IMG/VR virus record: IMGVR_UViG_3300035703_000044
Location: 1 to 64,000 of that record
Source of the DNA: a virus
DNA length: 64,000 nt
Direction: 5' to 3' (one strand)
Below the pieces are notes generated by a model. That model was not told where the DNA came from, did not search any database, and saw only the letters and a list, made by a program, of their open reading frames with translations. Shown piece after piece: positions 1-64,000 of the stretch. The position numbers and the translations under genes were made by a program. Numbering within the stretch: position 1 is the stretch's first letter; every line of letters begins with the position of its first letter.

Positions 1-35
1 GACTTAGAGATCTTAGAACTATTGCTCTCGCATAA
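1..35 (+). CDS. 3' end of an upstream large virion structural protein (partial)
   Basis: Frame from nt 3 reads LRDLRTIALA*, resembling the C-terminus of large cyanophage structural proteins that precede the neck genes. Confidence 0.5.
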   Translation, partial: LRDLRTIALA

Positions 36-37
36 TT

Positions 38-265
38 ATGAATTACGCAAAGGTAGAGGGTCACGTAAATTTAGTACGTGACCAAAAAACAAAAGCAATT
101 TTAAATACAGACATGAATGAATATAACAACTATATTGCACTTAGAAATTCTAAACAAAGTAGTAATGATAAAATAAAAAATATTGAGGGAGAAATAGAAA
201 CTGTTAAAAGTGAATTAGGTGAAATTAAAAGTTTATTAAGGGAGTTAATTGATGGATCCAAATAG
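38..265 (+). CDS. conserved hypothetical protein with C-terminal coiled coil
   Basis: 75 aa ORF tightly packed upstream of the neck genes. Confidence 0.75.
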   Translation: MNYAKVEGHVNLVRDQKTKAILNTDMNEYNNYIALRNSKQSSNDKIKNIEGEIETVKSELGEIKSLLRELIDGSK

Positions 266-416
266 TATTTCTTTAGAGGATATCAATAAAATGTTTGAAT
301 ATGAAAAACTTGCAAGAGATATAGATAGTATAGATGAAATTGAAGTAATTAAAAATTACGCAAAGTCTTATATTAAGTTATATTTAAAACAACAAGAAGT
401 TGTATCTAAATTCTAA
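252..416 (+). CDS. 54 aa helical protein, possibly NblA-like (not in ORF track)
   Basis: ATG252..TAA416 reads MDPNSISLEDINKMFEYEKLARDIDSIDEIEVIKNYAKSYIKLYLKQQEVVSKF; GGAG upstream; stop overlaps the next ATG (TAATG). ORF likely real, NblA call tentative. Confidence 0.6.
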   Translation: MDPNSISLEDINKMFEYEKLARDIDSIDEIEVIKNYAKSYIKLYLKQQEVVSKF

Positions 417-802
417 TGGCAACTCACACAATTACATTCGATCCAACATCTGGCGTCGCATATGGATCAAATTTAGTCATCAACACTGGTGCATCATTTT
501 TAGATAGTTTTACCGTAAAAACAACTTCAGGATCTCCTTTTAATTTTGATGGATGGACAGGATCCTCTCAGATGGCAAAAAGTGTTTCCATCGGTTCATC
601 AATGTATGCATCAGCAACTTTTAATGTTGGTTTTACCAGTGCTATTGGTGGCAAATTTAATTTATCCTTAGGAAGTACTGCAACAAGATCTTTGAGTGAA
701 GGTAGATATGTTTATGACATTCTTGTAAGTTCTGGATCTACTGTTTATAGACTTGCAAGTGGCAATGTTTTAGTTATTTCTGGAATATCTTCCGCACCAT
801 AA
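416..802 (+). CDS. virion structural protein (BppU N-terminal-like)
   Basis: Motifs 'NLVINTGASF', 'LSLGSTATRSL', 'GRYVYDILV' typical of this family. Confidence 0.6.
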   Translation: MATHTITFDPTSGVAYGSNLVINTGASFLDSFTVKTTSGSPFNFDGWTGSSQMAKSVSIGSSMYASATFNVGFTSAIGGKFNLSLGSTATRSLSEGRYVYDILVSSGSTVYRLASGNVLVISGISSAP

Positions 803-805
803 ATA
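799..805 (+). promoter_or_regulatory. T4-type late promoter (ATAAATA) upstream of gp13
   Basis: ATAAATA just upstream of the gene; similar boxes precede gp15, the 4561 ORF, gp18, gp20, gp22 and dps; gp55 is in the window. Confidence 0.65.
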
Positions 806-825
806 CCTTAAGGGGTAATGAATAA

Positions 826-1665
826 ATGGCACAACCATCATCTAGACAAGAATTAATTGATTATTGTAAGAGGAAACTGGGTGCTCCAGTTTTGGAAATT
901 AATGTTGCGGATGAACAAATTGAAGATCTAGTAGATGATGCTATTCAGTTCTTTCAAGAGAGACATTTTGATGGCGTATATCCAACATTTCTAAAATATC
1001 AGATAACTGAAGATGATATTAACAGAGGCAAGGCTCAACCAACCTCTGGTGTTGGAATAAGTACAATAACTGTAAATCATAATGTTGGACTAACAACCCA
1101 ATTCAATTTTTATGAAGGTGGGAATTATTTACAAATTCCACCTTCAGTAATAGGAGTTAATAAAATATTTCACTTTGATGGGACAAATACCATTACCAAT
1201 AATATGTTTAGTGTGAAGTATCAGTTATTCCTGAATGACATTTACTACTGGGGATCAACTGAACTTCTCACTTATGCGATGGTAAAAACTTATCTGGAAG
1301 ACATTGAGTTTTTACTTACCACACAAAAACAAATTAGATTTAATAAGAGACAAGATCGATTATACTTAGATATTGATTGGGGTTCGGTAACAGCAGGAAC
1401 TTATCTAATTATTGATTGTTATAGAACTTTAGATCCTACAGATTATTCTAAAGTGTGGAATGATTCTTTCTTAAAGATGTATTTGACTTCTCTTATTAAA
1501 AAACAGTGGGGTCAGAATTTGATAAAATTCCAAGGAGTTAAATTGCCAGGTGGAGTTGAATTAAATGGAAGACAAATTTATGATGATGCACAGAAAGAAC
1601 TCGAAACTATAATGGAAAGAATGTCCAACACATACGAACTACCACCATTAGATATGATTGGATAG
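826..1665 (+). CDS. gp13: neck protein gp13
   Basis: 'LIDYCKRKLGAPVLEINV', 'KKQWGQNLIKFQGVKLPGGVELNG'; synteny. Confidence 0.95.
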   Translation: MAQPSSRQELIDYCKRKLGAPVLEINVADEQIEDLVDDAIQFFQERHFDGVYPTFLKYQITEDDINRGKAQPTSGVGISTITVNHNVGLTTQFNFYEGGNYLQIPPSVIGVNKIFHFDGTNTITNNMFSVKYQLFLNDIYYWGSTELLTYAMVKTYLEDIEFLLTTQKQIRFNKRQDRLYLDIDWGSVTAGTYLIIDCYRTLDPTDYSKVWNDSFLKMYLTSLIKKQWGQNLIKFQGVKLPGGVELNGRQIYDDAQKELETIMERMSNTYELPPLDMIG

Positions 1666-1666
1666 T

Positions 1667-3049
1667 ATGTTAAATCCATTTTTTCTTCAAGGATCAAAAT
1701 CTGAGCAATCGTTAGTTCAAAGTTTAATTAACGAACAACTTCGCATGTATGGTGTTGAGGTTTATTATATTCCAAGAAGATATATCACAGAAAAGACTAT
1801 TATAAAAGAGGTCATTGAATCCAAATTTGATAATGCGTATCCTTTAGAAGCATACGTGGATACTTATGATGGATATGAGGGTCAAGGTACTATTCTTTCA
1901 AAGTTTGGTGTTCAACCACTGAATGATTTGAACTTGATAATATCAAAAGAAAGGTTTGAAACTTACATCTCACCTCTTATAAAAAATATACCAGATATTA
2001 AACTATCCACAAGACCAAAGGAAGGAGATTTAATTTGGTTTCCATTGGGGGATAGATTATTTGAAATTAAGTTTGTCGAACATGAAAAACCATTTTATCA
2101 ACTCCAAAAAACTTACGTTTATGAATTGAGATGTGAACTGTTTAGATATGAGGATGAAGTTATTGATACTGGTGTTGAAGAAATTGATGATAATGTAAAA
2201 GACGATGGTTATATTCAATCTCTAACTATGGTTGGTGCAGGAGTTACTGCAACAGCTGTAACTGGAATAGTAAATGGTGGGGTGAGATTTATCACTGTTA
2301 CAAATAGAGGAAACGGATATAAATCGGTTCCAAGAGTAGCAATATCTTCAGCTCCAATCGGTGGACTTACTGCGGTTGGAATTGCAACACTTATTGGTGG
2401 ATTGGTTGATTGTAATGGAAATACTGAAAATTATAAAGTTCAAGGTGTTGAAGTTGTAAATCCAGGATATGGATACACTGTTGCACCATCAGTTACATTT
2501 GTCGGTGGCGGAGGTGCAGGAGCTGCGGCAACAGCAACCATTGGTAATGGTGTTGTTGGTATAATTACTTTAACCTCTGGTGGTTCTGGATATGTTGGAG
2601 AACCAACGGTAACATTTAGTGGTGCGCCAGGGGCGGGAATAACTGCAACCGCGAGAGCTCATGTAAACACTGCAGGTGTTGTAACGGCAATTTATATAAC
2701 AAATGCCGGACTTGGTTATACAGATACTCCAACAATAACTATTTCATCACCATATTCATCTGGATCAGGAACTTATATTTACAATGAAACAGTGGTTGGA
2801 AGTATAAGTTCCACTACTGCAATAGTTAAAGAATGGAATTTGGTTGACAGTGTATTGAAGGTATCAAATATTTCAGGATCTTTTGTAAATGGTGACGTAT
2901 TAACTGGTTCAAAATCTGGTGCAACATATGAAGTAAGGATAGTGGACGGATATAATAGAACTGATAGATATGCGGAGAATGATACAATAGAAACTGAAGC
3001 TGATGCAATTATAGATTTTAGTGAGTCTAATCCTTTTGGAAATCCATAA
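1667..3049 (+). CDS. gp14: neck protein gp14 with Gly-rich repeat insertion
   Basis: 'LNPFF..EQSLVQSLINEQLRMYGVEVYYIPR', 'RPKEGDLIWFP', C-terminal 'DFSESNPFG'. Confidence 0.93.
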   Translation: MLNPFFLQGSKSEQSLVQSLINEQLRMYGVEVYYIPRRYITEKTIIKEVIESKFDNAYPLEAYVDTYDGYEGQGTILSKFGVQPLNDLNLIISKERFETYISPLIKNIPDIKLSTRPKEGDLIWFPLGDRLFEIKFVEHEKPFYQLQKTYVYELRCELFRYEDEVIDTGVEEIDDNVKDDGYIQSLTMVGAGVTATAVTGIVNGGVRFITVTNRGNGYKSVPRVAISSAPIGGLTAVGIATLIGGLVDCNGNTENYKVQGVEVVNPGYGYTVAPSVTFVGGGGAGAAATATIGNGVVGIITLTSGGSGYVGEPTVTFSGAPGAGITATARAHVNTAGVVTAIYITNAGLGYTDTPTITISSPYSSGSGTYIYNETVVGSISSTTAIVKEWNLVDSVLKVSNISGSFVNGDVLTGSKSGATYEVRIVDGYNRTDRYAENDTIETEADAIIDFSESNPFGNP

Positions 3050-3074
3050 ATAGTTTATCATAATCTCCTGACAA

Positions 3075-4073
3075 ATGTTTGAATATTTTTACCACGAGAT
3101 ATTAAGAAGAACTATTGTCTCTTTTGGTTCTTTGTTTAATAATATTTCAATTAAACATACAAACAACTCAAATGATGTTGTAAGTCATACTAAAGTTCCT
3201 CTTGCATACGGACCAATCCAGAAGTTTTTAGCAAGATTAGAACAAGCACCAAACTTAAATCAACCAGTTCAAATGTCATTACCCAGAATGTCATTTGAGT
3301 TCACTGGATTGACATATGACACTTCAAGAAAGGTAACTACAACTCAAACATTTTTATCTACTATAACTTCTGATAAGACTAAACCAAGAAAGTCTTATAT
3401 GCCAGTGCCTTATAATATGTCATTTGAACTTAGTATTATGACTAAGTTAAATGATGATATGCTTCAGATTATTGAACAGATTATTCCATATTTCCAACCT
3501 GCGTATACAATGAGTGTTGATCTTGTTGAAACCATTGGAGAAAAAAGAGATATTCCTGTTGTTCTTGAAGGAATATCAATGCAAGATGATTATGAAGGAG
3601 ATTATTCAACTAGAAGGGCACTAATTTATACTTTAAGATTTACTGTAAAGACATATTTGTTTGGACCAATCTCGGATGTTTCCAAAGATATTATCGAAAA
3701 AGTTTCTATTGGATACATTGCAGGAGATCGTACAAATACTCCAACAAGAGAAGTTACTTATTCTGTTGAACCAGTAGCTACCAAGAGTTACACTAATAAT
3801 GTTGTCACAAATCTTTCTAAGGATGTAACGGACTTAGCAACTATCATTGAAGTCAATGATGCATCATCAATTTCTGTTGGTGGAGTAATAGTTATTGATG
3901 ACGAAAACTTCAGAGTTGCTTCTAAGTCAGGAAACAAAATCACTGTTGAACGTGGATATGATGAAACATCTCCAGTATCTCATGTTTCTGGATCTGAAGT
4001 TAAACTAATCACCAATGCAGATGCAAATCTAATTCAATTTGGCGATGATTTCGGATTTAGTGGATCATTTTAA
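3075..4073 (+). CDS. gp15: tail sheath stabilizer / terminator gp15
   Basis: 'YFYHEILRRTIVSFGSLFNNI', 'VPLAYGPIQKF', 'LPRMSFE'. Confidence 0.95.
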   Translation: MFEYFYHEILRRTIVSFGSLFNNISIKHTNNSNDVVSHTKVPLAYGPIQKFLARLEQAPNLNQPVQMSLPRMSFEFTGLTYDTSRKVTTTQTFLSTITSDKTKPRKSYMPVPYNMSFELSIMTKLNDDMLQIIEQIIPYFQPAYTMSVDLVETIGEKRDIPVVLEGISMQDDYEGDYSTRRALIYTLRFTVKTYLFGPISDVSKDIIEKVSIGYIAGDRTNTPTREVTYSVEPVATKSYTNNVVTNLSKDVTDLATIIEVNDASSISVGGVIVIDDENFRVASKSGNKITVERGYDETSPVSHVSGSEVKLITNADANLIQFGDDFGFSGSF

Positions 4074-4082
4074 TGAAAGAGT

Positions 4083-4517
4083 ATGAAAATGACAAAAAAG
4101 TTTGATGACCTTAACGATGCATTTAATGTAACAGGAGATATAGTATCTCGTGAGGTTGAATCTATTGAAGAGAAGGTAGAGACAATTGCATCCTCATCAA
4201 TTAATGATTTAAAAAAAGATTATGAGTACACTAGAGGTAACTTATATTCAATCATTGAAAAGGGACAAGAGGCTCTTAATGGTATCTTAGAACTTGCACA
4301 AGAAAGTGAGATGCCAAGAGCTTATGAAGTTGCTGGTCAGTTGATTAAAAACGTTGCTGATGCTACAGATAAATTGATAGACCTTCAGAAGAAACTCAAA
4401 GATATTGATGAACAAAAAGTTAAAGGACCCACAAATGTCACCAATGCACTTTTTGTTGGTTCCACTGCAGAGTTATCAAAACTTTTAAAGAACGGACTTA
4501 CAGAAGATAATAAATAG
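4083..4517 (+). CDS. gp16: terminase small subunit gp16
   Basis: 'KDYEYTRGNLY', 'PRAYEVAGQLIK', 'ALFVGSTAELSKLL'. Confidence 0.95.
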   Translation: MKMTKKFDDLNDAFNVTGDIVSREVESIEEKVETIASSSINDLKKDYEYTRGNLYSIIEKGQEALNGILELAQESEMPRAYEVAGQLIKNVADATDKLIDLQKKLKDIDEQKVKGPTNVTNALFVGSTAELSKLLKNGLTEDNK

Positions 4518-4560
4518 TACAAAGGGAGAGAAATCCCAAAGTACTATCGTTACTAATAAG

Positions 4561-7509
4561 ATGTCAAAGGATGAGTTACCTTCGATTGAGCAATTTGTCT
4601 CAGATGACAATTTGCCATCTATAGAAGAATTTTTAACAGAGGAAGTGGAACAAGAATTACCCTCTGTTGAAGATTTTGTCGAAAAAGAAGAGGATGAAAT
4701 AAAAGAGTTAGTTGAAGAATTTGTACCAGAAGAAAAGAGTTTAGAACTCAATGAAGTTCTTCGATTAATTAATGATGTTAGGGAAAGTATTCCAGACATT
4801 CCAGAAATAAAGTATTATGATAAAGAACTAGAAGATATTTGTGAGTCTATTCAGATACTCGCATCTTCAATTCCAGAAGTAAAATATTATGATTCTGATA
4901 TTGAAAATTTACAAAGTCAGATTCAAGAAGTTAAATCAGAAATTCCCAATGTTCCCAAATGGATAAATGAAGTAAATAATATTCCGGATTTTTCTTGGAT
5001 TGGAAAGACGATTACCATTTTAGATAATAAAACGTCATTAATTGATGATAATTTTTCAAAAGTCAATGACAGTATTGAAACTCTTCGTGAAAGAATTGAA
5101 ATAAACATAAGAGATGTTGTTGAAGAAAACGAAGTAAGGCATTTTGAAAATAAGGTTCAGATTGAATCTGAAATTAAAGATTTAGAAGAAAGATATCAAG
5201 AATCTAAAGATAATATTTGGAAAGAACTTAGAGAGTCATCTCTTAAAATTTGGGAGTATCACAAAGAATTTAAAGATGATGATCGTAAGTTAAAAAAAGA
5301 AATTATAAATGAATATAATTTACTGAAGATCAATCTCGAAGAAAAACTCAAAGAGTTTAATAACAATAGTGTTAAAACAGATCAAGTTTTATTAAATTAC
5401 TTCGAAAAACTTAAAGAAGAAATTGCAAATCTTCCTGAAGTTAAATTTTATGATGAAGATATTCTAAATTTAAACCATAAAATTGAAAAAATTGATGGTC
5501 AATTATCATCATTGGATTATCTTTATGATTTAGTAGAAACGATAAAATTAAATCAAATAGATCTTGAAGAACAACTATCCAATAAATCTTTGTCATTAAA
5601 TGACGAAGACCCACTAACTCCATTAAATCAAAACTTTGCAACTCTTGAAGACCTTTCAAGTCATTATCGTTTATTCATCAATCGCATTCAACAACAACTT
5701 TCTACGATTGGTGGTGGAGGAGAAACAAGATTAAAGTATCTTGATGATATTGTTGGTATTGCTACAAATGCTTCTGCTTATGATGGTAAGTTTTTAAAAT
5801 ACAATCATTCTACTGAAAGTTTTGTATTTGAAACTGTCTCTGGTGGAGGTGGAGGTGGTGGAGAAAGTTATTGGGCATCAACATCTGTAGGAATTCACAC
5901 ACTTTCTAATGTGGGTGTTGGGACCACTGCAAAGAGTGACTTTAAACTTTTTGTTGAAGGAAACGCTAAGATTACGGGAATACTGACTGTAGGAAATCAA
6001 TCAGTAACAATTGATGGAACAAATAATACAGTAAATGTTGGTTCTGGTGTAACAATCAATGGTAACACTGGAATTATCAGTGCAACTGCAATTTATGTTG
6101 GCGGATCTCAAGTATCAACATTCTCCGGAAATTATAACGATCTAACGAATAAACCAGATCTTTCTACTATATCAGTAGCATATGCAACAACTGCAGGAAT
6201 ATCAACAGCACTTCAGAACTCAAGGACATTTGAAATTACTGGAGATATAATTGCTTCACCAATTAGTTTCGATGGAACTGGTAACGTATCACTAGCAGCA
6301 ACAATTCAACCCAATAGTGTTGCTCTTGGTGGGGATACCACAGGTGATTATGTCCAGTCAATCACTGGCACATCAAATCAAATCACAGTTACCAGTGGAA
6401 CTGGTGAAGGTTCTACACCAACATTAAGTATTCCAAGTCAATTCACTGCACCACAAGACGTTACGATTACAAGAGACCTTCAGGTTAATCGTAACTTAAA
6501 TGTTAATGGTAACATTACGATTGGCGGTACTGCTGCTACATTATTCACAACTGAATTTAAGGTTTATGACCCTGATATTGTTCTTGGTTTCAGAACTGAT
6601 GCACTAGGTAATGATATTTCTACTGATAATACTGCAAATCATGGTGGTATTGCGATTGCATCCACGGAAGGAACACCACTCATCAGTCTTTATGATGTTG
6701 GAGTAGGAGAAACTAATCCAGCAACATATAAGAAGTTCATGTGGTTTAAGTCTGGAACTTTTTTTGGACTTGGTACTGATGCTTGGATTAGTAACTATGC
6801 GATTGGTATTGGTAGCACACAAGTACCTAATGGAGTAAGACTTTCTGCCGGTGGAATGCAAGTTACTGATAGTACTTTAAGTGTTCCACAACTGAATATT
6901 TCTGGAGTTACAACATCAACTGGCGGATTTGTAGGTAACATAACTGGTACTGCAACAACAGCAACTAATCTTTCTGATGCTGCAAATATCACTACAGGAA
7001 CTATCAATTCTGCAAGATTAACTGGAACTTATCATATCAATGTAAGTTATGCTACTACTGCTGGTATTGCAACAGTTGCTCAAGGATTAACTGGGACTCC
7101 TCATATTACTGTTGGTGTTGTCACCTCTACATCATTCGTGAAGTCTGGCGGAACTTCGAGTCAGTTCTTAAAAGCAGATGGAAGTGTTGATTCAAGTAAT
7201 TATCTGACCACAACTGGTTCAGGTACAAACTTAACTGGTATCGTAACTTCTATTGTTGCTGGAGATAATATCACTATTTCCGGTTCAACAGGACAAGTTA
7301 CGATTAACTCTACTGGAGGAGGTGGAGGATCTACACTTGGTATTGCAACAGCAGGAGGAACAGTAGGAACTGGTGTTACTCTATTAGACTTTAGAGGTTC
7401 TGGTATTTCTACAGTTACTGTCTCTTCTGGAATAGCAACAATAAATATAGAAGGTGGAGGAAGTTTAACTCCAGAAATAAGTTCAGTAATGATGAGTATG
7501 ATTTTCTAA
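4561..7509 (+). CDS. large virion fibre-like protein (acidic coiled-coil N-half, Gly/Thr-rich C-half)
   Basis: IPEVKYYD-type repeats; 'QQQLSTIGGGGETRLKYLDDIVG'; 'SVGIHTLSNVGVGT'; 'FLKADGSVD' fibre motifs. Confidence 0.75.
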   Translation: MSKDELPSIEQFVSDDNLPSIEEFLTEEVEQELPSVEDFVEKEEDEIKELVEEFVPEEKSLELNEVLRLINDVRESIPDIPEIKYYDKELEDICESIQILASSIPEVKYYDSDIENLQSQIQEVKSEIPNVPKWINEVNNIPDFSWIGKTITILDNKTSLIDDNFSKVNDSIETLRERIEINIRDVVEENEVRHFENKVQIESEIKDLEERYQESKDNIWKELRESSLKIWEYHKEFKDDDRKLKKEIINEYNLLKINLEEKLKEFNNNSVKTDQVLLNYFEKLKEEIANLPEVKFYDEDILNLNHKIEKIDGQLSSLDYLYDLVETIKLNQIDLEEQLSNKSLSLNDEDPLTPLNQNFATLEDLSSHYRLFINRIQQQLSTIGGGGETRLKYLDDIVGIATNASAYDGKFLKYNHSTESFVFETVSGGGGGGGESYWASTSVGIHTLSNVGVGTTAKSDFKLFVEGNAKITGILTVGNQSVTIDGTNNTVNVGSGVTINGNTGIISATAIYVGGSQVSTFSGNYNDLTNKPDLSTISVAYATTAGISTALQNSRTFEITGDIIASPISFDGTGNVSLAATIQPNSVALGGDTTGDYVQSITGTSNQITVTSGTGEGSTPTLSIPSQFTAPQDVTITRDLQVNRNLNVNGNITIGGTAATLFTTEFKVYDPDIVLGFRTDALGNDISTDNTANHGGIAIASTEGTPLISLYDVGVGETNPATYKKFMWFKSGTFFGLGTDAWISNYAIGIGSTQVPNGVRLSAGGMQVTDSTLSVPQLNISGVTTSTGGFVGNITGTATTATNLSDAANITTGTINSARLTGTYHINVSYATTAGIATVAQGLTGTPHITVGVVTSTSFVKSGGTSSQFLKADGSVDSSNYLTTTGSGTNLTGIVTSIVAGDNITISGSTGQVTINSTGGGGGSTLGIATAGGTVGTGVTLLDFRGSGISTVTVSSGIATINIEGGGSLTPEISSVMMSMIF

Positions 7510-7510
7510 A

Positions 7511-7879
7511 ATGGCAGCACCAAATCTTAAAAATCCAACTACAATCACAGGAAAAACTGCAAGAGTTGGTTTAACAACCACTGATACAGTAGGTATTGTT
7601 ACAAATAATACTGCAAGTGGAAAAGTATTAAAAATTAACAGCATTTTTGCAGCAAATATTGATGGAACAAATGGAGTAGATGTGTCGGTAGCAATTGCTG
7701 CGACTGATGGTTCTAGTGCATTTTTCATTGCATCAACAATTTATGTACCACCTGATGCGACTCAAATTCTTTCCACGAAAGAGAGTTATTTTTATTTGGA
7801 AGAAGGAGATACACTTAGAGGAACTGCTTCTGTTGCAAACAGATTGAATATTATTGTTTCTTATGAGGATATTTCTTAA
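7511..7879 (+). CDS. small virion/fibre-associated protein
   Basis: 'MAAPNL..TTITGKT', 'KVLKINSIFAANIDG', 'YLEEGDTL..VSYEDIS' family pattern. Confidence 0.7.
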   Translation: MAAPNLKNPTTITGKTARVGLTTTDTVGIVTNNTASGKVLKINSIFAANIDGTNGVDVSVAIAATDGSSAFFIASTIYVPPDATQILSTKESYFYLEEGDTLRGTASVANRLNIIVSYEDIS

Positions 7880-9660
7880 TGAAAAAACTGGGACTATTAT
7901 CTGGAAGATCATATATTCAACAATCAACAACACGATCTGGTATGTATTCACCGGATGATAATTATGCACTCCAATCAACAAAGGCAGGAACTTTAAGCAA
8001 TTGGAGAAATTTAACTTATTATTGGAGGTTAAATCAACAATCCGATACTGCTTTTTTGAGTGGAGTAAGTTGGACTCCAGACGGTAAAGGTCTTTGGACA
8101 TGTGCTGCAACTGGTGGTACTAATGCCGCATTTAGGCAATATACAGTATCAACTCCCTTTGATTGTTCAACCATAACTCTCATTAATTCGCATTTCAATA
8201 CTAGTAATGCAACAACTGCAAATTATGGTTCATATATTGGTGGAAGTACCAATCCAGCAGGAATTTATGTTGGGGGTAATTATGTAAATGTTGTTGATAG
8301 TGGAGCAGACGCAATTTTTACATATCAACTTGTAGATGATAAAAGTTCAATATTAAGTGCAGATTTGCAATCAGTTAAAACATTTTCAATCGCATCTCAA
8401 GAAACACTACCAACAGATATTGCATTTAGTTCTGATGGCACAAAAATGTATACTCTTGGTGATACTGGAAATGGTATTGATGAATGGGCATTGTCAACTG
8501 CATGGGATGTAACTACTGCATCCTGGACTGCATTTACATCAACAAGTGGTCAAGATACAATACCAACTTCGTTCTTTTTCAAACCAGATGGGACAAGATT
8601 GTGGGTTTTGGGGGATACTAATGATAGGATATATGAATATGATTTATCAACTGCTTGGGATACAACAACGATTACTTATAACAGTGTGTCTGCTTTACTA
8701 TCCGGAGGTGTAGCAAATAGTCAGTTACTACCAGAAGCAATGACTTGGAGTAGTGATGGATTATCTATTATTGTTTATTCAGCAAATCTTAGATATTTGA
8801 ATAAATTTACTGTAAGTTCTGCTTGGTCTTTAAGTGGATTTTCATTCAGTACTCAATCTAATAGTATTGCAACATTTATAACGCAAACTGGACAGACGTG
8901 TGGAATAACATACAATTCTGATGGAACTAGATTGACTGTAGTTGATTCTTCTAATGATGCGGTAACTGAGTTTATTACTTCTGCGTATGGAGTTTCAGTT
9001 ACAAGAATAGGAAGTTTTGTTGTTGGTGATGGCATTCCTGAAGGAGTTTGTTTCGGCGATAATGGAACTAAACTCTATTATGTTGGAAGCTCTGGAGATA
9101 CTGTTTATCAGTATGATTTGAAACAACCATATGTTTCTGTGATGAAAAGTGCAGTCACGCAAAAATCAATATCTTCACAAACTATCACACCATCTGGAAT
9201 TACTTTTAGTTCTGATGGAACGAAAATGTGGATTACTGATACTACAAATGAATATATACTTCAATATTCGTGTTCTACTCCTTTTGATGGCAATACAGCA
9301 ACTTATGATAATATAAGATTTCAAACTACCACGGGAAACCTTTTCAATAATGGAGTCACAACAACTCCTGGAGGAACTTTTAGTGTAGGTACTGATCCAA
9401 ATGGAGTAACGATAGATTCTACTGGAAAATATCTATTCATTAGTACTGACCAAACTGATGGAATTGTAGCATTTTTCTTACCAACACCGAATGCATTAGA
9501 AAGTTGGTCAGGTGGTTGGGCATATATTGCTGTTCCATCAAATCATTTCGGAACTTCAATTAGTAGTATTAATGGACTTTCCTTATCATCTGATGGAAGA
9601 ACATTATTATTATCAGATGGTTCTACAGACGATCTTTTTCAATTGGATTTAAATTTTTAA
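7879..9660 (+). CDS. beta-propeller repeat protein, putative receptor-binding/adhesin
   Basis: Repeated '(G/D)I.FSSDGTKM(Y/W)...(E/Q)Y.LST(A/P)(W/F)D' blades. Confidence 0.75.
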   Translation: MKKLGLLSGRSYIQQSTTRSGMYSPDDNYALQSTKAGTLSNWRNLTYYWRLNQQSDTAFLSGVSWTPDGKGLWTCAATGGTNAAFRQYTVSTPFDCSTITLINSHFNTSNATTANYGSYIGGSTNPAGIYVGGNYVNVVDSGADAIFTYQLVDDKSSILSADLQSVKTFSIASQETLPTDIAFSSDGTKMYTLGDTGNGIDEWALSTAWDVTTASWTAFTSTSGQDTIPTSFFFKPDGTRLWVLGDTNDRIYEYDLSTAWDTTTITYNSVSALLSGGVANSQLLPEAMTWSSDGLSIIVYSANLRYLNKFTVSSAWSLSGFSFSTQSNSIATFITQTGQTCGITYNSDGTRLTVVDSSNDAVTEFITSAYGVSVTRIGSFVVGDGIPEGVCFGDNGTKLYYVGSSGDTVYQYDLKQPYVSVMKSAVTQKSISSQTITPSGITFSSDGTKMWITDTTNEYILQYSCSTPFDGNTATYDNIRFQTTTGNLFNNGVTTTPGGTFSVGTDPNGVTIDSTGKYLFISTDQTDGIVAFFLPTPNALESWSGGWAYIAVPSNHFGTSISSINGLSLSSDGRTLLLSDGSTDDLFQLDLNF

Positions 9661-9719
9661 ATTCATTACTTTGGGGTGCAATTTATTACTAAATATAAAA
9701 AGATCCTTGATATCATTTG

Positions 9720-11450
9720 ATGAAATCCCAGTTCACCAAATTTACTCATAAAACTCCACATCTTGGAAAAAAACAACATCAACTTGATCCCAATTTGGAT
9801 CTAAAACAGTTGGTACATCACTCAACTGTTCAGTATGTTGATCGTGATGCTGATGGAGATGTGGACGTTTATGATAATCCTAAAAAACCAGTTCCTGATG
9901 AAAATCCAATTAAAGATTTTGACACAGTTTCAAAAAAATTAATTGCAAAACAAAAAGGTGAAATTAAACATACTCGCAGAGGTATGGCGTATGAGGATCT
10001 TCGTAAATGGTTTGGAACTGGTGGAGAAGGTGGAGTAGGTGGTGGAGGATGGGATCGTTATAATACAAAAGGTGAAAGAATTGGCAAATGTGCTCGTGAA
10101 CCTGGAGAGGGTAAACCAAAATGTCTTTCAAAAGAAAAGGCATCAAAGATGTCCAAGGATGAAATTGCTGCTGCAGTAAGAAGAAAAAGAAAAGCAGATC
10201 CTGTAGCAGATCGTCCAGGAAAAGGAGGAAAACCAAAAATGGTATCCAATAAAATCAAAGAAGAAACACACGATTCTTCTCTTCCTGATTGGAATGGACC
10301 AATGTTTTCAGTAAATGAAAAGAGATTTTGTCCAAAATGCCAAAAAAATGAAACCCAAATGGAATGTAGGTATGGTCCAAAATATTGGGCATTATATTCA
10401 TTACCATCATCAATAGTCACAAATCAAATGAAATACGACATCGCTCAACTTCATCCAGCAAATGAACAAAAAGATCATGAACACTCTATGGCTCGTTCTG
10501 AACTTTCTACGGTGATGAATGCGGCTAAGAGACTTAAGAAAAAAATGGGTAAAGGAGAAGGTAATATTGAAGCATGGGTACAATCAAAAATTACCAAGGC
10601 TGCAGATTATCTTGATGCGGCCGCAGATTACTTAGATAGTGGTGAACATAATGTTCATGGATCTATGGATGAAGAAAAAGGACCTTGTTGGACAGGATAC
10701 AAACAAGTTGGAATGAAGAAAAAAGGAAAAAGAATGGTTCCAAATTGTGTACCCGAACATACTGGAATTGTCGGAAAGATTCTTGAACAGATTGCTGGAG
10801 AAGAGGAACTTCAAACTCTCGAAGAAAAGAATGTTCCTACCAATCCCGCACTTTGGTCTAAAATGAAATCCAGAGCAAAAGCAAAGTTTGATGTTTATCC
10901 TTCCGCATATGCAAATGGTTGGGCAGCTAAAGAATATAAGAAAGCTGGTGGCGGATGGAAATCAGTAAGTGAGGAAGTTGAACTTGAGGAAGCAGTAAGA
11001 ATTCCATCAAAAACTGGAAACTTAGTACACGTAATGTTGACTTGGAAAGGTAAGTATTATTCACTCAAGATGTTCTTCCCACAAGTATCTCTTCCAAGTA
11101 GAAAGGATGTTCAAGATCAAGTTGAAAAGGTGTATCCAGGATCTAAAGTCCAATCATATCATGTAGTAGAGTATCAACCAGGAGAGCCAATTGTTCATAC
11201 TGAAGGTGCTGCTTGGACACGTAGAGAAGGACAAAACAAAGAAGGTGGACTTAATGAGAAAGGACGTAAATCTTACGAAAGAGAAAATCCAGGATCTGAT
11301 CTTAAGGCACCAAGTAAGAAGGTTGGAAATCCCCGCAGGGCATCATTCTGTGCAAGGATGCAAGGAATGAAGAAGAAACTTACTTCTTCAAAAACTGCTA
11401 ACGATCCAAATAGCAGAATCAACAAAAGTTTGCGTGCGTGGAATTGTTGA
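9720..11450 (+). CDS. modular basic/acidic protein, putative internal head polyprotein
   Basis: Modules ('DLRKWF', 'EAWVQSKITKA', 'PCWTGY..VPNCV', 'KFDVYPSAYANGW', 'RRASFCARM..SLRAWNC') separated by Glu sites; late-like CTAAATA upstream. Confidence 0.65.
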   Translation: MKSQFTKFTHKTPHLGKKQHQLDPNLDLKQLVHHSTVQYVDRDADGDVDVYDNPKKPVPDENPIKDFDTVSKKLIAKQKGEIKHTRRGMAYEDLRKWFGTGGEGGVGGGGWDRYNTKGERIGKCAREPGEGKPKCLSKEKASKMSKDEIAAAVRRKRKADPVADRPGKGGKPKMVSNKIKEETHDSSLPDWNGPMFSVNEKRFCPKCQKNETQMECRYGPKYWALYSLPSSIVTNQMKYDIAQLHPANEQKDHEHSMARSELSTVMNAAKRLKKKMGKGEGNIEAWVQSKITKAADYLDAAADYLDSGEHNVHGSMDEEKGPCWTGYKQVGMKKKGKRMVPNCVPEHTGIVGKILEQIAGEEELQTLEEKNVPTNPALWSKMKSRAKAKFDVYPSAYANGWAAKEYKKAGGGWKSVSEEVELEEAVRIPSKTGNLVHVMLTWKGKYYSLKMFFPQVSLPSRKDVQDQVEKVYPGSKVQSYHVVEYQPGEPIVHTEGAAWTRREGQNKEGGLNEKGRKSYERENPGSDLKAPSKKVGNPRRASFCARMQGMKKKLTSSKTANDPNSRINKSLRAWNC

Positions 11451-11451
11451 T

Positions 11452-11772
11452 ATGAAAACATTCAAACAGTTTTTAGAAGAAAGCATCAACATCTCCGGAG
11501 ATTTCAACGGAACTTTGATTGTTGGTGGAAATAATCAACCAGAATCTCAGACAGAAGAGTTTTCTGCAGATATAGTTTATATGGGAAATATCCATAGAAT
11601 TTCTATGGTAACTGAAAATGGTATTCCATCAAAACTAGATCTTACAGAATATCTTCAAGATGAATATCCAGGTTCTATTGTTCAGCATATATACGTTAAA
11701 GAGAACTCAAAAGGTTCTATTCGAGTAACAGACGATAAAAGATATCATCCCGCAAAATTAGATTGGATTTAA
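11452..11772 (+). CDS. hypothetical protein with capsid-targeting-like N-terminus
   Basis: Starts MKTFKQFLEE (T4 internal-protein CTS is MKTYQEFIAE). Confidence 0.65.
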   Translation: MKTFKQFLEESINISGDFNGTLIVGGNNQPESQTEEFSADIVYMGNIHRISMVTENGIPSKLDLTEYLQDEYPGSIVQHIYVKENSKGSIRVTDDKRYHPAKLDWI

Positions 11773-11775
11773 ATT

Positions 11776-12510
11776 ATGTCACTTAATAATTATATTTGGG
11801 GTGAACAATTTGATCTGAATGTTTCGAGGGGCAAAACTCGTGGAGCATCACCACTCCATAAGTTTGGTGCAACTCCCATTCAATCAATCAATACTACTGC
11901 AACAGTATGGGATAAACCAGATACTTTATATCCTTGGAGTGCTTTTGATACTCCAGGTGTTCTTGTCGCAGCACAAGTTGGTGCGTCCGATAATGGAAAA
12001 GTAGTTACTATTATTGGTCTTGATAGTAACTGGGATCAAATAGAAGAGGACTTCACATTATCTAGTGCGGGTACTGTAACTGGGACTAAAATTTTTAAAA
12101 GAGTATTCAGAGGATTTATAAAAACAGGAACAAATAATGTTGGACAATTAAGTTTTTCCAGAGGAGGAGTAGAAGTTTTAAGAATTACTGCCGAACTAGG
12201 GCAAACTTTGATGACGGTTTACACTGTTCCAAACGGTTATACTGGATACCTATACCAGGGAGTATGCACTATTCAAACAGGTGGTGATGCAACTGGTTTT
12301 ATGATGGTTAGATACAATACGATTGGACAAGCATTTAGAGTGGGACATACATTTGAGGTAAGTGGTGCAGGTGGAGAATACTTTTATAAATTCGCATTTC
12401 CAATTGAATTACCACAACATTCGGATATTGATGTTAGAACTACTACAAGAGGAAATAATTCTCGTGTTACTGCTGCCTTTGATATGTTGTTAATTAAGAA
12501 TGAACTATGA
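11776..12510 (+). CDS. hypothetical phage protein (beta-rich, probably structural)
   Basis: 244 aa ORF coupled to gp17 (ATGA overlap). Confidence 0.7.
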   Translation: MSLNNYIWGEQFDLNVSRGKTRGASPLHKFGATPIQSINTTATVWDKPDTLYPWSAFDTPGVLVAAQVGASDNGKVVTIIGLDSNWDQIEEDFTLSSAGTVTGTKIFKRVFRGFIKTGTNNVGQLSFSRGGVEVLRITAELGQTLMTVYTVPNGYTGYLYQGVCTIQTGGDATGFMMVRYNTIGQAFRVGHTFEVSGAGGEYFYKFAFPIELPQHSDIDVRTTTRGNNSRVTAAFDMLLIKNEL

Positions 12511-14153
12511 GTGACGTATATCTTGGTAATCCACTTCTCAAGAAGGCTAATACTCCTATCGAGTTTACTCAGGATCAAATTCTTGAGTTTGTAAAGTGTA
12601 AGGAAGATCCTGTTTATTTTGCAAAGAACTATGTGAAGATTGTGACTCTGGACAAAGGATTGCAACCTTTCCAGATGTATCCCTTTCAGGAGAAGTTAGT
12701 TAATAACTTCCACAATCATAGATTCAACATCTGTAAGATGCCACGACAGACTGGTAAATCAACCACTGTAGTGTCCTTCCTACTCCACTATGCCGTCTTT
12801 AATGACAATGTTAACATAGGTATCCTCGCAAACAAGGCAGCAACTGCCAGGGAACTCCTGGATAGGTTACAGACTGCTTATGAGAACCTACCCAAATGGA
12901 TGCAACAAGGAATTATCTCATGGAACAAAGGTTCTTTGGAATTAGAGAACGGTTCTAAAATTCTTGCTGCATCTACATCAGCATCTGCTGTTCGAGGAAT
13001 GTCATTTAACATTCTGTTCTTGGACGAATTTGCGTTCGTTCCAAACCATATTGCAGATTCTTTCTTTGCATCTGTGTATCCTACGATTACTTCAGGTAAG
13101 AGTACGAAAGTAATCATCGTTTCTACGCCGCACGGTATGAATCACTTCTACCGTATGTGGCATGATGCGGAGAAGAAAAAGAATGAATATATTCCAACTG
13201 ATGTTCACTGGAGTGAAGTTCCTGGTAGAGACGAAACCTGGAAAGCTCAGACAATTGCAAACACTTCAGAACAACAATTTAAAGTTGAGTTTGAATGTGA
13301 ATTCTTAGGATCTGTTGATACTCTAATTGCACCTAGTAAACTCAAGAGTTTAGTTTATGATCATCCATTAAAACGAAGTGCTGGTCTAGATGTTTATGAG
13401 GATGTAAAAGAAAATCACGATTATGTAATTACCGTTGACGTTGCTCGTGGTGTTGGGAATGATTACTCCGCATTTACGGTCATAGACATTACAACATTCC
13501 CACATAAAGTTGTTGCAAAGTACAGGAATAATGAAATTAAACCAATGTTATTCCCAAGTATTATTGTGGATGTTGCAAGAAACTATAATGACTCTTATAT
13601 TCTATGTGAAGTAAATGATGTTGGGGATCAAGTAGCAAGTATTGTTCATTATGACTTGGAATACAACAACCTTCTTATGTGTTCTATGCGTGGTAGAGCA
13701 GGTCAAATTGTTGGACAAGGATTCTCTGGAAAGAAAACTCAACTTGGGGTAAAAATGTCCAAGACCGTTAAGAAGGTTGGATGTCTAAACCTCAAGACGA
13801 TGATTGAAGAAAACAAACTTCTTATCAATGATTATGAGATCATCGCAGAACTTACAACATTTATTCAAAAACATAACTCATTCGAGGCAGAAGAAGGTTG
13901 CAATGATGACTTAGCAATGTGTTTGGTGATTTATGCTTGGTTGGTTGCACAAGATTACTTTAAAGAACTTACCGATCAAGATGTTCGTAAGAGAATCTAC
14001 GAAGAACAGAAGAATCAAATTGAACAAGACATGGCACCATTTGGTTTTATTGTTGATGGTCTTGATGGAAATAGTTTTGTTGATTCTGAAGGCGATCGTT
14101 GGTATACTGATGAGTATGGTGATAGAGCTTACATGTGGGAGTATCTATCCTGA
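12507..14153 (+). CDS. gp17: terminase large subunit gp17
   Basis: 'MPRQTGKST' Walker A, 'ILFLDEFAF' Walker B, RNase H-like 'VDVARG..DYS', 'DDLAMC'. Confidence 0.98.
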   Translation: MSDVYLGNPLLKKANTPIEFTQDQILEFVKCKEDPVYFAKNYVKIVTLDKGLQPFQMYPFQEKLVNNFHNHRFNICKMPRQTGKSTTVVSFLLHYAVFNDNVNIGILANKAATARELLDRLQTAYENLPKWMQQGIISWNKGSLELENGSKILAASTSASAVRGMSFNILFLDEFAFVPNHIADSFFASVYPTITSGKSTKVIIVSTPHGMNHFYRMWHDAEKKKNEYIPTDVHWSEVPGRDETWKAQTIANTSEQQFKVEFECEFLGSVDTLIAPSKLKSLVYDHPLKRSAGLDVYEDVKENHDYVITVDVARGVGNDYSAFTVIDITTFPHKVVAKYRNNEIKPMLFPSIIVDVARNYNDSYILCEVNDVGDQVASIVHYDLEYNNLLMCSMRGRAGQIVGQGFSGKKTQLGVKMSKTVKKVGCLNLKTMIEENKLLINDYEIIAELTTFIQKHNSFEAEEGCNDDLAMCLVIYAWLVAQDYFKELTDQDVRKRIYEEQKNQIEQDMAPFGFIVDGLDGNSFVDSEGDRWYTDEYGDRAYMWEYLS

Positions 14154-14383
14154 TGGACTTAGATGGTCAAATTAGACTTGGACATTTATTACTTAATGAT
14201 AGAAAATGTAGAGTTTGTGGTGAGGTAAAAAATCTTATTGATGGATTTTATAGGACCAGAAAAGATAGAGGGCCTGTTCCATCATCATATTCTTATGAGT
14301 GTAAAGAGTGTACAATTAAAAGGATAGTAACTAGTAGAATGACTACGAGAGTTTTGGATAAATGGGAATATCCTGATTGGTAG
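14153..14383 (+). CDS. small Zn-finger protein
   Basis: 'CRVCGEVK...F Y...SYECKEC' (CxxC..CxxC); ATG overlaps the gp17 stop. Confidence 0.7.
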   Translation: MDLDGQIRLGHLLLNDRKCRVCGEVKNLIDGFYRTRKDRGPVPSSYSYECKECTIKRIVTSRMTTRVLDKWEYPDW

Positions 14384-14463
14384 TCGTTCACACACCATTT
14401 CCCCATTCAAAAACTCCTTTTTCATAAATATTTCCAGTTAAACTGAAGTATCAGGAGAAAAAC

Positions 14464-16620
14464 ATGGCGACTCCTCAATTATCTCCAGGCGTGCTCGTCA
14501 GAGAAGTTGATTTAACTGTAGGGAGAGCTGATAATGTTTTAGATAATATTGGAGCAATTGCGGGTCCTTTTGCAATTGGTCCTGTTGATGAAGCAATTGA
14601 TATTACCACAGAACAAGAATTAATTAACACTTTTGGCAAACCACTTTCAACCGATGCTCAGTATGAGTATTGGATGAGTGCATCCTCTTTCTTATCGTAT
14701 GGTGGCATTCTTAAAGTTGTTAGAACTGATGGATCAACTTTAAACAATGCAAACTCAACAAGAGCTGGTGTAAGTAGTTCAGTTCTTAAGATCAAGAATT
14801 ATGACGATTACAATGCAAACTATTCTGATGATACAGTAACTTGGGGCATTGCTGCAAAGAATCCAGGTGCTTGGGCAAACAACCTTAAAGTTTGTGTCAT
14901 TGACGATAAAGCAGATCAAACTTTATCAATTGGATCCACTGCAGGTATTAGTGTTGGTTTTGGAGTTACCACTACTCTCACCAATCAGGTCATTGCAGGA
15001 TCTGGTTCTACCAGCACCTTTACTGGTTATCTGAAAGGAATCATCACTGGAATCGGTGCAACAACTATTGATGTTAAGATCGTTTCTCGTGTAAGTTCTG
15101 TTGGAGTAGAAACTTCAGTCACTTATGCACAAAGAGATCAATCTTTATCATTCAGACCAGGTAACACGGTTTCGGTGATCAATGCTTCTGGTGTTGGTAT
15201 TTTAACCGCAACACTAGGTTCTGCAGAGACCGACGCTGTAGATTGGTACGATCAACAAACTCTTGGACTGGTAAACTCCACAGTTTTCTGGAGTTCGATC
15301 GCACCAAAACCAATTTCAAGCAACTACTCACTTTCAAGACAAGGAAAGAATGATAGTATTCACGTTGTAGTAGTTGATGACACTGGTTCAGTAACTGGAA
15401 TTCAAGGAAATCTTCTTGAAAAACACCTCTTCTTATCCAAGGCATCGGATGCAATTTCTGCAGAAAATGCACCACAGAAAGTATTCTGGAAGGATTATCT
15501 TGCACTGAACTCCGCATATATCTATGCAGGTGATAACCCATCTGACGGTTCCGATGGTTTCGTAGCAGTTTCTGGATTTAGTTCTGGATTTAGTGGAATT
15601 ACAACTGCATCGGGAACTTGGAATAGAGATGCTCAGGGAGTTACCTTTAACGTAATCGGTAATACCTCATACACCTTAACTGGTGGTGTTGATTATTCCG
15701 CATCAAACGGAATGACAGCAACTCTCGGCAATCTGATTACTTCATATAATCTCTTCTCAAACAGAGATGAGATTCAAGTTGATTACTTAATTTGTGGTCC
15801 TGGTTTGTCCAACAAGTCACAATCTCAAGCAAAAGCAAATCAACTGATTTCAATTGCAGAATCTAGAAAAGATTGTGTTGCTGTTGTTTCTCCTCATCGT
15901 GCAGATGTTGTTGATGTAACAAATACAACTACACAAACTAATAATGTAATTGAGTTCTTCGCACCACTTTCATCTTCTTCTTATGCGGTATTTGATAGTG
16001 GTTACAAGTACACTTATGATAGATTTAACAACAAATTCCGTTATATCCCATGTAATGCTGATGTTGCTGGATTGATGGTAAGAACTAGTATTCTTGCATT
16101 CCCTTGGTTCTCTCCTGCTGGACAACAAAGAGGAATCCTGAACAATGCAATTAAACTTGCATACAATCCATCAAAGGCACAAAGAGATCAACTTTATCCT
16201 GTAAGAGTTAACTCAATCGTTAATCAACCAGGAACTGGAATTCTTCTCTTTGGTGATAAGACCGCTCTTGGTTATGCATCTGCATTTGATAGAATCAACG
16301 TTCGCCGTCTGTTCTTGACAATTGAACAAGCTCTTCAGAAGTCTGCTGAGGCTCAACTCTTTGAACTTAATGACCAAATCACCAGAGCAAACTTTGTTAA
16401 CATTGTTGAACCATATCTGCGTGACATTCAAGCAAAACGAGGTCTCTATGGATTCCTGGTAATTTGTGATGAAACAAATAACACTCCAGATGTAATTGAT
16501 AATAATGAATTCAGAGCAGATATTTTCCTGAAACCTGCCAAGTCTATCAACTACGTCACACTTACTTTCGTTGCAACCAGAACTGGTGTTAGCTTCGAAG
16601 AAGTTGCTGGTAGAGTTTGA
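14464..16620 (+). CDS. gp18: tail sheath protein gp18
   Basis: 'LSPGVLVREVDLT', 'PWFSPAGQQRG', 'FDRINVRRLFL'. Confidence 0.98.
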   Translation: MATPQLSPGVLVREVDLTVGRADNVLDNIGAIAGPFAIGPVDEAIDITTEQELINTFGKPLSTDAQYEYWMSASSFLSYGGILKVVRTDGSTLNNANSTRAGVSSSVLKIKNYDDYNANYSDDTVTWGIAAKNPGAWANNLKVCVIDDKADQTLSIGSTAGISVGFGVTTTLTNQVIAGSGSTSTFTGYLKGIITGIGATTIDVKIVSRVSSVGVETSVTYAQRDQSLSFRPGNTVSVINASGVGILTATLGSAETDAVDWYDQQTLGLVNSTVFWSSIAPKPISSNYSLSRQGKNDSIHVVVVDDTGSVTGIQGNLLEKHLFLSKASDAISAENAPQKVFWKDYLALNSAYIYAGDNPSDGSDGFVAVSGFSSGFSGITTASGTWNRDAQGVTFNVIGNTSYTLTGGVDYSASNGMTATLGNLITSYNLFSNRDEIQVDYLICGPGLSNKSQSQAKANQLISIAESRKDCVAVVSPHRADVVDVTNTTTQTNNVIEFFAPLSSSSYAVFDSGYKYTYDRFNNKFRYIPCNADVAGLMVRTSILAFPWFSPAGQQRGILNNAIKLAYNPSKAQRDQLYPVRVNSIVNQPGTGILLFGDKTALGYASAFDRINVRRLFLTIEQALQKSAEAQLFELNDQITRANFVNIVEPYLRDIQAKRGLYGFLVICDETNNTPDVIDNNEFRADIFLKPAKSINYVTLTFVATRTGVSFEEVAGRV

Positions 16621-16656
16621 TTTTAGATTATAAATTACTAAAGGAGGAACCTAAAA

Positions 16657-17271
16657 ATGGCACAAATTCCAACAAGAGGCATTTCACAATTTAAATCAAA
16701 ACTGATTGGTGGTGGAGCCCGTCCTAATCTTTTTGAAGTTGATATCACATTTCCAGCTGGTGTAAACCTTGGAGTGCAGGGAGACGGAACTGGTCAGTTT
16801 GATAAAGAAAACTTCCGTTTTCTTTGCAAAGCTGCTGCACTTCCAGCATCAAACGTTGCTGCAATTGAAGTACCTTTCAGAGGTCGTACTCTGAAAGTTG
16901 CTGGAGATAGAACGTTTGATGTTTGGACCGTAACTGTAATTAATGATGAAAACTTCTCACACAGAAGAGCATTTGAAGCATGGATGCAAAACCTTGGACA
17001 ATATGGTGATCACTCAGGTTTAACAAACCCAACTGATTACATGGGACAAGCAGTTGTTTATCAACTGGGTAGAAGTGCATCCAACCAGCAAGGTAATAAC
17101 ACCACTGGTGAAGATTCCAGAATTCTTGCACAATATCGTTTCATTGACATCTTCCCAACTGCAGTTTCTGCAATCGATCTTTCTTATGATACGACTGACA
17201 CGATTGAAGATTTCACAGTTGATTTCCAAGTTCAATACTACTTCCCAGAAGCTCCAGGAACTGGAGCATAA
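16657..17271 (+). CDS. gp19: tail tube protein gp19
   Basis: 'GGARPNLFEV', 'VPFRGRTLKVAGDRTFDVWTVT'. Confidence 0.97.
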   Translation: MAQIPTRGISQFKSKLIGGGARPNLFEVDITFPAGVNLGVQGDGTGQFDKENFRFLCKAAALPASNVAAIEVPFRGRTLKVAGDRTFDVWTVTVINDENFSHRRAFEAWMQNLGQYGDHSGLTNPTDYMGQAVVYQLGRSASNQQGNNTTGEDSRILAQYRFIDIFPTAVSAIDLSYDTTDTIEDFTVDFQVQYYFPEAPGTGA

Positions 17272-17304
17272 TAAATAGATCATAAGTAGTCAAGAACTTT
17301 AATA

Positions 17305-18969
17305 ATGGCAAAATTATTTGGATTCTCTATTGAGGATACTGAACCACTATCACCGAGTACAGTCAGTCCTGTTCCTCCAAATAATGAGGATGGGACTGAC
17401 CACTACTTGAGTAGTGGTTTTTTTGGTTCTTATGTAGATATTGAAGGTGTTTATAGAACTGAGTTTGATCTTATTAAAAGATATCGTGAGATGGCACTTC
17501 ATCCAGAATGTGATAGTGCCATTGAAGATATTGTTAATGAAGCAATTGTATCGGATACAAATGATAGTCCAGTTCAAATAGATCTGGATAATCTGAACGC
17601 AAGTGATGGTATTAAGAAAAAAATTAGAGATGAGTTTAAGTATATTTTAGAATTATTAGACTTTGATAAAAAGTCGCACGAAATTTATAGAAACTGGTAT
17701 GTTGATGGTAGATTATATTATCACAAGGTAATTGATCTCAAAAATCCACACGAAGGAATTCAAGAACTTCGTTACATTGACGCACTTAAGATGCGTTATG
17801 TTAGACAAAATAAGAAGAAGAAAGATGATCATCTTCGTTTAGCGAATATGAGATCTGATAATCCTATGGATTATGAGTTCCCAGAAATCGAAGAGTACTT
17901 CATTTATAGTCCAAAGACTGCATATCCAACACAGAATCCAACAGCTTCTGGTGCAAATAATGGAATTAAGATGTCGAAAGATTCCATTACATACTGCACA
18001 TCTGGTCTTGTGGATAGGAATAAAGGATCAACTCTTTCATATCTCCATAAGGCAATCAAAGCACTCAATCAACTTCGAATGATTGAGGACTCTCTCGTTA
18101 TCTATCGTTTATCTAGAGCACCAGAAAGAAGAATTTTCTACATTGATGTGGGCAATCTTCCTAAGGTCAAAGCGGAACAATATCTCAGAGATGTTATGAT
18201 GAGATATCGTAATAAGTTGGTTTATGATGCCAACACCGGTGAGATTCGTGATGATAAGAAATATATGAGTATGCTCGAAGATTTTTGGTTGCCTCGTCGT
18301 GAAGGTGGTAGAGGAACTGAAATCTCAACACTTCCTGGTGGACAAAATCTTGGAGAAATTACTGATATTAAGTATTTTCAAGAAAAACTCTATCGTTCTC
18401 TGAACGTTCCAACCTCAAGAATTGGTGGAGATGGTGGATTTAATCTTGGACGTTCATCAGAAATTCTGAGAGATGAACTTAAATTTAGTAAGTTTGTTGG
18501 TCGTTTGAGAAAGAGATTCTCAAATATGTTTAGTGATATGTTGAGAACGCAATTGATTCTCAAGAACATTATCACTCCAGAAGATTGGGAGATCATGAAT
18601 GAACATATTCAATATGACTTCTTATATGACAATCACTTCTCGGAACTTAAAGAAGCAGAACTTCTCAATGAAAGATTGAGTCTTGCAGCAACTGCAGAAC
18701 CTTATGTTGGCAGATACTTCTCTCAAGATTATTTGAGAAGAAAGGTTCTTCGTCAGACTGATCAGGAGATTATTGAACAAGATCTGTTAATTAAGAAAGA
18801 AATTGAAGAAGGTATTATTCCAGATCCATCCCAAATGCAAATTGATCCTGCAACAGGACAACCAATTCCAGTGGAAGATGCGGGTATGAATTTAGGTAAA
18901 CCTGTAGTAGAACCAGATTTAGGATCTCAGGAAAAATCTGTAGAAATTCCGAAGGGTGGGGAAATTTAA
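17305..18969 (+). CDS. gp20: portal protein gp20
   Basis: 'YRLSRAPERRIFYIDVGNLPK', 'EDFWLPRREGGRGTEI'. Confidence 0.98.
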   Translation: MAKLFGFSIEDTEPLSPSTVSPVPPNNEDGTDHYLSSGFFGSYVDIEGVYRTEFDLIKRYREMALHPECDSAIEDIVNEAIVSDTNDSPVQIDLDNLNASDGIKKKIRDEFKYILELLDFDKKSHEIYRNWYVDGRLYYHKVIDLKNPHEGIQELRYIDALKMRYVRQNKKKKDDHLRLANMRSDNPMDYEFPEIEEYFIYSPKTAYPTQNPTASGANNGIKMSKDSITYCTSGLVDRNKGSTLSYLHKAIKALNQLRMIEDSLVIYRLSRAPERRIFYIDVGNLPKVKAEQYLRDVMMRYRNKLVYDANTGEIRDDKKYMSMLEDFWLPRREGGRGTEISTLPGGQNLGEITDIKYFQEKLYRSLNVPTSRIGGDGGFNLGRSSEILRDELKFSKFVGRLRKRFSNMFSDMLRTQLILKNIITPEDWEIMNEHIQYDFLYDNHFSELKEAELLNERLSLAATAEPYVGRYFSQDYLRRKVLRQTDQEIIEQDLLIKKEIEEGIIPDPSQMQIDPATGQPIPVEDAGMNLGKPVVEPDLGSQEKSVEIPKGGEI

Positions 18970-19000
18970 TAAATAAGTCAGACTATTATTGATTACAACA

Positions 19001-19180
19001 ATGGATGAATTAATGGATATGATTGTTACTGATGAGAGTCCATCTCAAATCAGTGACAAAATCAAAGATCTTTTGTTTGCAAAGGCATCGGAAAGAGTGG
19101 ATTCTTTTAAACCTCATGTTGCAGACTCTCTCTTTGGTGGAGAACCCGAAGAAGAAACTGAAGACTACGAAGAATCATAA
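19001..19180 (+). CDS. small acidic prohead core protein (gp67 position)
   Basis: 59 aa acidic ORF between gp20 and gp21; late promoter upstream. Confidence 0.6.
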   Translation: MDELMDMIVTDESPSQISDKIKDLLFAKASERVDSFKPHVADSLFGGEPEEETEDYEES

Positions 19181-19208
19181 ATAAAAAGTATAAGACTTTA
19201 TCATAAAA

Positions 19209-19475
19209 ATGCAAAGAACTAAGATAATTGAGACTGAAGTTTCTACAGGTGCTTCTGCCGGTGCTGCTACAAGTATTGGAAGTGCAACCTGTGTGAGAAT
19301 TCATAATAATACTGGCGGTATTATTACAGTTGGAGTTTCAACTATTGTTGGTGCTGCAACCACTAATTATTTTACAATGCCAGCAAACTCTGTTGAATTT
19401 CTTGAGAAACTTCCAACTGATGTTATCTGGACTTCATCATCCATCAAAGCAGCAAAAGTAGGATTCACAAACTAA
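19209..19475 (+). CDS. hypothetical head-region protein
   Basis: 88 aa ORF just upstream of gp21; ATAAATA upstream. Confidence 0.7.
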   Translation: MQRTKIIETEVSTGASAGAATSIGSATCVRIHNNTGGIITVGVSTIVGAATTNYFTMPANSVEFLEKLPTDVIWTSSSIKAAKVGFTN

Positions 19476-19479
19476 AACC

Positions 19480-20130
19480 ATGAAACTCATCAGAGAAGAA
19501 ATCGAACAGGTCGAATTTATCGTTGAAAACAAGAACGGTAAAAAGTCACTTTTCATCGAAGGAGTTTTTCTCCAGGGTAACATTAAGAACCGTAATGGTC
19601 GTATGTATCCTATGGAAACTCTTCGTCGTGAAGTTGCTCGTTATAATGAGAACCATGTTGCTCAAGGTAGAGCACTTGGAGAACTTGGACATCCAGATGG
19701 TCCAACCGTAAATCTGGATAGAGTTTCTCACAAGATTGTTTCTCTGAGAGAGAGTGGTTCAAACTTCATCGGAAAAGCAAAGATTCTTTCAACCCCAATG
19801 GGTAAGATTGCAGAATCTCTAATTTCCGAAGGTGTAAAACTTGGAGTTTCTTCTCGTGGTATTGGATCTCTCCGTATGACGAGAGAAGGAATTAATGTTG
19901 TTGGTGAAGACTTTATGCTTGCAACTGCTGCTGATATCGTTGCAGATCCTTCTGCTCCTGATGCATTCGTTGAAGGTATCATGGAAGGAAAAGAATGGGT
20001 ATGGGATGGTGGTATTCTGCGTGAAAAATATGCAGAAAAAACCTACAAGACCATTAATACTCTTGTAGATCAAAAGAGATTGGATGAGAATAAGTTGAAC
20101 TTATTCAACGACTTTCTCGCAAATCTTTAA
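19480..20130 (+). CDS. gp21: prohead protease gp21
   Basis: 'ALGELGHP', 'GVSSRGIGS', 'DIVADPSAPDAFV'. Confidence 0.97.
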   Translation: MKLIREEIEQVEFIVENKNGKKSLFIEGVFLQGNIKNRNGRMYPMETLRREVARYNENHVAQGRALGELGHPDGPTVNLDRVSHKIVSLRESGSNFIGKAKILSTPMGKIAESLISEGVKLGVSSRGIGSLRMTREGINVVGEDFMLATAADIVADPSAPDAFVEGIMEGKEWVWDGGILREKYAEKTYKTINTLVDQKRLDENKLNLFNDFLANL

Positions 20131-20177
20131 TTTATAAATAAATATAGTTTAAAACTAAGGTTAAACGGAGAGTTCAA

Positions 20178-21260
20178 ATGTCTCGTGGAGATTTACAAGA
20201 AATGGAAGTAGGCACTAAGCAATCCAAAACCGCCGTTAATGCTAATGCAAAGGCGGCAGAAGCGATGCCTAAATTATCAGATCCAGGTACTCAACTCGGT
20301 TCTGTAGAAGATCTTGGTGGCCCTACACCAGAAAACTATAGATCTGACGACGATTCAGCTAAGCTGAAGACTCCTGGTGCCACTCTTAAACAAGTAAGAG
20401 ATGTTGTAAACAAAGGCGCTAAGGCTGCTGATGCCATGAAGGGTATGAAGGAAGAAGAGGAACTGGAGGATGAAAACATTATCTCCGAGACCGAAGAAGT
20501 AGAAGAAGAAGTTGTAGAAGAAGAGACCTCTGAAGAATATGACATCGAAGAAGATGTTAATGCTCTTCTGGGTGGTGAAGACCTCTCTGAGGAATTTAAA
20601 GAAAAGGCAAAGACCATCTTTGAAGCTGCTCTGACTGCTAAGGTTGGAGAAATCAAAGAGGCTCTTGAAGCACAATATGAAGAAAGACTTGTAGAAGAAG
20701 TCGAAGAAATTAAAGAAGCACTTGCACAAAGAGTAGATTCTTATCTTGAGTACGTTGCTGACGAATGGTTCACCGAAAATGAACTGGCGGTCGAGCAAGG
20801 TCTTAAGACTGAAATGACCGAATCATTCCTTGAAGGAATGAAGGGTCTTTTTGAAGCACATTATGTATCAATCCCTGAAGATAAATATGATGTTCTTGAG
20901 AGCATGGTAGAAAAACTTGATGACATGGAGACAAAACTCAACGAGCAGATTGAGAAGAACATTCATCTTAACCAAAGACTCGCAGAGTCGGTTGCTGATG
21001 GAATCTTCGATGAGATTTCTGAGGGCCTTGCTGCTACTCAGAAAGAGAAGCTCGCTTCACTTGCCGAAAGTGTTGAGTTTGAAAGTGAAGAAGAATATCG
21101 TGAAAAACTGGAGATGCTGAAGGAATCATATTTCCCAGCAAATAAAACTCCTAAAGCGCATACTGAATCCCTTTCTGAGGGTGTAGACCATTCAACCGAA
21201 TCTATTTCGGGACCAATGGCTGCATACCTGAAGACTCTTCAGGCTGTTGCTAAGAACTGA
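20178..21260 (+). CDS. gp22: prohead scaffold gp22
   Basis: Acidic coiled coil, 'LSEEFKEKAKTIFEAA', 'VDSYLEYVADEW'. Confidence 0.95.
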   Translation: MSRGDLQEMEVGTKQSKTAVNANAKAAEAMPKLSDPGTQLGSVEDLGGPTPENYRSDDDSAKLKTPGATLKQVRDVVNKGAKAADAMKGMKEEEELEDENIISETEEVEEEVVEEETSEEYDIEEDVNALLGGEDLSEEFKEKAKTIFEAALTAKVGEIKEALEAQYEERLVEEVEEIKEALAQRVDSYLEYVADEWFTENELAVEQGLKTEMTESFLEGMKGLFEAHYVSIPEDKYDVLESMVEKLDDMETKLNEQIEKNIHLNQRLAESVADGIFDEISEGLAATQKEKLASLAESVEFESEEEYREKLEMLKESYFPANKTPKAHTESLSEGVDHSTESISGPMAAYLKTLQAVAKN

Positions 21261-21304
21261 ATTTAATATTAATCAAACGTAAACATTCACAAAGGTACAC
21301 GCAA

Positions 21305-22738
21305 ATGTTCCATTCCGAGCATCTGCAGGAAAAGTGGGCACCTCTCCTCAACTATGAGGGTCTTGATCCAATCAAAGATTCCCATCGTAGAGCGGTAACC
21401 GCAGTCCTGCTGGAAAACCAAGAAAAGTTTTTAAGAGAAGAGTCCGCATTTAGCAGCGGATTCAACCTGATGGAAACCCCAACCAACTCAGCTAACGCAG
21501 CTGGTGCTTCTGGTGGTTTCAGTGGTAGTTCTGCTGCTGCAGGTCCTACCGCAGGTTTCGATCCCGTTCTGATCTCACTGATCAGACGTTCAATGCCTAA
21601 CCTGGTTGCATATGACCTGGCTGGCGTTCAACCAATGAGTGGTCCTACTGGACTCATCTTTGCAATGCGTTCGCGTTACAACAACCAGAGCGGAACCGAG
21701 GCATTCTTCAACGAGGCCGATACCGCATTCTCTGGTCAGGATGATGGTAACAACCTCACCGCAGGTTTCACCGACGTTGTTGCTGGTCTTGGTACTACTT
21801 CACAGTCTGGTACTAACCCCGCAATCCTGAACCCAGTTGGAACCGCTACCTCAACCGCATATGATGTCGGTCAGGGTATGGTTACTGGTGACGCAGAGAA
21901 TCTTGGTTCTGCTGCTGGCGATCAGTTCAACCAGATGGCATTCTCGATCGAGAAAGTCACCGTTACTGCAAAGTCACGCGCACTGAAGGCTGAGTACTCA
22001 CTTGAGCTCGCTCAGGACCTGAAGGCAATCCACGGTCTGAATGCAGAAGCAGAACTCGCTAACATTCTGTCAAGCGAGATTCTTGCTGAGATCAACCGTG
22101 AGGTTATCAGAACCATCTACAAGATTGCTGAACAGGGTGCTGTTGAGAACGTTTCTACTCAGGGTGTATTTGACCTCGATATCGACTCCAACGGTCGTTG
22201 GTCGGTTGAGAAGTTCAAGGGTCTTCTGTTCCAGATCGAAAGAGATGCAAACAGAATCGCTCAGAGAACTCGTCGTGGAAAGGGTAACATCATCATGTGT
22301 TCAGCTGACGTTGCTTCAGCACTGACCATGGCTGGTGTTCTCGATTACACCCCTGCTCTGAACGCAAACCTGAACGTTGATGACACCGGCAACACCTTTG
22401 CTGGTACTATCAACGGTAAGTACAGAGTCTACATTGACCCATATTCTGCAAACCTGGCTGCTGATAACGGTGGTCTGGCACAGGGTACTAACCAATACTA
22501 CGTTGTTGGTTATAAGGGTTCCAGTGCATATGATGCTGGTCTCTTCTATTGCCCATATGTACCTCTGCAGATGGTACGTGCTGTTGGAGAGGATACCTTC
22601 CAACCAAAAATTGGCTTCAAGACCCGTTATGGTATTGTTGCCAACCCATTCGCAGAAGGAACCGATCAAGGTCTGGGTCGTCTGCGCGTCAACAGCAACC
22701 GTTACTACAGACGTGTTGCAATCAAAAATCTCATGTGA
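21305..22738 (+). CDS. gp23: major capsid protein gp23
   Basis: 'GVQPMSGPTGLIFAMR', 'SRALKAEYSLELAQDLKAIHG', 'FQPKIGFKTRYG'. Confidence 0.99.
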   Translation: MFHSEHLQEKWAPLLNYEGLDPIKDSHRRAVTAVLLENQEKFLREESAFSSGFNLMETPTNSANAAGASGGFSGSSAAAGPTAGFDPVLISLIRRSMPNLVAYDLAGVQPMSGPTGLIFAMRSRYNNQSGTEAFFNEADTAFSGQDDGNNLTAGFTDVVAGLGTTSQSGTNPAILNPVGTATSTAYDVGQGMVTGDAENLGSAAGDQFNQMAFSIEKVTVTAKSRALKAEYSLELAQDLKAIHGLNAEAELANILSSEILAEINREVIRTIYKIAEQGAVENVSTQGVFDLDIDSNGRWSVEKFKGLLFQIERDANRIAQRTRRGKGNIIMCSADVASALTMAGVLDYTPALNANLNVDDTGNTFAGTINGKYRVYIDPYSANLAADNGGLAQGTNQYYVVGYKGSSAYDAGLFYCPYVPLQMVRAVGEDTFQPKIGFKTRYGIVANPFAEGTDQGLGRLRVNSNRYYRRVAIKNLM

Positions 22739-22759
22739 GCCTTTTCACAAGAGTTCTCT

Positions 22760-22784
22760 GGGGTCCGCAAGGACCCCTTTTTTT
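22760..22784 (+). terminator. intrinsic terminator after gp23
   Basis: GGGGTCC-GCAA-GGACCCC followed by T7. Confidence 0.9.
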
Positions 22785-22803
22785 ATCTAAATAATTCAAA
22801 AAA

Positions 22804-23367
22804 ATGACAGTTACAAACGCATATAAGAATCAGATACAGAATAGAAACTTTCTATCACCTGTAGGATTCAAATTTACATTGAATAGAGCTCCTAAAGTTG
22901 CATTCTTTGGAAACTCAACGAACATTCCAGGAATGACTTTAGGTATTGCTGTACAACCAACTTATCTTAAGGACATTGATATTCCTGGAGATAAAGTCAC
23001 CTTTAATGATTTAACTCTCAGATTTCTTGTGGATGAGAATCTTGAGAACTATATGGAGATTCAAAATTGGATTCGTGGTATTGGATATCCAGAGTCTTTG
23101 GATCAAATATATGATTGGCAGAAAAATAATCCTGCAATGGATTTGCAAGATAAGAGTCAGATGAACTTATACTCTGATGCAACTTTATCTATTCTTACAA
23201 GTTCCAACAATTCAAACTTTAAAGTTAAGTTTTCCGATGTCTTTCCATATTCAATAACAGATCTTCAGTTTGATGCAACAGATAGTGATATTGATTATTT
23301 GACTGCAGAGGTTACTTTCAAGTATACTATCTACAACATAGTAGATAATGCTGGCAACCCATTATGA
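22804..23367 (+). CDS. gp3: tail completion protein gp3
   Basis: 'NFLSPVGFKF', 'FLVDENLENYMEIQNW'; synteny. Confidence 0.9.
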   Translation: MTVTNAYKNQIQNRNFLSPVGFKFTLNRAPKVAFFGNSTNIPGMTLGIAVQPTYLKDIDIPGDKVTFNDLTLRFLVDENLENYMEIQNWIRGIGYPESLDQIYDWQKNNPAMDLQDKSQMNLYSDATLSILTSSNNSNFKVKFSDVFPYSITDLQFDATDSDIDYLTAEVTFKYTIYNIVDNAGNPL

Positions 23368-23801
23368 CCTTTGATTTGGATACCATCCAAAAAATGTGGG
23401 AAGAAGATTGTAAAATTGATCCCGATAATTTGCATACAGAATCACTGAATATTGCAAGTCTACATGCAAAATATTTTGACATGTACAACAACATTGTTCT
23501 TCTAAAAAAGAAAGCAGAACAACAAAGAAAAAATATTCGTCACGATAGATATGAATATTATACTGGAAAAGCAGATCCTGACGTTTATGTAGAGAATCCA
23601 TTCCCTAAGAAAATTCGTGACAAAGAGACTCTTCAGAAATACTTAGATGCTGATGAGAAACTATCTCAAGTCTGTTTGAAGATTGACTACTATGATACAA
23701 TGTTAAATTATATTGAGAGCATTCTAAAGATGATTCAGAATAGAACCTTTCAAATCAAAAACGCAATTGAGTTTGTTAGATTTACTGCTGGACTGGGGTA
23801 A
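23364..23801 (+). CDS. uvsY: recombination mediator UvsY
   Basis: 'LHAKY', 'YYTGKA', 'NRTFQIKNAIEF'. Confidence 0.93.
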   Translation: MTFDLDTIQKMWEEDCKIDPDNLHTESLNIASLHAKYFDMYNNIVLLKKKAEQQRKNIRHDRYEYYTGKADPDVYVENPFPKKIRDKETLQKYLDADEKLSQVCLKIDYYDTMLNYIESILKMIQNRTFQIKNAIEFVRFTAGLG

Positions 23802-23829
23802 ATAAATACCTTTAGATGCATGGATTTAT

Positions 23830-25308
23830 GTGATTGATACTACGGCGAATCTTGTTATATCAAAATCCAACGAAGTATTTTTAAAGATTAATACGGAACC
23901 TCACATTGAATATGAACTTAGAGATCACTTTAAGTTTGAGGTTCCCAATGCAAAGTTTATGCCCCAGTACCGTGGAAGGAATTGGAATGGGGAGATTCAT
24001 TTGTATGATATGAGATCAAAACAGATCTATGTTGGTCTGTTAGATAAGATTGTATCTTTCTGTAAGCAATACGGATACACTTATAAGTTTGATGATAATA
24101 AATTTTATGGTCTTCCATTCGAAGTGAATGAGGAGATTTCATATGAAGGTGTAAAGGATTATATGAGATCTATTTGTTCTCATTCTCCAAGGGAGTATCA
24201 AGTAGAGGGAGTATATGATGCTCTAAGGCATAACAGAAAGCTATTGATAAGCCCCACTGCATCTGGCAAATCACTGATGATTTATTCGATCGTAAGATAT
24301 TATGTGGATAAAGGGCAAAAAATTCTTTTAATTGTTCCAACGACATCTCTTGTAGAACAGATGTATAAGGATTTCCAGGATTATGGTTGGGATGCTGAGT
24401 CATATTGTCACAAGATTTATTCTGGTAGGGAGAAGACAAACGAACATGCAGTTACGATTACAACCTGGCAATCAGTCTATAAGTTAGATCGTTCTTTCTT
24501 TGAAGATTATGGTGTCATTATAGGCGATGAAGCACATTTGTTCAAGAGTAAATCTCTAGTACAGATCATGACTAAACTTCACCACGCAAAGTATCGTTTT
24601 GGATTTACAGGAACTTTGGATGGAACTCAAACTCACAAATGGGTTCTTGAAGGATTGTTTGGTCCATCATACAAAGTAACTAAAACTGCAGAACTGATGA
24701 AGCAAGGACATCTGTCCCAGTTAGATATTCAGTGTTTAGTTCTTAAACACCCTCCACAAAAGTTTGAAACTTATGAAGATGAGATACAGTATTTAATCTC
24801 CCACGAACAGAGGAATAAGTTCATCACAAACCTTTCTTTAGATCTCAAAGGAAATACTCTTGTTCTGTTTTCACGAGTTGAAGCACACGGAGCAATTCTC
24901 TATGAAATGATAAATAAGAATAACCGTGAAGATCGTAAAGTATTTTTCGTTCATGGTGGAGTGGATGCGGAAGAAAGAGAACTTGTAAGAGAAATTACCG
25001 AAAGAGAAAACAACGCAATCATCGTTGCTTCATATGGAACTTTTTCTACAGGTATTAATATTAAGAGTCTCCATAATGTTATCTTTGCTTCACCCAGTAA
25101 ATCGAGAGTTAGAAATCTACAATCTATTGGAAGAGTACTTAGAAAGGGAAAAAATAAAACTAAAGCAGTCCTCTACGACATCTCTGATGATTGTACATTT
25201 CAATCAAGAAAGAACTACACTTTAAACCACTTCATAGAAAGAATTAAAATTTATAATGAAGAACAATTCAATTATGAGATAATCACTATTCAACTAAAGA
25301 TCAAATGA
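23830..25308 (+). CDS. uvsW: DNA helicase UvsW
   Basis: 'SPTASGKS', 'DEAH', 'QSIGRVLR'. Confidence 0.97.
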   Translation: MIDTTANLVISKSNEVFLKINTEPHIEYELRDHFKFEVPNAKFMPQYRGRNWNGEIHLYDMRSKQIYVGLLDKIVSFCKQYGYTYKFDDNKFYGLPFEVNEEISYEGVKDYMRSICSHSPREYQVEGVYDALRHNRKLLISPTASGKSLMIYSIVRYYVDKGQKILLIVPTTSLVEQMYKDFQDYGWDAESYCHKIYSGREKTNEHAVTITTWQSVYKLDRSFFEDYGVIIGDEAHLFKSKSLVQIMTKLHHAKYRFGFTGTLDGTQTHKWVLEGLFGPSYKVTKTAELMKQGHLSQLDIQCLVLKHPPQKFETYEDEIQYLISHEQRNKFITNLSLDLKGNTLVLFSRVEAHGAILYEMINKNNREDRKVFFVHGGVDAEERELVREITERENNAIIVASYGTFSTGINIKSLHNVIFASPSKSRVRNLQSIGRVLRKGKNKTKAVLYDISDDCTFQSRKNYTLNHFIERIKIYNEEQFNYEIITIQLKIK

Positions 25309-25697
25309 TAGAAGATGATTTTTACGCTACACTTAAGTTAAAGACCGGAGAGGAAATCTTCGCAAAAGTAGCAGCTACTGAAGAAGAAGATAGAACTCTT
25401 CTCATAGTTACAAATCCTATTATTGTTGCTGAAATAAAAGGTAGAACTGGAGTAATGGGATACAAGATAGAACCTTGGTTAAAGACTACTACAGAAGATA
25501 TGTTTATTATTAATATTGATGATGTTCTTACAATGACTGAATCTTCTGATATTGAAATGATATCAATGTATCAAACTTATTGTAGAGAAAGTGATAAGAC
25601 CAGAAACAATCAATCAAAGATATCTCGTAAGATGGGTTATCTTGCAAATGTCAATGATGCTAAAGAGATCTTAGAGAAACTCTTTAAGAATAGCTAA
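25305..25697 (+). CDS. conserved Sm-like-fold hypothetical protein
   Basis: 'LKLKTGEEIFAKV...PW' pattern, between uvsW and gp55. Confidence 0.65.
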   Translation: MIEDDFYATLKLKTGEEIFAKVAATEEEDRTLLIVTNPIIVAEIKGRTGVMGYKIEPWLKTTTEDMFIINIDDVLTMTESSDIEMISMYQTYCRESDKTRNNQSKISRKMGYLANVNDAKEILEKLFKNS

Positions 25698-25746
25698 AGC
25701 CTCATCTTCAAACCCAACAAAGGTATTCTACAGAGTATTTGAATAC

Positions 25747-25775
25747 TTGTCAACTATTTGTAAAGGTGGTATAAT
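25747..25775 (+). promoter_or_regulatory. sigma70-like promoter upstream of gp55
   Basis: TTGTCA-N17-TATAAT. Confidence 0.75.
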
Positions 25776-25799
25776 TCATACATATTATGAGATAAACTA

Positions 25800-26294
25800 A
25801 TGATAACCACAGCAGTTATGACCAGAAGAAAGAGGTCAGAACATTACGTCAATAACAAAGAGTTTCTTGCAGCACTGATCAAGTATCGTGAGGATGTTGA
25901 GATTGCCAAGATTAAAGGTAATCCAAAACCACAAATTCCCAGGTATATTGGTGAATGCTTCTTAAAGATTGCAAATCATTTATCATTCAAACCAAACTTT
26001 GTCAACTATATGTTCAAAGATGATATGATTTGTGATGGTATTGAAAACTGTGTTCAGTATATTCACAACTTTAATCCAGAGAAATCTCAGAACCCATTTG
26101 CTTACTTCACTCAGATTATTCACTACGCATTTCTGAGACGCATTCAGAAAGAGAAGAAACAACTGGAGATCAAGAACAAGATTCTTGAAAGGACAGGATT
26201 TGATCAAGTTTTTGATAGTGGAAGTGTTGACGGATCTGACTATTCAGACTATAATTCTATCAAGGACAATGTTCACTCCAAACTTCGTTATTGA
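25800..26294 (+). CDS. gp55: late transcription sigma factor gp55
   Basis: 'HYVNNKEF', 'NFNPEKSQNPFAYFTQI'. Confidence 0.97.
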   Translation: MITTAVMTRRKRSEHYVNNKEFLAALIKYREDVEIAKIKGNPKPQIPRYIGECFLKIANHLSFKPNFVNYMFKDDMICDGIENCVQYIHNFNPEKSQNPFAYFTQIIHYAFLRRIQKEKKQLEIKNKILERTGFDQVFDSGSVDGSDYSDYNSIKDNVHSKLRY

Positions 26295-27335
26295 ATGAAA
26301 GTCGCAATTATTACAGACCAACATTTTGGAGCAAGAAAGAATTCCAAACTCTTTCATGACTATTTCTTAAAGTTCTACAATGAAGTGTTTTTCCCGACGC
26401 TGGAACAGTACGGGATTACCACAGTTGTAGACATGGGAGATACTTTTGACAGTCGTAAAGGAATTGATTTCTCTGCATTATCTTGGGCTAAAAATAATTA
26501 CTACGATCGTCTTAATGAAATGGGAGTGAAGGTTCATACAATTGTAGGAAACCATACTGCATATTACAAGAATACAAATCAAGTCAATGCAGTTGATTTG
26601 CTTCTGCGTGAGTATGATAATGTAACCGTATATTCGGAACCAACTGAAGTGATGTTGGGAAAACTACCAACTCTTTTTATCCCGTGGATCAATCAAGAAA
26701 ATGAGGAAAAAACTCTTAAACTTATTCAAAAGACAACTTGCCCGTGTGCGATGGGGCACCTTGAACTCCAGGGATTTAGAGTTAATAACCAAATCGTCAT
26801 GGAACATGGTTTGGAGAGCAAACTATTTGACAAGTTCTCCCGTGTCTACTCGGGACACTATCACACTAGATCGGATAATGGAACAGTCTTCTATCTAGGA
26901 AATCCTTATGAGTTGTATTGGAACGATGTGAAGGATACTAGAGGTTTTCACATCTTTGATACTGAAACTTTAGAACATACCCCAATCAACAATCCTCACA
27001 GAATGTTTTATAACATTTACTATGAAGATACAAACTATCAAACTTTTGACACTCGTGAATATCAAAACAAAATTGTTCGAGTGATTGTTCGCAAGAAAAC
27101 AGACATCAAAAAATTTGAAAAGTTTATTGATAAACTTTACAGTTCTAATGTTGCTGAACTCAAAGTTGTGGAGAACTTCCAAATTCAAGAGAATGAGGAG
27201 TTTGAAGCATTTGAATCAGAAGATACACTTTCTATCTTGAATAGATATGTAGAGGAATCAGAAATTGGACTGGATAAATCCATCGTTCAGAAACTTATCT
27301 CCGAAGTGTATCAAGAGGCTTGCGAACTAGTGTAG
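26295..27335 (+). CDS. gp47: recombination endonuclease subunit gp47 (Mre11-like)
   Basis: 'TDQHFG', 'GDTFD', 'GNH', 'SGHYH'. Confidence 0.96.
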   Translation: MKVAIITDQHFGARKNSKLFHDYFLKFYNEVFFPTLEQYGITTVVDMGDTFDSRKGIDFSALSWAKNNYYDRLNEMGVKVHTIVGNHTAYYKNTNQVNAVDLLLREYDNVTVYSEPTEVMLGKLPTLFIPWINQENEEKTLKLIQKTTCPCAMGHLELQGFRVNNQIVMEHGLESKLFDKFSRVYSGHYHTRSDNGTVFYLGNPYELYWNDVKDTRGFHIFDTETLEHTPINNPHRMFYNIYYEDTNYQTFDTREYQNKIVRVIVRKKTDIKKFEKFIDKLYSSNVAELKVVENFQIQENEEFEAFESEDTLSILNRYVEESEIGLDKSIVQKLISEVYQEACELV

Positions 27336-27336
27336 A

Positions 27337-27606
27337 ATGTTTATCTTAACAATTAATGGTAGAGAAGACGAAGGTGCATATTCAGTAGTCAATGAAGAGG
27401 GAGATCAAGTTCTCTATCTCTTTGAGGAAGAAGATGATGCTACTCGTTTTGCCATGATGTTGGAAGAAGATAATTATCCAGAAATGCACGTAATGGAAAT
27501 AGATGATGATTTGCTTGTCGGTGTTTGCGAGACACAAGGACATGAGTATGTTATCATTACGACAAATGACATTGTGATTCCCCCTCAAGAAAATGATATT
27601 GTTTGA
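27337..27606 (+). CDS. conserved hypothetical protein
   Basis: 89 aa acidic ORF between gp47 and gp46. Confidence 0.7.
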   Translation: MFILTINGREDEGAYSVVNEEGDQVLYLFEEEDDATRFAMMLEEDNYPEMHVMEIDDDLLVGVCETQGHEYVIITTNDIVIPPQENDIV

Positions 27607-29305
27607 AAAAATCCGTTGGAAGAACTTTCTTTCTACTGGAAACCAATTCACTGAAGTTCAACTGAATAAGAACTCAACCACTCTTATTGTGGGAAACAAT
27701 GGTGCTGGTAAGAGTACTATTCTTGATGCTCTCTGTTTTGTTCTATTTGGTAAAGCTTTTCGTAAGATCAATAAACCACAACTCATCAATACTACAAACG
27801 AAAAGGATTGTCTTGTTGAGATTGAGTTAAAAATCGGTTCTACTGACTGGATGATCCGTCGTGGAATCAAACCAAATATTTTTGAGATCTATCGAGATGG
27901 ATCTGTTCTTGATCAAAGTTCTTCTGCAATTGATCAGCAGAAGTATCTGGAACAATCCATTCTCAAGATGAACTATAAGTCATTTACTCAGATTGTGATT
28001 CTGGGTAGCAGCAACTTTGTTCCATTTATGCAACTCACTGCTGCGAGTCGTAGGGAAGTGATTGAAGATCTCTTGGATATTAAGATCTTCTCGTCCATGA
28101 ATGTCATTATCAAAGAAAAGATTCGTTCTCTGAAAGAAGAAATCCGCACTCTTGAACTGAAGAAAGAGTCGGTGAAAGATAAAGTTGAGATGCAGAAAAA
28201 CTTTATCGAAGAATTGGAGAATCTTAGTAATGCCAATATAAATGCCAATAAAGAAAAGATTGCCAATTTAGATAAGGAAATTGGTGATTATATGGAAGAG
28301 AATACTTCTAATGAAGATCCTCTCAGGGAACTTATTCGTGAGCAAGATGCTATTACTGGACATGCAGAAAAACTTCGTAAGTTAGGAAACCTGAAAGGTA
28401 AGATCTCTCAAAAAGTATCTACAATTACTAAAGAACACAAGTTCTTCACTGAGAATACGGTTTGTCCCACCTGCACTCAATCAATTGAAGAAGAGTTTCG
28501 GTTAAATAGAATTAACGACGCTCAAAATAAAGCAAAGGAGTTGCAATCTGGTTATAAAGAACTGGAGGAGGCAATTAAAGAGGAAGAGGAGAGAGAGCGT
28601 CAATTTAACAATTTATCTGAGGAGATCAGAAAACTAACGAATGGCATTTCTCAAAACAATATTAAGATTAACGGATTACGGAGACAAATCCGAAATCTTG
28701 AATCTGAAATTCAAACTATTACCGAGAACCTTGCAAACCGAAATTCTGAACATGAGAAACTAGAAAAATTTAAGAATGATTTAAAAACAGTATATGATGA
28801 TCTGTCTGGAAAGAAGGATTTAATTCAGTATCATGACTTTTCTTATTCTCTATTGAAAGATAGTGGTGTAAAATCCAAAATAATCAAAAAGTATCTGCCA
28901 CTGATTAATCAACAAGTTAATCGGTATCTGCAAATGTTGGATTTCTACATCAACTTTACTTTAGATGAAGAGTTCAACGAAACTGTTCAGTCTCCTATTC
29001 ATGAAGACTTTTCTTATTCTTCTTTCAGTGAAGGTGAAAAACAAAGAATTGACTTGGCACTCTTATTCACTTGGAGAGAAGTTGCCAAGTTTAAAAACTC
29101 AACCAACACAAACCTTTTGATTCTTGATGAAGTTTTTGATTCTTCTCTTGATGGATTTGGAACAGAAGATTTCCTGAAGATCATTCGTTACGTAATCAAA
29201 GATGCAAACGTCTTTATTATTTCACATAAAGTTGGTATGGAGGACAGATTTGAAAGTGTCATAAAGTTTGAGAAAGTAAAAGGTTTTTCGCGTATGGTGG
29301 ACTGA
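27593..29305 (+). CDS. gp46: recombination ATPase gp46 (Rad50-like)
   Basis: 'GNNGAGKST', CPTC hook, 'FSEGEKQR', 'LDEVFD'. Confidence 0.97.
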   Translation: MILFEKIRWKNFLSTGNQFTEVQLNKNSTTLIVGNNGAGKSTILDALCFVLFGKAFRKINKPQLINTTNEKDCLVEIELKIGSTDWMIRRGIKPNIFEIYRDGSVLDQSSSAIDQQKYLEQSILKMNYKSFTQIVILGSSNFVPFMQLTAASRREVIEDLLDIKIFSSMNVIIKEKIRSLKEEIRTLELKKESVKDKVEMQKNFIEELENLSNANINANKEKIANLDKEIGDYMEENTSNEDPLRELIREQDAITGHAEKLRKLGNLKGKISQKVSTITKEHKFFTENTVCPTCTQSIEEEFRLNRINDAQNKAKELQSGYKELEEAIKEEEERERQFNNLSEEIRKLTNGISQNNIKINGLRRQIRNLESEIQTITENLANRNSEHEKLEKFKNDLKTVYDDLSGKKDLIQYHDFSYSLLKDSGVKSKIIKKYLPLINQQVNRYLQMLDFYINFTLDEEFNETVQSPIHEDFSYSSFSEGEKQRIDLALLFTWREVAKFKNSTNTNLLILDEVFDSSLDGFGTEDFLKIIRYVIKDANVFIISHKVGMEDRFESVIKFEKVKGFSRMVD

Positions 29306-29319
29306 CCCGCCAAAAAACA

Positions 29320-29541
29320 ATGCAAGTCCCAAACTGGAAGCATCATTCTAAGAAAGAACAGAAACGAAAACTTAAACCGCAAGCACTGAGGCAAGCAAAA
29401 GCACGACTCGCCCAGTTCAAAAAGCGTCACATGGGTCGCCCAAAAGGCGACCTTTCGTTTTATGATGACCACATACGAAACAAATCACATGGCAGTCCGT
29501 CACGAAATCAAATCCCAACTTGCCAAACTGCTTGCCACTGA
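29320..29541 (+). CDS. small basic hypothetical protein
   Basis: 'PNWKHHSKKEQKRKLKPQALRQAK'; 3' end overlaps the next gene. Confidence 0.55.
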   Translation: MQVPNWKHHSKKEQKRKLKPQALRQAKARLAQFKKRHMGRPKGDLSFYDDHIRNKSHGSPSRNQIPTCQTACH

Positions 29542-31672
29542 AGATCTTGTGGTAGAGCACAAGAAAGTTCAAACAGCCTGTTTCAATGTTCATACCCGTG
29601 TCTTGACTCTTCCTCTATGGGAGAAGGCAAGTAATCTTGTGTATGACCTTCTCGTTGGTCACGAAGTGGGCCATGCTCTCTTTACTCCTGATGAGGATTG
29701 GACTGAGACTGTAAAGGTTCCTCAGCAGTTTGTGAATGTAGTTGAGGATGCTCGTATTGAGAAACTGATGAAGCGTAAATATGCTGGACTTGCTAAAACT
29801 TTTTTCAATGGATATAAAGAACTAAATGATGATGATTTCTTTCAGATTTCTGATGAGGATACTTCCACTTTCAATCTTGCTGATAGGGTAAATCTTTATT
29901 TTAAGATTGGTAATTTCATTACCTTAGATTTCAAACAAGAAGAGAAGGAAATCGTTGATATCATTGGTGCATGTGAAAGTTTTGCAGACACTCTGATTGC
30001 TGCAGAAGAACTCTATAAGTATTGTAAAAAAGAACAAGAACAACAACAGAAGGTTGCTGATTTTGATTCTCACGAGACTCAAGGAAATTCTCAGTCTCCC
30101 GCAAGTGATTTTGTGGAGACTAATGACTCCTCTTCAGAACAAGAAGGTGAGAGTGATAAGTCACAGGAACAACCTGGTGAAACTGACTCTTATGGTGGAA
30201 CTGCTCATGGTGACGAAATTCAAACCGAAGAAACTAAAGAAGAACCAGAAATTCGAACGGTAGATTCTCTAGATCAAAAAATTCGTGATCTTGTGAACAC
30301 TGATGGGTATGAAAATACTTACATCGAAATTCCTAAAGTAAATCTAGATACTATCATTGGTAAGAACTCTGAGGTTCATAAAGACATTGATGATTCTTTT
30401 GCACATCAACAAAAGATTCATAATGAACATGCCCAAGACAAAGGATATACTCCTGTAAATCTTTATAAAGAAGTTGATACCGAATTTAAGAAGTTTAAGT
30501 CCTCTGCTCAGAAGGAAGTCAATTATCTAGTCAAAGAGTTTGAGTGTCGAAAGGCAGCAGACCAGTATGCTCGTGCATCAACTGCTCGCACTGGTGTTCT
30601 TGACACTACTCGTCTTCATACTTACAAATATAATGAAGACTTATTCAAGAAGGTTTCTGTGATTCCTGATGGTAAGAATCATGGTCTTGTGTTTGTACTA
30701 GACTGGAGTGTGTCAATGGCAGATGTGATGATTGATACTTGTAAACAACTCTTCAACCTTGTTTGGTTCTGTAAGAAAGTATCCATTCCCTTTGAGGTTT
30801 ACGCTTTCACGAATGAGTGGCGTCGTGGTGAATATGACTATGAGAATGACCGTTATCTCGCTGCGGATCGAACTCCTCACTATGAGAAGAAAGATGGTCT
30901 TCTTGTAATTGATGAGACCTTTTCTATGATGAACATTCTTACCAGTAAAGTTTCTGGTAGTGTTCTTGAACATCAAATGTTGAACATCTGGAGGCTCGCT
31001 TATTGTTTTGGTAGGTCTTATAGTTCTCATTACACTTATTCGAGTCGTATGTGTCTTTCTGGCACACCCTTGAATGAAGCACTGATTACTCTTCATCAGA
31101 TTCTTCCTAAGTTTCAGAAAGAGAACAAACTGCAAAAAGTTCAATGTATTGTTCTAACTGATGGTGAAGCAAACCAACTTGTACACCATAAAGAAGTTCA
31201 ACGCCGATGGGAAAAAGGTCCAACTCTTGGTACTGGATATATTAATCCGATGAGTACATTTCTTCGTGATCGTAAACTGGGAACCACCTACAGAATTGGA
31301 TATGGTTATCATGAGTTTACTGATGTTCTCCTTAAGAACTTGAAAGACAAGTTCTCTTCAACAAACTTTATTGGTATTCGTGTTCTTGAAAGTAGAAATG
31401 CAAGTCGATTTATTCAAATGTACCATTCTCATAATGACAAAGAATATGAAAAAATTCAGAACGATTGGAAAAAACTAAAAAGTTTTACCATCACAAACTC
31501 TGGATATGATGCATACTTTGGAATGTCTGCAACTGCACTGTCCCAAGACTCTGAGTTTGAAGTTGCTGAATGTGCAACTAAGTCTCAAATCAAATCTGCT
31601 TTTGTTAAGTCTCTGAAAACCAAAAAACTAAATAAGAAAGTTCTTGGTGAATTTATTTCTTTGGTTGCATGA
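29489..31672 (+). CDS. HExxH peptidase-like plus VWA-domain protein (CobT-like partner)
   Basis: 'HEVGHAL', 'NVVEDARIE', MIDAS-like 'LDWSVSM', 'GTPL', 'LTDGE'. Confidence 0.8.
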   Translation: MAVRHEIKSQLAKLLATEDLVVEHKKVQTACFNVHTRVLTLPLWEKASNLVYDLLVGHEVGHALFTPDEDWTETVKVPQQFVNVVEDARIEKLMKRKYAGLAKTFFNGYKELNDDDFFQISDEDTSTFNLADRVNLYFKIGNFITLDFKQEEKEIVDIIGACESFADTLIAAEELYKYCKKEQEQQQKVADFDSHETQGNSQSPASDFVETNDSSSEQEGESDKSQEQPGETDSYGGTAHGDEIQTEETKEEPEIRTVDSLDQKIRDLVNTDGYENTYIEIPKVNLDTIIGKNSEVHKDIDDSFAHQQKIHNEHAQDKGYTPVNLYKEVDTEFKKFKSSAQKEVNYLVKEFECRKAADQYARASTARTGVLDTTRLHTYKYNEDLFKKVSVIPDGKNHGLVFVLDWSVSMADVMIDTCKQLFNLVWFCKKVSIPFEVYAFTNEWRRGEYDYENDRYLAADRTPHYEKKDGLLVIDETFSMMNILTSKVSGSVLEHQMLNIWRLAYCFGRSYSSHYTYSSRMCLSGTPLNEALITLHQILPKFQKENKLQKVQCIVLTDGEANQLVHHKEVQRRWEKGPTLGTGYINPMSTFLRDRKLGTTYRIGYGYHEFTDVLLKNLKDKFSSTNFIGIRVLESRNASRFIQMYHSHNDKEYEKIQNDWKKLKSFTITNSGYDAYFGMSATALSQDSEFEVAECATKSQIKSAFVKSLKTKKLNKKVLGEFISLVA

Positions 31673-31730
31673 TGGACAGTTTGCAAACTGTCCATTGGGG
31701 TCTCAAGAGTACCCTTTTTTCGTCTATAAT
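31672..31730 (+). promoter_or_regulatory. 24-bp perfect palindrome plus TATAAT box upstream of the cobS-like gene
   Basis: ATGGACAGTTTGCAAACTGTCCAT (31672-31695); TATAAT at 31725. Confidence 0.6.
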
Positions 31731-31755
31731 GACTAGGTTGAAACGAAACAAACGA

Positions 31756-32859
31756 ATGGCACTCTCCTCTGACTACATCCGCACGTCTCTTCAGAACCTC
31801 TACGGCAACAACGTTAGTGGTGCTGATATTCGTGCTTGGTGTAACATGAATGATGCTAACTATCAAACTGTAACTAAGAAACTTGACCAATTCAAAGTTG
31901 GTCGTGGTAAATGGAATCTTGAAGTGACTCAACAAAAGGTGGAAGAAATCGAACGTACTTTTCAATCGCCTGCTGTGGTTCCTCCTATCGAACAAAATCT
32001 TATTCCTGATAAAGATGATACCTTCGTCAAGTTTGGTAACTTTGGTGATATTAAAAAAATTATCCAGTCCCGTCTTTTTTATCCAACGTTCATTACGGGT
32101 TTGTCGGGTAACGGTAAAACGTTCTCGGTGGAACAAGCGTGTGCCCAACTCAAACGTGAACTAATCCGTGTAAACATTACGATTGAAACTGATGAAGATG
32201 ACCTTATTGGTGGTTTCCGTCTTGTTGATGGTGCCACTGTTTGGCACAACGGTCCTGTTATTGAAGCACTCCAACGTGGAGCGATCCTGCTCCTTGACGA
32301 GATTGACCTTGCCTCCAACAAAATCCTTTGCCTACAGTCCGTGTTAGAGGGTAAAGGTGTATTCCTAAAAAAAATTGGTCGGTTTGTAAAACCTTCTGAT
32401 GGGTTTAACGTCATCGCAACTGCTAATACCAAAGGTAAGGGTTCTGATGATGGCCGCTTTATTGGTACCAACGTGCTAAACGAGGCATTCCTTGAGCGTT
32501 TCCCAGTGACTTTTGAACAGTCCTATCCTGCTCCTGTCACTGAACAAAAGATTCTAGAAGGTGTTGCCTTGGATCTACAGGTAGAAGACCGAGACTTCTG
32601 CAAGCGTCTTGTAGACTGGGCAGATATCATTCGTAAGACTTTCTACGATGGTGGTATTGAGGAGATCATCAGCACACGTCGTCTTGTACATATCATTCGT
32701 GCCTACAGCATCTTTGGTAACAAAGCAAAGGCAATTGATGTTTGCACTGCACGATTTGATGATGAAACTAAGCAAGCATTCATTGAACTTTATGATAAGG
32801 TGGACGCTGATTTCCAAATGCCTTCTGAAGAATCCATTGACACATACCAGTCTGTTTGA
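31756..32859 (+). CDS. cobS: CobS/MoxR-like AAA+ ATPase
   Basis: 'GLSGNGKT', 'LLLDEID', 'ATANTKGKG', 'NEAFLERF', 'ISTRRL'. Confidence 0.9.
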   Translation: MALSSDYIRTSLQNLYGNNVSGADIRAWCNMNDANYQTVTKKLDQFKVGRGKWNLEVTQQKVEEIERTFQSPAVVPPIEQNLIPDKDDTFVKFGNFGDIKKIIQSRLFYPTFITGLSGNGKTFSVEQACAQLKRELIRVNITIETDEDDLIGGFRLVDGATVWHNGPVIEALQRGAILLLDEIDLASNKILCLQSVLEGKGVFLKKIGRFVKPSDGFNVIATANTKGKGSDDGRFIGTNVLNEAFLERFPVTFEQSYPAPVTEQKILEGVALDLQVEDRDFCKRLVDWADIIRKTFYDGGIEEIISTRRLVHIIRAYSIFGNKAKAIDVCTARFDDETKQAFIELYDKVDADFQMPSEESIDTYQSV

Positions 32860-32865
32860 TAGAAT
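32837..32865 (+). promoter_or_regulatory. sigma70-like promoter
   Basis: TTGACA-N17-TAGAAT. Confidence 0.7.
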
Positions 32866-32896
32866 ATGGGGAGGTAAAAATATCTCCCCTTTTATT

Positions 32897-33391
32897 ATGA
32901 AGAAAAATTATGATGGAGTTTATAATTTCAATTCCAGTATAAACTCCGAAAATTTTGAAACCCTTTACTCTTCAAATAATACTGATGTAATTCATTTTTC
33001 TGAAATTACTCTTCCAGCAATGAACTTTGAAATTTCTGACTCCACTCCTTCAACATTTAATTTGAATATGAATACTACTAATCATCTTTGGAAATACGAT
33101 GAAGATAAAATCCTGAAAGATATTCAGGAATATGTTACCGGCACATATAAGAGTCATTATTGTGGTCAGGAAGCAAACTACAAAGACATTCAAACTATTG
33201 ATCTGATGGCAGCAAAAGAACTTGCTGCAAACTTCTGCCAAGCAAACATTCTCAAGTATGGTAGTCGTTATGGATCAAAGGATGGTCGTAATAAGATTGA
33301 CCTTATGAAAGTTATCCATTATTCTATGCTTCTTCTGCATTTTGATGGACATTATTCTCGAAAAGATAATGGTCTGACTGAATTCCGTTGA
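32897..33391 (+). CDS. DUF3310-like hypothetical protein
   Basis: 'HY...IQTIDL...FCQANILKYGSRYGSKDG..DLMKVIHY'; start uncertain. Confidence 0.65.
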   Translation: MKKNYDGVYNFNSSINSENFETLYSSNNTDVIHFSEITLPAMNFEISDSTPSTFNLNMNTTNHLWKYDEDKILKDIQEYVTGTYKSHYCGQEANYKDIQTIDLMAAKELAANFCQANILKYGSRYGSKDGRNKIDLMKVIHYSMLLLHFDGHYSRKDNGLTEFR

Positions 33392-33393
33392 TT

Positions 33394-34080
33394 ATGAAAC
33401 TCCAAGACAAAACTATGAAACTCTCTGACAAAACTCTGACTCTTCTCAAGAACTTTTCTTCCATCAATCAATCCATTCTTTTCAAGGAGGGAAATTGTCT
33501 TCGTACAATTTCTGTGATGAAGAACATTCTTGCCGAAGCTACAATTGAAGAAGAACTCCCTAAAGATTTTGGTATCTATGATCTGAATCAGTTTCTGAAT
33601 GGACTCAATCTTCATCAGAACGCAGAACTTGATTTCCAGAATGATGGATATGTAGTAATCAAAGAAGGTAAGTCTCGCTCAAAGTATTTCTTTGCAGATC
33701 CTAATGTAATTGTTACTCCTCCAGAAAAGGATATTGTTCTGCCTAGTGAAGATGTTTGTTTCCTTCTTGATACCAAAGAACTTGATAAACTCCTTAAGGC
33801 TGCTGCTGTTTATCAACTGCCTGACTTGTCTGTGGTTGGTGAAGCTGGTGTGGTGAAACTGGTGGTTCGTGATAAGAAGAACGATACGTCTAATGATTTT
33901 TCCGTGATTGTTGGTGAAACTGATGAAGTGTTTACCTTCAACTTTAAGGTTGAAAACATCAAGATTCTTCCTGGTTCCTACGAGGTAGTCATCTCTCGTA
34001 AACTTCTGTCACGATTCAAGAATACTGGGTTCAATGTGACTTATCATATTGCTATGGAGCCTGATTCTACATTTGGTTGA
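33394..34080 (+). CDS. gp45: sliding clamp gp45
   Basis: 'MKLSDKTLTLLKNFSSINQSI', 'FGIYDLNQFL'. Confidence 0.96.
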   Translation: MKLQDKTMKLSDKTLTLLKNFSSINQSILFKEGNCLRTISVMKNILAEATIEEELPKDFGIYDLNQFLNGLNLHQNAELDFQNDGYVVIKEGKSRSKYFFADPNVIVTPPEKDIVLPSEDVCFLLDTKELDKLLKAAAVYQLPDLSVVGEAGVVKLVVRDKKNDTSNDFSVIVGETDEVFTFNFKVENIKILPGSYEVVISRKLLSRFKNTGFNVTYHIAMEPDSTFG

Positions 34081-34592
34081 TGAACATCTTTGTCACTTCC
34101 CCCTGGCCTGCTGAGAGTGCCATCTGTCTTCCAGACAAACACATCGTTAAGATGCCCCTAGAATGCTGCCAGATGCTCTCTATCGTGGCATCAGAGAAGT
34201 GGGGACATGGGTATGGCACTCTCCCTAAGACCGATGGAACCCCCTACAAGACCGATAAAGGAGCATTCCGCAATCATCCCTGCACTAAGTGGGCATTGGA
34301 GAGCATCCATAATGCCTACTGGTTAATCAAATGGGGATTGAACTTGTCCGATGAATACTGCCTGAGGTATAATAAAACTCACTCCTGTTACAAAACTCTT
34401 GTGGATGCATACTATTTGTTTCCCAAAGGTAAGATTACAGAGGTGACTCCATTTGCTCGTGCTATGCCTGAGGAATGGAAGTTTGACGACACTATTGATA
34501 CATTTGAAGCATACAAAAGATACATCGCATCCAAACCTTGGGTGAAGGACAACTACCTCCGTATGCCTGAAAGGCGACCATCTTGGGTGTAA
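34080..34592 (+). CDS. pyrimidine-dimer DNA glycosylase / endonuclease V-like protein
   Basis: 'MNIF......SA..LPDKHIVKMPLECCQMLS', 'NHPCTKW', 'FARAMPEE'. Confidence 0.7.
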   Translation: MNIFVTSPWPAESAICLPDKHIVKMPLECCQMLSIVASEKWGHGYGTLPKTDGTPYKTDKGAFRNHPCTKWALESIHNAYWLIKWGLNLSDEYCLRYNKTHSCYKTLVDAYYLFPKGKITEVTPFARAMPEEWKFDDTIDTFEAYKRYIASKPWVKDNYLRMPERRPSWV

Positions 34593-34608
34593 TAAATAAT
34601 AATGCCTG

Positions 34609-34674
34609 GTTTGTTCGCACTTTTCAGGTGGGAGAGTATTTTACTCTCCCTTATAAATAGTAATGCGAACAAAC
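34609..34674 (+). promoter_or_regulatory. late promoter TATAAATA enclosed by inverted repeats, upstream of the endonuclease
   Basis: GTTTGTTCGCA (34609-19) / TGCGAACAAAC (34664-74); inner hairpin 34630-34650; TATAAATA 34652-59. Confidence 0.75.
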
Positions 34675-34686
34675 AACAGAGCAGAA

Positions 34687-35256
34687 ATGTATTACACTTA
34701 CGCCTATTTGCGTGAAGATGGAACTCCTTATTATGTTGGTAAAGGTAAAGGAGACCGTGCATATAGAAAAGTAGGAAAACCTTGTGCTACTCCAAAGGAT
34801 AAAAGTAAAATAATATATCTCAAAACAAATCTTACAGAAGAACAATCATTCAACCACGAAAGATATATGATTTTTATTCTTGGTAGGAAAGATTTGGGAA
34901 CTGGTATTTTATTAAACAAATCTGATGGTGGAGAAGGTGCAAGTGGGTGTATTCCAAGTGAAGAAACCAGAAGAAAAAGAAGTGTAAAAATGAAGGGGGA
35001 AAATAATCCTTTGTATGGTAAAAGAGGTAAAGATAGTCCTCGTTATGGTAAAAAACATACACAAGAAACAAAGGATAAAATAAGAAAATCTTTACAAGGT
35101 AATGTCATTTCGGAAGAAACTAGAATAAAGATTAGTGAAAAAAATAAACTAAATCGTCTTGGAGAAAAAAATCCTTTTTATGGAAGAAAACATAGTGAGG
35201 AGACAAAACAAAAAATGAAGGAGGCGGCAAAAAGAAGAAAAGAAAAAGGTGATTGA
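34687..35256 (+). mobile_element. free-standing GIY-YIG homing endonuclease with NUMOD3 repeats
   Basis: 'YYTYAYLREDGTPYYVGKG..R', 'LLNKSDGGEG', repeated 'NP(L/F)YGKKH(T/S)EETK.KI'; alternative start at 34663. Confidence 0.85.
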
Positions 35257-35301
35257 TTTCTACTGATTTGTATGATAAACTAAACCTGATTGGATTTGAT
35301 T

Positions 35302-35745
35302 ATGACTAACATAGAAACCTATGCGATTGATGAACTCACCAGAATTGGAATGTATAGTTCTGGTGATGAGATGAATGATGCGATGTGCGAACACATTCTT
35401 AAAATTGTGAATGTCTTTGCCGAAGAAGGACACTCTGGATTTTCGGCAAATTATGCTATCAATATTCTTCAAAAACTTCTACGATTTGAACCACTTTCTC
35501 CTTTGACTGGTGAGGATGATGAGTGGAAATTGTGTGAATATAGTGATAGAGAAACCTACCAAAACAAAAGATTTAGTAGAGTATTCAAGGAAGGTAAAGA
35601 CGGACAAGCATATGATATGCAAGGTAAAGTATTTGTAGAACCTAATGGTGCTTCTTATACTAGTCGTGATAGTTGTGTGTATATTGAGTTTCCTTATACA
35701 CCTAAAACTGAATATGTGAATGTTGAAAATCAACCTCTGGATTGA
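35302..35745 (+). CDS. conserved hypothetical phage protein
   Basis: 'EGHSGFSA', 'PLSPLTGEDDEW', 'YQNKRFSRVFK'. Confidence 0.7.
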   Translation: MTNIETYAIDELTRIGMYSSGDEMNDAMCEHILKIVNVFAEEGHSGFSANYAINILQKLLRFEPLSPLTGEDDEWKLCEYSDRETYQNKRFSRVFKEGKDGQAYDMQGKVFVEPNGASYTSRDSCVYIEFPYTPKTEYVNVENQPLD

Positions 35746-35753
35746 ACTAAATT

Positions 35754-36698
35754 ATGGCAAGTGAATTTCTTCTCACGGAAAAGTATCGTCCCCAAGTAAT
35801 TGAGGATTGTATTCTTCCAGATGAAACTAAAAAAACATTTAAGGAGTTTGTAGAGAAGGGTGAGATTCCGAATCTCCTTCTTGCAGGACCTCCTGGTATT
35901 GGTAAGACAACCATTGCCAAAGCATTATGTAACGAACTGGGTGCAGATTATTATGTCATCAACGGATCCGACGAAGGACGTTTCCTGGATACTGTACGGA
36001 ACCAAGCAAAGAACTTTGCTTCGACCGTCTCACTTACGGGATCTTCTAAACACAAGGTCATCATCATCGATGAGGCAGATAACACGGGGAACGACGTACA
36101 ACTCCTTCTACGGGCAAATATTGAGACGTTTTATAACAACTGTCGATTCATCTTCACCTGCAACTACAAGAACAAAATCATTGAACCTCTACATTCCCGA
36201 TGTGCTGTCATTGACTTCACAATCAAAGGAAAACAACGGGTTCAACTTGCAGGAAGTTTCTTTCAACGACTTCAATCAATCCTGGATCAGGAGAAAATTG
36301 AGTATGATCAAAAGGTCGTTGCAGAACTCGTATCCAAGCACTTTCCCGATTTTCGACGTGTTCTGAATGAGATTCAACGATACTCTACTGGTGGTAAAAT
36401 TGACTCGGGTATTCTTGCTTCATTCTCTGATGTTTCGATAAATGATCTCGTTAAAAGTCTCAAAGAAAAGAACTTTGCGGAAGTTCGTAAGTGGGTCGTC
36501 AATAATCTTGATAATGACTCTAGTGTATTACTCCGTCGTCTTTACGATGTTTTACTTACATCCCTTGAAAACCCTAGCATTCCTGCTGCTGTGCTCATTA
36601 TTGCTAAGTATCAGTATCAAATCGCCTTCGTTGCCGATCAAGAAATTAATCTTTTGGCGGCGTTAACTGAAATTATGTGTGAGTGTGAATTCAAATGA
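35754..36698 (+). CDS. gp44: clamp loader large subunit gp44
   Basis: 'EKYRP', 'GPPGIGKTT', 'IIDEAD', 'LHSRC', 'FPDFRR'. Confidence 0.97.
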   Translation: MASEFLLTEKYRPQVIEDCILPDETKKTFKEFVEKGEIPNLLLAGPPGIGKTTIAKALCNELGADYYVINGSDEGRFLDTVRNQAKNFASTVSLTGSSKHKVIIIDEADNTGNDVQLLLRANIETFYNNCRFIFTCNYKNKIIEPLHSRCAVIDFTIKGKQRVQLAGSFFQRLQSILDQEKIEYDQKVVAELVSKHFPDFRRVLNEIQRYSTGGKIDSGILASFSDVSINDLVKSLKEKNFAEVRKWVVNNLDNDSSVLLRRLYDVLLTSLENPSIPAAVLIIAKYQYQIAFVADQEINLLAALTEIMCECEFK

Positions 36699-37816
36699 TA
36701 TTGAGTGAAGAAGATGCAATTTATGCAGCGAATAAATTCATCGATTACTTCTCTAATATGGGGAGAATTGATGAGTATTTACGTAATATTAAACTGGATA
36801 GAATGAATCAAATGCCTTCATCCATCTTAGGCATTGGTCCTGAAGATGATATGTTTGATGCATTTGATATGCACCCTCAAGATATGAACTTTAAGGTTTA
36901 TACTGCTGGGGAGAAAGGTGGATTTACCAATGAATACTTCAATGAGAGACTTCAGGTTACCACTTCCCACGCAATTGAGGATAGTATTCCTGGTAAATCT
37001 TTAAAGTGGATTGTAATGGAAACCAATACACAAAAGATTGTTGGTTTCTGTCGGTTTGGTTCTCCTACAATTAATTCAAAACCACGCAATGATTGGCTTG
37101 GTCAAACACCAGAACTTTCCCGATTCAATCGTCATGCAATCATGGGATTCATTATTGTTCCCACTCAACCTTTTGGATTTAATTATCTTGGAGGTAAACT
37201 CCTTGCACTTCTCTGTTGTTCTCACACCGCTCGTGAAACCTTAAATAAGAAGTATGGTGCAGATATTTGTTCTTTTGAGACAACCTCTCTTTATGGATCT
37301 ACCAAGGCCTCATCTCAGTATGATGGTTTAAAACCGTATATGAGGTATAAGGGACTGACACAGAGTGACTTTACTCCTCTGCTCCATGACGAAATCTTTC
37401 AAGAGTTAAACAAATGGTTTATTCAGAGGAACAACAACCAATCTCTAGTGAAGGAGGATGCATCCAGTCGCAAACTCAAAACACAACAGAAGATGATTGC
37501 AATCATCAAGAAAAGCTTACCTTCTCAAAAGGTTGCGGAGTTCCAGACTGCGATTGTAAATGCAAAAAATCTAACTGAACAAAAAAGATTTTATATCTCA
37601 GACTATGGGTTTGAGAATGCTCGTGAAGTAATTCTTGGACAGGAAGATGTTTTACGTCCTGGTCAAAATTATGAGAAGTTTCATTTTGATAATCTTGTCA
37701 ACTGGTGGAAGAAAAAGGCTTCTAATCGATATGAAAGTCTTAAGACTGATGGAAGACTCCGTACTGAACTTGAGACTTGGAATAAAAATCCTGATGCAAT
37801 TGATATTATCCGATGA
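36695..37816 (+). CDS. DUF4338 (DruA-like) domain protein
   Basis: 'IVGFCRFGSP', 'PFGFNYLGGKLLA', 'ETTSLYG..SQY'. Confidence 0.6.
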   Translation: MILSEEDAIYAANKFIDYFSNMGRIDEYLRNIKLDRMNQMPSSILGIGPEDDMFDAFDMHPQDMNFKVYTAGEKGGFTNEYFNERLQVTTSHAIEDSIPGKSLKWIVMETNTQKIVGFCRFGSPTINSKPRNDWLGQTPELSRFNRHAIMGFIIVPTQPFGFNYLGGKLLALLCCSHTARETLNKKYGADICSFETTSLYGSTKASSQYDGLKPYMRYKGLTQSDFTPLLHDEIFQELNKWFIQRNNNQSLVKEDASSRKLKTQQKMIAIIKKSLPSQKVAEFQTAIVNAKNLTEQKRFYISDYGFENAREVILGQEDVLRPGQNYEKFHFDNLVNWWKKKASNRYESLKTDGRLRTELETWNKNPDAIDIIR

Positions 37817-38187
37817 GTTACGAATTAAAAGATTGGTTGAATTCCGTTAACTTTACAAAAGAAGACTTGTCTGAGGATATTAGTTCATATCCACCATTTA
37901 TCATCAATCGTTGTCTTTCTGGACATATTGACTGTATTCTTTTTGCAAATGAAATGAATATGTATTCCTTTCTTGATAAAGATATGCAGTATTATTTCTA
38001 TCTAAATAGTCTTAGGAAACGGAAGAGATTTTCTCCCTGGCTCCGAAAGGATAAAGTCAAAGATTTAGAATGCGTTAAACAATACTATGGTTATAGTAAT
38101 GAGAAGGCATCTCAAGCTTTGAAGATTCTAAATAAAGAACAACTAGATTTTATTAAACAACGACTTGAAACTGGCGGAACAAAATGA
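37813..38187 (+). CDS. gp62: clamp loader small subunit gp62
   Basis: 'YPPFIINRCLS', 'RKRKRFSPW', 'YYGYSNEKA'. Confidence 0.95.
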   Translation: MSYELKDWLNSVNFTKEDLSEDISSYPPFIINRCLSGHIDCILFANEMNMYSFLDKDMQYYFYLNSLRKRKRFSPWLRKDKVKDLECVKQYYGYSNEKASQALKILNKEQLDFIKQRLETGGTK

Positions 38188-38624
38188 CTACTCAAACAAT
38201 TGAACCACAAGTAAACTGGTCTCCCGATATGATGGTGGAGGTCGTTTTGAATGAACCTGATGATTTTCTGAAAGTTCGTGAAACTTTGACTCGTATCGGA
38301 GTTGCATCCCGTAAGGAGAAAAAACTCTATCAATCCTGTCATATTCTCCATAAACAAGGTAGATATTACGTTGTTCACTTCAAAGAGTTGTTTGCTCTTG
38401 ATGGTAAACATGCAAATCTTACGGTGAATGATGTTCAACGCAGAAACCGTATTACTCGTCTTCTTTCTGATTGGGGACTGATTACTGTAGTGAAAGAAGA
38501 CTCTATCTCTGATATTGCACCTCTGAATCAAATCAAGGTTCTTGCATACAAAGATAAGAACGATTGGATCCTTGAACAAAAATATAATATTGGTAAGAAG
38601 GGAAAGAGTCAGGAAACCGAATAA
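38184..38624 (+). CDS. regA: translational repressor RegA
   Basis: 'DDFLKVRETLTRIGVAS', 'LYQSCHILHKQGRYYVVHFKELF'. Confidence 0.97.
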   Translation: MTTQTIEPQVNWSPDMMVEVVLNEPDDFLKVRETLTRIGVASRKEKKLYQSCHILHKQGRYYVVHFKELFALDGKHANLTVNDVQRRNRITRLLSDWGLITVVKEDSISDIAPLNQIKVLAYKDKNDWILEQKYNIGKKGKSQETE

Positions 38625-38630
38625 TTTTGT

Positions 38631-38655
38631 AGGGAGTTCAACACTCCCTTTTTTT
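38631..38655 (+). terminator. intrinsic terminator after regA
   Basis: AGGGAG-N7-CTCCCT followed by a T-run. Confidence 0.8.
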
Positions 38656-38665
38656 ATGAATGTTG

Positions 38666-38731
38666 TATAATTAGTATTGGATGCCGTAAGGATCCACAAA
38701 ACACAAACTCGCTTTTAAAGGAGCTACAATA
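38666..38731 (+). promoter_or_regulatory. hsp20 -10 box and structured 5' leader (ROSE-like thermometer candidate)
   Basis: TATAAT 38666; GNRA hairpin 38679-38695; TCGCT (38709-13) can pair with AAGGAG (38718-23). Confidence 0.55.
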
Positions 38732-39166
38732 ATGACTAACCTTGCACGTTATACTGCATCGGATCTTCCTACTCTTCTAGATAAGATCACTCGTAACAGT
38801 ATTGGAATGGATGAGTATCTTGATCGTATTTTCAATGTTCATGAAAGTACATCAAACTATCCACCATACAATCTTGTTCAGATAAGTAATGTAGAATCTC
38901 ATCTAGAGATTGCTCTTGCTGGATTCAAAAAGGAGGAAGTTCATGCGTACACAGAGTATGGAAAACTTTATGTCGAAGGACAAAAATCCGATATTGAATC
39001 GGACAGGACGTTTATCCACAAGGGTCTGGCTCAAAGAAGTTTTAAACGAGCGTGGACTTTATCCGACGACACAGAAGTTTCCAACGTCACATTTGAAGAT
39101 GGACTCCTCAGAATTGAACTGAAAAAAGTAGTTCCTGAACATCATGCACGTAAAGACTATATCTAA
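38732..39166 (+). CDS. hsp20: small heat shock protein Hsp20
   Basis: 'YPPYNL', 'EIALAGF', 'HKGLAQRSFKRAWTL', 'FEDGLLRIEL'. Confidence 0.95.
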   Translation: MTNLARYTASDLPTLLDKITRNSIGMDEYLDRIFNVHESTSNYPPYNLVQISNVESHLEIALAGFKKEEVHAYTEYGKLYVEGQKSDIESDRTFIHKGLAQRSFKRAWTLSDDTEVSNVTFEDGLLRIELKKVVPEHHARKDYI

Positions 39167-39190
39167 ATAGAACTGAATATCGTCGGCGCA

Positions 39191-39242
39191 GGGGAACGAC
39201 TGGCAAAATCCAGTTGACTTCCCCCTTTTTTATTGGTATACT
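39191..39242 (+). terminator. terminator hairpin overlapping a sigma70-like promoter
   Basis: GGGGAA-CGACTGG..CCAGTTG-AC-TTCCCC plus T-run; TTGACT(39214)-N17-TATACT(39237). Confidence 0.75.
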
Positions 39243-39263
39243 GATTGAAGGCATTGGAGTATT

Positions 39264-39632
39264 ATGACTGTAAAACTTGCACTTTTAAAGTCTGGTGAGG
39301 ATGTAATATCTGACATACAGGAGATGGTTGTAGTTGATGATGATGGTAACGAAAAAATAATCGGGTACTTTTTTACAAAACCATGTGTAGTAAAACTTCT
39401 CAATCCAGACAACCTTTCGGATCAAAATGGAAATAAAGCTTTTGAGATAAGTATGTTTCCTTGGTTCCCTCTTTCAAAAGACACAAAGATTCCAGTTACC
39501 GCTGATTGGGTAGTTACTTTGGTAGAACCAATTGAAAAACTAAAAACAATGTATACAGAAGGAGTTTTAGACTATGGAAAACGTAAAGATTCTAGTTCTA
39601 ATGAACAATCAAATTCTGATATCTCAGATTGA
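39264..39632 (+). CDS. conserved Sm-like hypothetical protein
   Basis: 'VKLALLKSGEDVISD...PW.PLSKD..DWVVT.VEP'. Confidence 0.7.
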   Translation: MTVKLALLKSGEDVISDIQEMVVVDDDGNEKIIGYFFTKPCVVKLLNPDNLSDQNGNKAFEISMFPWFPLSKDTKIPVTADWVVTLVEPIEKLKTMYTEGVLDYGKRKDSSSNEQSNSDISD

Positions 39633-39831
39633 AGAAGTTGGAGCTGATATTGGAGAACCAGATTGTAAATTGATCGAACCATTTGTTCTTGATACTAATA
39701 CGGAAACTTTGACACCTTGGTTAGTCAATGTTACAAATCAAAATACATTCATGATTAATTCGGATAAGATTATTACAATTTCTGATCCCAAACCCACCCT
39801 TGTTGAAAAGTACCAGAACTTGATTAAATGA
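39574..39831 (+). CDS. conserved hypothetical protein
   Basis: 'ADIGEPDCKLIEPF'; directly upstream of gp43. Confidence 0.7.
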   Translation: MENVKILVLMNNQILISQIEEVGADIGEPDCKLIEPFVLDTNTETLTPWLVNVTNQNTFMINSDKIITISDPKPTLVEKYQNLIK

Positions 39832-42326
39832 GATTTTATACCAACGTGCAAATGATCGGGAACCAGTTTCTCGTTCGTGGTTATGATAATGGTAAACATG
39901 TAATGTTCAAAGAAGAGTTTTCTCCAACTCTTTTTGTTCCTAGTAAAAAAGAATCAAAATATAAAACTCTTGATGGGGAGAATGTAGAACCTATTGTTCC
40001 TGGTTCTGTTCGAGACTGTCGAGAGTTTTACAAAAAATACGATGACGTAGATGGATTCAAGATCTATGGGAATGATCGTTATGTCTGTCAGTATATTTCT
40101 GACAAATATCCTGAGGATGAAATCAAGTTTGATATCTCAAAAATCAAACTGGTAACAGTTGATATTGAGGTTGCTTCTGAGAATGGATTTCCAGATACGG
40201 AATCCGCATCGGAGGAAATGCTTACTATTACTATCCAAGACTACACCACAAAAAATATTATTACTTGGGGTGTAAAACCATTCATCAATAAACAATCAAA
40301 CGTTAAGTATATTGAATGTGAATCTGAGTATCAATTACTCCAGAGTTTCATGGACTACTGGACTAGAAATACTCCAGAAGTGATTACTGGATGGAACATT
40401 GAATTTTATGATATTCCTTACATTTGTCGTAGGTTGAATCGAGTTCTTGGTGAGAAGGTGATGAAATCATTTTCTCCTTGGGGGTTGGTTACTGAGAAAG
40501 AAGTTTATGTAAATGGTAGGAAACAAATTTGTTATGATATTGGTGGTCTCTCAGTTCTTGATTACCTGCACCTGTACAAATGGTCTCCAGGAACTCCCAA
40601 TCAAGAGAGTTATAGACTGGATTACATTGCTCAACAAGAACTTGGTCAACAGAAACTTGATCACTCTGAGTATGATACTTTCAAAGAATTTTATACAAAG
40701 GGATGGCAAAAATTTGTTGAGTATAACATCATTGACGTAGAACTTGTAGACAAACTAGAGGATAAACTAAAGTTAATTGAACTTGCAATTACTCTTGCAT
40801 ATGATGCAAAGGTTAATTATGCAGATATTTTCTATCAAGTTCGAATGTGGGATAATATTATTTACAATTATCTTAAAAAGAGGAACATAGTTATTCCCCC
40901 AAAGGTTAAGACAGAAAAGAGTGAGAAGTATGCTGGCGCATATGTAAAGGAACCTAAACCAGGAGTTTATGATTGGGTCGTTAACTTTGACCTTAACTCT
41001 CTATATCCTCACCTAATTATGATGTATAACATTTCACCAGAAACTCTGATGGATGAAAGACATCCTACATCGTCAGTTGATAGAATTCTCAACCAAGAAG
41101 TAAGTTTTGAACTGTATAAAAACTATGCAGTTTGTGCAAATGGGGCAATGTTCCGCAAGGATTCTCGTGGAATGCTTCCAGAACTTATGGAAAAGATGTA
41201 TAACGAACGTGTTATCTTCAAAAAGAAGATGATTGAGGCAAAGAAAAAGTATGAGAAGACTCCAACCAAAGAACTGGAGAAAGAAATCTCTAGGTGTAAT
41301 AATATCCAGATGGCAAAGAAAATTTCACTTAACTCTGCCTATGGGGCCATTGGAAATCAGTACTTTCGTTACTATAAACTTGAGAATGCGGAGGCCATTA
41401 CTCTTAGTGGACAGGTTGCCATCCGATGGATCGAAGGAAAAATGAATACATATCTGAATAAGATTCTTAAAACAGAGGATGTGGATTATGTTATTGCTTC
41501 AGATACTGATTCTATCTACCTTAATATGGGTCCTTTGGTTGAACGTGTATTCAAAGGAAGAGAGAAAACTACTGAGGGCATTGTTTCGTTCCTTGATAAG
41601 GTCTGTCAAATGGAACTTGAAAAGTATATTGAGGGTTCTTACCAAGAATTGGCTGACTATGTGAATGCTTATGATCAGAAGATGTTCATGAAACGTGAAA
41701 ACATTGCTGATCGTGGTATTTGGACTGCAAAGAAACGTTATATTCTCAATGTATGGGATAGTGAAGGTGTTCGATACTCTGAACCCAAACTTAAAATCAT
41801 GGGTATTGAGGCAGTAAAATCATCAACTCCCGCACCTTGTCGTAAGATGATTAAGGATGCACTTAAACTTATGATGAATGGAACTGAAGATGATGTAATT
41901 GACTTCATTGAAAAGAGTAGGAATGAGTTCAAGAAACTTCCTCCAGAACAAATCTCATTTCCGAGATCAGCTTCTGATGTAACTAAGTATTCTTCTAACT
42001 CAACAATCTATGAGAAAGGTACTCCAATCCATGTTAGGGGTGCATTACTCTTCAACTACTACATCAAGAAGGAAAACCTCAAAAATAAATACTCTCTTAT
42101 TCAGAATGGAGAAAAAATCAAGTTCTGTTACTTGAAGAAACCAAATCCAATTTATGAAAATGTGATCTCATTCATTCAAGATTTTCCAAAGGAACTCAAC
42201 CTTGACAAATACATAGACTACGAACTACAATTTGAGAAAGCATTTCTAGAACCCTTGAAAGGCATCCTTGATGCTATTGGATGGAATGTAGAAAAAACCG
42301 TAAACCTTGATTCATTTTTCTTCTGA
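39828..42326 (+). CDS. gp43: family B DNA polymerase gp43
   Basis: ExoI 'DIE', 'FDLNSLYP', 'KISLNSAYG', 'SDTDS', C-terminal clamp motif 'NLDSFFF'. Confidence 0.99.
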
Positions 42327-43333
42327 TGGACTTCTTAAAAGATATTGTAAAAGAAATAGGTGACGACTTTACTAAGTTGGCATCAGATATTGACGAAACA
42401 GAAACTTATGTTGATACGGGTTCATACATTTTTAATGCACTGGTCTCAGGTAGTGTATTTGGTGGTGTATCTGGGAATAAGATTACTGCTATTGCTGGAG
42501 AGTCTTCTACTGGAAAGACTTTTTTCTCTCTCGCCGTGGTTAAGAACTTTCTTGATTCTAATCCCGATGGTTACTGTCTCTACTTTGACACTGAAGCTGC
42601 TATCACTAAATCACTTATAGAATCCCGTGGAATTGATACTACTCGTCTGGTTGTTGTTAACGTTGTTACTATTGAGGAGTTTCGTACAAAGGCACTCAAA
42701 GCCGTAGATATGTATTTGAAAGCTCCAGTAGAAGATCGCAAACCTTGTATGTTTGTGTTAGACTCTTTGGGAATGCTTTCTACAACCAAAGAAATTACCG
42801 ATGCACTGAATGAAAAGGAAGTTCGGGATATGACTAAATCCCAACTTATCAAAGGTGCATTCCGAATGCTCACACTCAAACTAGGACAAGCAAATGTACC
42901 ACTCATTGTCACAAATCATACATACGATGTCATCGGAGCTTATGTACCAACGAAAGAAATGGGGGGAGGTTCTGGACTCAAATACGCAGCAAGTACGATC
43001 ATTTATCTCAGCAAGAAAAAAGAAAAGGATGGAACGGAAGTGGTCGGAAATATTATCAAGGCTAAGACTGCTAAATCGCGTTTGAGTAAAGAGAATAAAG
43101 ATGTTGAAGTTCGTCTTTACTACGATGAGCGTGGTCTTGATCGTTACTATGGTCTTCTTGAACTCGGTGAGATTGGTGGACTTTGGAAGAATGTAGCCGG
43201 TCGATATGAGATTGATGGTAAGAAGATTTATGCTAAACAGATTCTAAAGGAACCTGAACTATACTTCACAGAAGAAGTAATGCAACAACTGGATCAAATC
43301 GCACGTAAGGAATTTAGTTATGGAGAAAGTTGA
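42326..43333 (+). CDS. uvsX: RecA-like recombinase UvsX
   Basis: 'GESSTGKT', 'VLDSLG', '[12 protein letters not shown]'. Confidence 0.97.
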
Positions 43334-44696
43334 GTTTCTAATTCTTAGGAACCTATTACATAATGAAGAATACATTCGTAAGGTAATACCATTTCTAAAA
43401 TCTGAGTATTTTGAAGATACAAATCAAAGAATTGTCTTTGAAGAAATTCTATCCTTCATCCAAGAATACAATCAACCTGCAACTAAAGAAGTTCTTTGTA
43501 TTGAGGTAGAAAATCGTAAAGACATTAATGACACTTCTTTTAAGGAAATCGTTCATCTTATCAATAATTTGGATAATGTTCCTGTTGAACTGGAGTGGTT
43601 GATTGATACTACTGAAAAGTGGTGTCGTGATCGTGCAATCTACATCGCACTTATGGAATCAATCCATATTGCAGATGGTAAAGATGAGAAAAAGAATCGT
43701 GATAGTATTCCAAGTATTCTTTCAGATGCCTTATCAGTATCTTTCGATACACACATCGGACACGATTATCTGTTAGACTACGAACAACGTTATGAGTCCT
43801 ATCATAGAAAGGAAGAGAAAATTGAATTCGACCTTGAATATTTTAACAAGATCACAAAAGGTGGTTTACCTAATAAGACTCTTAATATCGCTCTGGCTGG
43901 TACGGGTGTCGGAAAGAGTCTCTTTATGTGCCATGTTGCTTCTTCCGTCTTATTGCAAGGCCGCAACGTTCTCTACATCACTCTTGAGATGGCGGAGGAA
44001 CGAATTGCTGAAAGAATTGATGCAAACCTCCTGAACGTTCCTATTCAAGATATTGGTAACCTTCCAAAACAGATGTTTGAAAGTAAGGTAACCAATCTTT
44101 CCAAGAAAACTCAAGGTACTTTGATTATTAAAGAGTACCCTACTGCATCTGCACACTCTGGACATTTCAAGTCTCTTCTGAATGAACTTGCATTGAAGAA
44201 GTCTTTCCGTCCTGATATCATCTTTATTGACTATCTGAACATCTGTGCATCTTCGAGATACAAAGGTAATCTTTCTGTGAACTCTTATTCTTATATTAAG
44301 GCAATTGCAGAAGAACTTCGTGGTCTTGCAGTGGAGTTTAATGTTCCTATTGTAAGTGCCACTCAGACAACTCGTTCTGGTTATGGTAGTTCTGATGTGG
44401 AACTGACTGATACCTCAGAAAGTTTTGGTCTCCCTGCTACTGCTGACTTGATGTTTGCGTTGATTTCTACAGAAGATTTGGAAGGTCTTGGTCAAATTCT
44501 AGTCAAACAACTTAAGAACCGATATAATGACCCTACCATTCATAAGCGTTTCGTGATTGGTATTGATCGCGCTAAGATGCGTCTTTATGACTGCGAACAA
44601 TCTGCTCAACAAGATATCCTTGACAATGGAAAGGATGAGGAGTATGATTATGAAGAAAAGAAACCAAAGAAAACATTTGAGGGATTTAAATTCTGA
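43320..44696 (+). CDS. gp41: replicative helicase gp41
   Basis: 'AGTGVGKS', 'LEMAEE', 'IDYLN', '[11 protein letters not shown]'. Confidence 0.98.
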
Positions 44697-44697
44697 T

Positions 44698-45111
44698 ATG
44701 ACACAAGTTATTGATACAAACAAATATATTGAATTCGTTCGCCAAACTACAAGTCCTGCAAGCAGTGACTTTGCTCAACTTCTTTCTCGTCTGACTGAAC
44801 TTGAAGCAACTGCTGATGCTGATGTTCCTCGCCTTCTTACTGCTGCTCTTGGTATGAGTGCTGAATGTGGAGAACTGGTAGAAATTATCAAGAAAATTCT
44901 ACTGCAGGGAAAATCTTATAATGAAGACAATGTTATTCATATGAAAAAAGAAGCAGGTGATGTACTTTGGTATATGTCTCAACTTTGTATTGCTCTTGAT
45001 ACTACATTTGAAGAACTGATGGAAATCAATTATCAAAAACTATCGGCAAGATATCCAGAAGGAACTTTTTCTGTCTATAAGTCAGAAAATAGGGCAGAAG
45101 GGGATATTTGA
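44698..45111 (+). CDS. mazG: MazG-like nucleotide pyrophosphohydrolase
   Basis: 'LGMSAECGELVEIIKK', 'KEAGDVLWY', 'KLSARYP'. Confidence 0.9.
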   Translation: MTQVIDTNKYIEFVRQTTSPASSDFAQLLSRLTELEATADADVPRLLTAALGMSAECGELVEIIKKILLQGKSYNEDNVIHMKKEAGDVLWYMSQLCIALDTTFEELMEINYQKLSARYPEGTFSVYKSENRAEGDI

Positions 45112-45116
45112 TTTAT

Positions 45117-45140
45117 GGAGGTTGAAAAACCTCCTTTTTT
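45117..45140 (+). terminator. intrinsic terminator after mazG
   Basis: GGAGGT-TGAAAA-ACCTCC followed by T6. Confidence 0.75.
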
Positions 45141-45193
45141 GTTATTTCTATAATCTCTATAATTTATAAATAATGATAGAGTTAAAGTCAATT

Positions 45194-45922
45194 ATGAATT
45201 ATATTGTGTATGCATATTGTAATGAATTTGGAAAATTTTATTATATTGGTAGAGGGAGAGTAGGTAGAGAAATTGAAAATCATAAAAGGATAAAAGTTCC
45301 TCCTAGAGAAAGAATTTTAATACTCCATAAAAATCTAACTAAACAAGAAAGTGTTGATTATGAAAAAGGTTTAATTAAATTTTATGGAAGAAAAATTGAT
45401 GGTGGAATATTAGAAAATTTAAGTATAGGTGGGCATTGTGGTTCTGAAGGAGTTCCTCCTTGGAATAAAGGTAAAAAATGTGAATATATTTCAGAATCAA
45501 ATAGTAGAAGAATTGGTGAATTGCATCCTTTTTATGGAAAACCTTTACCAAAAAAGATGAGAGATAAGATTAGCCAATCCAACAAAGGAAAAAAACATAC
45601 TGAAGAATCAAAAAATAAAATTAGTGAGAGTAATCTTGGAATTAAAAAAACAGAGGAACACAGAAAAAATATAAGTAAAGGTAAAAAAGGTATGAAGCAA
45701 TCTGAAACTCATAGACAAAATAATTCTAAAAGTAAGTGTAAGTTTTTATATAAAATTGAAACTCCCACTGGAGAAATTGTTGAAACTGAAAATATGAGGA
45801 AATTTAGTATTGAAAATAATCTACCTCCAGCATCTATGCATAGGTTATCTACTGGTCAGTATATTGAATATCGTGGATATAAATTAGTTGATAAGATTGA
45901 GTTAATAGTGAAACCAACTTGA
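45194..45922 (+). mobile_element. free-standing GIY-YIG homing endonuclease with NUMOD3 repeats
   Basis: 'YIVYAY....FYYIGRG', 'GILEN...GG', 'PWNKGK', repeated 'GKKHTEESK.KIS'; AT-rich; TATAAATA at 45165; alternative start at 45173. Confidence 0.85.
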
Positions 45923-45947
45923 CTTTATTTTTTTTGTGTGGTATAAT
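45919..45947 (+). promoter_or_regulatory. sigma70-like promoter
   Basis: TTGACT-N17-TATAAT. Confidence 0.75.
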
Positions 45948-45967
45948 CAAACAGAAAAGGAGAAAAT

Positions 45968-46156
45968 ATGAAAACACTAACATCTTTTATTGCTCCAGAA
46001 AAATCAAAGTTTATGTTCCAAAATACCCCTCAAGGACCTGTGATGTGGGTTGTGTCTGATGAAGGCAACCAGAAACTTTTTAGATTTCGTGGAAAAACAA
46101 TCCGTGATACTAACAAAAACTTTTTACACATGAAATATTATTTGGAGGAAGTATGA
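45968..46156 (+). CDS. hypothetical protein
   Basis: 62 aa ORF with AAGGAG RBS, downstream of a promoter. Confidence 0.65.
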   Translation: MKTLTSFIAPEKSKFMFQNTPQGPVMWVVSDEGNQKLFRFRGKTIRDTNKNFLHMKYYLEEV

Positions 46157-46338
46157 GTAAAGAAAAGCAAGTAACTGTTAAAATGGATGCTCGTACTGCG
46201 GCTGCAGTTCGTCAAGTTTTATTTGATTCTCAAAAAGGATACACTTATGATGAAGTAAGTGTTCCTCCTCGAATTTCTGATATTCGTGGAGTTATTGTGC
46301 AACTTGATGAAAGTATTGGTACTGCTCTTGGTGTTTGA
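46153..46338 (+). CDS. conserved hypothetical protein
   Basis: 61 aa ORF with GGAGG RBS and ATGA coupling. Confidence 0.7.
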   Translation: MSKEKQVTVKMDARTAAAVRQVLFDSQKGYTYDEVSVPPRISDIRGVIVQLDESIGTALGV

Positions 46339-46365
46339 CCCTTCGGGGTCTTTTTTTTATAAATA
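46337..46365 (+). terminator. UUCG-loop terminator running into a late promoter
   Basis: GACCC-TTCG-GGGTC, T8, then TATAAATA. Confidence 0.85.
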
Positions 46366-46387
46366 ACTAAAAAAGTATTTGCAAAAA

Positions 46388-47059
46388 ATGGATACCAAAG
46401 ATCTTAAGGGTTTGATGGAAGCATATTCTGAAGTTTATGCTCCTCAAGAAGTTGATGAAGCACTAGATAAGAGATTTGATTCAATGAGAAAGCGTGGTGG
46501 AAGAAGTGCTCCTCCAGAAGAGCGTTCTGTTGGTGGTGAAATGAATAGAAAAAATAAAGATTATTGGGCAGATACTCTAGGTAAAGGTAGAGATAGAGGA
46601 AAGGGCAGTAAAGCAGCAAGAAGAGTAGCAGCACTTAAGAATGAAGAACTTGATATCTTTGACGTGGTTCTTGAGTTTCTCCAAGTAGAAGGGTTTGCAG
46701 AAACTCTGGAAGAAGCAGAGTGGATGATGGCGAATGTGATTGATGAGGAAGCAATTGGTATTATTCTTGGTGAAGCTAATAAAGAAAATAAGCAAAAAAA
46801 GAACGATGCTATTTCTAAAATAATTCAGAAAAAACTTCATCCTTCAGTTTTACCATCATTAACTTATGGTAGAAGAGAATTGAAAAAAGAAGATTATGTA
46901 AATGAAGCACAACACGCTCGTGAGAACCCAGAGAAGTATGAAAGAGAGCAGGCAAAGAAATCTGCTCCTGTTCGTGGAGAAAGAACTCCTATGCCACCAA
47001 GAGGTGATAAGCGTAGAGAGGACTTTGAGAAGTGGTATGCTAAACAGATGGGTCGCTGA
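46388..47059 (+). CDS. late hypothetical protein, putative internal head protein
   Basis: 'LMEAYSEVY', 'LQVEGFAETLEEAEWMM'; basic modules separated by xxE sites. Confidence 0.65.
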   Translation: MDTKDLKGLMEAYSEVYAPQEVDEALDKRFDSMRKRGGRSAPPEERSVGGEMNRKNKDYWADTLGKGRDRGKGSKAARRVAALKNEELDIFDVVLEFLQVEGFAETLEEAEWMMANVIDEEAIGIILGEANKENKQKKNDAISKIIQKKLHPSVLPSLTYGRRELKKEDYVNEAQHARENPEKYEREQAKKSAPVRGERTPMPPRGDKRREDFEKWYAKQMGR

Positions 47060-47082
47060 TAAATAAATCGGAAGGTTGCTCT

Positions 47083-47117
47083 AACCCCTTGACTTTTTAG
47101 TTGAGGGGTTTTATAAT
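47083..47117 (+). promoter_or_regulatory. sigma70-like promoter within a hairpin, driving tRNA-Ala
   Basis: TTGACT(47089)-N17-TATAAT(47112); AACCCCTTGACT / AGTTGAGGGGTT inverted repeat. Confidence 0.75.
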
Positions 47118-47126
47118 GTCTTTATT

Positions 47127-47200
47127 GGGGGATTAGCTCAGTTGGTAGTAGCGCATCCTTTGCAAGGATGATGTCATCGGTTCGAGTCCGATATCTTCCA
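47127..47200 (+). tRNA. tRNA-Ala(UGC)
   Basis: Cloverleaf; CATCC-TT-TGC-AA-GGATG; G3:U70 identity pair. Confidence 0.92.
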
Positions 47201-47231
47201 CTTCTAAATACTTGAAAGAGTATTTCTATAG

Positions 47232-48626
47232 ATGTCTAGATTTTCTGGTAAGGATACAGAAACTTATACTGAGATCTTAGCTCAAGTTTGCTTAGCATAT
47301 TCTATATCTACAAATAAACCATTAACAAAAGGTGAGTTAATAACGGGATCAACTTTAAATCCAAAAGTTGTTTCTTTAATTAGTAGGTATATGATAACTC
47401 AATCTAGTGTTAATCTAACAAGAACTAGTTTTACTTCCGGATTTGTTGAATATATTAAAGGTGATGTTAGTTCTGGATTAAATTGGGTAGATGCTCAAGG
47501 TAGAAATATGATGGAGGTAAAGAAGAGATTTAAAATAGGAACAAAACATAAAGTTTATAATGATAAACTTTTTGAAGGAGGGCAGTCGGATAATAATCCA
47601 TATACTGCATTTTTGAGAGCAAAAACTGGAGCAAAAACTGATAAATGGAATCCTGCTGATATTTGGGTGATGAATTTGGAGGGAAGACAAGCATTAAAAA
47701 GATTGAATAGGAGAGTTCAAACAAGATCAAAAGTATCTCTTGAATATTGTAATCAATTTTTGGCAGATCAATTTTCTAAAGGTAATATCATTCCAATTTC
47801 TTTAAAAAAACCTCAAAAAACTCCACATATTGATATTGTTAATAGTAACGAATATGTAACTAGAATTTCTCTTGGAAAGTCTCCTAATCCTACAATTGAA
47901 TATGACTATGGAAATAAAGATGTGAAAATTAATTTTACTATTGAAACTGTTGAACTTGCCAAAGGACAAAAAGCATCAACAGCAAGAAGAAATCCGAATA
48001 GCATCACAGGTAAAGTAGTTCCTGGATCCGAAAAGCATATCAGGTTAAAATATCACGTAGACAATAAAAAAGTAGAACTTGAATATTCTCAAACTGGAAA
48101 GGGAATGAATTATGCTGCTGCAAAGATGGGAAATCTTGGTGCAGATAATTTTCAAAAAATTATTAATCAAACTTCAAGGCAGGGGGTAAATAAACTTAAT
48201 AACATTCAATCAAAATATGATGATATTGATATCAAAACTAATCCTTGGTTTAATGGAAAACAACTTGGTGTTGTTAAAGCAAGAAAAGAAGTTTCAAAAA
48301 TTGCTCCACATTATGATAGAATTGCAGAATATGTTGGTGAAATATGGAAAGAAATTAATGGAAACAATTTTGATTCTGGAAAAATGCGTGAACCAGACGC
48401 AATTTGGAGTAAAGCAAGAGCTGGTGAATTGGGATTATCTATACATTCCATTTCAAATGAGCAAGTTAAAAAACGAGTAATTCAAAATTTATATGAAGCA
48501 GCTGCTTCCATTAGTTACGTTACTGGATTAAATAAAGACGAAATGGAATTGGAGAAAGAAGTTGGTATGGATCCTTCTCCAAGAAAAACTAATTTTAATG
48601 CTAGTGTCTACGTAAAAGTATATTAA
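47232..48626 (+). CDS. putative PD-(D/E)xK-fold endonuclease-like protein
   Basis: 'DKWNPADIW....IPISLKK'; basic and AT-rich; fold call tentative. Confidence 0.5.
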   Translation: MSRFSGKDTETYTEILAQVCLAYSISTNKPLTKGELITGSTLNPKVVSLISRYMITQSSVNLTRTSFTSGFVEYIKGDVSSGLNWVDAQGRNMMEVKKRFKIGTKHKVYNDKLFEGGQSDNNPYTAFLRAKTGAKTDKWNPADIWVMNLEGRQALKRLNRRVQTRSKVSLEYCNQFLADQFSKGNIIPISLKKPQKTPHIDIVNSNEYVTRISLGKSPNPTIEYDYGNKDVKINFTIETVELAKGQKASTARRNPNSITGKVVPGSEKHIRLKYHVDNKKVELEYSQTGKGMNYAAAKMGNLGADNFQKIINQTSRQGVNKLNNIQSKYDDIDIKTNPWFNGKQLGVVKARKEVSKIAPHYDRIAEYVGEIWKEINGNNFDSGKMREPDAIWSKARAGELGLSIHSISNEQVKKRVIQNLYEAAASISYVTGLNKDEMELEKEVGMDPSPRKTNFNASVYVKVY

Positions 48627-48652
48627 TAAATATAAGTATATCAAGATAAACC

Positions 48653-49945
48653 ATGAAGAGTTTTTTCCAATTTCTAACTGAGGCAAAAGAATCGCAAGCA
48701 TCCGCTCAAGCGAGGAAACTCAACCTCAAGAGTGATGGACACGGGGGATGGTATGATTCCCGTGGAGAATTTGTTGCGAAAACAGAAGCAGGAAAACTCA
48801 AGTTTTATGATAAGGGAGAAAAGGTAGGTCAGAAGGATCAACCAAAGGAACCCGCAGAAAAGGCAAAACCTGCAAAGAAACCAACTGCAAAACCACAACC
48901 AACTACAACAACTCAAAAGAAATCTCCAGCAAAACCAGAAGGAGAAGGTGGAACTGGAGAGATTAGTGATACTTTAACTGTTGCTTTTGGACGTTTCAAT
49001 CCACCAACAGTAGGACATGAGAAACTTTTAAAGTCTGCTAGTAAGGTTGCTACTGGTGGAGATCTTAAGATTTATCCTTCAAGAACTCAGGATCCTAAGA
49101 AGAATCCATTAGATCCTGATATGAAGATCTCGTTTATGAAAAAGATGTTCCCCGATTTTGAAGATAATATTATTAATGATGATGAGATGAAATCAATCTT
49201 TAATGTATTGATTGCAGCAGCAGAAGCAGGATATGCAAATGTTAATATTGTTGTAGGTTCTGATCGTCAAGCAGAATTTGAGAACCTTGCACAGAAATAC
49301 AATGGTGATCTTTATGACTTTGATCTTATTCGTGTCATCTCTGCAGGTGTGAGAGATGCTGATGCGGAGGGTGTATCGGGAATGTCTGCTTCCAAGATGA
49401 GAAAGGCTGTGATGGATGATGACTTTGAATCATTCCGTAAAGGAACTCCCAAGACTCTTGATGATGGTGATGCACGTTCTTTATTTGATGCAGTCCGTCA
49501 AGGAATGGGCGCAAAGAAATCTAAAGTTCAGAAAGAAGGATATGCTCTCTGGGAGATTGCTCCTAAGTTTGATATGTGGAATCTCCGTGAACATTATGTC
49601 ACCAAGAAAATCTTTAGAATTGGTGATATTGTTGAGAACTTAAACACTGGATTGGTTGGTGAAATCATTCGTAGAGGTGCAAATCATCTTATTTGTGTAA
49701 CTGAAGAGGGTTGGATGTTTAAGTCTTGGATTAAAGATGTGATGGAATATAATGAAGTTAAGATGGAAAGAAAGATGAGAGTTCCTGGAAAGCCAAACAC
49801 TTTGGTTGGAACTGGTGGATACTTTAAATATGTTGCTGATATGACTCCTGGATTTAATAAAGGTGACAAGATGAATCTTCAACCTGGAGCAAAACCTTAT
49901 AGTGGTATTAAGAATTTCATAAATAAGTATAAGGTCAAGAAGTAA
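48653..49945 (+). CDS. cytidylyltransferase-like (HIGH-superfamily) nucleotidyltransferase
   Basis: 'FGRFNPPTVGHEKL', 'VVGSDR', 'MSASKMR'; N-terminus MKSFFQFLTE. Confidence 0.85.
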   Translation: MKSFFQFLTEAKESQASAQARKLNLKSDGHGGWYDSRGEFVAKTEAGKLKFYDKGEKVGQKDQPKEPAEKAKPAKKPTAKPQPTTTTQKKSPAKPEGEGGTGEISDTLTVAFGRFNPPTVGHEKLLKSASKVATGGDLKIYPSRTQDPKKNPLDPDMKISFMKKMFPDFEDNIINDDEMKSIFNVLIAAAEAGYANVNIVVGSDRQAEFENLAQKYNGDLYDFDLIRVISAGVRDADAEGVSGMSASKMRKAVMDDDFESFRKGTPKTLDDGDARSLFDAVRQGMGAKKSKVQKEGYALWEIAPKFDMWNLREHYVTKKIFRIGDIVENLNTGLVGEIIRRGANHLICVTEEGWMFKSWIKDVMEYNEVKMERKMRVPGKPNTLVGTGGYFKYVADMTPGFNKGDKMNLQPGAKPYSGIKNFINKYKVKK

Positions 49946-49958
49946 CACACTTATACTC

Positions 49959-51146
49959 ATGTCAATGAACATCCTTAACGATATTTCTGCAGTCTATCTT
50001 CAACAGGTTGCTGAGAAGAAAGATGATTCATATCTTGAGAAAGATATGAAGAAACGTCACGAGAATAACGAGAAGGCTCGTGAAGAAATGAAGAGGACTA
50101 AGGCAAATAAGGATATGGTGAAGGCTGCCAGAAAGTCTATGGGTGTTGAAGATGATGATGACGATGATGATATCAACGAAGCAGTAAAAGGTGTTGATAC
50201 TGGAATGAGAAAAGCAGCATCTGCCGAAAGAAGATCGGGAGATAAGAGACTTGCTCCTTCTAAAGGAAAGGGGTATGCGGATCAACAAAAACAAAGTATT
50301 GCCTACATGGATAAGGTAACGAAGAAAAATAAAAATGTTGTTGGATTAGTAACTAAGGAAGCACTTGATCCAGTAGGGAAAGAGGATTCTGATATTGATA
50401 ATGATGGTGATACTGATAGTTCAGATAAGTATCTTCATAAGAGAAGAAAGGCAATTGGTAAGGCAATGAAAAAAGAAAAGATGAAAGAGTCTTTTTCAAA
50501 CTGGAGACAAGATCTTGCTGAAGTGATGGGTGATGTTGAATCAAACAAAGAAGTTAAAGAAAAGAAGGTCAATAATAAGATTAAGATTAATCCAGAGATG
50601 AAGGAGGCAGTTGAGGAACTTGGTGGTGAACTGATTGAGATGGTTGAACTTGATGAGAAGGCACTCAGCAAGCAACAACAAAAGTTTATGGGAATGGTTT
50701 ATGCTGTAAAGAAGGGTGAGATGAAAGCACCATCACCTGAAGTTGCAAAGGCAGCTGCAGGTATGAGTAAGAAATCTGCAAGAGACTTTGCAAAGACTAA
50801 ACATAAAGGACTCCCTCAAGTTAAAGAAGATGTTCTTAATGAAAGAGAACATGATGAACCAGGAGAAGGTCCAAGACAAAAATATGGCGATATGCGTGGT
50901 ATAGATAGAGGAACTGGTAATGAAGTAAAATTTGGTGGAAAGTGGCAAAGTAAAGAAAGAAAAGAAGCTGGTGCTGCAGCACTTGCTAAACTGAAGTCTA
51001 AAGAAAATGGAATACGTGAAATGGAAGAACCTACCATGGAACCATCACAAGATAAAACTAGTGATATGCAAAAGAAAAAAATTCAGGTTCAAAAGGTAAG
51101 AGACTTAACAACCAGATTACAGGCTGCAAGAAAAGGAGTTTATTAA
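49959..51146 (+). CDS. highly charged modular protein, putative internal head protein
   Basis: 'LDPVGKEDSDIDNDGD..SDKYL..RRKAIGKA', 'KALSKQQQKFMGMV', 'DFAKTKHKGLP'. Confidence 0.65.
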   Translation: MSMNILNDISAVYLQQVAEKKDDSYLEKDMKKRHENNEKAREEMKRTKANKDMVKAARKSMGVEDDDDDDDINEAVKGVDTGMRKAASAERRSGDKRLAPSKGKGYADQQKQSIAYMDKVTKKNKNVVGLVTKEALDPVGKEDSDIDNDGDTDSSDKYLHKRRKAIGKAMKKEKMKESFSNWRQDLAEVMGDVESNKEVKEKKVNNKIKINPEMKEAVEELGGELIEMVELDEKALSKQQQKFMGMVYAVKKGEMKAPSPEVAKAAAGMSKKSARDFAKTKHKGLPQVKEDVLNEREHDEPGEGPRQKYGDMRGIDRGTGNEVKFGGKWQSKERKEAGAAALAKLKSKENGIREMEEPTMEPSQDKTSDMQKKKIQVQKVRDLTTRLQAARKGVY

Positions 51147-51205
51147 TCTCTTTTTAAGAGTAATATTTTCTAAATAACTTTGAATCCACTTATACGGAGG
51201 TTATT

Positions 51206-51376
51206 ATGGGCGTACTTGTAGAGGTTGTAAAACCAATTATTCTTGCTGCATTAAACTCTTGTCATACTAAGCGTCTTGTGGTTGAACTACTTGAACGTTA
51301 TGTAAAGACTACTGATAATGACATCGATGATGTTATTGCTGGATCAGTAAGAACAGCACTTTTAAAGAACTGCTGA
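51206..51376 (+). CDS. 56 aa hypothetical protein (not in ORF track)
   Basis: GGAGG RBS; MGVLVEVVKPIILAALNSCHTKRLVVELLERYVKTTDNDIDDVIAGSVRTALLKNC. Confidence 0.7.
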   Translation: MGVLVEVVKPIILAALNSCHTKRLVVELLERYVKTTDNDIDDVIAGSVRTALLKNC

Positions 51377-51404
51377 TTAAATAAAATTAAATTAATATGA
51401 GGTG

Positions 51405-51442
51405 GGGAGACGAAAAGTAAAAGTCTCCCTTTTTTATAAATA
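51405..51442 (+). terminator. terminator running into a late promoter
   Basis: GGGAGAC..GTCTCCC, T-run, then TATAAATA. Confidence 0.75.
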
Positions 51443-51473
51443 TTATTAGCAAATATTTTTACGGAAAAGAAAC

Positions 51474-51995
51474 ATGGCACTCTGGGGAAACAATGATAAT
51501 GTTGGTGCTGGTGGTTCAGTATCATTAAATTATTCTACCGGTGTTGTAACGGGAACTGGAACCACTTTTGGGCAGGTGGGAGCTGCAGCGACTGGTGATA
51601 TAATTAGATTTGGAAGTCGCTCTGGTATCTATTTCGGAGATGCTGTAATTGTTGGAATTGCTAGCACGACTCAACTTACTATTGGATCAACTGCTGGTCT
51701 TAGTGGTGCTGCAATTGCTTCTACATCATTTAGAGTAAGTCAACTTCCCAAGTATACTGTACTTGATTCTAAGTATAGTGAAGCTTCCTGGGGAACTGAT
51801 GATTCATATGTATATGGTGTCGCTGAAGGTGGACTGACGGCGGCAACTGGAACTTCATATGCACTTACCCATGGGGGTTGGGTTGGAGTTACCACTTATG
51901 TTGATGCCAATGGATCACTGAGAGTTAAATCTGAGACTCTCGTTGCAATGTCTGGTATCACTACTGGAAACACACCAGTATTTCCCCCTGCATGA
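51474..51995 (+). CDS. virion structural protein
   Basis: 'MALWG', 'HGGWVG', 'RVKSETLVAMS'; late promoter upstream. Confidence 0.7.
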   Translation: MALWGNNDNVGAGGSVSLNYSTGVVTGTGTTFGQVGAAATGDIIRFGSRSGIYFGDAVIVGIASTTQLTIGSTAGLSGAAIASTSFRVSQLPKYTVLDSKYSEASWGTDDSYVYGVAEGGLTAATGTSYALTHGGWVGVTTYVDANGSLRVKSETLVAMSGITTGNTPVFPPA

Positions 51996-52001
51996 TAATA
52001 T

Positions 52002-52394
52002 ATGATCTTCAATGAATTGAATGAGGACAACTTCCTCCTTTTTGCCATTAAGAATTATGAGAATCCTCAGGCCGTAACAAAAGAAGATTTTGATAAAGAT
52101 CTAAATCATTTCAAGTACATCAAAAGACTTTTGAAACGATATAGAAACACTGGGGAACTTAAGGTTCCCCTTTTGATCAATCACTTTATTGTTCTGTATA
52201 ATATCTTTGGTGAAGCAGCAACTCCGATGCTCTTTTTTAAGATAGAACGAGAACTCTGGTCCACGATGAAAACTTTTATATTATTCTTAAACAAGATACC
52301 AGAATATCCAAAATGTTATCTTCACGATATTCCCGTTGACTTAGATTGTTTAAAAGAACTCCAGAAGATTTTTAGGACAAATGAACAAACTTGA
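52002..52394 (+). CDS. conserved T4-like hypothetical protein
   Basis: 'FAIKNYENP..EDF..DL.HFKYIKRLLKRY..LINH..LYNIFG'. Confidence 0.75.
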   Translation: MIFNELNEDNFLLFAIKNYENPQAVTKEDFDKDLNHFKYIKRLLKRYRNTGELKVPLLINHFIVLYNIFGEAATPMLFFKIERELWSTMKTFILFLNKIPEYPKCYLHDIPVDLDCLKELQKIFRTNEQT

Positions 52395-52596
52395 TAGAAT
52401 TATTCGAATGATTCGTGAGCAGATGGTTGCAAATGCTCCTGGTACTTCTGGTGGTTTTACTGGTGCAGCAGATCCTAAAGGTCCAGTTGCTGGTTATGAT
52501 CCAACAATGAAGAGAAGAAAGTATGCTACAGGTGGAATTGGTAGTAGAAAACGCTGGTTAGATTACCTCAAATCCTCCAATGGCAGAAGAAATTAG
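52381..52596 (+). CDS. hypothetical protein
   Basis: 71 aa ORF coupled to both neighbours. Confidence 0.6.
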   Translation: MNKLDRIIRMIREQMVANAPGTSGGFTGAADPKGPVAGYDPTMKRRKYATGGIGSRKRWLDYLKSSNGRRN

Positions 52597-52963
52597 AGTC
52601 GCAGTACTAGAACAAAAACTAGAAGACTTAAAAGACATCATCGTCAAGATAGATGATGCTATCGAAAAGTTAAGTGAAGTAAATAGTAATGTAACTAAGA
52701 TGCTCGCAGTCCATGAGCAAAGGATCTCCAAGCAAGAGGAAACCGACTCTGTACTCTTTGCTAAAATTGACAAACTCCGTGATAAAGTTGACAGGGATTA
52801 TGACGCACTTGTGTCACGAGTACAAACGATAGAGAAAAGGGTCTGGATGGCCATTGGGGCCATTGCATGTATATCCTTTTTAATGAACAATACTCGTGTT
52901 ATAGAAATCTTGACACCAGAACCTCAGGCATCTATAATAGAGCAACGCAACTTTAAGGTTTGA
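52580..52963 (+). CDS. coiled-coil protein with C-terminal transmembrane segment
   Basis: 'LAVHEQRI', hydrophobic 'VWMAIGAIACISFL'. Confidence 0.7.
   Translation: MAEEIRVAVLEQKLEDLKDIIVKIDDAIEKLSEVNSNVTKMLAVHEQRISKQEETDSVLFAKIDKLRDKVDRDYDALVSRVQTIEKRVWMAIGAIACISFLMNNTRVIEILTPEPQASIIEQRNFKV
52910..52938 (+). promoter_or_regulatory. consensus sigma70 promoter upstream of primase
   Basis: TTGACA-N17-TATAAT. Confidence 0.85.
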
Positions 52964-52965
52964 TT

Positions 52966-53934
52966 ATGGATTTTGTTGATGTTAAGTACATCAATTTGAT
53001 TTCTCCACGACTACAAAAATTCAAAAGAGTAAAGAGTAATCTATACAATTTTCGTTGTCCAATCTGTGGTGATTCTCAAAGAAACAAAAACAAAGCGAGA
53101 GGATATCTATATCAGGTAAAGAATAATACAAACTTTAAGTGTCATAATTGTGGATTGAATATATCTTTCAACAACTTCTTAAAACAAGTAGATATCAATA
53201 CACATAAACAATATACGTTTGAAAAATTTAAAGAGGGTAATACTGGTAAAAACTTTGTTATTGATGAACCAGAGTTTAAGTTTGAAACTCCAAAATTCAA
53301 GACAAAGTTAGATCTTCCCAGGGCATCAGAAAATCCTGATGCAAAGACATACCTGGAAAAAAGAAAATTAAACCCACATAAATTTTATTACACTGAAAAA
53401 TTTAAGGAGTGGACTAACTCCCTAAAACCTACATTTGACTCCACTATTAAAGATGAACCAAGGATTATTATTCCCTTGTTTTATCAAGATACACTAGTCG
53501 GATTTCAGGGTAGGGCATTAGGTCCATCAAAAGTTAAATACATTACTGTAATGATTACTGATGACGCACCAAAAATCTATGGTCTCGATGAAATACAAAA
53601 AGACAAAACTGTCTATGTCACAGAAGGTCCCTTCGACTCAACTTTCATTTGCAATGCGATTGCTCTTTGTGGAGCTGACGGTGATCTTGGTAAGTGGGGC
53701 ATTGACAATCCTGTTTGGATCTATGATAACGAACCACGTAATGGAGAAATCGTCAGGCGAATCCAATCTAAAATTGAGAGTGGAGAGTCCGTCGTCATTT
53801 ATCCAAAGTCAGTAACTGAAAAGGACATTAATGACATGGTTTTATCTGGACTTGATGTGCAATCTATGATAGAATCAAATACTTACTCTGGTTTAGAAGC
53901 AAAACTTAAATTTACTACCTGGAAGAAAATATGA
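52966..53934 (+). CDS. gp61: DNA primase gp61
   Basis: 'RCPICGDS', 'CHNC', 'VTEGPFDS', 'DNEPRN', 'KDINDM'. Confidence 0.97.
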   Translation: MDFVDVKYINLISPRLQKFKRVKSNLYNFRCPICGDSQRNKNKARGYLYQVKNNTNFKCHNCGLNISFNNFLKQVDINTHKQYTFEKFKEGNTGKNFVIDEPEFKFETPKFKTKLDLPRASENPDAKTYLEKRKLNPHKFYYTEKFKEWTNSLKPTFDSTIKDEPRIIIPLFYQDTLVGFQGRALGPSKVKYITVMITDDAPKIYGLDEIQKDKTVYVTEGPFDSTFICNAIALCGADGDLGKWGIDNPVWIYDNEPRNGEIVRRIQSKIESGESVVIYPKSVTEKDINDMVLSGLDVQSMIESNTYSGLEAKLKFTTWKKI

Positions 53935-56231
53935 GTAACGGTTTAAAGGTTCAAAAGAGAAATGGGTCAATTGAGAGTATTGACCTTGATAAGATGCATG
54001 TGATGGTTGAAGAGGCGTGTAGGGGTCTTGCAGGAGTCTCTGCGAGTCAAGTTGAGATGAAGTCTGGTATTCAATTCTATGATGGAATTACAACCTCCGA
54101 GATTCAAGAAATTTTGATTCGTAGTGCGAGTGATCTAATTGATCTGGATCACCCTAACTACCAATATGTTGCTGCACGTCTTCTTCTCTTTTCTGTAAGA
54201 AAACAACTTTATGGGAAGATGAAAGAACTTCCCACTCTAGAACAACACATTATTGATTGTGTATCTGCAGAGGTTTATGATAGTGATATCTACAATAAGT
54301 ATTCTCAGGAAGAGATTGAACGTGCAGATTCCTTTATTGACCATGATCGTGACTTCTTGTTCACATATGCAGGCCTTCGTCAGGTAGTTGATAAGTATTT
54401 GGTACAGGATAGGAGTTCTGGTGGAGTGTATGAAACTCCACAATTCATGTACATGATGATTGCTCTGACTATCTTTGCAGAGTATCCAAAAGAAACTAGG
54501 ATGTCATACGTCAAGAGGTATTATGACGCAATCTCAAAACACAAAATCAACATTCCCACACCTATCATGGCGGGGGTTAGAACTCCACTTCGACAATTTG
54601 CAAGCTGTGTTCTTGTTGATGTTGATGACTCCCTCGATAGCATCTTTAGCAGTGATATGGCTATCGGCCGCTATGTTGCACAACGTGCGGGAATCGGTAT
54701 CAACGCAGGTCGAATCCGCGGCATCAACAGCAAAATACGAGGTGGCGAGGTTCAGCACACGGGTGTTGTACCGTTCCTCAAAAAGTTTGAAGCGACTGTC
54801 CGATGTTGTACTCAAAATGGCATACGCGGTGGATCCGCCACCGTACACTTCCCAATCTGGCACCAAGAAATCGAAGACATCTTAGTTCTCAAGAACAACA
54901 AAGGAACCGAAGATAACCGAGTTCGTAAACTTGATTATTCTATTCAGATTTCTAAGTTGTTCTATGAGAGATTCATTCGCAATGAAGAAGTATCTCTCTT
55001 CTCACCGCATGATGTTCCTGGACTCTATGAGGCATTTGGAACAGATAGGTTTGATGAGTTGTATTTGAGGTATGAGAATGATCCTTCTACCAAGAAAAAG
55101 ACCATTGGTGGACAAGAACTTATTCTTAATCTCTTGAAAGAACGTGCTGAGACTGGTCGTATTTACATTATGAATATTGATCATTGTAACTCACACTCAT
55201 CATTCAAAGATAAGATTGAAATGTCCAATCTTTGTCAGGAAATCACCCTTCCAACTTATCCAATTCAACACATTGATGATGAGAGTGGAGAGATTGCTCT
55301 TTGTATTCTTTCCGCAATCAATGTTGGTAAAGTAAAGTCTGATGAAGAACTGGAAGAACTCTGTGAACTTTCTGTTCGTGGATTGGATGAACTGATTGAT
55401 TATCAGAAGTATCCAGTACGTGCTGCAGAACTCGCCACGAAGGCGCGTAGATCCCTTGGAATCGGTTACATTGGTCTTGCACACTATCTTGCTAAACTTG
55501 GGTATTCATATGAATCTCAAGAGGCCTGGGATGCAGTTCATGGACTCTCAGAATCTTTTCAGTATTACCTGTTGAAAGCTTCTAACAAACTTGCAAAAGA
55601 AAAAGGTCATTGTGAAAACTTTGGTCGTACTAAGTATGCTGATGGAATTCTTCCAATCGATACTTATAAAAAAGATGTAGACGAAATTTCATCGATTCCA
55701 TACCAACATGATTGGGAAACTCTTAGGACATCTATCCTGGAACATGGTCTCAGGCACTCAACACTGTCCGCACAAATGCCATCGGAGAGCAGTTCCGTTG
55801 TGTCAAACGCCACAAATGGAATCGAACCTCCCCGTGGATTCTTGTCCATTAAGAAATCCAAGAAGGGACCTCTTAAACAGATTGTTCCCCAATATGCAAC
55901 GTTGAAGAACCACTACACGTTGTTGTGGGACATGAAGAGTAATGAAGGTTACATCAAGATTGTTGCAATGATGCAAAAGTTCTTTGATCAGGCTATTTCT
56001 GGTAACTGGAGTTACAATCCAGAAAACTATCCAGACAATGAAGTTCCAGTGTCAGTTATGGCAAATGACTTCTTGACTACATACAAGTACGGATGGAAAA
56101 CTTCCTATTATCAGAATACTTACGATATCAAGACTGATGAAGTGGTGGAAGAAAAGAAATCCGAATTGGAAAATCTAATTAATGAGTTAAGTTCAGTAGA
56201 GGAGGGAGAGTGTGAATCCTGTGCAGTTTAA
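53931..56231 (+). CDS. nrdA: class Ia ribonucleotide reductase alpha subunit
   Basis: ATP cone, 'QFASC', 'SNLCQEI', C-terminal 'CESC'. Confidence 0.98.
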   Translation: MSNGLKVQKRNGSIESIDLDKMHVMVEEACRGLAGVSASQVEMKSGIQFYDGITTSEIQEILIRSASDLIDLDHPNYQYVAARLLLFSVRKQLYGKMKELPTLEQHIIDCVSAEVYDSDIYNKYSQEEIERADSFIDHDRDFLFTYAGLRQVVDKYLVQDRSSGGVYETPQFMYMMIALTIFAEYPKETRMSYVKRYYDAISKHKINIPTPIMAGVRTPLRQFASCVLVDVDDSLDSIFSSDMAIGRYVAQRAGIGINAGRIRGINSKIRGGEVQHTGVVPFLKKFEATVRCCTQNGIRGGSATVHFPIWHQEIEDILVLKNNKGTEDNRVRKLDYSIQISKLFYERFIRNEEVSLFSPHDVPGLYEAFGTDRFDELYLRYENDPSTKKKTIGGQELILNLLKERAETGRIYIMNIDHCNSHSSFKDKIEMSNLCQEITLPTYPIQHIDDESGEIALCILSAINVGKVKSDEELEELCELSVRGLDELIDYQKYPVRAAELATKARRSLGIGYIGLAHYLAKLGYSYESQEAWDAVHGLSESFQYYLLKASNKLAKEKGHCENFGRTKYADGILPIDTYKKDVDEISSIPYQHDWETLRTSILEHGLRHSTLSAQMPSESSSVVSNATNGIEPPRGFLSIKKSKKGPLKQIVPQYATLKNHYTLLWDMKSNEGYIKIVAMMQKFFDQAISGNWSYNPENYPDNEVPVSVMANDFLTTYKYGWKTSYYQNTYDIKTDEVVEEKKSELENLINELSSVEEGECESCAV

Positions 56232-57399
56232 GATTTCTTCTACGGAAGAAACCACACAAATTAAAGGAATGACGGTTTTTAACACTGAAAAAGTTGATAC
56301 TAAGAAACAACCAATGTTTTTTGGTAAACCCCTTGGAGTCCAGAGATATGATTCATACAAATATCCTGTATTCGATAAACTGACCACTCAACAATTAGGA
56401 TACTTCTGGAGACCCGAAGAGGTGTCTCTCCAGAAGGATCGTGGAGATTATCAAACACTACGTCCAGAACAGAAACATATCTACACTTCTAATCTGAAGT
56501 ATCAGATTATGCTTGATTCTGTTCAGGGACGTGGACCTGGAATGGCATTTATTCCTTATTGTTCTTTGCCAGAACTTGAGGCATGTATGGAAGTATGGGG
56601 ATTTATGGAGATGATCCATAGTCGTTCATACACTTATATCATCAAGAATGTATACTCGGATCCTTCTGAGGTATTTGATACTATTATTACAGATAATCGC
56701 ATTCTTGAACGTGCCAAGAGTGTAACTGAATCGTATGATGACTTTATTCAATCAGCACAATCTTATGGTACATCCAATGCATGGATGCACAATCTTGAAG
56801 GAGTTTCATACGCAAGAGAAACAATTAACGATGTTAAAAGAAAACTCTATAGAGCAGTCGCAAACGTTAACATTCTTGAAGGTATTCGCTTCTACGTTAG
56901 TTTTGCATGTTCTTTCGCATTCGGTGAACTTAAGCTCATGGAAGGATCCGCTAAGATCATCTCTCTTATCGCAAGAGACGAAAATCAACACTTAGCAATC
57001 ACTCAAAATATTCTGAATAAGTGGAAAGAAGGTGATGATCCTGAGATGCGTCAGATCGCAAAAGAAGAAGAAGAGTGGGTTTATGCAATGTTTGATCGTG
57101 CAGTAAATGAAGAAAAGAAATGGGCAGATTATCTGTTCAAAGATGGAAGCATGATTGGACTTAATGATAAACTTCTTCAACAGTACGTTGAATGGATTGC
57201 AAACAGAAGACTTAAAGCAATTGGGATGAAACCCCAGTACGATATTTCAGCAAACAATAATCCACTTCCTTGGACTCAGCACTGGATTTCCTCTAAAGGT
57301 CTCCAGGTGGCTCCCCAAGAAACGGAAGTTGAAAGTTATGTGGTAGGTGGAATTAAACAAGATGTGAAAACAGACACATTTAGTGGTTTCAAACTGTAA
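56212..57399 (+). CDS. nrdB: ribonucleotide reductase beta subunit
   Basis: 'FWRPEE', 'EMIHSRSY', 'LEGIRFYVSF', 'RDENQH'. Confidence 0.98.
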   Translation: MNPVQFKISSTEETTQIKGMTVFNTEKVDTKKQPMFFGKPLGVQRYDSYKYPVFDKLTTQQLGYFWRPEEVSLQKDRGDYQTLRPEQKHIYTSNLKYQIMLDSVQGRGPGMAFIPYCSLPELEACMEVWGFMEMIHSRSYTYIIKNVYSDPSEVFDTIITDNRILERAKSVTESYDDFIQSAQSYGTSNAWMHNLEGVSYARETINDVKRKLYRAVANVNILEGIRFYVSFACSFAFGELKLMEGSAKIISLIARDENQHLAITQNILNKWKEGDDPEMRQIAKEEEEWVYAMFDRAVNEEKKWADYLFKDGSMIGLNDKLLQQYVEWIANRRLKAIGMKPQYDISANNNPLPWTQHWISSKGLQVAPQETEVESYVVGGIKQDVKTDTFSGFKL

Positions 57400-57424
57400 T
57401 AATATAATAAAATTTTATAGATAG

Positions 57425-57446
57425 GGGAGAGTAATCTCCCTTTTTT
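57425..57446 (+). terminator. intrinsic terminator after nrdB
   Basis: GGGAGA-GTAA-TCTCCC followed by T6. Confidence 0.85.
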
Positions 57447-57447
57447 A

Positions 57448-57603
57448 ATGCCTAAAAATCAACTCACTAAAGACGAACTGAAGGTTCGTGTATTAAAACT
57501 AAAAGATAGATTGCACAAGGACCAACCAAGTTGGGACTCTAAAGGACTTGCTCATAAATATCTGAATGAAGTTCTTGACATTATTGATGAGTATAGGTAC
57601 TAG
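57448..57603 (+). CDS. 51 aa hypothetical protein (not in ORF track)
   Basis: MPKNQLTKDELKVRVLKLKDRLHKDQPSWDSKGLAHKYLNEVLDIIDEYRY. Confidence 0.55.
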   Translation: MPKNQLTKDELKVRVLKLKDRLHKDQPSWDSKGLAHKYLNEVLDIIDEYRY

Positions 57604-58045
57604 TTGCAGTTATAATAATGGGTGGAAATATAAGAAACCTGAAGGACAATGTTTCGAGTCTGAAGACATAGGGGATAATTTTGGGTTTGTTTATCTCATT
57701 ACAAACAAGATAAACTCCAAACAATACATAGGACGGAAATATTTCTGGCAGTTTAGGACCCCCAAAGGGAAAAAACGTAAAGTAAAATCAGAGTCTAATT
57801 GGAAGGATTACTATGGGTCTTGCCCAGAACTTAAAGAAGATATTGAAAAATACGGCAGAGAAAATTTTGTTAGAGTTATTCTCTCATTACATAAAACAAA
57901 GGGCAAAACAAACTTTGAAGAGACAAGACAACTCTTCTGCCACAACGTCCTCACGGAATCACTTGACAACGGGGAACCAGCCTTCTACAATAGCAACATC
58001 CTCAACAGGTACTTCCGAAAAGATTACTATGGAAACACAGATTGA
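57587..58045 (+). CDS. GIY-YIG-family nuclease (catalytic domain only)
   Basis: 'GFVYLITN....QYIGRK', 'YYGS', 'FYNSNI'; start uncertain. Confidence 0.75.
   Translation: MSIGTSCSYNNGWKYKKPEGQCFESEDIGDNFGFVYLITNKINSKQYIGRKYFWQFRTPKGKKRKVKSESNWKDYYGSCPELKEDIEKYGRENFVRVILSLHKTKGKTNFEETRQLFCHNVLTESLDNGEPAFYNSNILNRYFRKDYYGNTD
57963..57991 (+). promoter_or_regulatory. intragenic sigma70-like promoter
   Basis: TTGACA-N17-TACAAT upstream of ORF 58029. Confidence 0.6.
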
Positions 58046-58247
58046 ACCAGTGCCTTATGTGAGGGAGTGGTGTATTAATCGAATCCATTACCTTGCAGAT
58101 CATGGTGGATTGGAAGATCAGTTCAATGCCGTCGCTCTTGCTGAAGAGTTTGATGAATGGATCAACATTCCAGAAGGAGTTCAAGAACTTGATTATCTCT
58201 GTCTTGAAGAAGAAGGTTGGGGGGATCAAGAGGTTGATATTCGGTAA
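58029..58247 (+). CDS. acidic hypothetical protein
   Basis: 72 aa, 'A.ALAEEFDEWI'. Confidence 0.65.
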   Translation: METQIEPVPYVREWCINRIHYLADHGGLEDQFNAVALAEEFDEWINIPEGVQELDYLCLEEEGWGDQEVDIR

Positions 58248-58339
58248 ACCAAACACTTGACTTTTACTAAATATTAACTTATTATGTAAAATCCCACTCC
58301 AAAAGGGTGGGATTTTTATTATTAGACTTTGATTTGATT

Positions 58340-58406
58340 TAGAGCCCAGGAAGGTGCCCCCCGAGAGGGGCGGTGTACCCCCCTTCTATTGGGATGTAGA
58401 GTTCTA
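58340..58406 (+). ncRNA. GC-rich multi-stem leader RNA candidate upstream of the rlpA-like gene
   Basis: Nested pairings plus CCCC-GAGA-GGGG hairpin in an AT-rich context. Confidence 0.5.
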
Positions 58407-58415
58407 TTAAATTTA

Positions 58416-58778
58416 ATGCTTTTTAAAACACTTTCAATTCTTGTCTTTGGTCTTGTCGGACTGGCACCCGTAACAGCAAAGGCAGCGAGCGGATGTTCCC
58501 TCGCATCACATTATGGAGTCGGTGATGGATATCACGGGCAGACAACTGCCAATGGTGAAAGATACAATGCTTATGGTAAATCAGTAGCACATAAAACACT
58601 TCCTTTTGGAACTAGATTGCGTGTAACCAATCAATCAAACGGTAAGTCTGTGATTGTGCGTGTAAATGATCGCGGTCCTTATATCGCGGGTAGAGACCTT
58701 GACTTGTCTTACGGTGCATTCTCTACTATTGCTTCACCCGGTCAAGGTGTTGCTAGGATTTGTTACTCGCGGGTATGA
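58416..58778 (+). CDS. rlpA: RlpA-like (DPBB) lytic transglycosylase with signal peptide
   Basis: 'ASHYG', 'TANGE', 'AHKTLPFGT', 'VRVNDRGPY', 'LDLS'; N-terminus ends 'AKA'. Confidence 0.9.
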   Translation: MLFKTLSILVFGLVGLAPVTAKAASGCSLASHYGVGDGYHGQTTANGERYNAYGKSVAHKTLPFGTRLRVTNQSNGKSVIVRVNDRGPYIAGRDLDLSYGAFSTIASPGQGVARICYSRV

Positions 58779-58802
58779 CGATCTGAAAAACTGAATAAAT
58801 AG

Positions 58803-58831
58803 AGAGGAGTGGTTGCTACTCCTCTTTTTTT
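58803..58831 (+). terminator. intrinsic terminator
   Basis: AGAGGAG..CTCCTCT followed by a T-run. Confidence 0.75.
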
Positions 58832-59242
58832 ATGTTTAATTTTAACTTCGGTAAGAAGAAACCAGATAAGAAGAAGATATTCATCATAAGTCTCGTACTC
58901 AGTGGTATCGTAGCAACCCTCTCACAATGCACAGGAGTGTCCCAGAAGACCCTGTGGGACCTTCTAGACGAGGTACAGAGGACTCTGTTCCCTCAGACCA
59001 TAATCAATGATGTTCTGATCCAAGATCCAGACATCATAAAGAGAAGAGTTGAAAGGGATGTAGACAGAGCCATAAGAGAATATGAGGACTTGACAAGAGA
59101 CTCAGAACCACCTAGAGTACCTTTGCCACGGTTGATAGAGAAAGCTCCAGATGAAGCTTTATGTTATTCTGAAGAGTGTAAGAAACTTGGAGGAGAAATG
59201 AGACTCTGTGCCCCATGGCTTGACACCTGTAAAGAGGAGTGA
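58832..59242 (+). CDS. membrane-anchored hypothetical protein
   Basis: Basic N-terminus, hydrophobic 'IFIISLVLSGIVATLSQC', C-terminal Cys cluster. Confidence 0.7.
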   Translation: MFNFNFGKKKPDKKKIFIISLVLSGIVATLSQCTGVSQKTLWDLLDEVQRTLFPQTIINDVLIQDPDIIKRRVERDVDRAIREYEDLTRDSEPPRVPLPRLIEKAPDEALCYSEECKKLGGEMRLCAPWLDTCKEE

Positions 59243-59248
59243 TATACT
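59220..59248 (+). promoter_or_regulatory. sigma70-like promoter for the tRNA array
   Basis: TTGACA-N17-TATACT. Confidence 0.8.
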
Positions 59249-59265
59249 AAACAAGTAAACAACAA

Positions 59266-59337
59266 GGGCTCATAGTTAAGCGGATATAACTACCGCCTTC
59301 TAAGCGGTCGTCCCTGGTTCGATTCCAGGTGAGCCTG
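59266..59337 (+). tRNA. tRNA-Arg(UCU)
   Basis: ACCGC-CT-TCT-AA-GCGGT; TTCGA T-loop. Confidence 0.92.
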
Positions 59338-59370
59338 TTGACAATTATACTCAATTACTCTATAATTGTC
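59338..59370 (+). promoter_or_regulatory. consensus sigma70 promoter overlapped by a 10-bp inverted repeat
   Basis: TTGACA-N17-TATAAT; GACAATTATA / TATAATTGTC. Confidence 0.8.
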
Positions 59371-59375
59371 TTATT

Positions 59376-59446
59376 GCGAGTGTGGTGTAGTGGTAACATG
59401 CGAGCCTTCCAAGCTCTTGTCACGGGTTCGAACCCCGTCACTCGCT
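59376..59446 (+). tRNA. tRNA-Gly(UCC)
   Basis: GAGC-CT-TCC-AA-GCTC; acceptor GCGAGTG/CACTCGC; U73. Confidence 0.92.
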
Positions 59447-59448
59447 CT

Positions 59449-59520
59449 CCTCTGGTAGTCTATTGGTAAGGACACCCCGACAAGGGAGTTGGAAATTGGG
59501 TTCGATTCCCAGACAGAGGT
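59449..59520 (+). tRNA. atypical tRNA-like gene (aberrant anticodon arm, GAC in loop)
   Basis: Acceptor CCTCTG/CAGAGG; D-arm and TTGGG-TTCGATT-CCCAG T-arm present; anticodon arm only CCC-GACAA-GGG. Confidence 0.55.
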
Positions 59521-59524
59521 ACAT

Positions 59525-59600
59525 TCCCCTATAGCTCAATTGGCAGAGCACGGAGCTGTTAACTCTGGGGTTGTTAGTTCGAGTCTAACTGGGGGAGCCA
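59525..59600 (+). tRNA. tRNA-Asn(GUU), encoded CCA
   Basis: GGAG-CT-GTT-AA-CTCT; ends GCCA. Confidence 0.92.
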
Positions 59601-59601
59601 C

Positions 59602-59674
<73 letters not shown>

Positions 59675-59695
59675 CATAAATATTTCAAAAAGATA

Positions 59696-60133
59696 ATGGA
59701 CGAGTTATACCAGTCATTACACAAAGCACAAACAAGTCTTTTTTGTTTAATGCAAAAGACTTGGGTATATCATTGGAATGTGGTTGGTTCGGATTTCTTT
59801 GAACTTCATGAAGCATTTGGTGAACAATATACTACAATGCAAGGTGAACTAGATAGATTGACTGAACATATGAGATATCTTCGCATGAAAGCTATCTCAC
59901 CAATCAGTAGAGTCATTGAAACATGCGAGATTCCAGAAGCATCATCAAACCCAACTGATAAATCTATGGTTTCTCAGTTGCTTGCAGACAATAAAAAGAT
60001 GATTGAACTTCTCACTTCTGTTGTAGAAGAATCTGAAAAAACAAAACAATATACTACATCAAATATTGCTCAGGATTTAATTGAAACACATGGCAAATTT
60101 GTTTGGATGTTACGATCGTATTTGAAAGAATGA
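59696..60133 (+). CDS. dps: Dps family ferritin-like protein
   Basis: 'YHWNVVG.DFFELHEAF.EQY', 'DRLTEH', 'GKFVWML'. Confidence 0.92.
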   Translation: MDELYQSLHKAQTSLFCLMQKTWVYHWNVVGSDFFELHEAFGEQYTTMQGELDRLTEHMRYLRMKAISPISRVIETCEIPEASSNPTDKSMVSQLLADNKKMIELLTSVVEESEKTKQYTTSNIAQDLIETHGKFVWMLRSYLKE

Positions 60134-60303
60134 AAAAGAAAACCTTTAACAAACTTATTCAAAAACCTTTGAGGTTTCATCATCAAGATATTCATGAGGA
60201 ACTTGATATTATTAAGTTAGAACTATTAGAGATTAGGAGATTATTGCAAGATGTTAATCGTGAGATGCCGAGATTGCAACAAGGAGATAACCAGCACGAA
60301 TAA
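60130..60303 (+). CDS. hypothetical protein
   Basis: ATG coupled to the dps stop; overlaps the next ORF. Confidence 0.45.
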   Translation: MKKKTFNKLIQKPLRFHHQDIHEELDIIKLELLEIRRLLQDVNREMPRLQQGDNQHE

Positions 60304-60496
60304 AACTCAGGTGTGTGGTTGTCCAAATACTATGACTGTCAAAGGTGACAGTGTTTCAGCTGTTGACTTAAGTAGAGTAGTTATGGTAAACTCTACACAG
60401 AAAGAACAAAGAAATGTTCTGACTTCTCAAGATCTTGCTTTTCAGGAAGCAAGGAGACAACGCAAAGTTCGTAAACTGGACTTTGAGATTCGATAG
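60251..60496 (+). CDS. small Cys-rich hypothetical protein
   Basis: 'CRDC...CGCPN', 'SAVDLS'. Confidence 0.7.
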   Translation: MLIVRCRDCNKEITSTNKTQVCGCPNTMTVKGDSVSAVDLSRVVMVNSTQKEQRNVLTSQDLAFQEARRQRKVRKLDFEIR

Positions 60497-60582
60497 GAAG
60501 GTCAAGCCGATAGGTGACGGCAGCTGTCTTGAAAACAGTCGAGGTGTTAAAGCCCTTAGGCGTTCGATTCGCCTACCTTCCG
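60496..60582 (+). tRNA. tRNA-Ser(UGA)
   Basis: GCTGT-CT-TGA-AA-ACAGT; long variable arm; G73. Confidence 0.9.
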
Positions 60583-60705
60583 TTACATAAGATACAGATT
60601 TAAGATTTTGTTTCGTTTTCTGTATCGCAGTGTTACAGAATCCTGACATATAGTTGACTTTGAAAAACCAGTGATTAGTATATATTAGTAATACGAATCA
60701 CAGAC

Positions 60706-60855
60706 ATGGACCAACATACCTATAATAATTGGGTCCGTATAAAGGAAACATTTGAAGCATCTGGTAATACAGATAATATGTTTTACAAGAGATCAGTGGA
60801 GATAGTTAAGACTAGAAGAGATCCCTTGGCAAAGTTTCTTGGAGATGAAAAGTAA
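60706..60855 (+). CDS. 49 aa hypothetical protein (not in ORF track)
   Basis: MDQHTYNNWVRIKETFEASGNTDNMFYKRSVEIVKTRRDPLAKFLGDEK. Confidence 0.6.
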   Translation: MDQHTYNNWVRIKETFEASGNTDNMFYKRSVEIVKTRRDPLAKFLGDEK

Positions 60856-60873
60856 GATTATACATAGAGTACG

Positions 60874-60987
60874 ATGAGACATCTTGTTGTGGAATTACTT
60901 AATAATAATCTGTTCTTATTCATCTTGTGTTACCTCTTGACAATGGTTCCAATCTTGGGTATAATGATCATACACAAAAACAAATAA
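60874..60987 (+). CDS. 37 aa single-transmembrane peptide (not in ORF track)
   Basis: MRHLVVELLNNNLFLFILCYLLTMVPILGIMIIHKNK. Confidence 0.45.
   Translation: MRHLVVELLNNNLFLFILCYLLTMVPILGIMIIHKNK
60937..60965 (+). promoter_or_regulatory. consensus sigma70 promoter for tRNA-Pro
   Basis: TTGACA-N17-TATAAT. Confidence 0.85.
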
Positions 60988-61061
60988 CGGGGTGTAGCTC
61001 AGTTTGGTAGAGCGCTGCTTTTGGGAAGCAGAAGTCGTAGGTTCGAATCCTGTCACCCCGA
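60988..61061 (+). tRNA. tRNA-Pro(UGG)
   Basis: CTGCT-TT-TGG-GA-AGCAG; C1:G72, A73. Confidence 0.93.
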
Positions 61062-61077
61062 TCATAAAACTCACTTT

Positions 61078-61305
61078 ATGAAAATGCAAGAAATTTCTGA
61101 ACTTCAATCATTCACTGTAGAAGAGTTTCAAACTGACTTTGATAATCTTATGGATAGAGTAGAACAAGGAGAATCGTTTATCATAACAAGTGAACATGGT
61201 AGTGCAGTTATGGTGCCATATAAAGAAGTGGTAGAAGTATTTGAAGAATGTGGTGTGAGTGAGGATATAATACGCATTCACACCAACCACGAAGAAGGTT
61301 CATAA
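61078..61305 (+). CDS. Phd/YefM antitoxin-like protein
   Basis: 'FTVEEFQTDFDNLMDRVEQGESFIITSEHGSAVMVP' matches the Phd N-terminal pattern. Confidence 0.65.
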   Translation: MKMQEISELQSFTVEEFQTDFDNLMDRVEQGESFIITSEHGSAVMVPYKEVVEVFEECGVSEDIIRIHTNHEEGS

Positions 61306-61312
61306 TTTTCTC

Positions 61313-61384
61313 GGGACTGTCGCCTATTGGCTAAGGCCCACTGCTTATAACGGTGTGAACTGGGTTCAATTCCCAGCAGTCCTA
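61313..61384 (+). tRNA. tRNA-Ile(UAU)
   Basis: CACTG-CT-TAT-AA-CGGTG; A73. Confidence 0.85.
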
Positions 61385-61387
61385 CTT

Positions 61388-61460
61388 GCTCCTTTAGCTC
61401 TCTGGTGAAAGCACTCTGCTCATAACAGAAGAAAGGTCAGTTCGATCCTGACAAGGAGCA
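61388..61460 (+). tRNA. tRNA with CAU anticodon (elongator Met, or Ile2)
   Basis: TCTG-CT-CAT-AA-CAGA; paired G1:C72, so not an initiator. Confidence 0.88.
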
Positions 61461-61463
61461 CTA

Positions 61464-61515
61464 GGACAGAAACTCTTCTGTCCATCTTGACTTCTCCAAG
61501 TCAAACCCTTATAAT
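61464..61515 (+). promoter_or_regulatory. GGACAG-N8-CTGTCC palindrome plus sigma70-like promoter
   Basis: Palindrome 61464-61483; TTGACT(61487)-N17-TATAAT(61510). Confidence 0.7.
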
Positions 61516-61537
61516 ACTAAGGTCAACATTCAAAACA

Positions 61538-61753
61538 ATGACTCTCAATTCCAAATTCAAGAAAGACATCCAAACCCTTCGTGGTGCAGCAAACGGTGAA
61601 TTTTATCTTGATGTGAAGAATCCGAAACTTTACAAAAAGGTTCGTCGGTACTATGAAAGTGAAGGTGTAGTATTCTCTGGTGATCCTCTGGATGATTATG
61701 AAATGCTTATGGAATATGTGTATAGTGACCTTGAATCTGTGGAAGTAGCATGA
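61538..61753 (+). CDS. conserved cyanophage hypothetical protein
   Basis: 'LDVKNPKLYKKVRRYYE.EGV.FSGDP.DDY'. Confidence 0.75.
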   Translation: MTLNSKFKKDIQTLRGAANGEFYLDVKNPKLYKKVRRYYESEGVVFSGDPLDDYEMLMEYVYSDLESVEVA

Positions 61754-61998
61754 CAACACGACTTCCTAAAGTTCTTTTGGAACGAGAAGGATATCGTTTC
61801 GTTGAAGTGGGTATTCTTGAAATCAACGGTAAACCTGATTACCGTATGCAAAAACAAAACGAATACACCAAACGTTGGAATGACATTTATCTTTTTGATA
61901 ATGTTCTACAATGTTCTACTGCAATGGAAGATATTGAGTATGCGAAATGGTTAGATCCAGATCGTGTTCCTTGTTATGTGAGAGATGATGATGAGTAA
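61750..61998 (+). CDS. conserved hypothetical protein
   Basis: 'YRFVEVG....NGKPDYRMQK', 'AMEDIEYAKWL'. Confidence 0.75.
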   Translation: MTTRLPKVLLEREGYRFVEVGILEINGKPDYRMQKQNEYTKRWNDIYLFDNVLQCSTAMEDIEYAKWLDPDRVPCYVRDDDE

Positions 61999-62046
61999 AT
62001 AGTCACGGATGGACTATAACAGCACTGGTCGGGAGCAAAACCCCTT

Positions 62047-62280
62047 ATGTCTAAATCTGATATTCTCAGATACATTGGTAATGTTCTTCTCTTATCAGGA
62101 TACTTTTTCCTTTTATGGGGAGATCCAAAATCTGGGTTATTAGTTAAGTGTATAGGAAATGCATTTGTAATTCCCTTTGCACTTAAGTATAAGTTCTGGG
62201 ACATTTTAATTCTATGTGGTTTTTATGCCGCGATTGAGATACCAAAACTTATACAACTTTTCTTAGTTTCTCAAAACTGA
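62047..62280 (+). CDS. small multi-pass membrane protein
   Basis: 77 aa with about three hydrophobic segments. Confidence 0.65.
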   Translation: MSKSDILRYIGNVLLLSGYFFLLWGDPKSGLLVKCIGNAFVIPFALKYKFWDILILCGFYAAIEIPKLIQLFLVSQN

Positions 62281-62400
62281 GTGGTGGAGTCAAATGACCC
62301 CTATGAGTTTCTTGCTTCTCTCAAGAGCAAGTGGTGCGGATGGAGGTTACTCCCGCTGAGTTTCTTGTTTTCTCGTACTCAAAACAAGTGGCGAGCCTGA
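62258..62400 (+). ncRNA. wcaG-like structured RNA, tandem UGGYG units
   Basis: Three hairpin+TGGYG units upstream of an NAD-dependent epimerase, the known context of the cyanophage wcaG RNA motif. Confidence 0.75.
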
Positions 62401-62408
62401 GTTACATA

Positions 62409-62444
62409 AGAGGAGTTGCATAAACTCCTCTTTTTTTGTATAAT
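62409..62444 (+). terminator. terminator overlapping a sigma70-like promoter
   Basis: AGAGGAGTT..AACTCCTCT plus T-run; TTGCAT(62416)-N17-TATAAT(62439). Confidence 0.8.
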
Positions 62445-62471
62445 AGATAGTACAGAGATTATTCATTTTCT

Positions 62472-63518
62472 ATGAGTCAATATGTAAAGAAGGCACTTGT
62501 GCTTGGTGCTGGTGGTTTTATTGGAAGTCATATGGTGAAGAGACTTCGTTCGGAAGGATATTGGGTTCGTGGTGTGGACCTAAAATATCCAGAATTTTCT
62601 GGGACTGAAGCCAATGAATTTGTTATTGGTGATCTGAGAGATGTTTCTTTTGTAGAACGAGTCATTCAATATAAAGGTGATCGTGGAAACTTTTATAAGT
62701 TTGTTCCATCCAGATATCTTCAGGCATTTGATGAAATTTATCAGTTTGCTGCTGATATGGGTGGTGCTGGATTTGTTTTTAGTGGAGAAAATGATGCAGA
62801 TATTATGCATAACTCCGCTACAATTAATCTAAATGTTCTTGAGTCTGTAAGAAAGTTTAATGACTTTCTTGGCAAAAATGTAACCAAAGTTTTCTATTCT
62901 GGATCTGCTTGCATGTATCCAGAACATAATCAGTTAGATCCAGACAACCCCGATTGTCGTGAAGAGTCTGCATATCCCGCTAACCCAGATTCAGAATATG
63001 GATGGGAAAAACTCTTTTCTGAACGTCTGTACTTTGCTTATCATCGCAACTATGGTATTCCTGTACGTGTTGCTCGATACCACAATATTTTTGGACCAGA
63101 AGGGACTTGGACTGGTGGTAGGGAAAAGGCCCCTGCAGCTATTTGTCGCAAAGTAGCAGAACTTCCTGATCTTGGTGGAACGATTGAAGTGTGGGGTGAT
63201 GGAGAACAGACACGTTCATTCCTTTATGTTGATGAGTGTATTGAAGCAACTCGTCGCATGATGGATTCCAATTTCATTGGACCAGTGAATATTGGTTCCG
63301 AAGAGATGGTGACGATTAATCAACTCGTAGATACTGTTTCTAAGGTTGCTGGCATCCCTGTAAAGAGACAACATAAACTTGATGCTCCTCTTGGTGTTCG
63401 TGGTCGCAACTCTAATAATGATCTGATTCGTGAAAAATTAGGTTGGGATTATGAACAGACTCTTGAAGAAGGCATTCGCAAAACATATTTCTGGATCAAA
63501 GAACAACTGCAAAAATGA
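62472..63518 (+). CDS. NAD-dependent epimerase, GDP-mannose 3,5-epimerase-like
   Basis: 'GAGGFIG', 'AADMGGAGF', 'SACMYP', 'YGWEK', 'GGREKAPAAICRK'. Confidence 0.9.
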   Translation: MSQYVKKALVLGAGGFIGSHMVKRLRSEGYWVRGVDLKYPEFSGTEANEFVIGDLRDVSFVERVIQYKGDRGNFYKFVPSRYLQAFDEIYQFAADMGGAGFVFSGENDADIMHNSATINLNVLESVRKFNDFLGKNVTKVFYSGSACMYPEHNQLDPDNPDCREESAYPANPDSEYGWEKLFSERLYFAYHRNYGIPVRVARYHNIFGPEGTWTGGREKAPAAICRKVAELPDLGGTIEVWGDGEQTRSFLYVDECIEATRRMMDSNFIGPVNIGSEEMVTINQLVDTVSKVAGIPVKRQHKLDAPLGVRGRNSNNDLIREKLGWDYEQTLEEGIRKTYFWIKEQLQK

Positions 63519-64000
63519 CTATCAGTTTTAACCTTTTGGGACATCATGGTAGACTCGGTAACCAGATGTTCCAGTATGCAACTTTAAAATCTATTGCTAC
63601 AAAACACGGATACGAGTTTACGATCCCTCCAAGTGATTTCAATGATCCTTGGCACGATCATCAACTCTTTGAGGGATTTGAACTTTATTCTCTACCAAAA
63701 GAGAATATTGGGTATAATCAAACAGATAAGAGAGTTGAGGAAGGTCACTTTCATTTCAATCAAGAACTTTATGAAAGTTGTCCTGATGATATAGATCTTT
63801 TTGGATACTTTCAAACTGAAAAGTATTTCTCAGACATCAAAGAAGATGTAAAAAAAGATTTTACATTTAAAGAAAATATTCTTTCAGTCGCAAAAGATTA
63901 CAGAAGTCAAATTGAGAGTGATGAAGTTATCTCATTACATGTTCGTAGAGGAGATTATGTAAATCAACCTTGGCATGGATGTTGTCCCCTTGAATATTAT
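63515..64000 (+). CDS. GT11 alpha-1,2-fucosyltransferase-like protein (partial, runs off the window; not in ORF track)
   Basis: ATG63515 reads MTISFNLLGHHGRLGNQMFQYA...GYFQTEKYF...SLHVRRGDY. Confidence 0.9.
   Translation, partial: MTISFNLLGHHGRLGNQMFQYATLKSIATKHGYEFTIPPSDFNDPWHDHQLFEGFELYSLPKENIGYNQTDKRVEEGHFHFNQELYESCPDDIDLFGYFQTEKYFSDIKEDVKKDFTFKENILSVAKDYRSQIESDEVISLHVRRGDYVNQPWHGCCPLEYY

Follow-up and report, generated by a model that had tools for sequence, protein, structure and literature searches.

The DNA analysed here is a stretch of 64,000 nt (the window) from a T4-like cyanomyovirus. It contains a free-standing homing endonuclease gene encoding a protein of 189 amino acids (positions 34687-35256, plus strand), whose leader of about 100 nt is the subject of this analysis. 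Upstream lie the gene for the gp45 sliding clamp (33388-34080) and a denV-like gene for a pyrimidine dimer DNA glycosylase (34077-34592, plus strand; Pfam PF03013, E = 4e-15), and the nuclease gene sits at the 3' end of the latter as an insertion. Downstream of the nuclease gene follow a Tad3-like gene (35302-35745) and the gene for the gp44 clamp loader (35754-36698); a DruA-like gene is also found among the surrounding genes. The TAA stop codon of the denV-like gene (34590-34592) overlaps the first of two late-promoter boxes that were recognized in the leader, and the denV-like gene would be the source of read-through transcripts entering the nuclease leader. A megablast search of the locus against phage records gave no match.

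Two relatives illustrate how this locus looks without the nuclease gene. In both S-SCSM2R and S-SRM01, the gene is missing between the denV-like gene and gp44, as expected for a free-standing insertion, and the denV-like stop codon is located directly 5' of gp44 or of a small ORF. No late box follows the denV-like gene in these two nuclease-free relatives, which shows that box 1, and with it the whole module, arrived together with the nuclease gene. Comparison with the same two genomes also identified a repeat of 18 nt that copies the 3' end of the denV-like gene (AAACCTGATTGGATTTGA, encoding KPDWI and the stop) at 35281-35298 on the plus strand, just 3' of the nuclease gene. This repeat is probably the right-hand boundary of the insertion. 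Within the subfamily of the window copy, the denV-like frame and its stop codon vary in how they end, with box 1 remaining unchanged.

The N-terminal domain of the nuclease is GIY-YIG-like; behind it lie three NUMOD3 repeats (E = 2.1e-22), which identify a DNA-binding module of the I-TevI type. The N-terminal domain carries the conserved GIY-YIG residues (Y..Y, YxG, R, E, and N); among the homologues, Y5, Y16, G18, E58, and N77 are invariant and R24 is nearly so. The domain did not reach the threshold of the Pfam family PF01541 (GIY-YIG). A profile search against the PDB gave a weak match to a GIY-YIG protein (E = 0.034), and the best Foldseek matches, UvrC GIY-YIG domains, were weak as well (E = 0.17, TM 0.5 on the target).

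All elements of the leader are located on the plus strand. It begins with late box 1 (AATAAATA, 34591-34598), a putative late promoter (P1) that reads (A)ATAAATA, with the heptamer ATAAATA at 34592-34598. Then follows GCCUG (34604-34608, with CCTG at 34605-34608), the 5' half of a short stem (stem 1), which can pair also with CAG.GC further downstream (34677-34682). GCCUG can thus be bound either by the leader or by the 3' half of stem 1, CAGG(U) (34625-34629, with CAGG at 34625-34628), and the two compete for it. An 11-mer, arm A (GTTTGTTCGCA, 34609-34619), occupies the loop of stem 1 and is one half of an exact inverted repeat. Directly adjacent is an inner hairpin of 9 bp with a 3-nt loop (34630-34650), formed by GGGAGAGTA (34630-34638) and TACTCTCCC (34642-34650); its stem (GGGAGAGUA / UACUCUCCC) is followed by UUAUAAAU. 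In the window copy, TTATAAAT comes after the hairpin, and there is no T-tract.

Late box 2 (TATAAATA, 34652-34659) represents a second putative late promoter (P2), from which the translatable nuclease mRNA would be made. It lies between the two arms of the inverted repeat, as it does in all aligned homologues, and the geometry TAAATA-N5-R is identical at both boxes. The second arm, A' (TGCGAACAAAC, 34664-34674), matches the reverse complement of arm A exactly and would form the 5' end of the P2 transcript. Between A' and the start codon lies a conserved leader sequence (AACAGAGCAGAA, 34675-34686), presumed to be the ribosome-binding region, although its candidate stretch AGAGCAG is only a weak Shine-Dalgarno match; the CAG.GC within it forms the base of the proposed mask. 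The true conserved start of the protein (MYYTYAYL...) is the ATG at 34687, 12 nt 3' of arm A'. Another ATG, at 34663, opens the mechanical ORF but lies upstream of the predicted start of box-2 transcription. The anatomy agrees in every element with the preliminary description, which had placed box 1 at 34592, CCTG and CAGG, the 9-bp hairpin, box 2 at 34652, and an exact reverse complement of the upstream 11-mer just ahead of the start codon.

Late promoters of T4 carry their box at positions -13 to -6. Applied to the leader, this rule predicts transcription starts at G34604 for box 1 and at G34665 for box 2, and these two positions are the two ends of a long helix that the RNA is predicted to form (see below). 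All 25 ATAAATA heptamers of the window are located on the coding (plus) strand, as expected of working late promoters. This bias agrees with the late-promoter consensus of cyanomyoviruses, NATAAATA (PMC2984593).

The 11-mer pair alone is unremarkable in a sequence of 64 kb: about one exact, non-palindromic 11-nt inverted repeat with its halves within 80 nt is expected (64000 x 80 / 4^11), and two are present. What raises the pair above chance is the stability of the predicted fold, the occurrence of flanked late boxes, the covariation between the arms, and the strand bias of the heptamer. In related loci, 73 late boxes are flanked by inverted repeats of at least 9 nt, compared to 4 in shuffled controls.

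We then compared the predicted folds of the different transcripts. The read-through RNA (34560-34720) folds with -57.8 kcal/mol, compared to -32.7 +/- 3.6 kcal/mol for shuffled sequences (z = -6.9), and none of 200 shuffles was as stable. It contains a long helix of about 16 bp, in which 34604-34619 pairs with 34665-34682, so that positions -22 to -5 relative to the AUG at 34687 are covered. Arm A' is completely paired in the read-through and box-1 transcripts (probability of being unpaired, 0.00) and largely free in the box-2 transcript (0.90), a comparison that the preliminary description had suggested for read-through versus late RNA. The adjacent CAGAGCA behaves similarly (0.15-0.29 in read-through or box-1 RNA, 0.66 in the box-2 transcript). 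In the masked state, the AUG itself remains largely free (0.79-0.90). Starting at G34665 as predicted by the T4 rule, the box-2 transcript would lack the 5' arm, and the leader of such an RNA is open. The read-through fold also contains an outer pairing between GTGTAATA (34587-34594) and TATTACAC (34690-34697), which is not conserved in the homologues and is therefore probably incidental. A mini-ORF running through the inner hairpin was, by inspection, not conserved among the homologues.

A protein scan of viral contigs yielded 80 loci with homologues of the nuclease, and most homologues, down to about 45% protein identity, carry the same leader. About 50 homologous leaders show the same order of elements: box 1, a short stem whose loop displays arm A, a GC hairpin, box 2, arm A', AGAG(C/U)AG, and the ATG. 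Each box is followed after 5 nt by a purine; the short stem comprises 4-7 bp, and the GC hairpin of 7-13 bp comes directly after it. The loop of this hairpin is usually GNRA or UUCG, and the letters of its stem vary between copies with the pairing being kept. Even the arms are wholly different between copies (for example TTGAACCGCA, AACTGACTGCA, and TTGGTTGGC), yet they remain complementary. Ahead of the ATG, the consensus of 32 leaders reads AGAG(C/U)AGAA. Box 2 is invariant in the leader alignment, for which the leaders had been collected by a scan that required this box; another scan, whose only requirements were one late box and flanking arms, recovered it as well.

Covariation in these 32 leaders provides the strongest evidence for the long helix. 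RNAalifold detected it without guidance; 13 of its 14 pairs carry compensatory changes, as do all nine in the part formed by arms A and A'. Overall, 94.3% of the cells are paired, including 82 double-change cells, values that none of 500 shuffles reached, and controls with a slid register gave only 28-47% paired cells. The complementarity of the 11-mer pair, for which the preliminary description had suggested a covariation check, is therefore conserved among the homologues. The helix also extends past the 11-mer: UGC/UAC before stem 1 covaries with GCA/GUA in AGAG(C/U)AG, and the G or A at the predicted +1 of box 1 covaries with the C or U of the same motif (a GC pair in 17 leaders and an AU pair in 13).

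The leader is portable. A covariance model of the leader (R1) detected complete cassettes in many viral contigs: six in S-SRM01, four each in the records G001 and G010, two each in two more records, and a single one in the window's own contig of 93.7 kb. They precede genes for GIY-YIG/NUMOD3 nucleases, genes of a second family that is divergent (MQPRIYTYKITF...), and an HNH-like ORF. The same contigs also contain other nuclease-like ORFs with a simpler leader, a plain hairpin whose loop carries a late box. Judged from these sequence matches, the leader of about 100 nt is one copy of a widespread, portable cassette with a probable control function. For annotation, the cassette reliably flags free-standing nuclease genes and their true start codons.

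On the in silico evidence of anatomy, fold energies, covariation, conservation of both boxes, and cassette mobility, we propose, with a probability of about 0.8, that the leader is a portable translational mask for a homing endonuclease gene with a nested late promoter. Any upstream RNA, either a read-through transcript from gp45 and the denV-like gene or one starting at box 1, would carry GCCUG and arm A (34604-34619). These would pair with arm A' and CAG.GC (34665-34682) and thereby hide the ribosome site. An initiating ribosome has a footprint that includes the resulting helix, and the nuclease would therefore not be translated from such RNAs. Late transcription from box 2 would start at about G34665, past the masking arm, and the resulting mRNA would have an open leader from which the nuclease would be translated. 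Stem 1 probably holds arm A exposed in its loop until A' has been made. The inner hairpin probably shields the gene against transcription coming from upstream, part of which it probably terminates in most members of the family. We infer the activity of both promoters and their start points, as well as the block of translation and the termination, from the features described above. A cis mechanism like that of T4 I-TevI was the first of two options in the preliminary description, and the in silico support for it is strong: a late promoter lies between the arms, their helix reaches the purine-rich stretch before the AUG and covaries, and the box-2 RNA would lack the 5' arm.

Some features of the cassette go beyond such a mask. 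Box 1, stem 1, and the inner hairpin are not needed for a plain cis mask and exceed the T4 design. Neither the additional conserved late box exactly at the base of the helix nor the retention of stem 1 is explained by a pure cis model, and both count against it. So does the hairpin, if it terminates efficiently in most members, since few RNAs with both arms would then be left. The largely open AUG of the masked state and the weak Shine-Dalgarno match also speak against the mask. The second option of the preliminary description would accommodate these elements: box 1 and the hairpin could encode a late RNA some 50 nt long (34604 to about 34654), made besides or instead of the cis mask. Its loop-exposed arm A could then base-pair in trans with the 5'-terminal ~18 nt of the box-2 mRNA and throttle translation of the nuclease with a specificity private to each cassette. 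We regard such an RNA acting in trans as unlikely.

Several observations fit such an RNA. A scan requiring just one late box detected TAAATA 5 nt ahead of stem 1 in 33 of 34 elaborate cassettes, a fixed spacing, and box 1 is absent from the nuclease-free genomes. The transcription start predicted for box 1 coincides with the first base of stem 1 as well as of the long helix. Stem 1 forms in all single-sequence folds of the leaders (32/32) and shows modest covariation, with 12 double-change cells compared to 4.4 +/- 1.9 in shuffles (reached by 0 of 500), in an alignment that was not fitted to this stem. A terminator-like hairpin, defined by the simple rule of a GC stem followed by a T-tract, is present in 28 of 31 distinct cassettes. 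According to cofolding, arm A is displayed in a 16-nt loop and forms a duplex of -21 kcal/mol with its target, with a net ddG of -13.4 kcal/mol after opening of stem 1. Across the family, cognate duplexes average -21.5 kcal/mol, compared to -8.9 kcal/mol for non-cognate ones. Cross-pairing between cassettes of the same genome is weaker than in random sets (P = 0.007-0.016; -7.1 versus -8.8 kcal/mol at P of about 0.016 in five records with 2-6 cassettes each). But this orthogonality signal is itself weak: the pool contains near-identical orthologous cassettes and a plain test of arm distances was not significant (P = 0.135), so that the orthogonality of the arms is suggestive only. The hairpins of same-genome cassettes are no more alike than random ones.

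Against a separate RNA speaks the window copy itself. Its hairpin lacks the T-tract (UUAUAAAU) and is called neither by a terminator scan nor by the same rule applied by script; the hairpins of two other cassettes (L001 and L084) fail this rule too. Transcripts from box 1 would therefore most likely read through at this locus and be masked in cis. A related class of leaders (L016, L020, L033, L052, L054, and L079), around which no group I intron reached the gathering score, has the arm in a hairpin loop in the absence of box 1; presentation in a loop therefore does not require a separate RNA. Furthermore, no stand-alone or partial modules were found at E values up to 5 in 352 kb of loci, and full-text literature searches found no report of such an RNA. 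Measured as a small RNA gene, the window copy has a putative promoter of its own (box 1) and accessible complementarity to a target, and it lacks an intrinsic terminator.

The accompanying description of the locus as an antisense or toxin-antitoxin-like module fits the arrangement poorly. The putative RNA would be encoded in tandem and on the same strand as the nuclease gene, and the complementarity is that of an inverted repeat; true antisense RNAs, including those of type I toxin-antitoxin systems, are encoded on the opposite strand and overlap their target. Taken together, the case for an action in trans is weak for the window copy, though such an action may occur elsewhere in the family; improbable as we consider it, it would be compatible with the cis mask. 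In its most far-reaching form, each cyanophage cassette would encode its own late RNA of about 50 nt, the variable loop would serve as a private address for the 5'-terminal bases and the ribosome site of its own nuclease mRNA, and the diversity of the arms would be maintained against cross-talk; this is a tentative proposal that we think will more probably fail than hold.

The arms could also act as DNA, either as an operator for autorepression by the nuclease or as a recombination or target-mimic site, with the RNA pairing being incidental. A precedent exists in I-TevI: the operator bound by this enzyme is similar to its homing site and lies over part of its own late promoter (PMC2988022). 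In the cassette, arm A' overlaps the predicted start of box-2 transcription, and the arm sequences vary between nucleases as specificity determinants do. But a search for an operator or homing-site mimic at box 2 failed: the similarity of this region to the nuclease-free junction (best match, 13 of 20 positions) did not exceed that of shuffled sequences (mean 13.6-13.9). Since GIY-YIG homing enzymes bind DNA as monomers, two arms 44 nt apart would have no evident purpose for them. Moreover, the pairing tolerates G-U, extends into the transcribed leader, and covaries in a strand-specific manner, which is the signature of RNA. We therefore consider a function at the DNA level very improbable. 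That a chance inverted repeat merely came to lie beside an ordinary terminator hairpin and a promoter, with no regulatory role, is hardly credible: the two repeats found in 64 kb where about one is expected would allow it, but it is contradicted by the covariation across 32-36 leaders, by the excess of flanked late boxes over the shuffled controls, and by the fold z-score.

Homing endonucleases must stay quiet to persist in a phage genome, and the hairpin of T4 with its nested late promoter is one way to achieve this. The translational mask proposed here would represent the T4 logic in aquatic cyanophages, in the form of a self-contained 100-nt module that moves with several nuclease families. 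Since its pairing arms are freely re-coded, it also provides a natural, well-sampled case of covariation in an RNA helix. If a small RNA were indeed released, this would be a new kind of self-control of a mobile element, in which target and cognate brake follow one another on one strand, and the cassettes would represent a set of naturally orthogonal RNA-RNA pairs. If such an RNA acted in trans, each selfish nuclease gene would carry along a programmable RNA brake encoded on its own strand.

Among known RNAs, no Rfam family reached its gathering score for the leader. The potC RNA (RF01751), in which an outer helix likewise encloses an inner hairpin, gave a weak match that spans 34607-34676 (20 bits compared to a gathering score of 44); the two resemble each other in topology only. 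The nearest case in the literature to the RNA considered above is likewise non-coding, comes from a T4-like cyanophage, and is tied to a homing endonuclease gene: the CfrI antisense RNA of cyanophage S-PM2, which was detected experimentally and is about 225 nt long (Millard et al. 2010, cited in PMC2984593). CfrI comes from the opposite strand and extends across psbA and the endonuclease gene, whereas the putative RNA of the cassette would be about 50 nt long and encoded on the same strand, in tandem with its target.

Hairpins in the 5' untranslated regions of free-standing endonuclease genes were reported by Dassa et al. (2009) in their study of 'fractured genes' in marine metagenomes; ten of these hairpins contain TATAAATA, and two mutually complementary motifs were noted (PMC2677866). 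These genes resemble the one studied here in being marine, probably phage-derived genes for endonucleases (GIY-YIG and Vsr-like) with hairpins 5' of the start codon. The hairpins are reported as single ones, with no second promoter, loop-presenting stem, or terminator, a comparison that we make on the basis of their description.

The closest counterparts are the translational masks with a nested late promoter of I-TevI, I-TevII, I-TevIII, segB, Aeh1 mobE, and the T4 genes e and soc (PMC2988022). As in the masks of T4 and Aeh1, a hairpin on early, middle, or read-through RNA is predicted to hide the ribosome-binding region, a late promoter inside the structure is predicted to give rise to late transcripts without the 5' arm, and the regulated gene is a selfish nuclease gene of a T4-like phage. 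The cyanophage cassette differs from them in several respects. A small conserved stem displays the 5' arm in its loop, a separate GC hairpin, terminator-like in most copies, is located between the arms, and an additional conserved late box is placed such that transcription from it would start exactly at the base of the helix. The AUG itself is left unpaired, and the whole 100-nt unit moves as a cassette between nuclease families. The core mechanism is of a known kind, and the portable cassette with its two promoters, loop-presented arm, and terminator is a new variation of it.

Directly 3' of the nuclease gene, an 18-nt repeat of the 3' end of the denV-like gene was found at positions 35281-35298 (AAACCTGATTGGATTTGA, encoding KPDWI-stop), with L082:2211-2228 and L081:2100-2130 serving as the comparison loci. 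The functional denV-like gene of the window now has a diverged terminus, RRPSWV-stop. Together, this repeat and the diverged terminus suggest that the denV-like 3' end was the insertion point of the nuclease gene, and this end is perhaps also the target of the nuclease. In phage S-SRM01, a 41-aa ORF ends with a similar repeat. The nuclease gene is separated from gp44 by a Tad3-like gene (35302-35745; Pfam PF25185, type I Thoeris inhibitor, E = 2.4e-43). Since no such gene is located at the corresponding position in S-SCSM2R or S-SRM01, two phages without a nuclease gene between the denV-like gene and gp44, it may have been brought in together with the nuclease cassette or next to it. On its other side, gp44 is followed by a DruA-like ORF (36695-37816; PF14236, E = 6e-10) and then by another replication gene.

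The cultured freshwater Synechococcus phage S-SRM01 (MW015081.1) harbors six complete cassettes (L083-L088) with six different arm pairs, and in three to four of them the inner hairpin is nearly the same. For RNA mapping, this phage is a practical choice. The annotation of its nuclease genes is 'translation initiation factor 2', probably a misannotation due to the Lys/Glu-rich NUMOD3 repeats.

Besides the arm pair of the cassette, only one other spaced exact 11-nt inverted repeat of this kind was detected in the window (16847-16857 / 16911-16921; CATCAAACGTT / AACGTTTGATG, 53 nt apart). ATAAATA heptamers occur 25 times on the plus strand of the whole window and not at all on the minus strand, with about 19 expected for both strands together.

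Related GIY-YIG genes are preceded by a second class of leader (L016:2583-2690, L020:2908-3015, and L033:2905-3015, as well as L052, L054, and L079), in all of which box 1 is missing. Its conserved frame reads GGGGCA...GUAAGUCCCC, with one arm within the loop of the inner stem, a single late box, and a complementary arm extending nearly to the AUG. A search of Rfam gave no family match for this class. Locus L020 also contains a PhotoRC-II RNA (209-305).

Plain hairpins whose loop contains a late box were observed immediately 5' of the ATG of other ORFs (L002:577-640; L030, minus strand, ORF 2497-3093; L018:770-830; L014:1365-1410), including one encoding a Pfam GIY-YIG/NUMOD3 protein and one encoding an HNH-like/HTH protein. 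These hairpins, which are found in the same contigs as cassettes, correspond to the simple, T4-style form of the control seen in the cassette.

Follow-up and report, generated by a model that had tools for sequence, protein, structure and literature searches.

A conserved two-hairpin leader of the ROSE type upstream of the small heat-shock protein gene hsp20 in T4-like cyanophages

Introduction

T4-like cyanophages rank among the most abundant marine viruses, and hsp20, which encodes a small heat-shock protein (sHSP), is one of their core genes (PMC3037559). A ROSE-like RNA thermometer had been proposed, from the letters of the DNA alone, in the leader of one such gene, which lies in the 64,000-nucleotide stretch analysed here (the window), itself part of a 93.8-kb record from a T4-like cyanophage. 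The question raised by this locus is whether the short segment in front of the hsp20 start codon is a translational control element of the ROSE type and, if it is, to what it responds.

The gene order in the window is regA (38184-38624), hsp20 (38732-39166), two small open reading frames and the gene for DNA polymerase gp43 (from 39828), and the regA-hsp20-gp43 region of Synechococcus and Prochlorococcus myoviruses is arranged in the same way. The best NCBIfam models for the Hsp20 product are IbpB and IbpA (E about 1e-22), and the closest isolate, judged by this protein, is Synechococcus phage DSL-LC03 (81% identity). In a published phylogeny, cyanophage sHSPs group with the bacterial class A (IbpA type) and not with the sHSPs of their hosts (PMC3827213). 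When genome contigs were searched for bacterial relatives of Hsp20, only phage-derived contigs and two distant Firmicutes genes were returned, and no donor was found. Cyanophage hsp20 together with its leader was also seen on a 2-kb contig binned in a 'Psychromonas' MAG (L089 / G001:C405) and on a 189-kb contig of a Prochlorococcus single-cell assembly (L090 / G002:C3), both of which are probably phage DNA within the bins.

The features of the hsp20 region, with their positions in the window, are as follows.

38631-38657, + strand: intrinsic terminator 3′ of regA, with a 7-bp stem (38631-38649; AGGGAG/CUCCCU), a loop and a T-run
38666-38673, + strand: -10-like or T4-late-like box TATAATTA (TATAAT at 38666-38671, extending to 38673)
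38678-38696, + strand: hairpin I, U-GGAU-[G]-CC GUAA GG-AUCC-A, with bulged G38683 and a GNRA loop
38697-38707, + strand: CA-rich linker CAAAACACAAA, predicted to be unpaired
38708-38723, + strand: hairpin II, CUC-[G]-CUU UUA AAG-GAG, with bulged G38711 and the loop UUA
38724-38734, + strand: 8-nt spacer and ATG start codon (ATG at 38732), predicted to be unpaired
38732-39166, + strand: hsp20, encoding an IbpA-like class A small heat-shock protein of 144 amino acids, with NCBIfam matches

Results

The TATAAT, the GNRA-capped hairpin, the A/C linker and the CUC-G-CUU-UUA-AAG-GAG segment on which the original prediction was built are all present in the sequence where it had placed them. In hairpin I, four lower pairs (G38679-C38695, G38680-C38694, A38681-U38693 and U38682-A38692) are separated by the bulged G from two upper pairs (C38684-G38691 and C38685-G38690) that carry the GUAA loop (38686-38689), and U38678-A38696 is an optional closing pair. 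Hairpin II has three pairs below its bulge (C38708-G38723, U38709-A38722 and C38710-G38721) and three above it (C38712-G38720, U38713-A38719 and U38714-A38718), by which the anti-Shine-Dalgarno (anti-SD) sequence UCGCU (38709-38713) pairs with the Shine-Dalgarno (SD) sequence AAGGAG (38718-38723). The base of hairpin II is closed by C38708-G38723, the first pair after the bulge is C38712-G38720, and only A-U pairs close the loop above; in the short ROSE elements of Pseudomonas, the SD/anti-SD core has G-C pairs on both of its flanks (PMC3669281). The minimum free energy of the single sequence is -11 kcal/mol, compared with a mean of -8.2 for shuffled sequences (z = -1.11; 27 of 200 shuffles fold as well). 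ViennaRNA slightly prefers a shifted register, GCUUU/GGAGC, in which the SD is covered too. The predicted SD pairing of hsp20 ranks in the middle when set against 34 other leaders in the window, a comparison in which starts were crudely called and SD words differ.

The evidence for a leader module is comparative, and its conservation and covariation are far beyond chance. Loci encoding hsp20 were collected with four protein queries in IMG/VR and among phage isolates, with start codons assigned by tblastn, giving 247 leaders (170 of them unique over the last 70 nt) that span 37-94% protein identity. The conservation across cyanophage hsp20 leaders on which the original prediction depended was found throughout this set: all 247 carry the module, with an anti-SD of one of two kinds, termed here leader classes A and B. 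Among the 170 unique leaders the anti-SD is CUCGCU in 148 and CUUGCU in 10, while the remaining 12 are of class B with A(U/C)GCU. Together, CUCGCU and CUUGCU cover the two variants that the ROSE motif U(U/C)GCU allows; where C is replaced by U, a G-U pair remains. When RNAalifold was applied to a plain MAFFT alignment that had not been fitted to any structure, both hairpins and the bulged G were returned; G38711 is predicted to be unpaired in the consensus, and the bulged G is invariant in all leader classes. In 223 of the 247 leaders, 7-8 nt separate GGAG from the ATG. The consensus fold and the 247-leader comparison thus agree with the earlier description of UCGCU paired with the SD around a bulged G, 8 nt before the ATG.

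A covariance model (R1, alignment A1) built from 40 leaders gave a single match at each locus for 97 of 100 sources, with the hsp20 ATG as its 3′ end in every case, and just one real match in the whole 93.8-kb phage record. In the alignment fitted to this model, 96.7% of cells are paired and double changes occur in 9 of 13 pairs; neither the score nor the percentage of pairing was matched by any of 500 shuffles, and pairing was down to 37-61% once the partners were slid out of place. When representatives were compared in pairs, the leader proved better conserved than the coding sequence in 88 of 105 cases. Run on 121 picocyanobacterial (Cyanobiaceae) genomes, the model gave five weak matches (20-24 bits), which we regard as chance since none of them precedes an hsp20 gene.

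The two hairpins vary in different ways. Hairpin I, with its bulged G, is found in 182 of 183 unique leaders in 24 arm combinations, the G standing just before a C(C)/G(G) core, and compensatory changes occur in 6 of its 7 pairs; its loops are mostly UUCG, GAAA or GUAA. The linker that follows is kept as ACA(A/C)AA(U/C)(A/C)(C/A)AAA across relatives, and that it might serve as a ribosome standby site is only a guess. In hairpin II of class A, both strands are invariant and hence without covariation. There are 42 distinct loop variants of hairpin II, free in both length and sequence; nearly all retain the stem-forming bases, and in some a GUAA or GCAA tetraloop caps a 2-bp upper stem. Given the A/U-rich sequence, the upper A-U pairs could arise without selection. 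Class B leaders have the form (A)GAY-[G]-CUU nnn GAG-RUC(U), in which the GAG of the SD pairs with CUU above the bulged G and a new lower stem is formed with bases downstream of the SD. This lower stem covaries (AGAC/GUCU, AGAU/AUCU and AGAU/GUCU). Two different arrangements therefore bury the SD beside a bulged G, which argues that occlusion of the SD is the property under selection.

These observations bear on whether anything need be sensed at all. In a constitutive element, hairpin I would guard the 5′ end of the mRNA from decay and the weak SD hairpin would set a fixed, moderate level of translation. The low predicted stability of hairpin II and the position of hairpin I at the predicted 5′ end are in keeping with such a role, as is the fact that 5′ stem-loops are known mRNA stabilisers (PMC3669281). 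Many sequences could make a fixed dampener, however, and a constitutive role leaves unexplained both the invariant, ROSE-specific UCGCU with its bulged G and the rebuilt SD-masking hairpin of class B, which has a bulged G as well. We consider it unlikely.

The pair adjoining the bulge of hairpin I is most commonly U-G, and the constraint therefore acts on the RNA of the + strand and not on DNA. This is relevant to the conserved ACTCGCTT... stretch, for which two other functions can be imagined, namely that of an operator for the translational repressor RegA and that of a DNA site, a Pho box for PhoB. In the window, regA lies directly upstream of hsp20. T4 RegA binds the region around the AUG, but that region is not conserved among the hsp20 leaders, and P-SSM4, S-RIM2 and P-SSM5 retain the leader without an adjacent regA. 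The homologous sequence of S-PM2d, ATTCAAACTCGCTTAAATA, has been listed as a putative Pho box, but the S-PM2d hsp20 upstream fragment was not bound by PhoB and the gene was unresponsive to low phosphate (PMC10976474), and these published gel-shift and expression results lead us to reject a Pho box. The putative site is also variable in length and sequence over its 3′ half, it is located downstream of the -10 box, and the dominant G-U pairs again place the constraint at the RNA level. A function of the stretch as either kind of site is very improbable.

The position of the promoter-like box relates the hairpins to the transcript. The intrinsic terminator behind regA has an equivalent, of different sequence, in front of most related leaders. 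In the 22 nt upstream of hairpin I, 182 unique leaders give the consensus T-A-T-A-A-(A/T)-T-A, the end of which lies 6 nt ahead of the 4-bp core of the hairpin, and no sigma-70 -35 partner of the TATAATTA box was found in a promoter scan. From the position of the box, the hsp20 mRNA probably begins at hairpin I, with a start at about 38678-38681. The upstream consensus TATAA(A/T)TA resembles the late box of T4, TATAAATA. In the window and in loci L001-L254, the box takes the form TATAATTA, (G)TTAAATA or CTATAAATA, at a constant distance from hairpin I, a pattern that makes it possible that hsp20 is read from a T4-late-type promoter in many of these phages. In a few loci (L132, L141, L143, L151 and L160) the box is absent and CCCCTTCAACGCC... 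stands in its place. In Synechococcus virus S-PRM1 (L083:121-250), the promoter-like box and hairpin I are separated by an additional long hairpin composed of GGATCAT...ATGATCC with an inner GTTAACCACAAAG...CTTTGTGGTTAAC stem. Downstream of hsp20, the intergenic region 39167-39263 contains a G/C hairpin with a T-run (about 39196-39230) in front of the open reading frame at 39264; a sigma-70-like promoter, TTGACT-17-TATACT with TG (39214-39242), is a good match and overlaps this hairpin.

A search of 801 nt with Rfam models gave only one notable match, to ROSE_3 (RF02523), which we take to be the Pseudomonas family. The match covers the full model at 38675-38737 with 22.8 bits (E 0.029). ROSE_3 was again the top model for the relatives, with 23.7-38.5 bits and a best E of 6e-5. 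The gathering threshold of 43 bits was reached by no phage leader (best 38.5), and by Rfam's rule the leaders are therefore not ROSE_3 members. The validated E. coli ibpA thermometer, which scores 100.4 bits on ROSE_2, scores only 20.8 on ROSE_3, and the phage leaders are thus at least as close to ROSE_3 as is one proven ROSE element. Aligned to positions 1-69 of ROSE_3, they are in the same register in both hairpins, including GAU-[G]-CC...GG-GUC of hairpin I. They share with the ROSE_3 layout the two hairpins, the bulged G of hairpin I before the C-C/G-G core, and CUC-G-CUxx paired with the SD. More generally, they have the ROSE features of a 5′ UTR position on an IbpA-type gene, an SD hairpin with U(U/C)GCU and a predicted bulged G opposite the SD, and also an additional 5′ hairpin, hairpin I, which is supported by covariation and would be non-melting by analogy. 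The likeness to ROSE put forward in the original prediction therefore stands as regards the motif, the bulged G and the top-ranking Rfam model, whereas the score of 22.8 bits remains below the 43-bit cut-off of the family.

The Y-[G]-CC...GG-R core of hairpin I is invariant across the phages and recurs in the E. coli ibpB leader and in the ROSE_3 consensus, and the corresponding position of ROSE_2 is occupied by a bulged G. The bulged-G hairpin thus stands out among the conserved features of ibp-type leaders.

The original prediction had described the SD stem as short and of uncertain stability, and hairpin II is indeed weak. Its nearest-neighbour energy is -3.1 kcal/mol at 20 °C, -1.1 at 37 °C and -0.5 at 42 °C, and the median across leaders is -1.1 kcal/mol at 37 °C, compared with -4.1 for the E. 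coli ibpA core; CUUGCU variants are positive. For the window, the calculated energy of opening the SD is 5.4 kcal/mol at 20 °C and declines monotonically to 3.1 at 42 °C. With the validated E. coli ibpA element, by contrast, the energy calculated in this way increases on warming, and so the method cannot judge thermosensing. Non-canonical pairs are known in ROSE hairpins and are absent from the nearest-neighbour energy model. Given this omission and the behaviour of the E. coli control, the energy model cannot settle the mechanism. The low calculated stability would suit hosts that live at 10-30 °C; alternatively, hairpin II may be unable to repress without help. A lytic phage also has no evident need for heat-induced translation when its hosts live in thermally stable water, which weighs against a thermometer.

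A second layer of control, through the protein itself, is plausible. E. coli IbpA represses its own mRNA and that of ibpB via stem-loops in their 5′ UTRs, and for this it requires R93 and Y34, which are lacking in IbpB (PMC10474464; bioRxiv 10.1101/2020.04.20.050740). The phage leader might likewise be mainly an Hsp20 operator, to which free Hsp20 oligomers would bind at the stem-loops and repress translation until misfolded or aggregating proteins, such as the bulk virion proteins late in infection, titrated Hsp20 away and released the block. Temperature would then be secondary, although an operator of this kind can coexist with a thermometer. In an alignment with E. coli IbpA and IbpB, 245 of the 247 phage proteins have the counterpart of R93, and all 247 that of Y34; the invariant Y-[G]-CC...GG-R core represents a greater sequence constraint than a generic stabiliser needs; and hairpin II alone looks too weak for tight repression. 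On the other hand, the proposed binding is drawn by analogy from IbpA, and the two residues may be kept for chaperone or oligomer reasons. That the leader acts mainly in this way is conceivable but rather doubtful.

A more specific form of this idea, which we put forward tentatively and by analogy with IbpA, is that the leader is the sensor of a viral feedback loop in which Hsp20 would bind both hairpins until misfolded or unassembled virion proteins drew it away. If so, chaperone synthesis would track the folding load of infection, instead of or besides temperature, and Hsp20 would recognise its mRNA by the Y-[G]-CC/GG-R core that the phage and bacterial ibp leaders have in common.

Discussion

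The leader of the cyanophage hsp20 gene is, on the comparative sequence data, a real and conserved element of the ROSE kind. The explanation that we favour, and regard as reasonably probable, is that it is a short, two-hairpin, ROSE-type translational control element that was probably co-inherited with a proteobacterial IbpA-like gene and kept throughout the Kyanoviridae. The original prediction had viewed it as a minimal phage-encoded thermosensor. It does not look like something that the phage devised anew: both modules are also present in the ROSE_2 and ROSE_3 consensus and in the leader of E. coli ibpB, and the element was therefore most likely inherited with the gene.

We propose that transcription starting at hairpin I would provide the mRNA with a stable 5′ stem-loop bearing an invariant bulged G, which would stabilise the message and help the weak hairpin II to fold. 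In hairpin II, UCGCU would pair with AAGGAG around the bulged G, such that the 30S subunit would be hindered when the hairpin is closed; warming, or some other event, would then open it and translation would rise. Occlusion of the SD in vivo is expected from the modelled pairing, and a role in temperature sensing is suggested by likeness to known ROSE elements.

The presence of such a conserved leader points to translation as the step at which these phages adjust chaperone production, whether to temperature or to folding load. We found no description of an RNA thermometer on a cyanophage gene in the literature searched, and in a 2024 review, phage RNAs that switch structure are still a matter of speculation (PMC10884466). 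The present results extend ROSE elements from alpha- and gamma-proteobacteria to viruses of cyanobacteria, OM43 methylotrophs and Pseudomonas, and imply that gene and leader travelled together. At about 55 nt, the leader is also a small RNA that is tractable by obvious mutants.

Viruses outside the cyanophages share the arrangement. The same two-hairpin leader precedes the sHSP genes of the OM43 (Methylophilales) phage Melnitz (L270:137-199; 34.1 bits on ROSE_3) and the Pseudomonas jumbo phage Callisto (L272:127-184), in which the anti-SD motifs are CUUGCU or CUUGCG, while it is not obviously present at the sHSP gene of Vibrio phage IBT_VpB-34 (L271). The thermometer of phage lambda cIII mRNA is a phage-encoded mRNA structure that makes translation temperature-dependent. 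It acts by switching between two alternative structures, and translation is lower at high than at physiological temperature; it does not serve a chaperone gene, and it is unrelated to the hsp20 leader in sequence and mechanism.

Thermometers are also known on the sHSP genes of cyanobacteria, namely that of Synechocystis hsp17 and the ROSE-like 'avalong' UTR of Anabaena variabilis (Cimdins et al. 2014, PMC4152365). The avalong UTR has a ROSE-like anti-SD, as does the phage leader, but differs in its bulged U and its large first hairpin, whereas hsp17 is in a class of its own with near-perfect pairing. The phage protein, moreover, is not of the cyanobacterial type (PMC3827213).

The E. coli leaders contain close counterparts of both phage hairpins. 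The ibpB leader (within the ibpA-ibpB intergenic region of strain K-12, L266:1899-1976, - strand) has a hairpin AUGCUC-[G]-CC GUCA GG-GAGCAU, with a bulged G like that of hairpin I, followed by CUC-[G]-CUU cuuag AAG-GAG located 8 nt before the AUG, the stem of which is identical to that of hairpin II in the window. In ibpA (ROSE_2, RF01832) the corresponding segment is CUC-[G]-CUG AUUU CAG-GAG, followed by GCUA. The E. coli leaders differ in having three stem-loops and SD hairpins that are longer and more stable than those of the phages, and the phage model R1 gives the ibpB leader only 17.5 bits.

In Pseudomonas, the ibpA 5′ UTRs of 61-62 nt are proven thermometers with two hairpins, of which hairpin II melts and alone suffices for control while hairpin I does not melt, and expression is shut off permanently when the bulged G is deleted (Krajewski, Nagel and Narberhaus 2013, PMC3669281). 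The phage UTR is shorter, at about 53 nt, and its upper stem of 2-3 A-U pairs is much weaker than the four pairs, including G-C, of Pseudomonas; it is also viral and preceded by a T4-late-like or -10-only box, compared with the sigma-32 promoter of the bacterial gene. Nevertheless, the phage leader and the Pseudomonas ibpA/ROSE_3 type both consist of two hairpins only, in the 5′ UTR of an IbpA-type gene, with an unpaired linker and an unpaired AUG, and in both the CUC of hairpin II pairs with the GAG of the SD, followed by a bulged G and a short upper stem.

Follow-up and report, generated by a model that had tools for sequence, protein, structure and literature searches.

A widespread family of structured 5′ leader RNAs in T4-like cyanophages, located upstream of exported murein hydrolase genes

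A stretch of 64,000 nucleotides from an IMG/VR virus record (IMGVR_UViG_3300035703_000044, positions 1–64,000; hereafter the window) contains a GC-rich segment ending just before a gene for an exported lipoprotein. The initial annotation, made from the sequence alone, regarded this segment as a cis-regulatory RNA that times the expression of a cell-wall enzyme. This raises the question of whether the fold is maintained as RNA in related phages, with which genes it is associated, and what kind of partner could read it.

Genomic setting, upstream elements and fold

The window originates from a T4-like cyanomyovirus, whose record comprises 93.8 kb and is 48% complete. The 5′ neighbours of the leader are NrdA, NrdB, a SegE-type GIY-YIG endonuclease and an ORF of phrog_23981; on the 3′ side it is followed, in order, by the gene of a 120-aa DPBB_1 lipoprotein, a terminator-like hairpin, an unknown ORF and a tRNA cluster (Table 1). 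The SegE-type ORF (57566-58045) overlaps the 144-aa phrog_23981 ORF (57813-58247) in another frame, both lying directly 5′ of the leader. This endonuclease may be a recent insertion, since it is absent at the corresponding site in both S-PM2 and DSL-LC03. Several further features were noted downstream. At 59449-59520, packed between tRNA-Gly and tRNA-Asn, ARAGORN reports a gene of tRNA shape whose anticodon has two bases (tRNA-???); a weak Phd/YefM antitoxin-like ORF is situated among the tRNA genes at 61021-61305 (24.4 bits, under the Pfam cut-off); and a wcaG RNA (RF01761, 78 bits) at 62303-62402, 4 kb downstream of the leader, precedes a sugar-modifying operon.

Table 1. Sequence and structure features of the leader locus (window coordinates)
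Feature	Position	Strand	Details
Sigma70-type promoter TTGACT-17 nt-TATTAT with late-type box CTAAATA (58267-58273) in the spacer	58257-58285	+	10/12 consensus matches
Terminator-like stem-loop with U tract, directly 3′ of the promoter	58288-58320	+	12 pairs, 5 G-C
Conserved box TATTAGACTTTGA	58320-58332	+	Position profile over 184 upstream regions; usually TTATGAGAnTTTGA in homologues
Conserved 5′ single strand UAGAG (family consensus RGAG)	58340-58344	+	
P1 5′ strand CCCA	58345-58348	+	Pairs with 58390-58393 UGGG
P2 5′ strand GGAAGGUG	58349-58356	+	Pairs with 58380-58387; U55/C81 mismatch, G49-U87 wobble
P3 hairpin CCCCCC-GAGA-GGGGcGG	58357-58373	+	Loop 58363-58366; C58371 bulged
3′ bulge UGUACC, P3/P2 junction	58374-58379	+	Sequence varies by structural type
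P2 3′ strand CCCCUUCU	58380-58387	+	
AU bulge, P2/P1 junction	58388-58389	+	AU kept in types A-C; AAG, AAA or UAAC in the distant clade
P1 3′ strand UGGG	58390-58393	+	
Conserved 3′ single strand AUGUAGAGUUC (family consensus AUG-NN-GAR-UUC)	58394-58404	+	
A/U-rich linker	58405-58415	+	Fixed length, variable sequence
Exported lipoprotein gene, 120 aa	58416-58778	+	DPBB_1 (RlpA-like) domain, lipobox ASGC
Intrinsic-terminator-like hairpin	58801-58827	+	End of one-gene unit

A late-type CTAAATA had been pointed out at 58267. It is present, not as a free-standing element but within the spacer of a sigma70-type promoter, and the same layout (TTGACA-CTAAATA-TATAAT) is found upstream of most homologous leaders. 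A layout that combines early and late promoter elements has been reported for psbA of cyanophages (PMC5931967). The hairpin with a T tract, previously placed at 58288-58317, was recovered at 58288-58316; most homologues have a stem-loop with a U tract at the equivalent place, its stem sequence varying among them. Most loci share one order of elements: sigma70-type promoter with late box, stem-loop with U tract, conserved box, a spacer of about 8 nt and the motif. A tRNA gene takes the place of the promoter in an S-CREM1-like subset, and in a distant clade the late box alone precedes the leader. The possibility that the TTATGAGA box is part of another conserved hairpin was considered as well and rejected, the folds being inconsistent.

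The motif itself (58340-58404) is a bulged hairpin consisting of P1 (4 bp), P2 (8 bp) and P3 (6 bp) with a GAGA loop, enclosed between two conserved single strands. These helices correspond to the nested fold drawn in the initial annotation, including its inner GNRA hairpin. The outermost helix of that drawing, TAGAGC/GTTCTA, can form in the window and is not conserved: most homologues carry GTTCAA, and the rare changes are uncompensated. Both this helix (as RNA, UAGAGC/GUUCUA) and the UAGAG/AUGUA pairing proposed by RNAalifold were discarded because of uncompensated changes in the homologous leaders L155, L162, L279 and L293-L305 and in the whole YCGAR subfamily. The folding energy of the single sequence corresponds to z −1.55 over 96 nt and z −3.09 over 166 nt; single-sequence folding is weak evidence for the element, and the comparative evidence is strong.

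No Rfam 15 family covers the hairpin, as judged by Infernal cmscan over the whole window at the gathering score and over 58150-58500 at E ≤ 10, and five diverse homologous loci searched at E ≤ 1 gave nothing overlapping it. No known riboswitch model matches in these searches, as in the initial annotation, where the leader could not be assigned to the c-di-AMP, glutamine or another familiar riboswitch consensus. Likenesses to SRP RNA, tRNA and CsrA sites received no model support (Rfam, 58150-58500, E ≤ 10).

Covariation, distribution and downstream genes

Covariation was assessed in two alignments. When a hand-drawn structure is laid over 108 distinct leaders aligned with MAFFT only, 93.8% of the cells at paired positions are paired vs 79.5% in shuffles, and compensatory changes occur in 11 of the 17 pairs. 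None of 500 shuffles reached the observed values for paired cells, compensatory pairs or covariation score, and two of 500 did so for further pair types; the signal collapses when the partners are slid by 1–3 columns. Covariation among homologues, on which the initial claim hinged, extends to 15 of the 17 pairs when 98 leaders, distant variants among them, are aligned with a covariance model (CM). In the latter alignment all four P1 pairs are compensatory, with 99.7% of cells paired, and two P1 pairs invariant in the first set change from C-G to U-A in L306-L308 once distant leaders are added. P2 contains 4–5 pairs with compensatory changes in both alignments, and P3 covaries at every pair. 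The G-U pair at the base of P2 is nearly invariant and many further G-U pairs occur, all compatible with the + strand only, so that selection acts on the helix at the RNA level.

The hairpin exists in three main types, A, B and C, differing in the sequences of P2, P3 and the 3′ bulge, and in a further type D, with a non-GNRA loop, in a distant DPBB clade. The 3′ bulge reads, by types A–D, UGUAC, AAGUGCG, AACUUCUC or GUUGCGAC, and the P3 loop is GAGA or GAAA in most copies, not all. Two natural variants are strongly reduced: L308 retains P1 plus a 5-bp hairpin only, and L183 (751-806) carries a deletion that removes P2 and P3, so that only a 3-bp P1 closed by a CUAUA loop remains between the flanks; the Phage_lysozyme2 gene that follows is intact. 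What is constant over all variants is the base of the hairpin, i.e., RGAG, P1 and AUG-NN-GAR-UUC. Exchange of DNA by recombination among close phage relatives could make this conservation look greater than it is.

BLASTN detects the leader in three isolates, S-PM2, S-CREM1 and DSL-LC03; in DSL-LC03 the leader alone matches, ahead of a different gene. A search pattern built on the conserved flanks matched at least 120 IMG/VR contigs, and a second pattern with a variant 3′ flank matched at least 120 further ones. Each of the five complete or nearly complete genomes contains exactly one copy, and the genome position of the leader varies. Applied to 185,579 prokaryote species (one genome each), the strict pattern found four contigs only, all from freshwater MAGs in non-cyanobacterial bins. 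These contigs (L370-L373), binned as Crocinitomicaceae, Acidimicrobiaceae and Pseudomonadota MAGs, are probably mis-binned cyanophage DNA, and a host origin of the leader was rejected on this account. Two loci preceding more distant DPBB genes, L309 and L314, possess sequences resembling the 3′ flank (GGUGUCGAAUUC; GCGGAUGUUGUUG) 5′ of the start codon, with no CM hit; by their sequence they may be remote relatives of the motif.

The genes following the leader belong to two unrelated families, both with N-terminal export signals. The first comprises DPBB_1 lipoproteins of about 120 aa (about 155 aa in the distant clade), the second Phage_lysozyme2 (PF18013) proteins of 205–226 aa; in each genome the leader precedes one hydrolase family or the other. 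The association was also followed in the reverse direction: the covariance model found the leader before 78 of 80 and 80 of 80 closest relatives of the two protein families. Both missing cases are cut at a contig end, which leaves the leader in front of every intact close homologue (158/158). DSL-LC03 (OR003938.1) encodes at 73626-73910 a second DPBB homologue, without a signal peptide and without the leader, which in this genome precedes the Phage_lysozyme2 gene. The proportions of hairpin types A, B and C are similar in front of the two gene families, indicating that leader and gene recombine freely.

Such shuffling, together with the varying genome position and the presence of a promoter and stem-loop upstream, as in PeSLs (PMC4122927), might be taken to indicate a recombination cassette acting at the DNA level, a PeSL-like junction behind whose single regulatory region hydrolase genes are swapped and in which the RNA fold is incidental. 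We consider this extremely improbable, as the compensatory changes and strand-specific G-U pairs point to selection on an RNA helix and the flanks remain conserved over deep divergence.

The leader belongs to a widespread RNA family that has no name so far, made up of structured 5′ leaders of T4-like cyanophages and encoded on the + strand: a real and strongly supported new RNA family of cis-acting mRNA leaders with an unusually tight functional association. As for the initial proposal of a cis-regulatory RNA that times a cell-wall enzyme, its first half stands and timing is a candidate function only, since covariation, strand-specific G-U pairs, fixed spacing and occurrence before every intact close homologue lend strong sequence-based support to a cis-acting structured leader tied to such an enzyme. 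The riboswitch flavour of the proposal fares worse, as discussed below.

Flanking strands, start region and candidate modes of action

Of the conserved strands bordering the hairpin, the 5′ strand occurs as UAGAG, AAGAG or GAGAG only, apart from three GUG exceptions. Both flanks are conserved down to about 45% protein identity, although their invariance in the first leader set was partly imposed by the search pattern and is relieved only by the protein-based and second-pattern sets. They show no compensated pairing to each other. Pairing between the 5′ flank and the linker was rejected too, as no such pair is among those with high mutual information.

Spacing to the gene is fixed. The start ATG at 58416 is separated from the conserved 3′ strand by 11 nt, and the start codon falls exactly 12 nt past GAGUU in 123 of 124 loci; 68 of 82 loci of a sibling subfamily share this offset. 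Relative to the start codon, the covarying helices stop at −23. According to partition-function folding of 191 leaders, positions −14 to +20 are about 55% unpaired with no consistent partner, so the start site is not sequestered, and no terminator is located between the motif and the ATG. The reported lack of an SD upstream of the ATG was confirmed. It is not special to the hydrolase gene, because SD sequences are rare throughout the phage of the window. Mimicry of, or complementarity to, 16S rRNA was rejected for E. coli 16S, to which local alignments in both senses scored no better than shuffles.

We tentatively propose that the leader is a platform recognised by a protein, a ribonuclease or the 30S subunit, and that it thereby affects how the hydrolase mRNA is translated or processed; judged from sequence comparison, we give this reading somewhat less than an even chance. 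The element would act in cis and post-transcriptionally, on the initiation of translation or on the processing or stability of the mRNA, and the variable P1–P3 hairpin would be a scaffold joining RGAG and AUG-NN-GAR-UUC at the 5′ edge of the ribosome-binding region. The conserved strands would be read by a trans-acting macromolecule (RNA-binding protein, ribonuclease or 30S subunit), not by a small ligand; a ligand pocket is disfavoured because the distal hairpin is variable, the bulges are not conserved and natural truncations occur. The predicted promoter of the hydrolase gene combines early and late elements, and hence the leader would set the amount of hydrolase, perhaps also its timing.

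Cyanophages exploit host RNase E, and a processing or stability element may be considered as an alternative to the recognition platform. Here host RNase E or RNase III would cut at or near GAR/UUC, the former beside the hairpin and the latter within the roughly 18-bp stem, thereby setting mRNA half-life during infection; the products would be an mRNA with a short leader or with a protected 5′ end. A rod-like bulged helix of about 18 bp, variable in sequence and adjoined by conserved single strands, fits such a role, as do the leaders that follow a tRNA gene instead of a promoter, whose mRNA must be released by processing. However, RNase III substrates do not normally depend on invariant flanks, and the fixed distance to the start codon favours the ribosome more; we regard this alternative as unlikely.

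Another alternative is a metabolite- or ion-sensing riboswitch, which would make hydrolase synthesis responsive to a signal from the host, for example a wall precursor or a second messenger. Besides the free start region and the lack of both a terminator after the motif and a matching riboswitch model, the bulge and loop sequences differ among types A, B, C and D, P2 and P3 are absent or minimal in natural variants (L183, L308), and neither a multi-helix junction nor a supported pseudoknot is present. For these reasons, the riboswitch flavour of the initial proposal is not supported, and we judge this reading to be very unlikely, even though the leader resembles ydaO in being an orphan structured leader before cell-wall genes and its GNRA loop and bulges are conserved within each type. 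A further point in its favour is a possible competing hairpin in the 3′ half of the element, more stable than shuffles (mean z about −2). This hairpin may allow a conformational switch, and it leaves the start site untouched. A broader proposal makes the leader the sensor of a new timing circuit of lysis or wall remodelling, in cyanomyoviruses, gating translation of the sole Sec-exported murein hydrolase of the phage either as a new class of ligand-responsive RNA, through the competing hairpin, or as the operator of a dedicated RNA-binding protein from phage or host; this seems to us quite unlikely.

The AUG at the helix base (58394-58396) deserves separate consideration, as no CM-confirmed variant lacks it, whereas the two bases that follow vary. 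One explanation would be that this upstream AUG is translated: the hairpin would bring the weak SD-like RGAG beside it, and termination or a short uORF would be followed by reinitiation at the SD-less main AUG. Hairpin-bridged split ribosome-binding sites are documented for T4 genes 25 and 38, and the upstream AUG, usually out of frame with the gene, is in frame in L297/L298 and L308. We nevertheless see a very slim chance for this explanation: the spacing between helix and AUG is zero, RGAG makes a poor SD, in a phage that seldom uses SDs, the variation after the AUG is not codon-like, and the UAG stop is not conserved. In the window the AUG forms AUG-UAG, but such a start-stop arrangement was rejected as a universal feature, since UAG is replaced by CCG, UCG or UUG in the large sibling subfamily. 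In the triplet following the AUG in that subfamily (CCG or UCG), positions 1–2 vary and position 3 is fixed, a non-coding pattern. No clear coding constraint was found in the AUG-UAG frame, and the region 46000-64000 contains no suppressor tRNA.

Significance and comparison with known systems

To our knowledge, the control of lysis and wall remodelling in T4-like cyanophages is poorly understood, and no obvious holin/endolysin pair is present in their genomes. The element marks the single exported murein hydrolase slot of each genome and is kept whichever of the two unrelated enzymes occupies this slot, an argument for the leader rather than the enzyme as the regulatory feature under conservation. 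It is a good candidate for a control element by which cyanophages dose or time a wall-cutting enzyme, and the 65-nt hairpin with its two short strands offers a concrete, mutable handle in tractable phage–host pairs such as S-PM2/WH7803 and S-CREM1/CB0101. The motif is not reported in the S-CREM1 paper, where the S-CREM1 genome was screened against Rfam (PMC9964418). Fremin et al. 2023 (PMC10690425) predicted 10,006 structured RNAs from IMG/VR as candidates without a name, of which 879 lie no more than 25 nt from a gene that encodes a known domain, and the present motif may be among these candidates. It would enlarge the small set of cyanophage-specific RNA motifs by one family.

Temporal translational control of the T4 lysozyme gene e / gene 49 was reportedly described by McPheeters et al. 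in 1986. In T4 gene e the ribosome-binding site lies within a hairpin, and late promoters fire from inside this hairpin. The cyanophage leader is similar in that RNA structure is placed in front of a wall-lytic enzyme gene transcribed early and late. In contrast to gene e, its ribosome-binding site is outside the covarying hairpin, whose helices end at −23, and CTAAATA is located upstream of the entire leader in all layouts seen; as the late box is never inside the hairpin, the gene e mechanism is inapplicable. With the split ribosome-binding sites of T4 genes 25 and 38 the leader shares a hairpin that has a purine run resembling an SD on one side and an AUG on the other. In all variants the hairpin is bordered by RGAG and AUG, with 0 nt spacing, and only 3 nt are complementary to the anti-SD. 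Unlike in the T4 genes, the AUG at the helix base is not the start codon of the gene in most variants, no spacing is present and the SD-like element is weak.

The c-di-AMP (ydaO) riboswitch shows a comparable gene association with RlpA-like, NlpC/P60 and other wall enzymes, but its model does not match the leader, which is much smaller and lacks the pseudo-twofold multi-helix fold. PeSL cassettes of T4-like phages (PMC2839356, PMC4122927) resemble the locus in having an early promoter followed by a stem-loop and in forming a shuffled one-gene module; the arrangement expected of PeSLs at module borders, an early sigma70-type promoter with a stem-loop immediately behind it, is present at 58257-58320 at the level of the pattern only and does not extend to the hairpin motif. 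PeSLs, unlike the leader, have no covarying hairpin of roughly 65 nt with conserved flanks at the start codon. Comparable motifs are also wcaG, manA and PhotoRC-II, orphan cis-regulatory motifs of cyanophages (Weinberg et al. 2010, PMC2864571): they, too, are structured, covarying 5′ leaders found mostly in cyanophages and in marine and freshwater metagenomes, linked to a gene class and with no known ligand or partner. The present family differs from them in sequence and fold, being a single rod-like hairpin with conserved flanks that stands before exported murein hydrolases.
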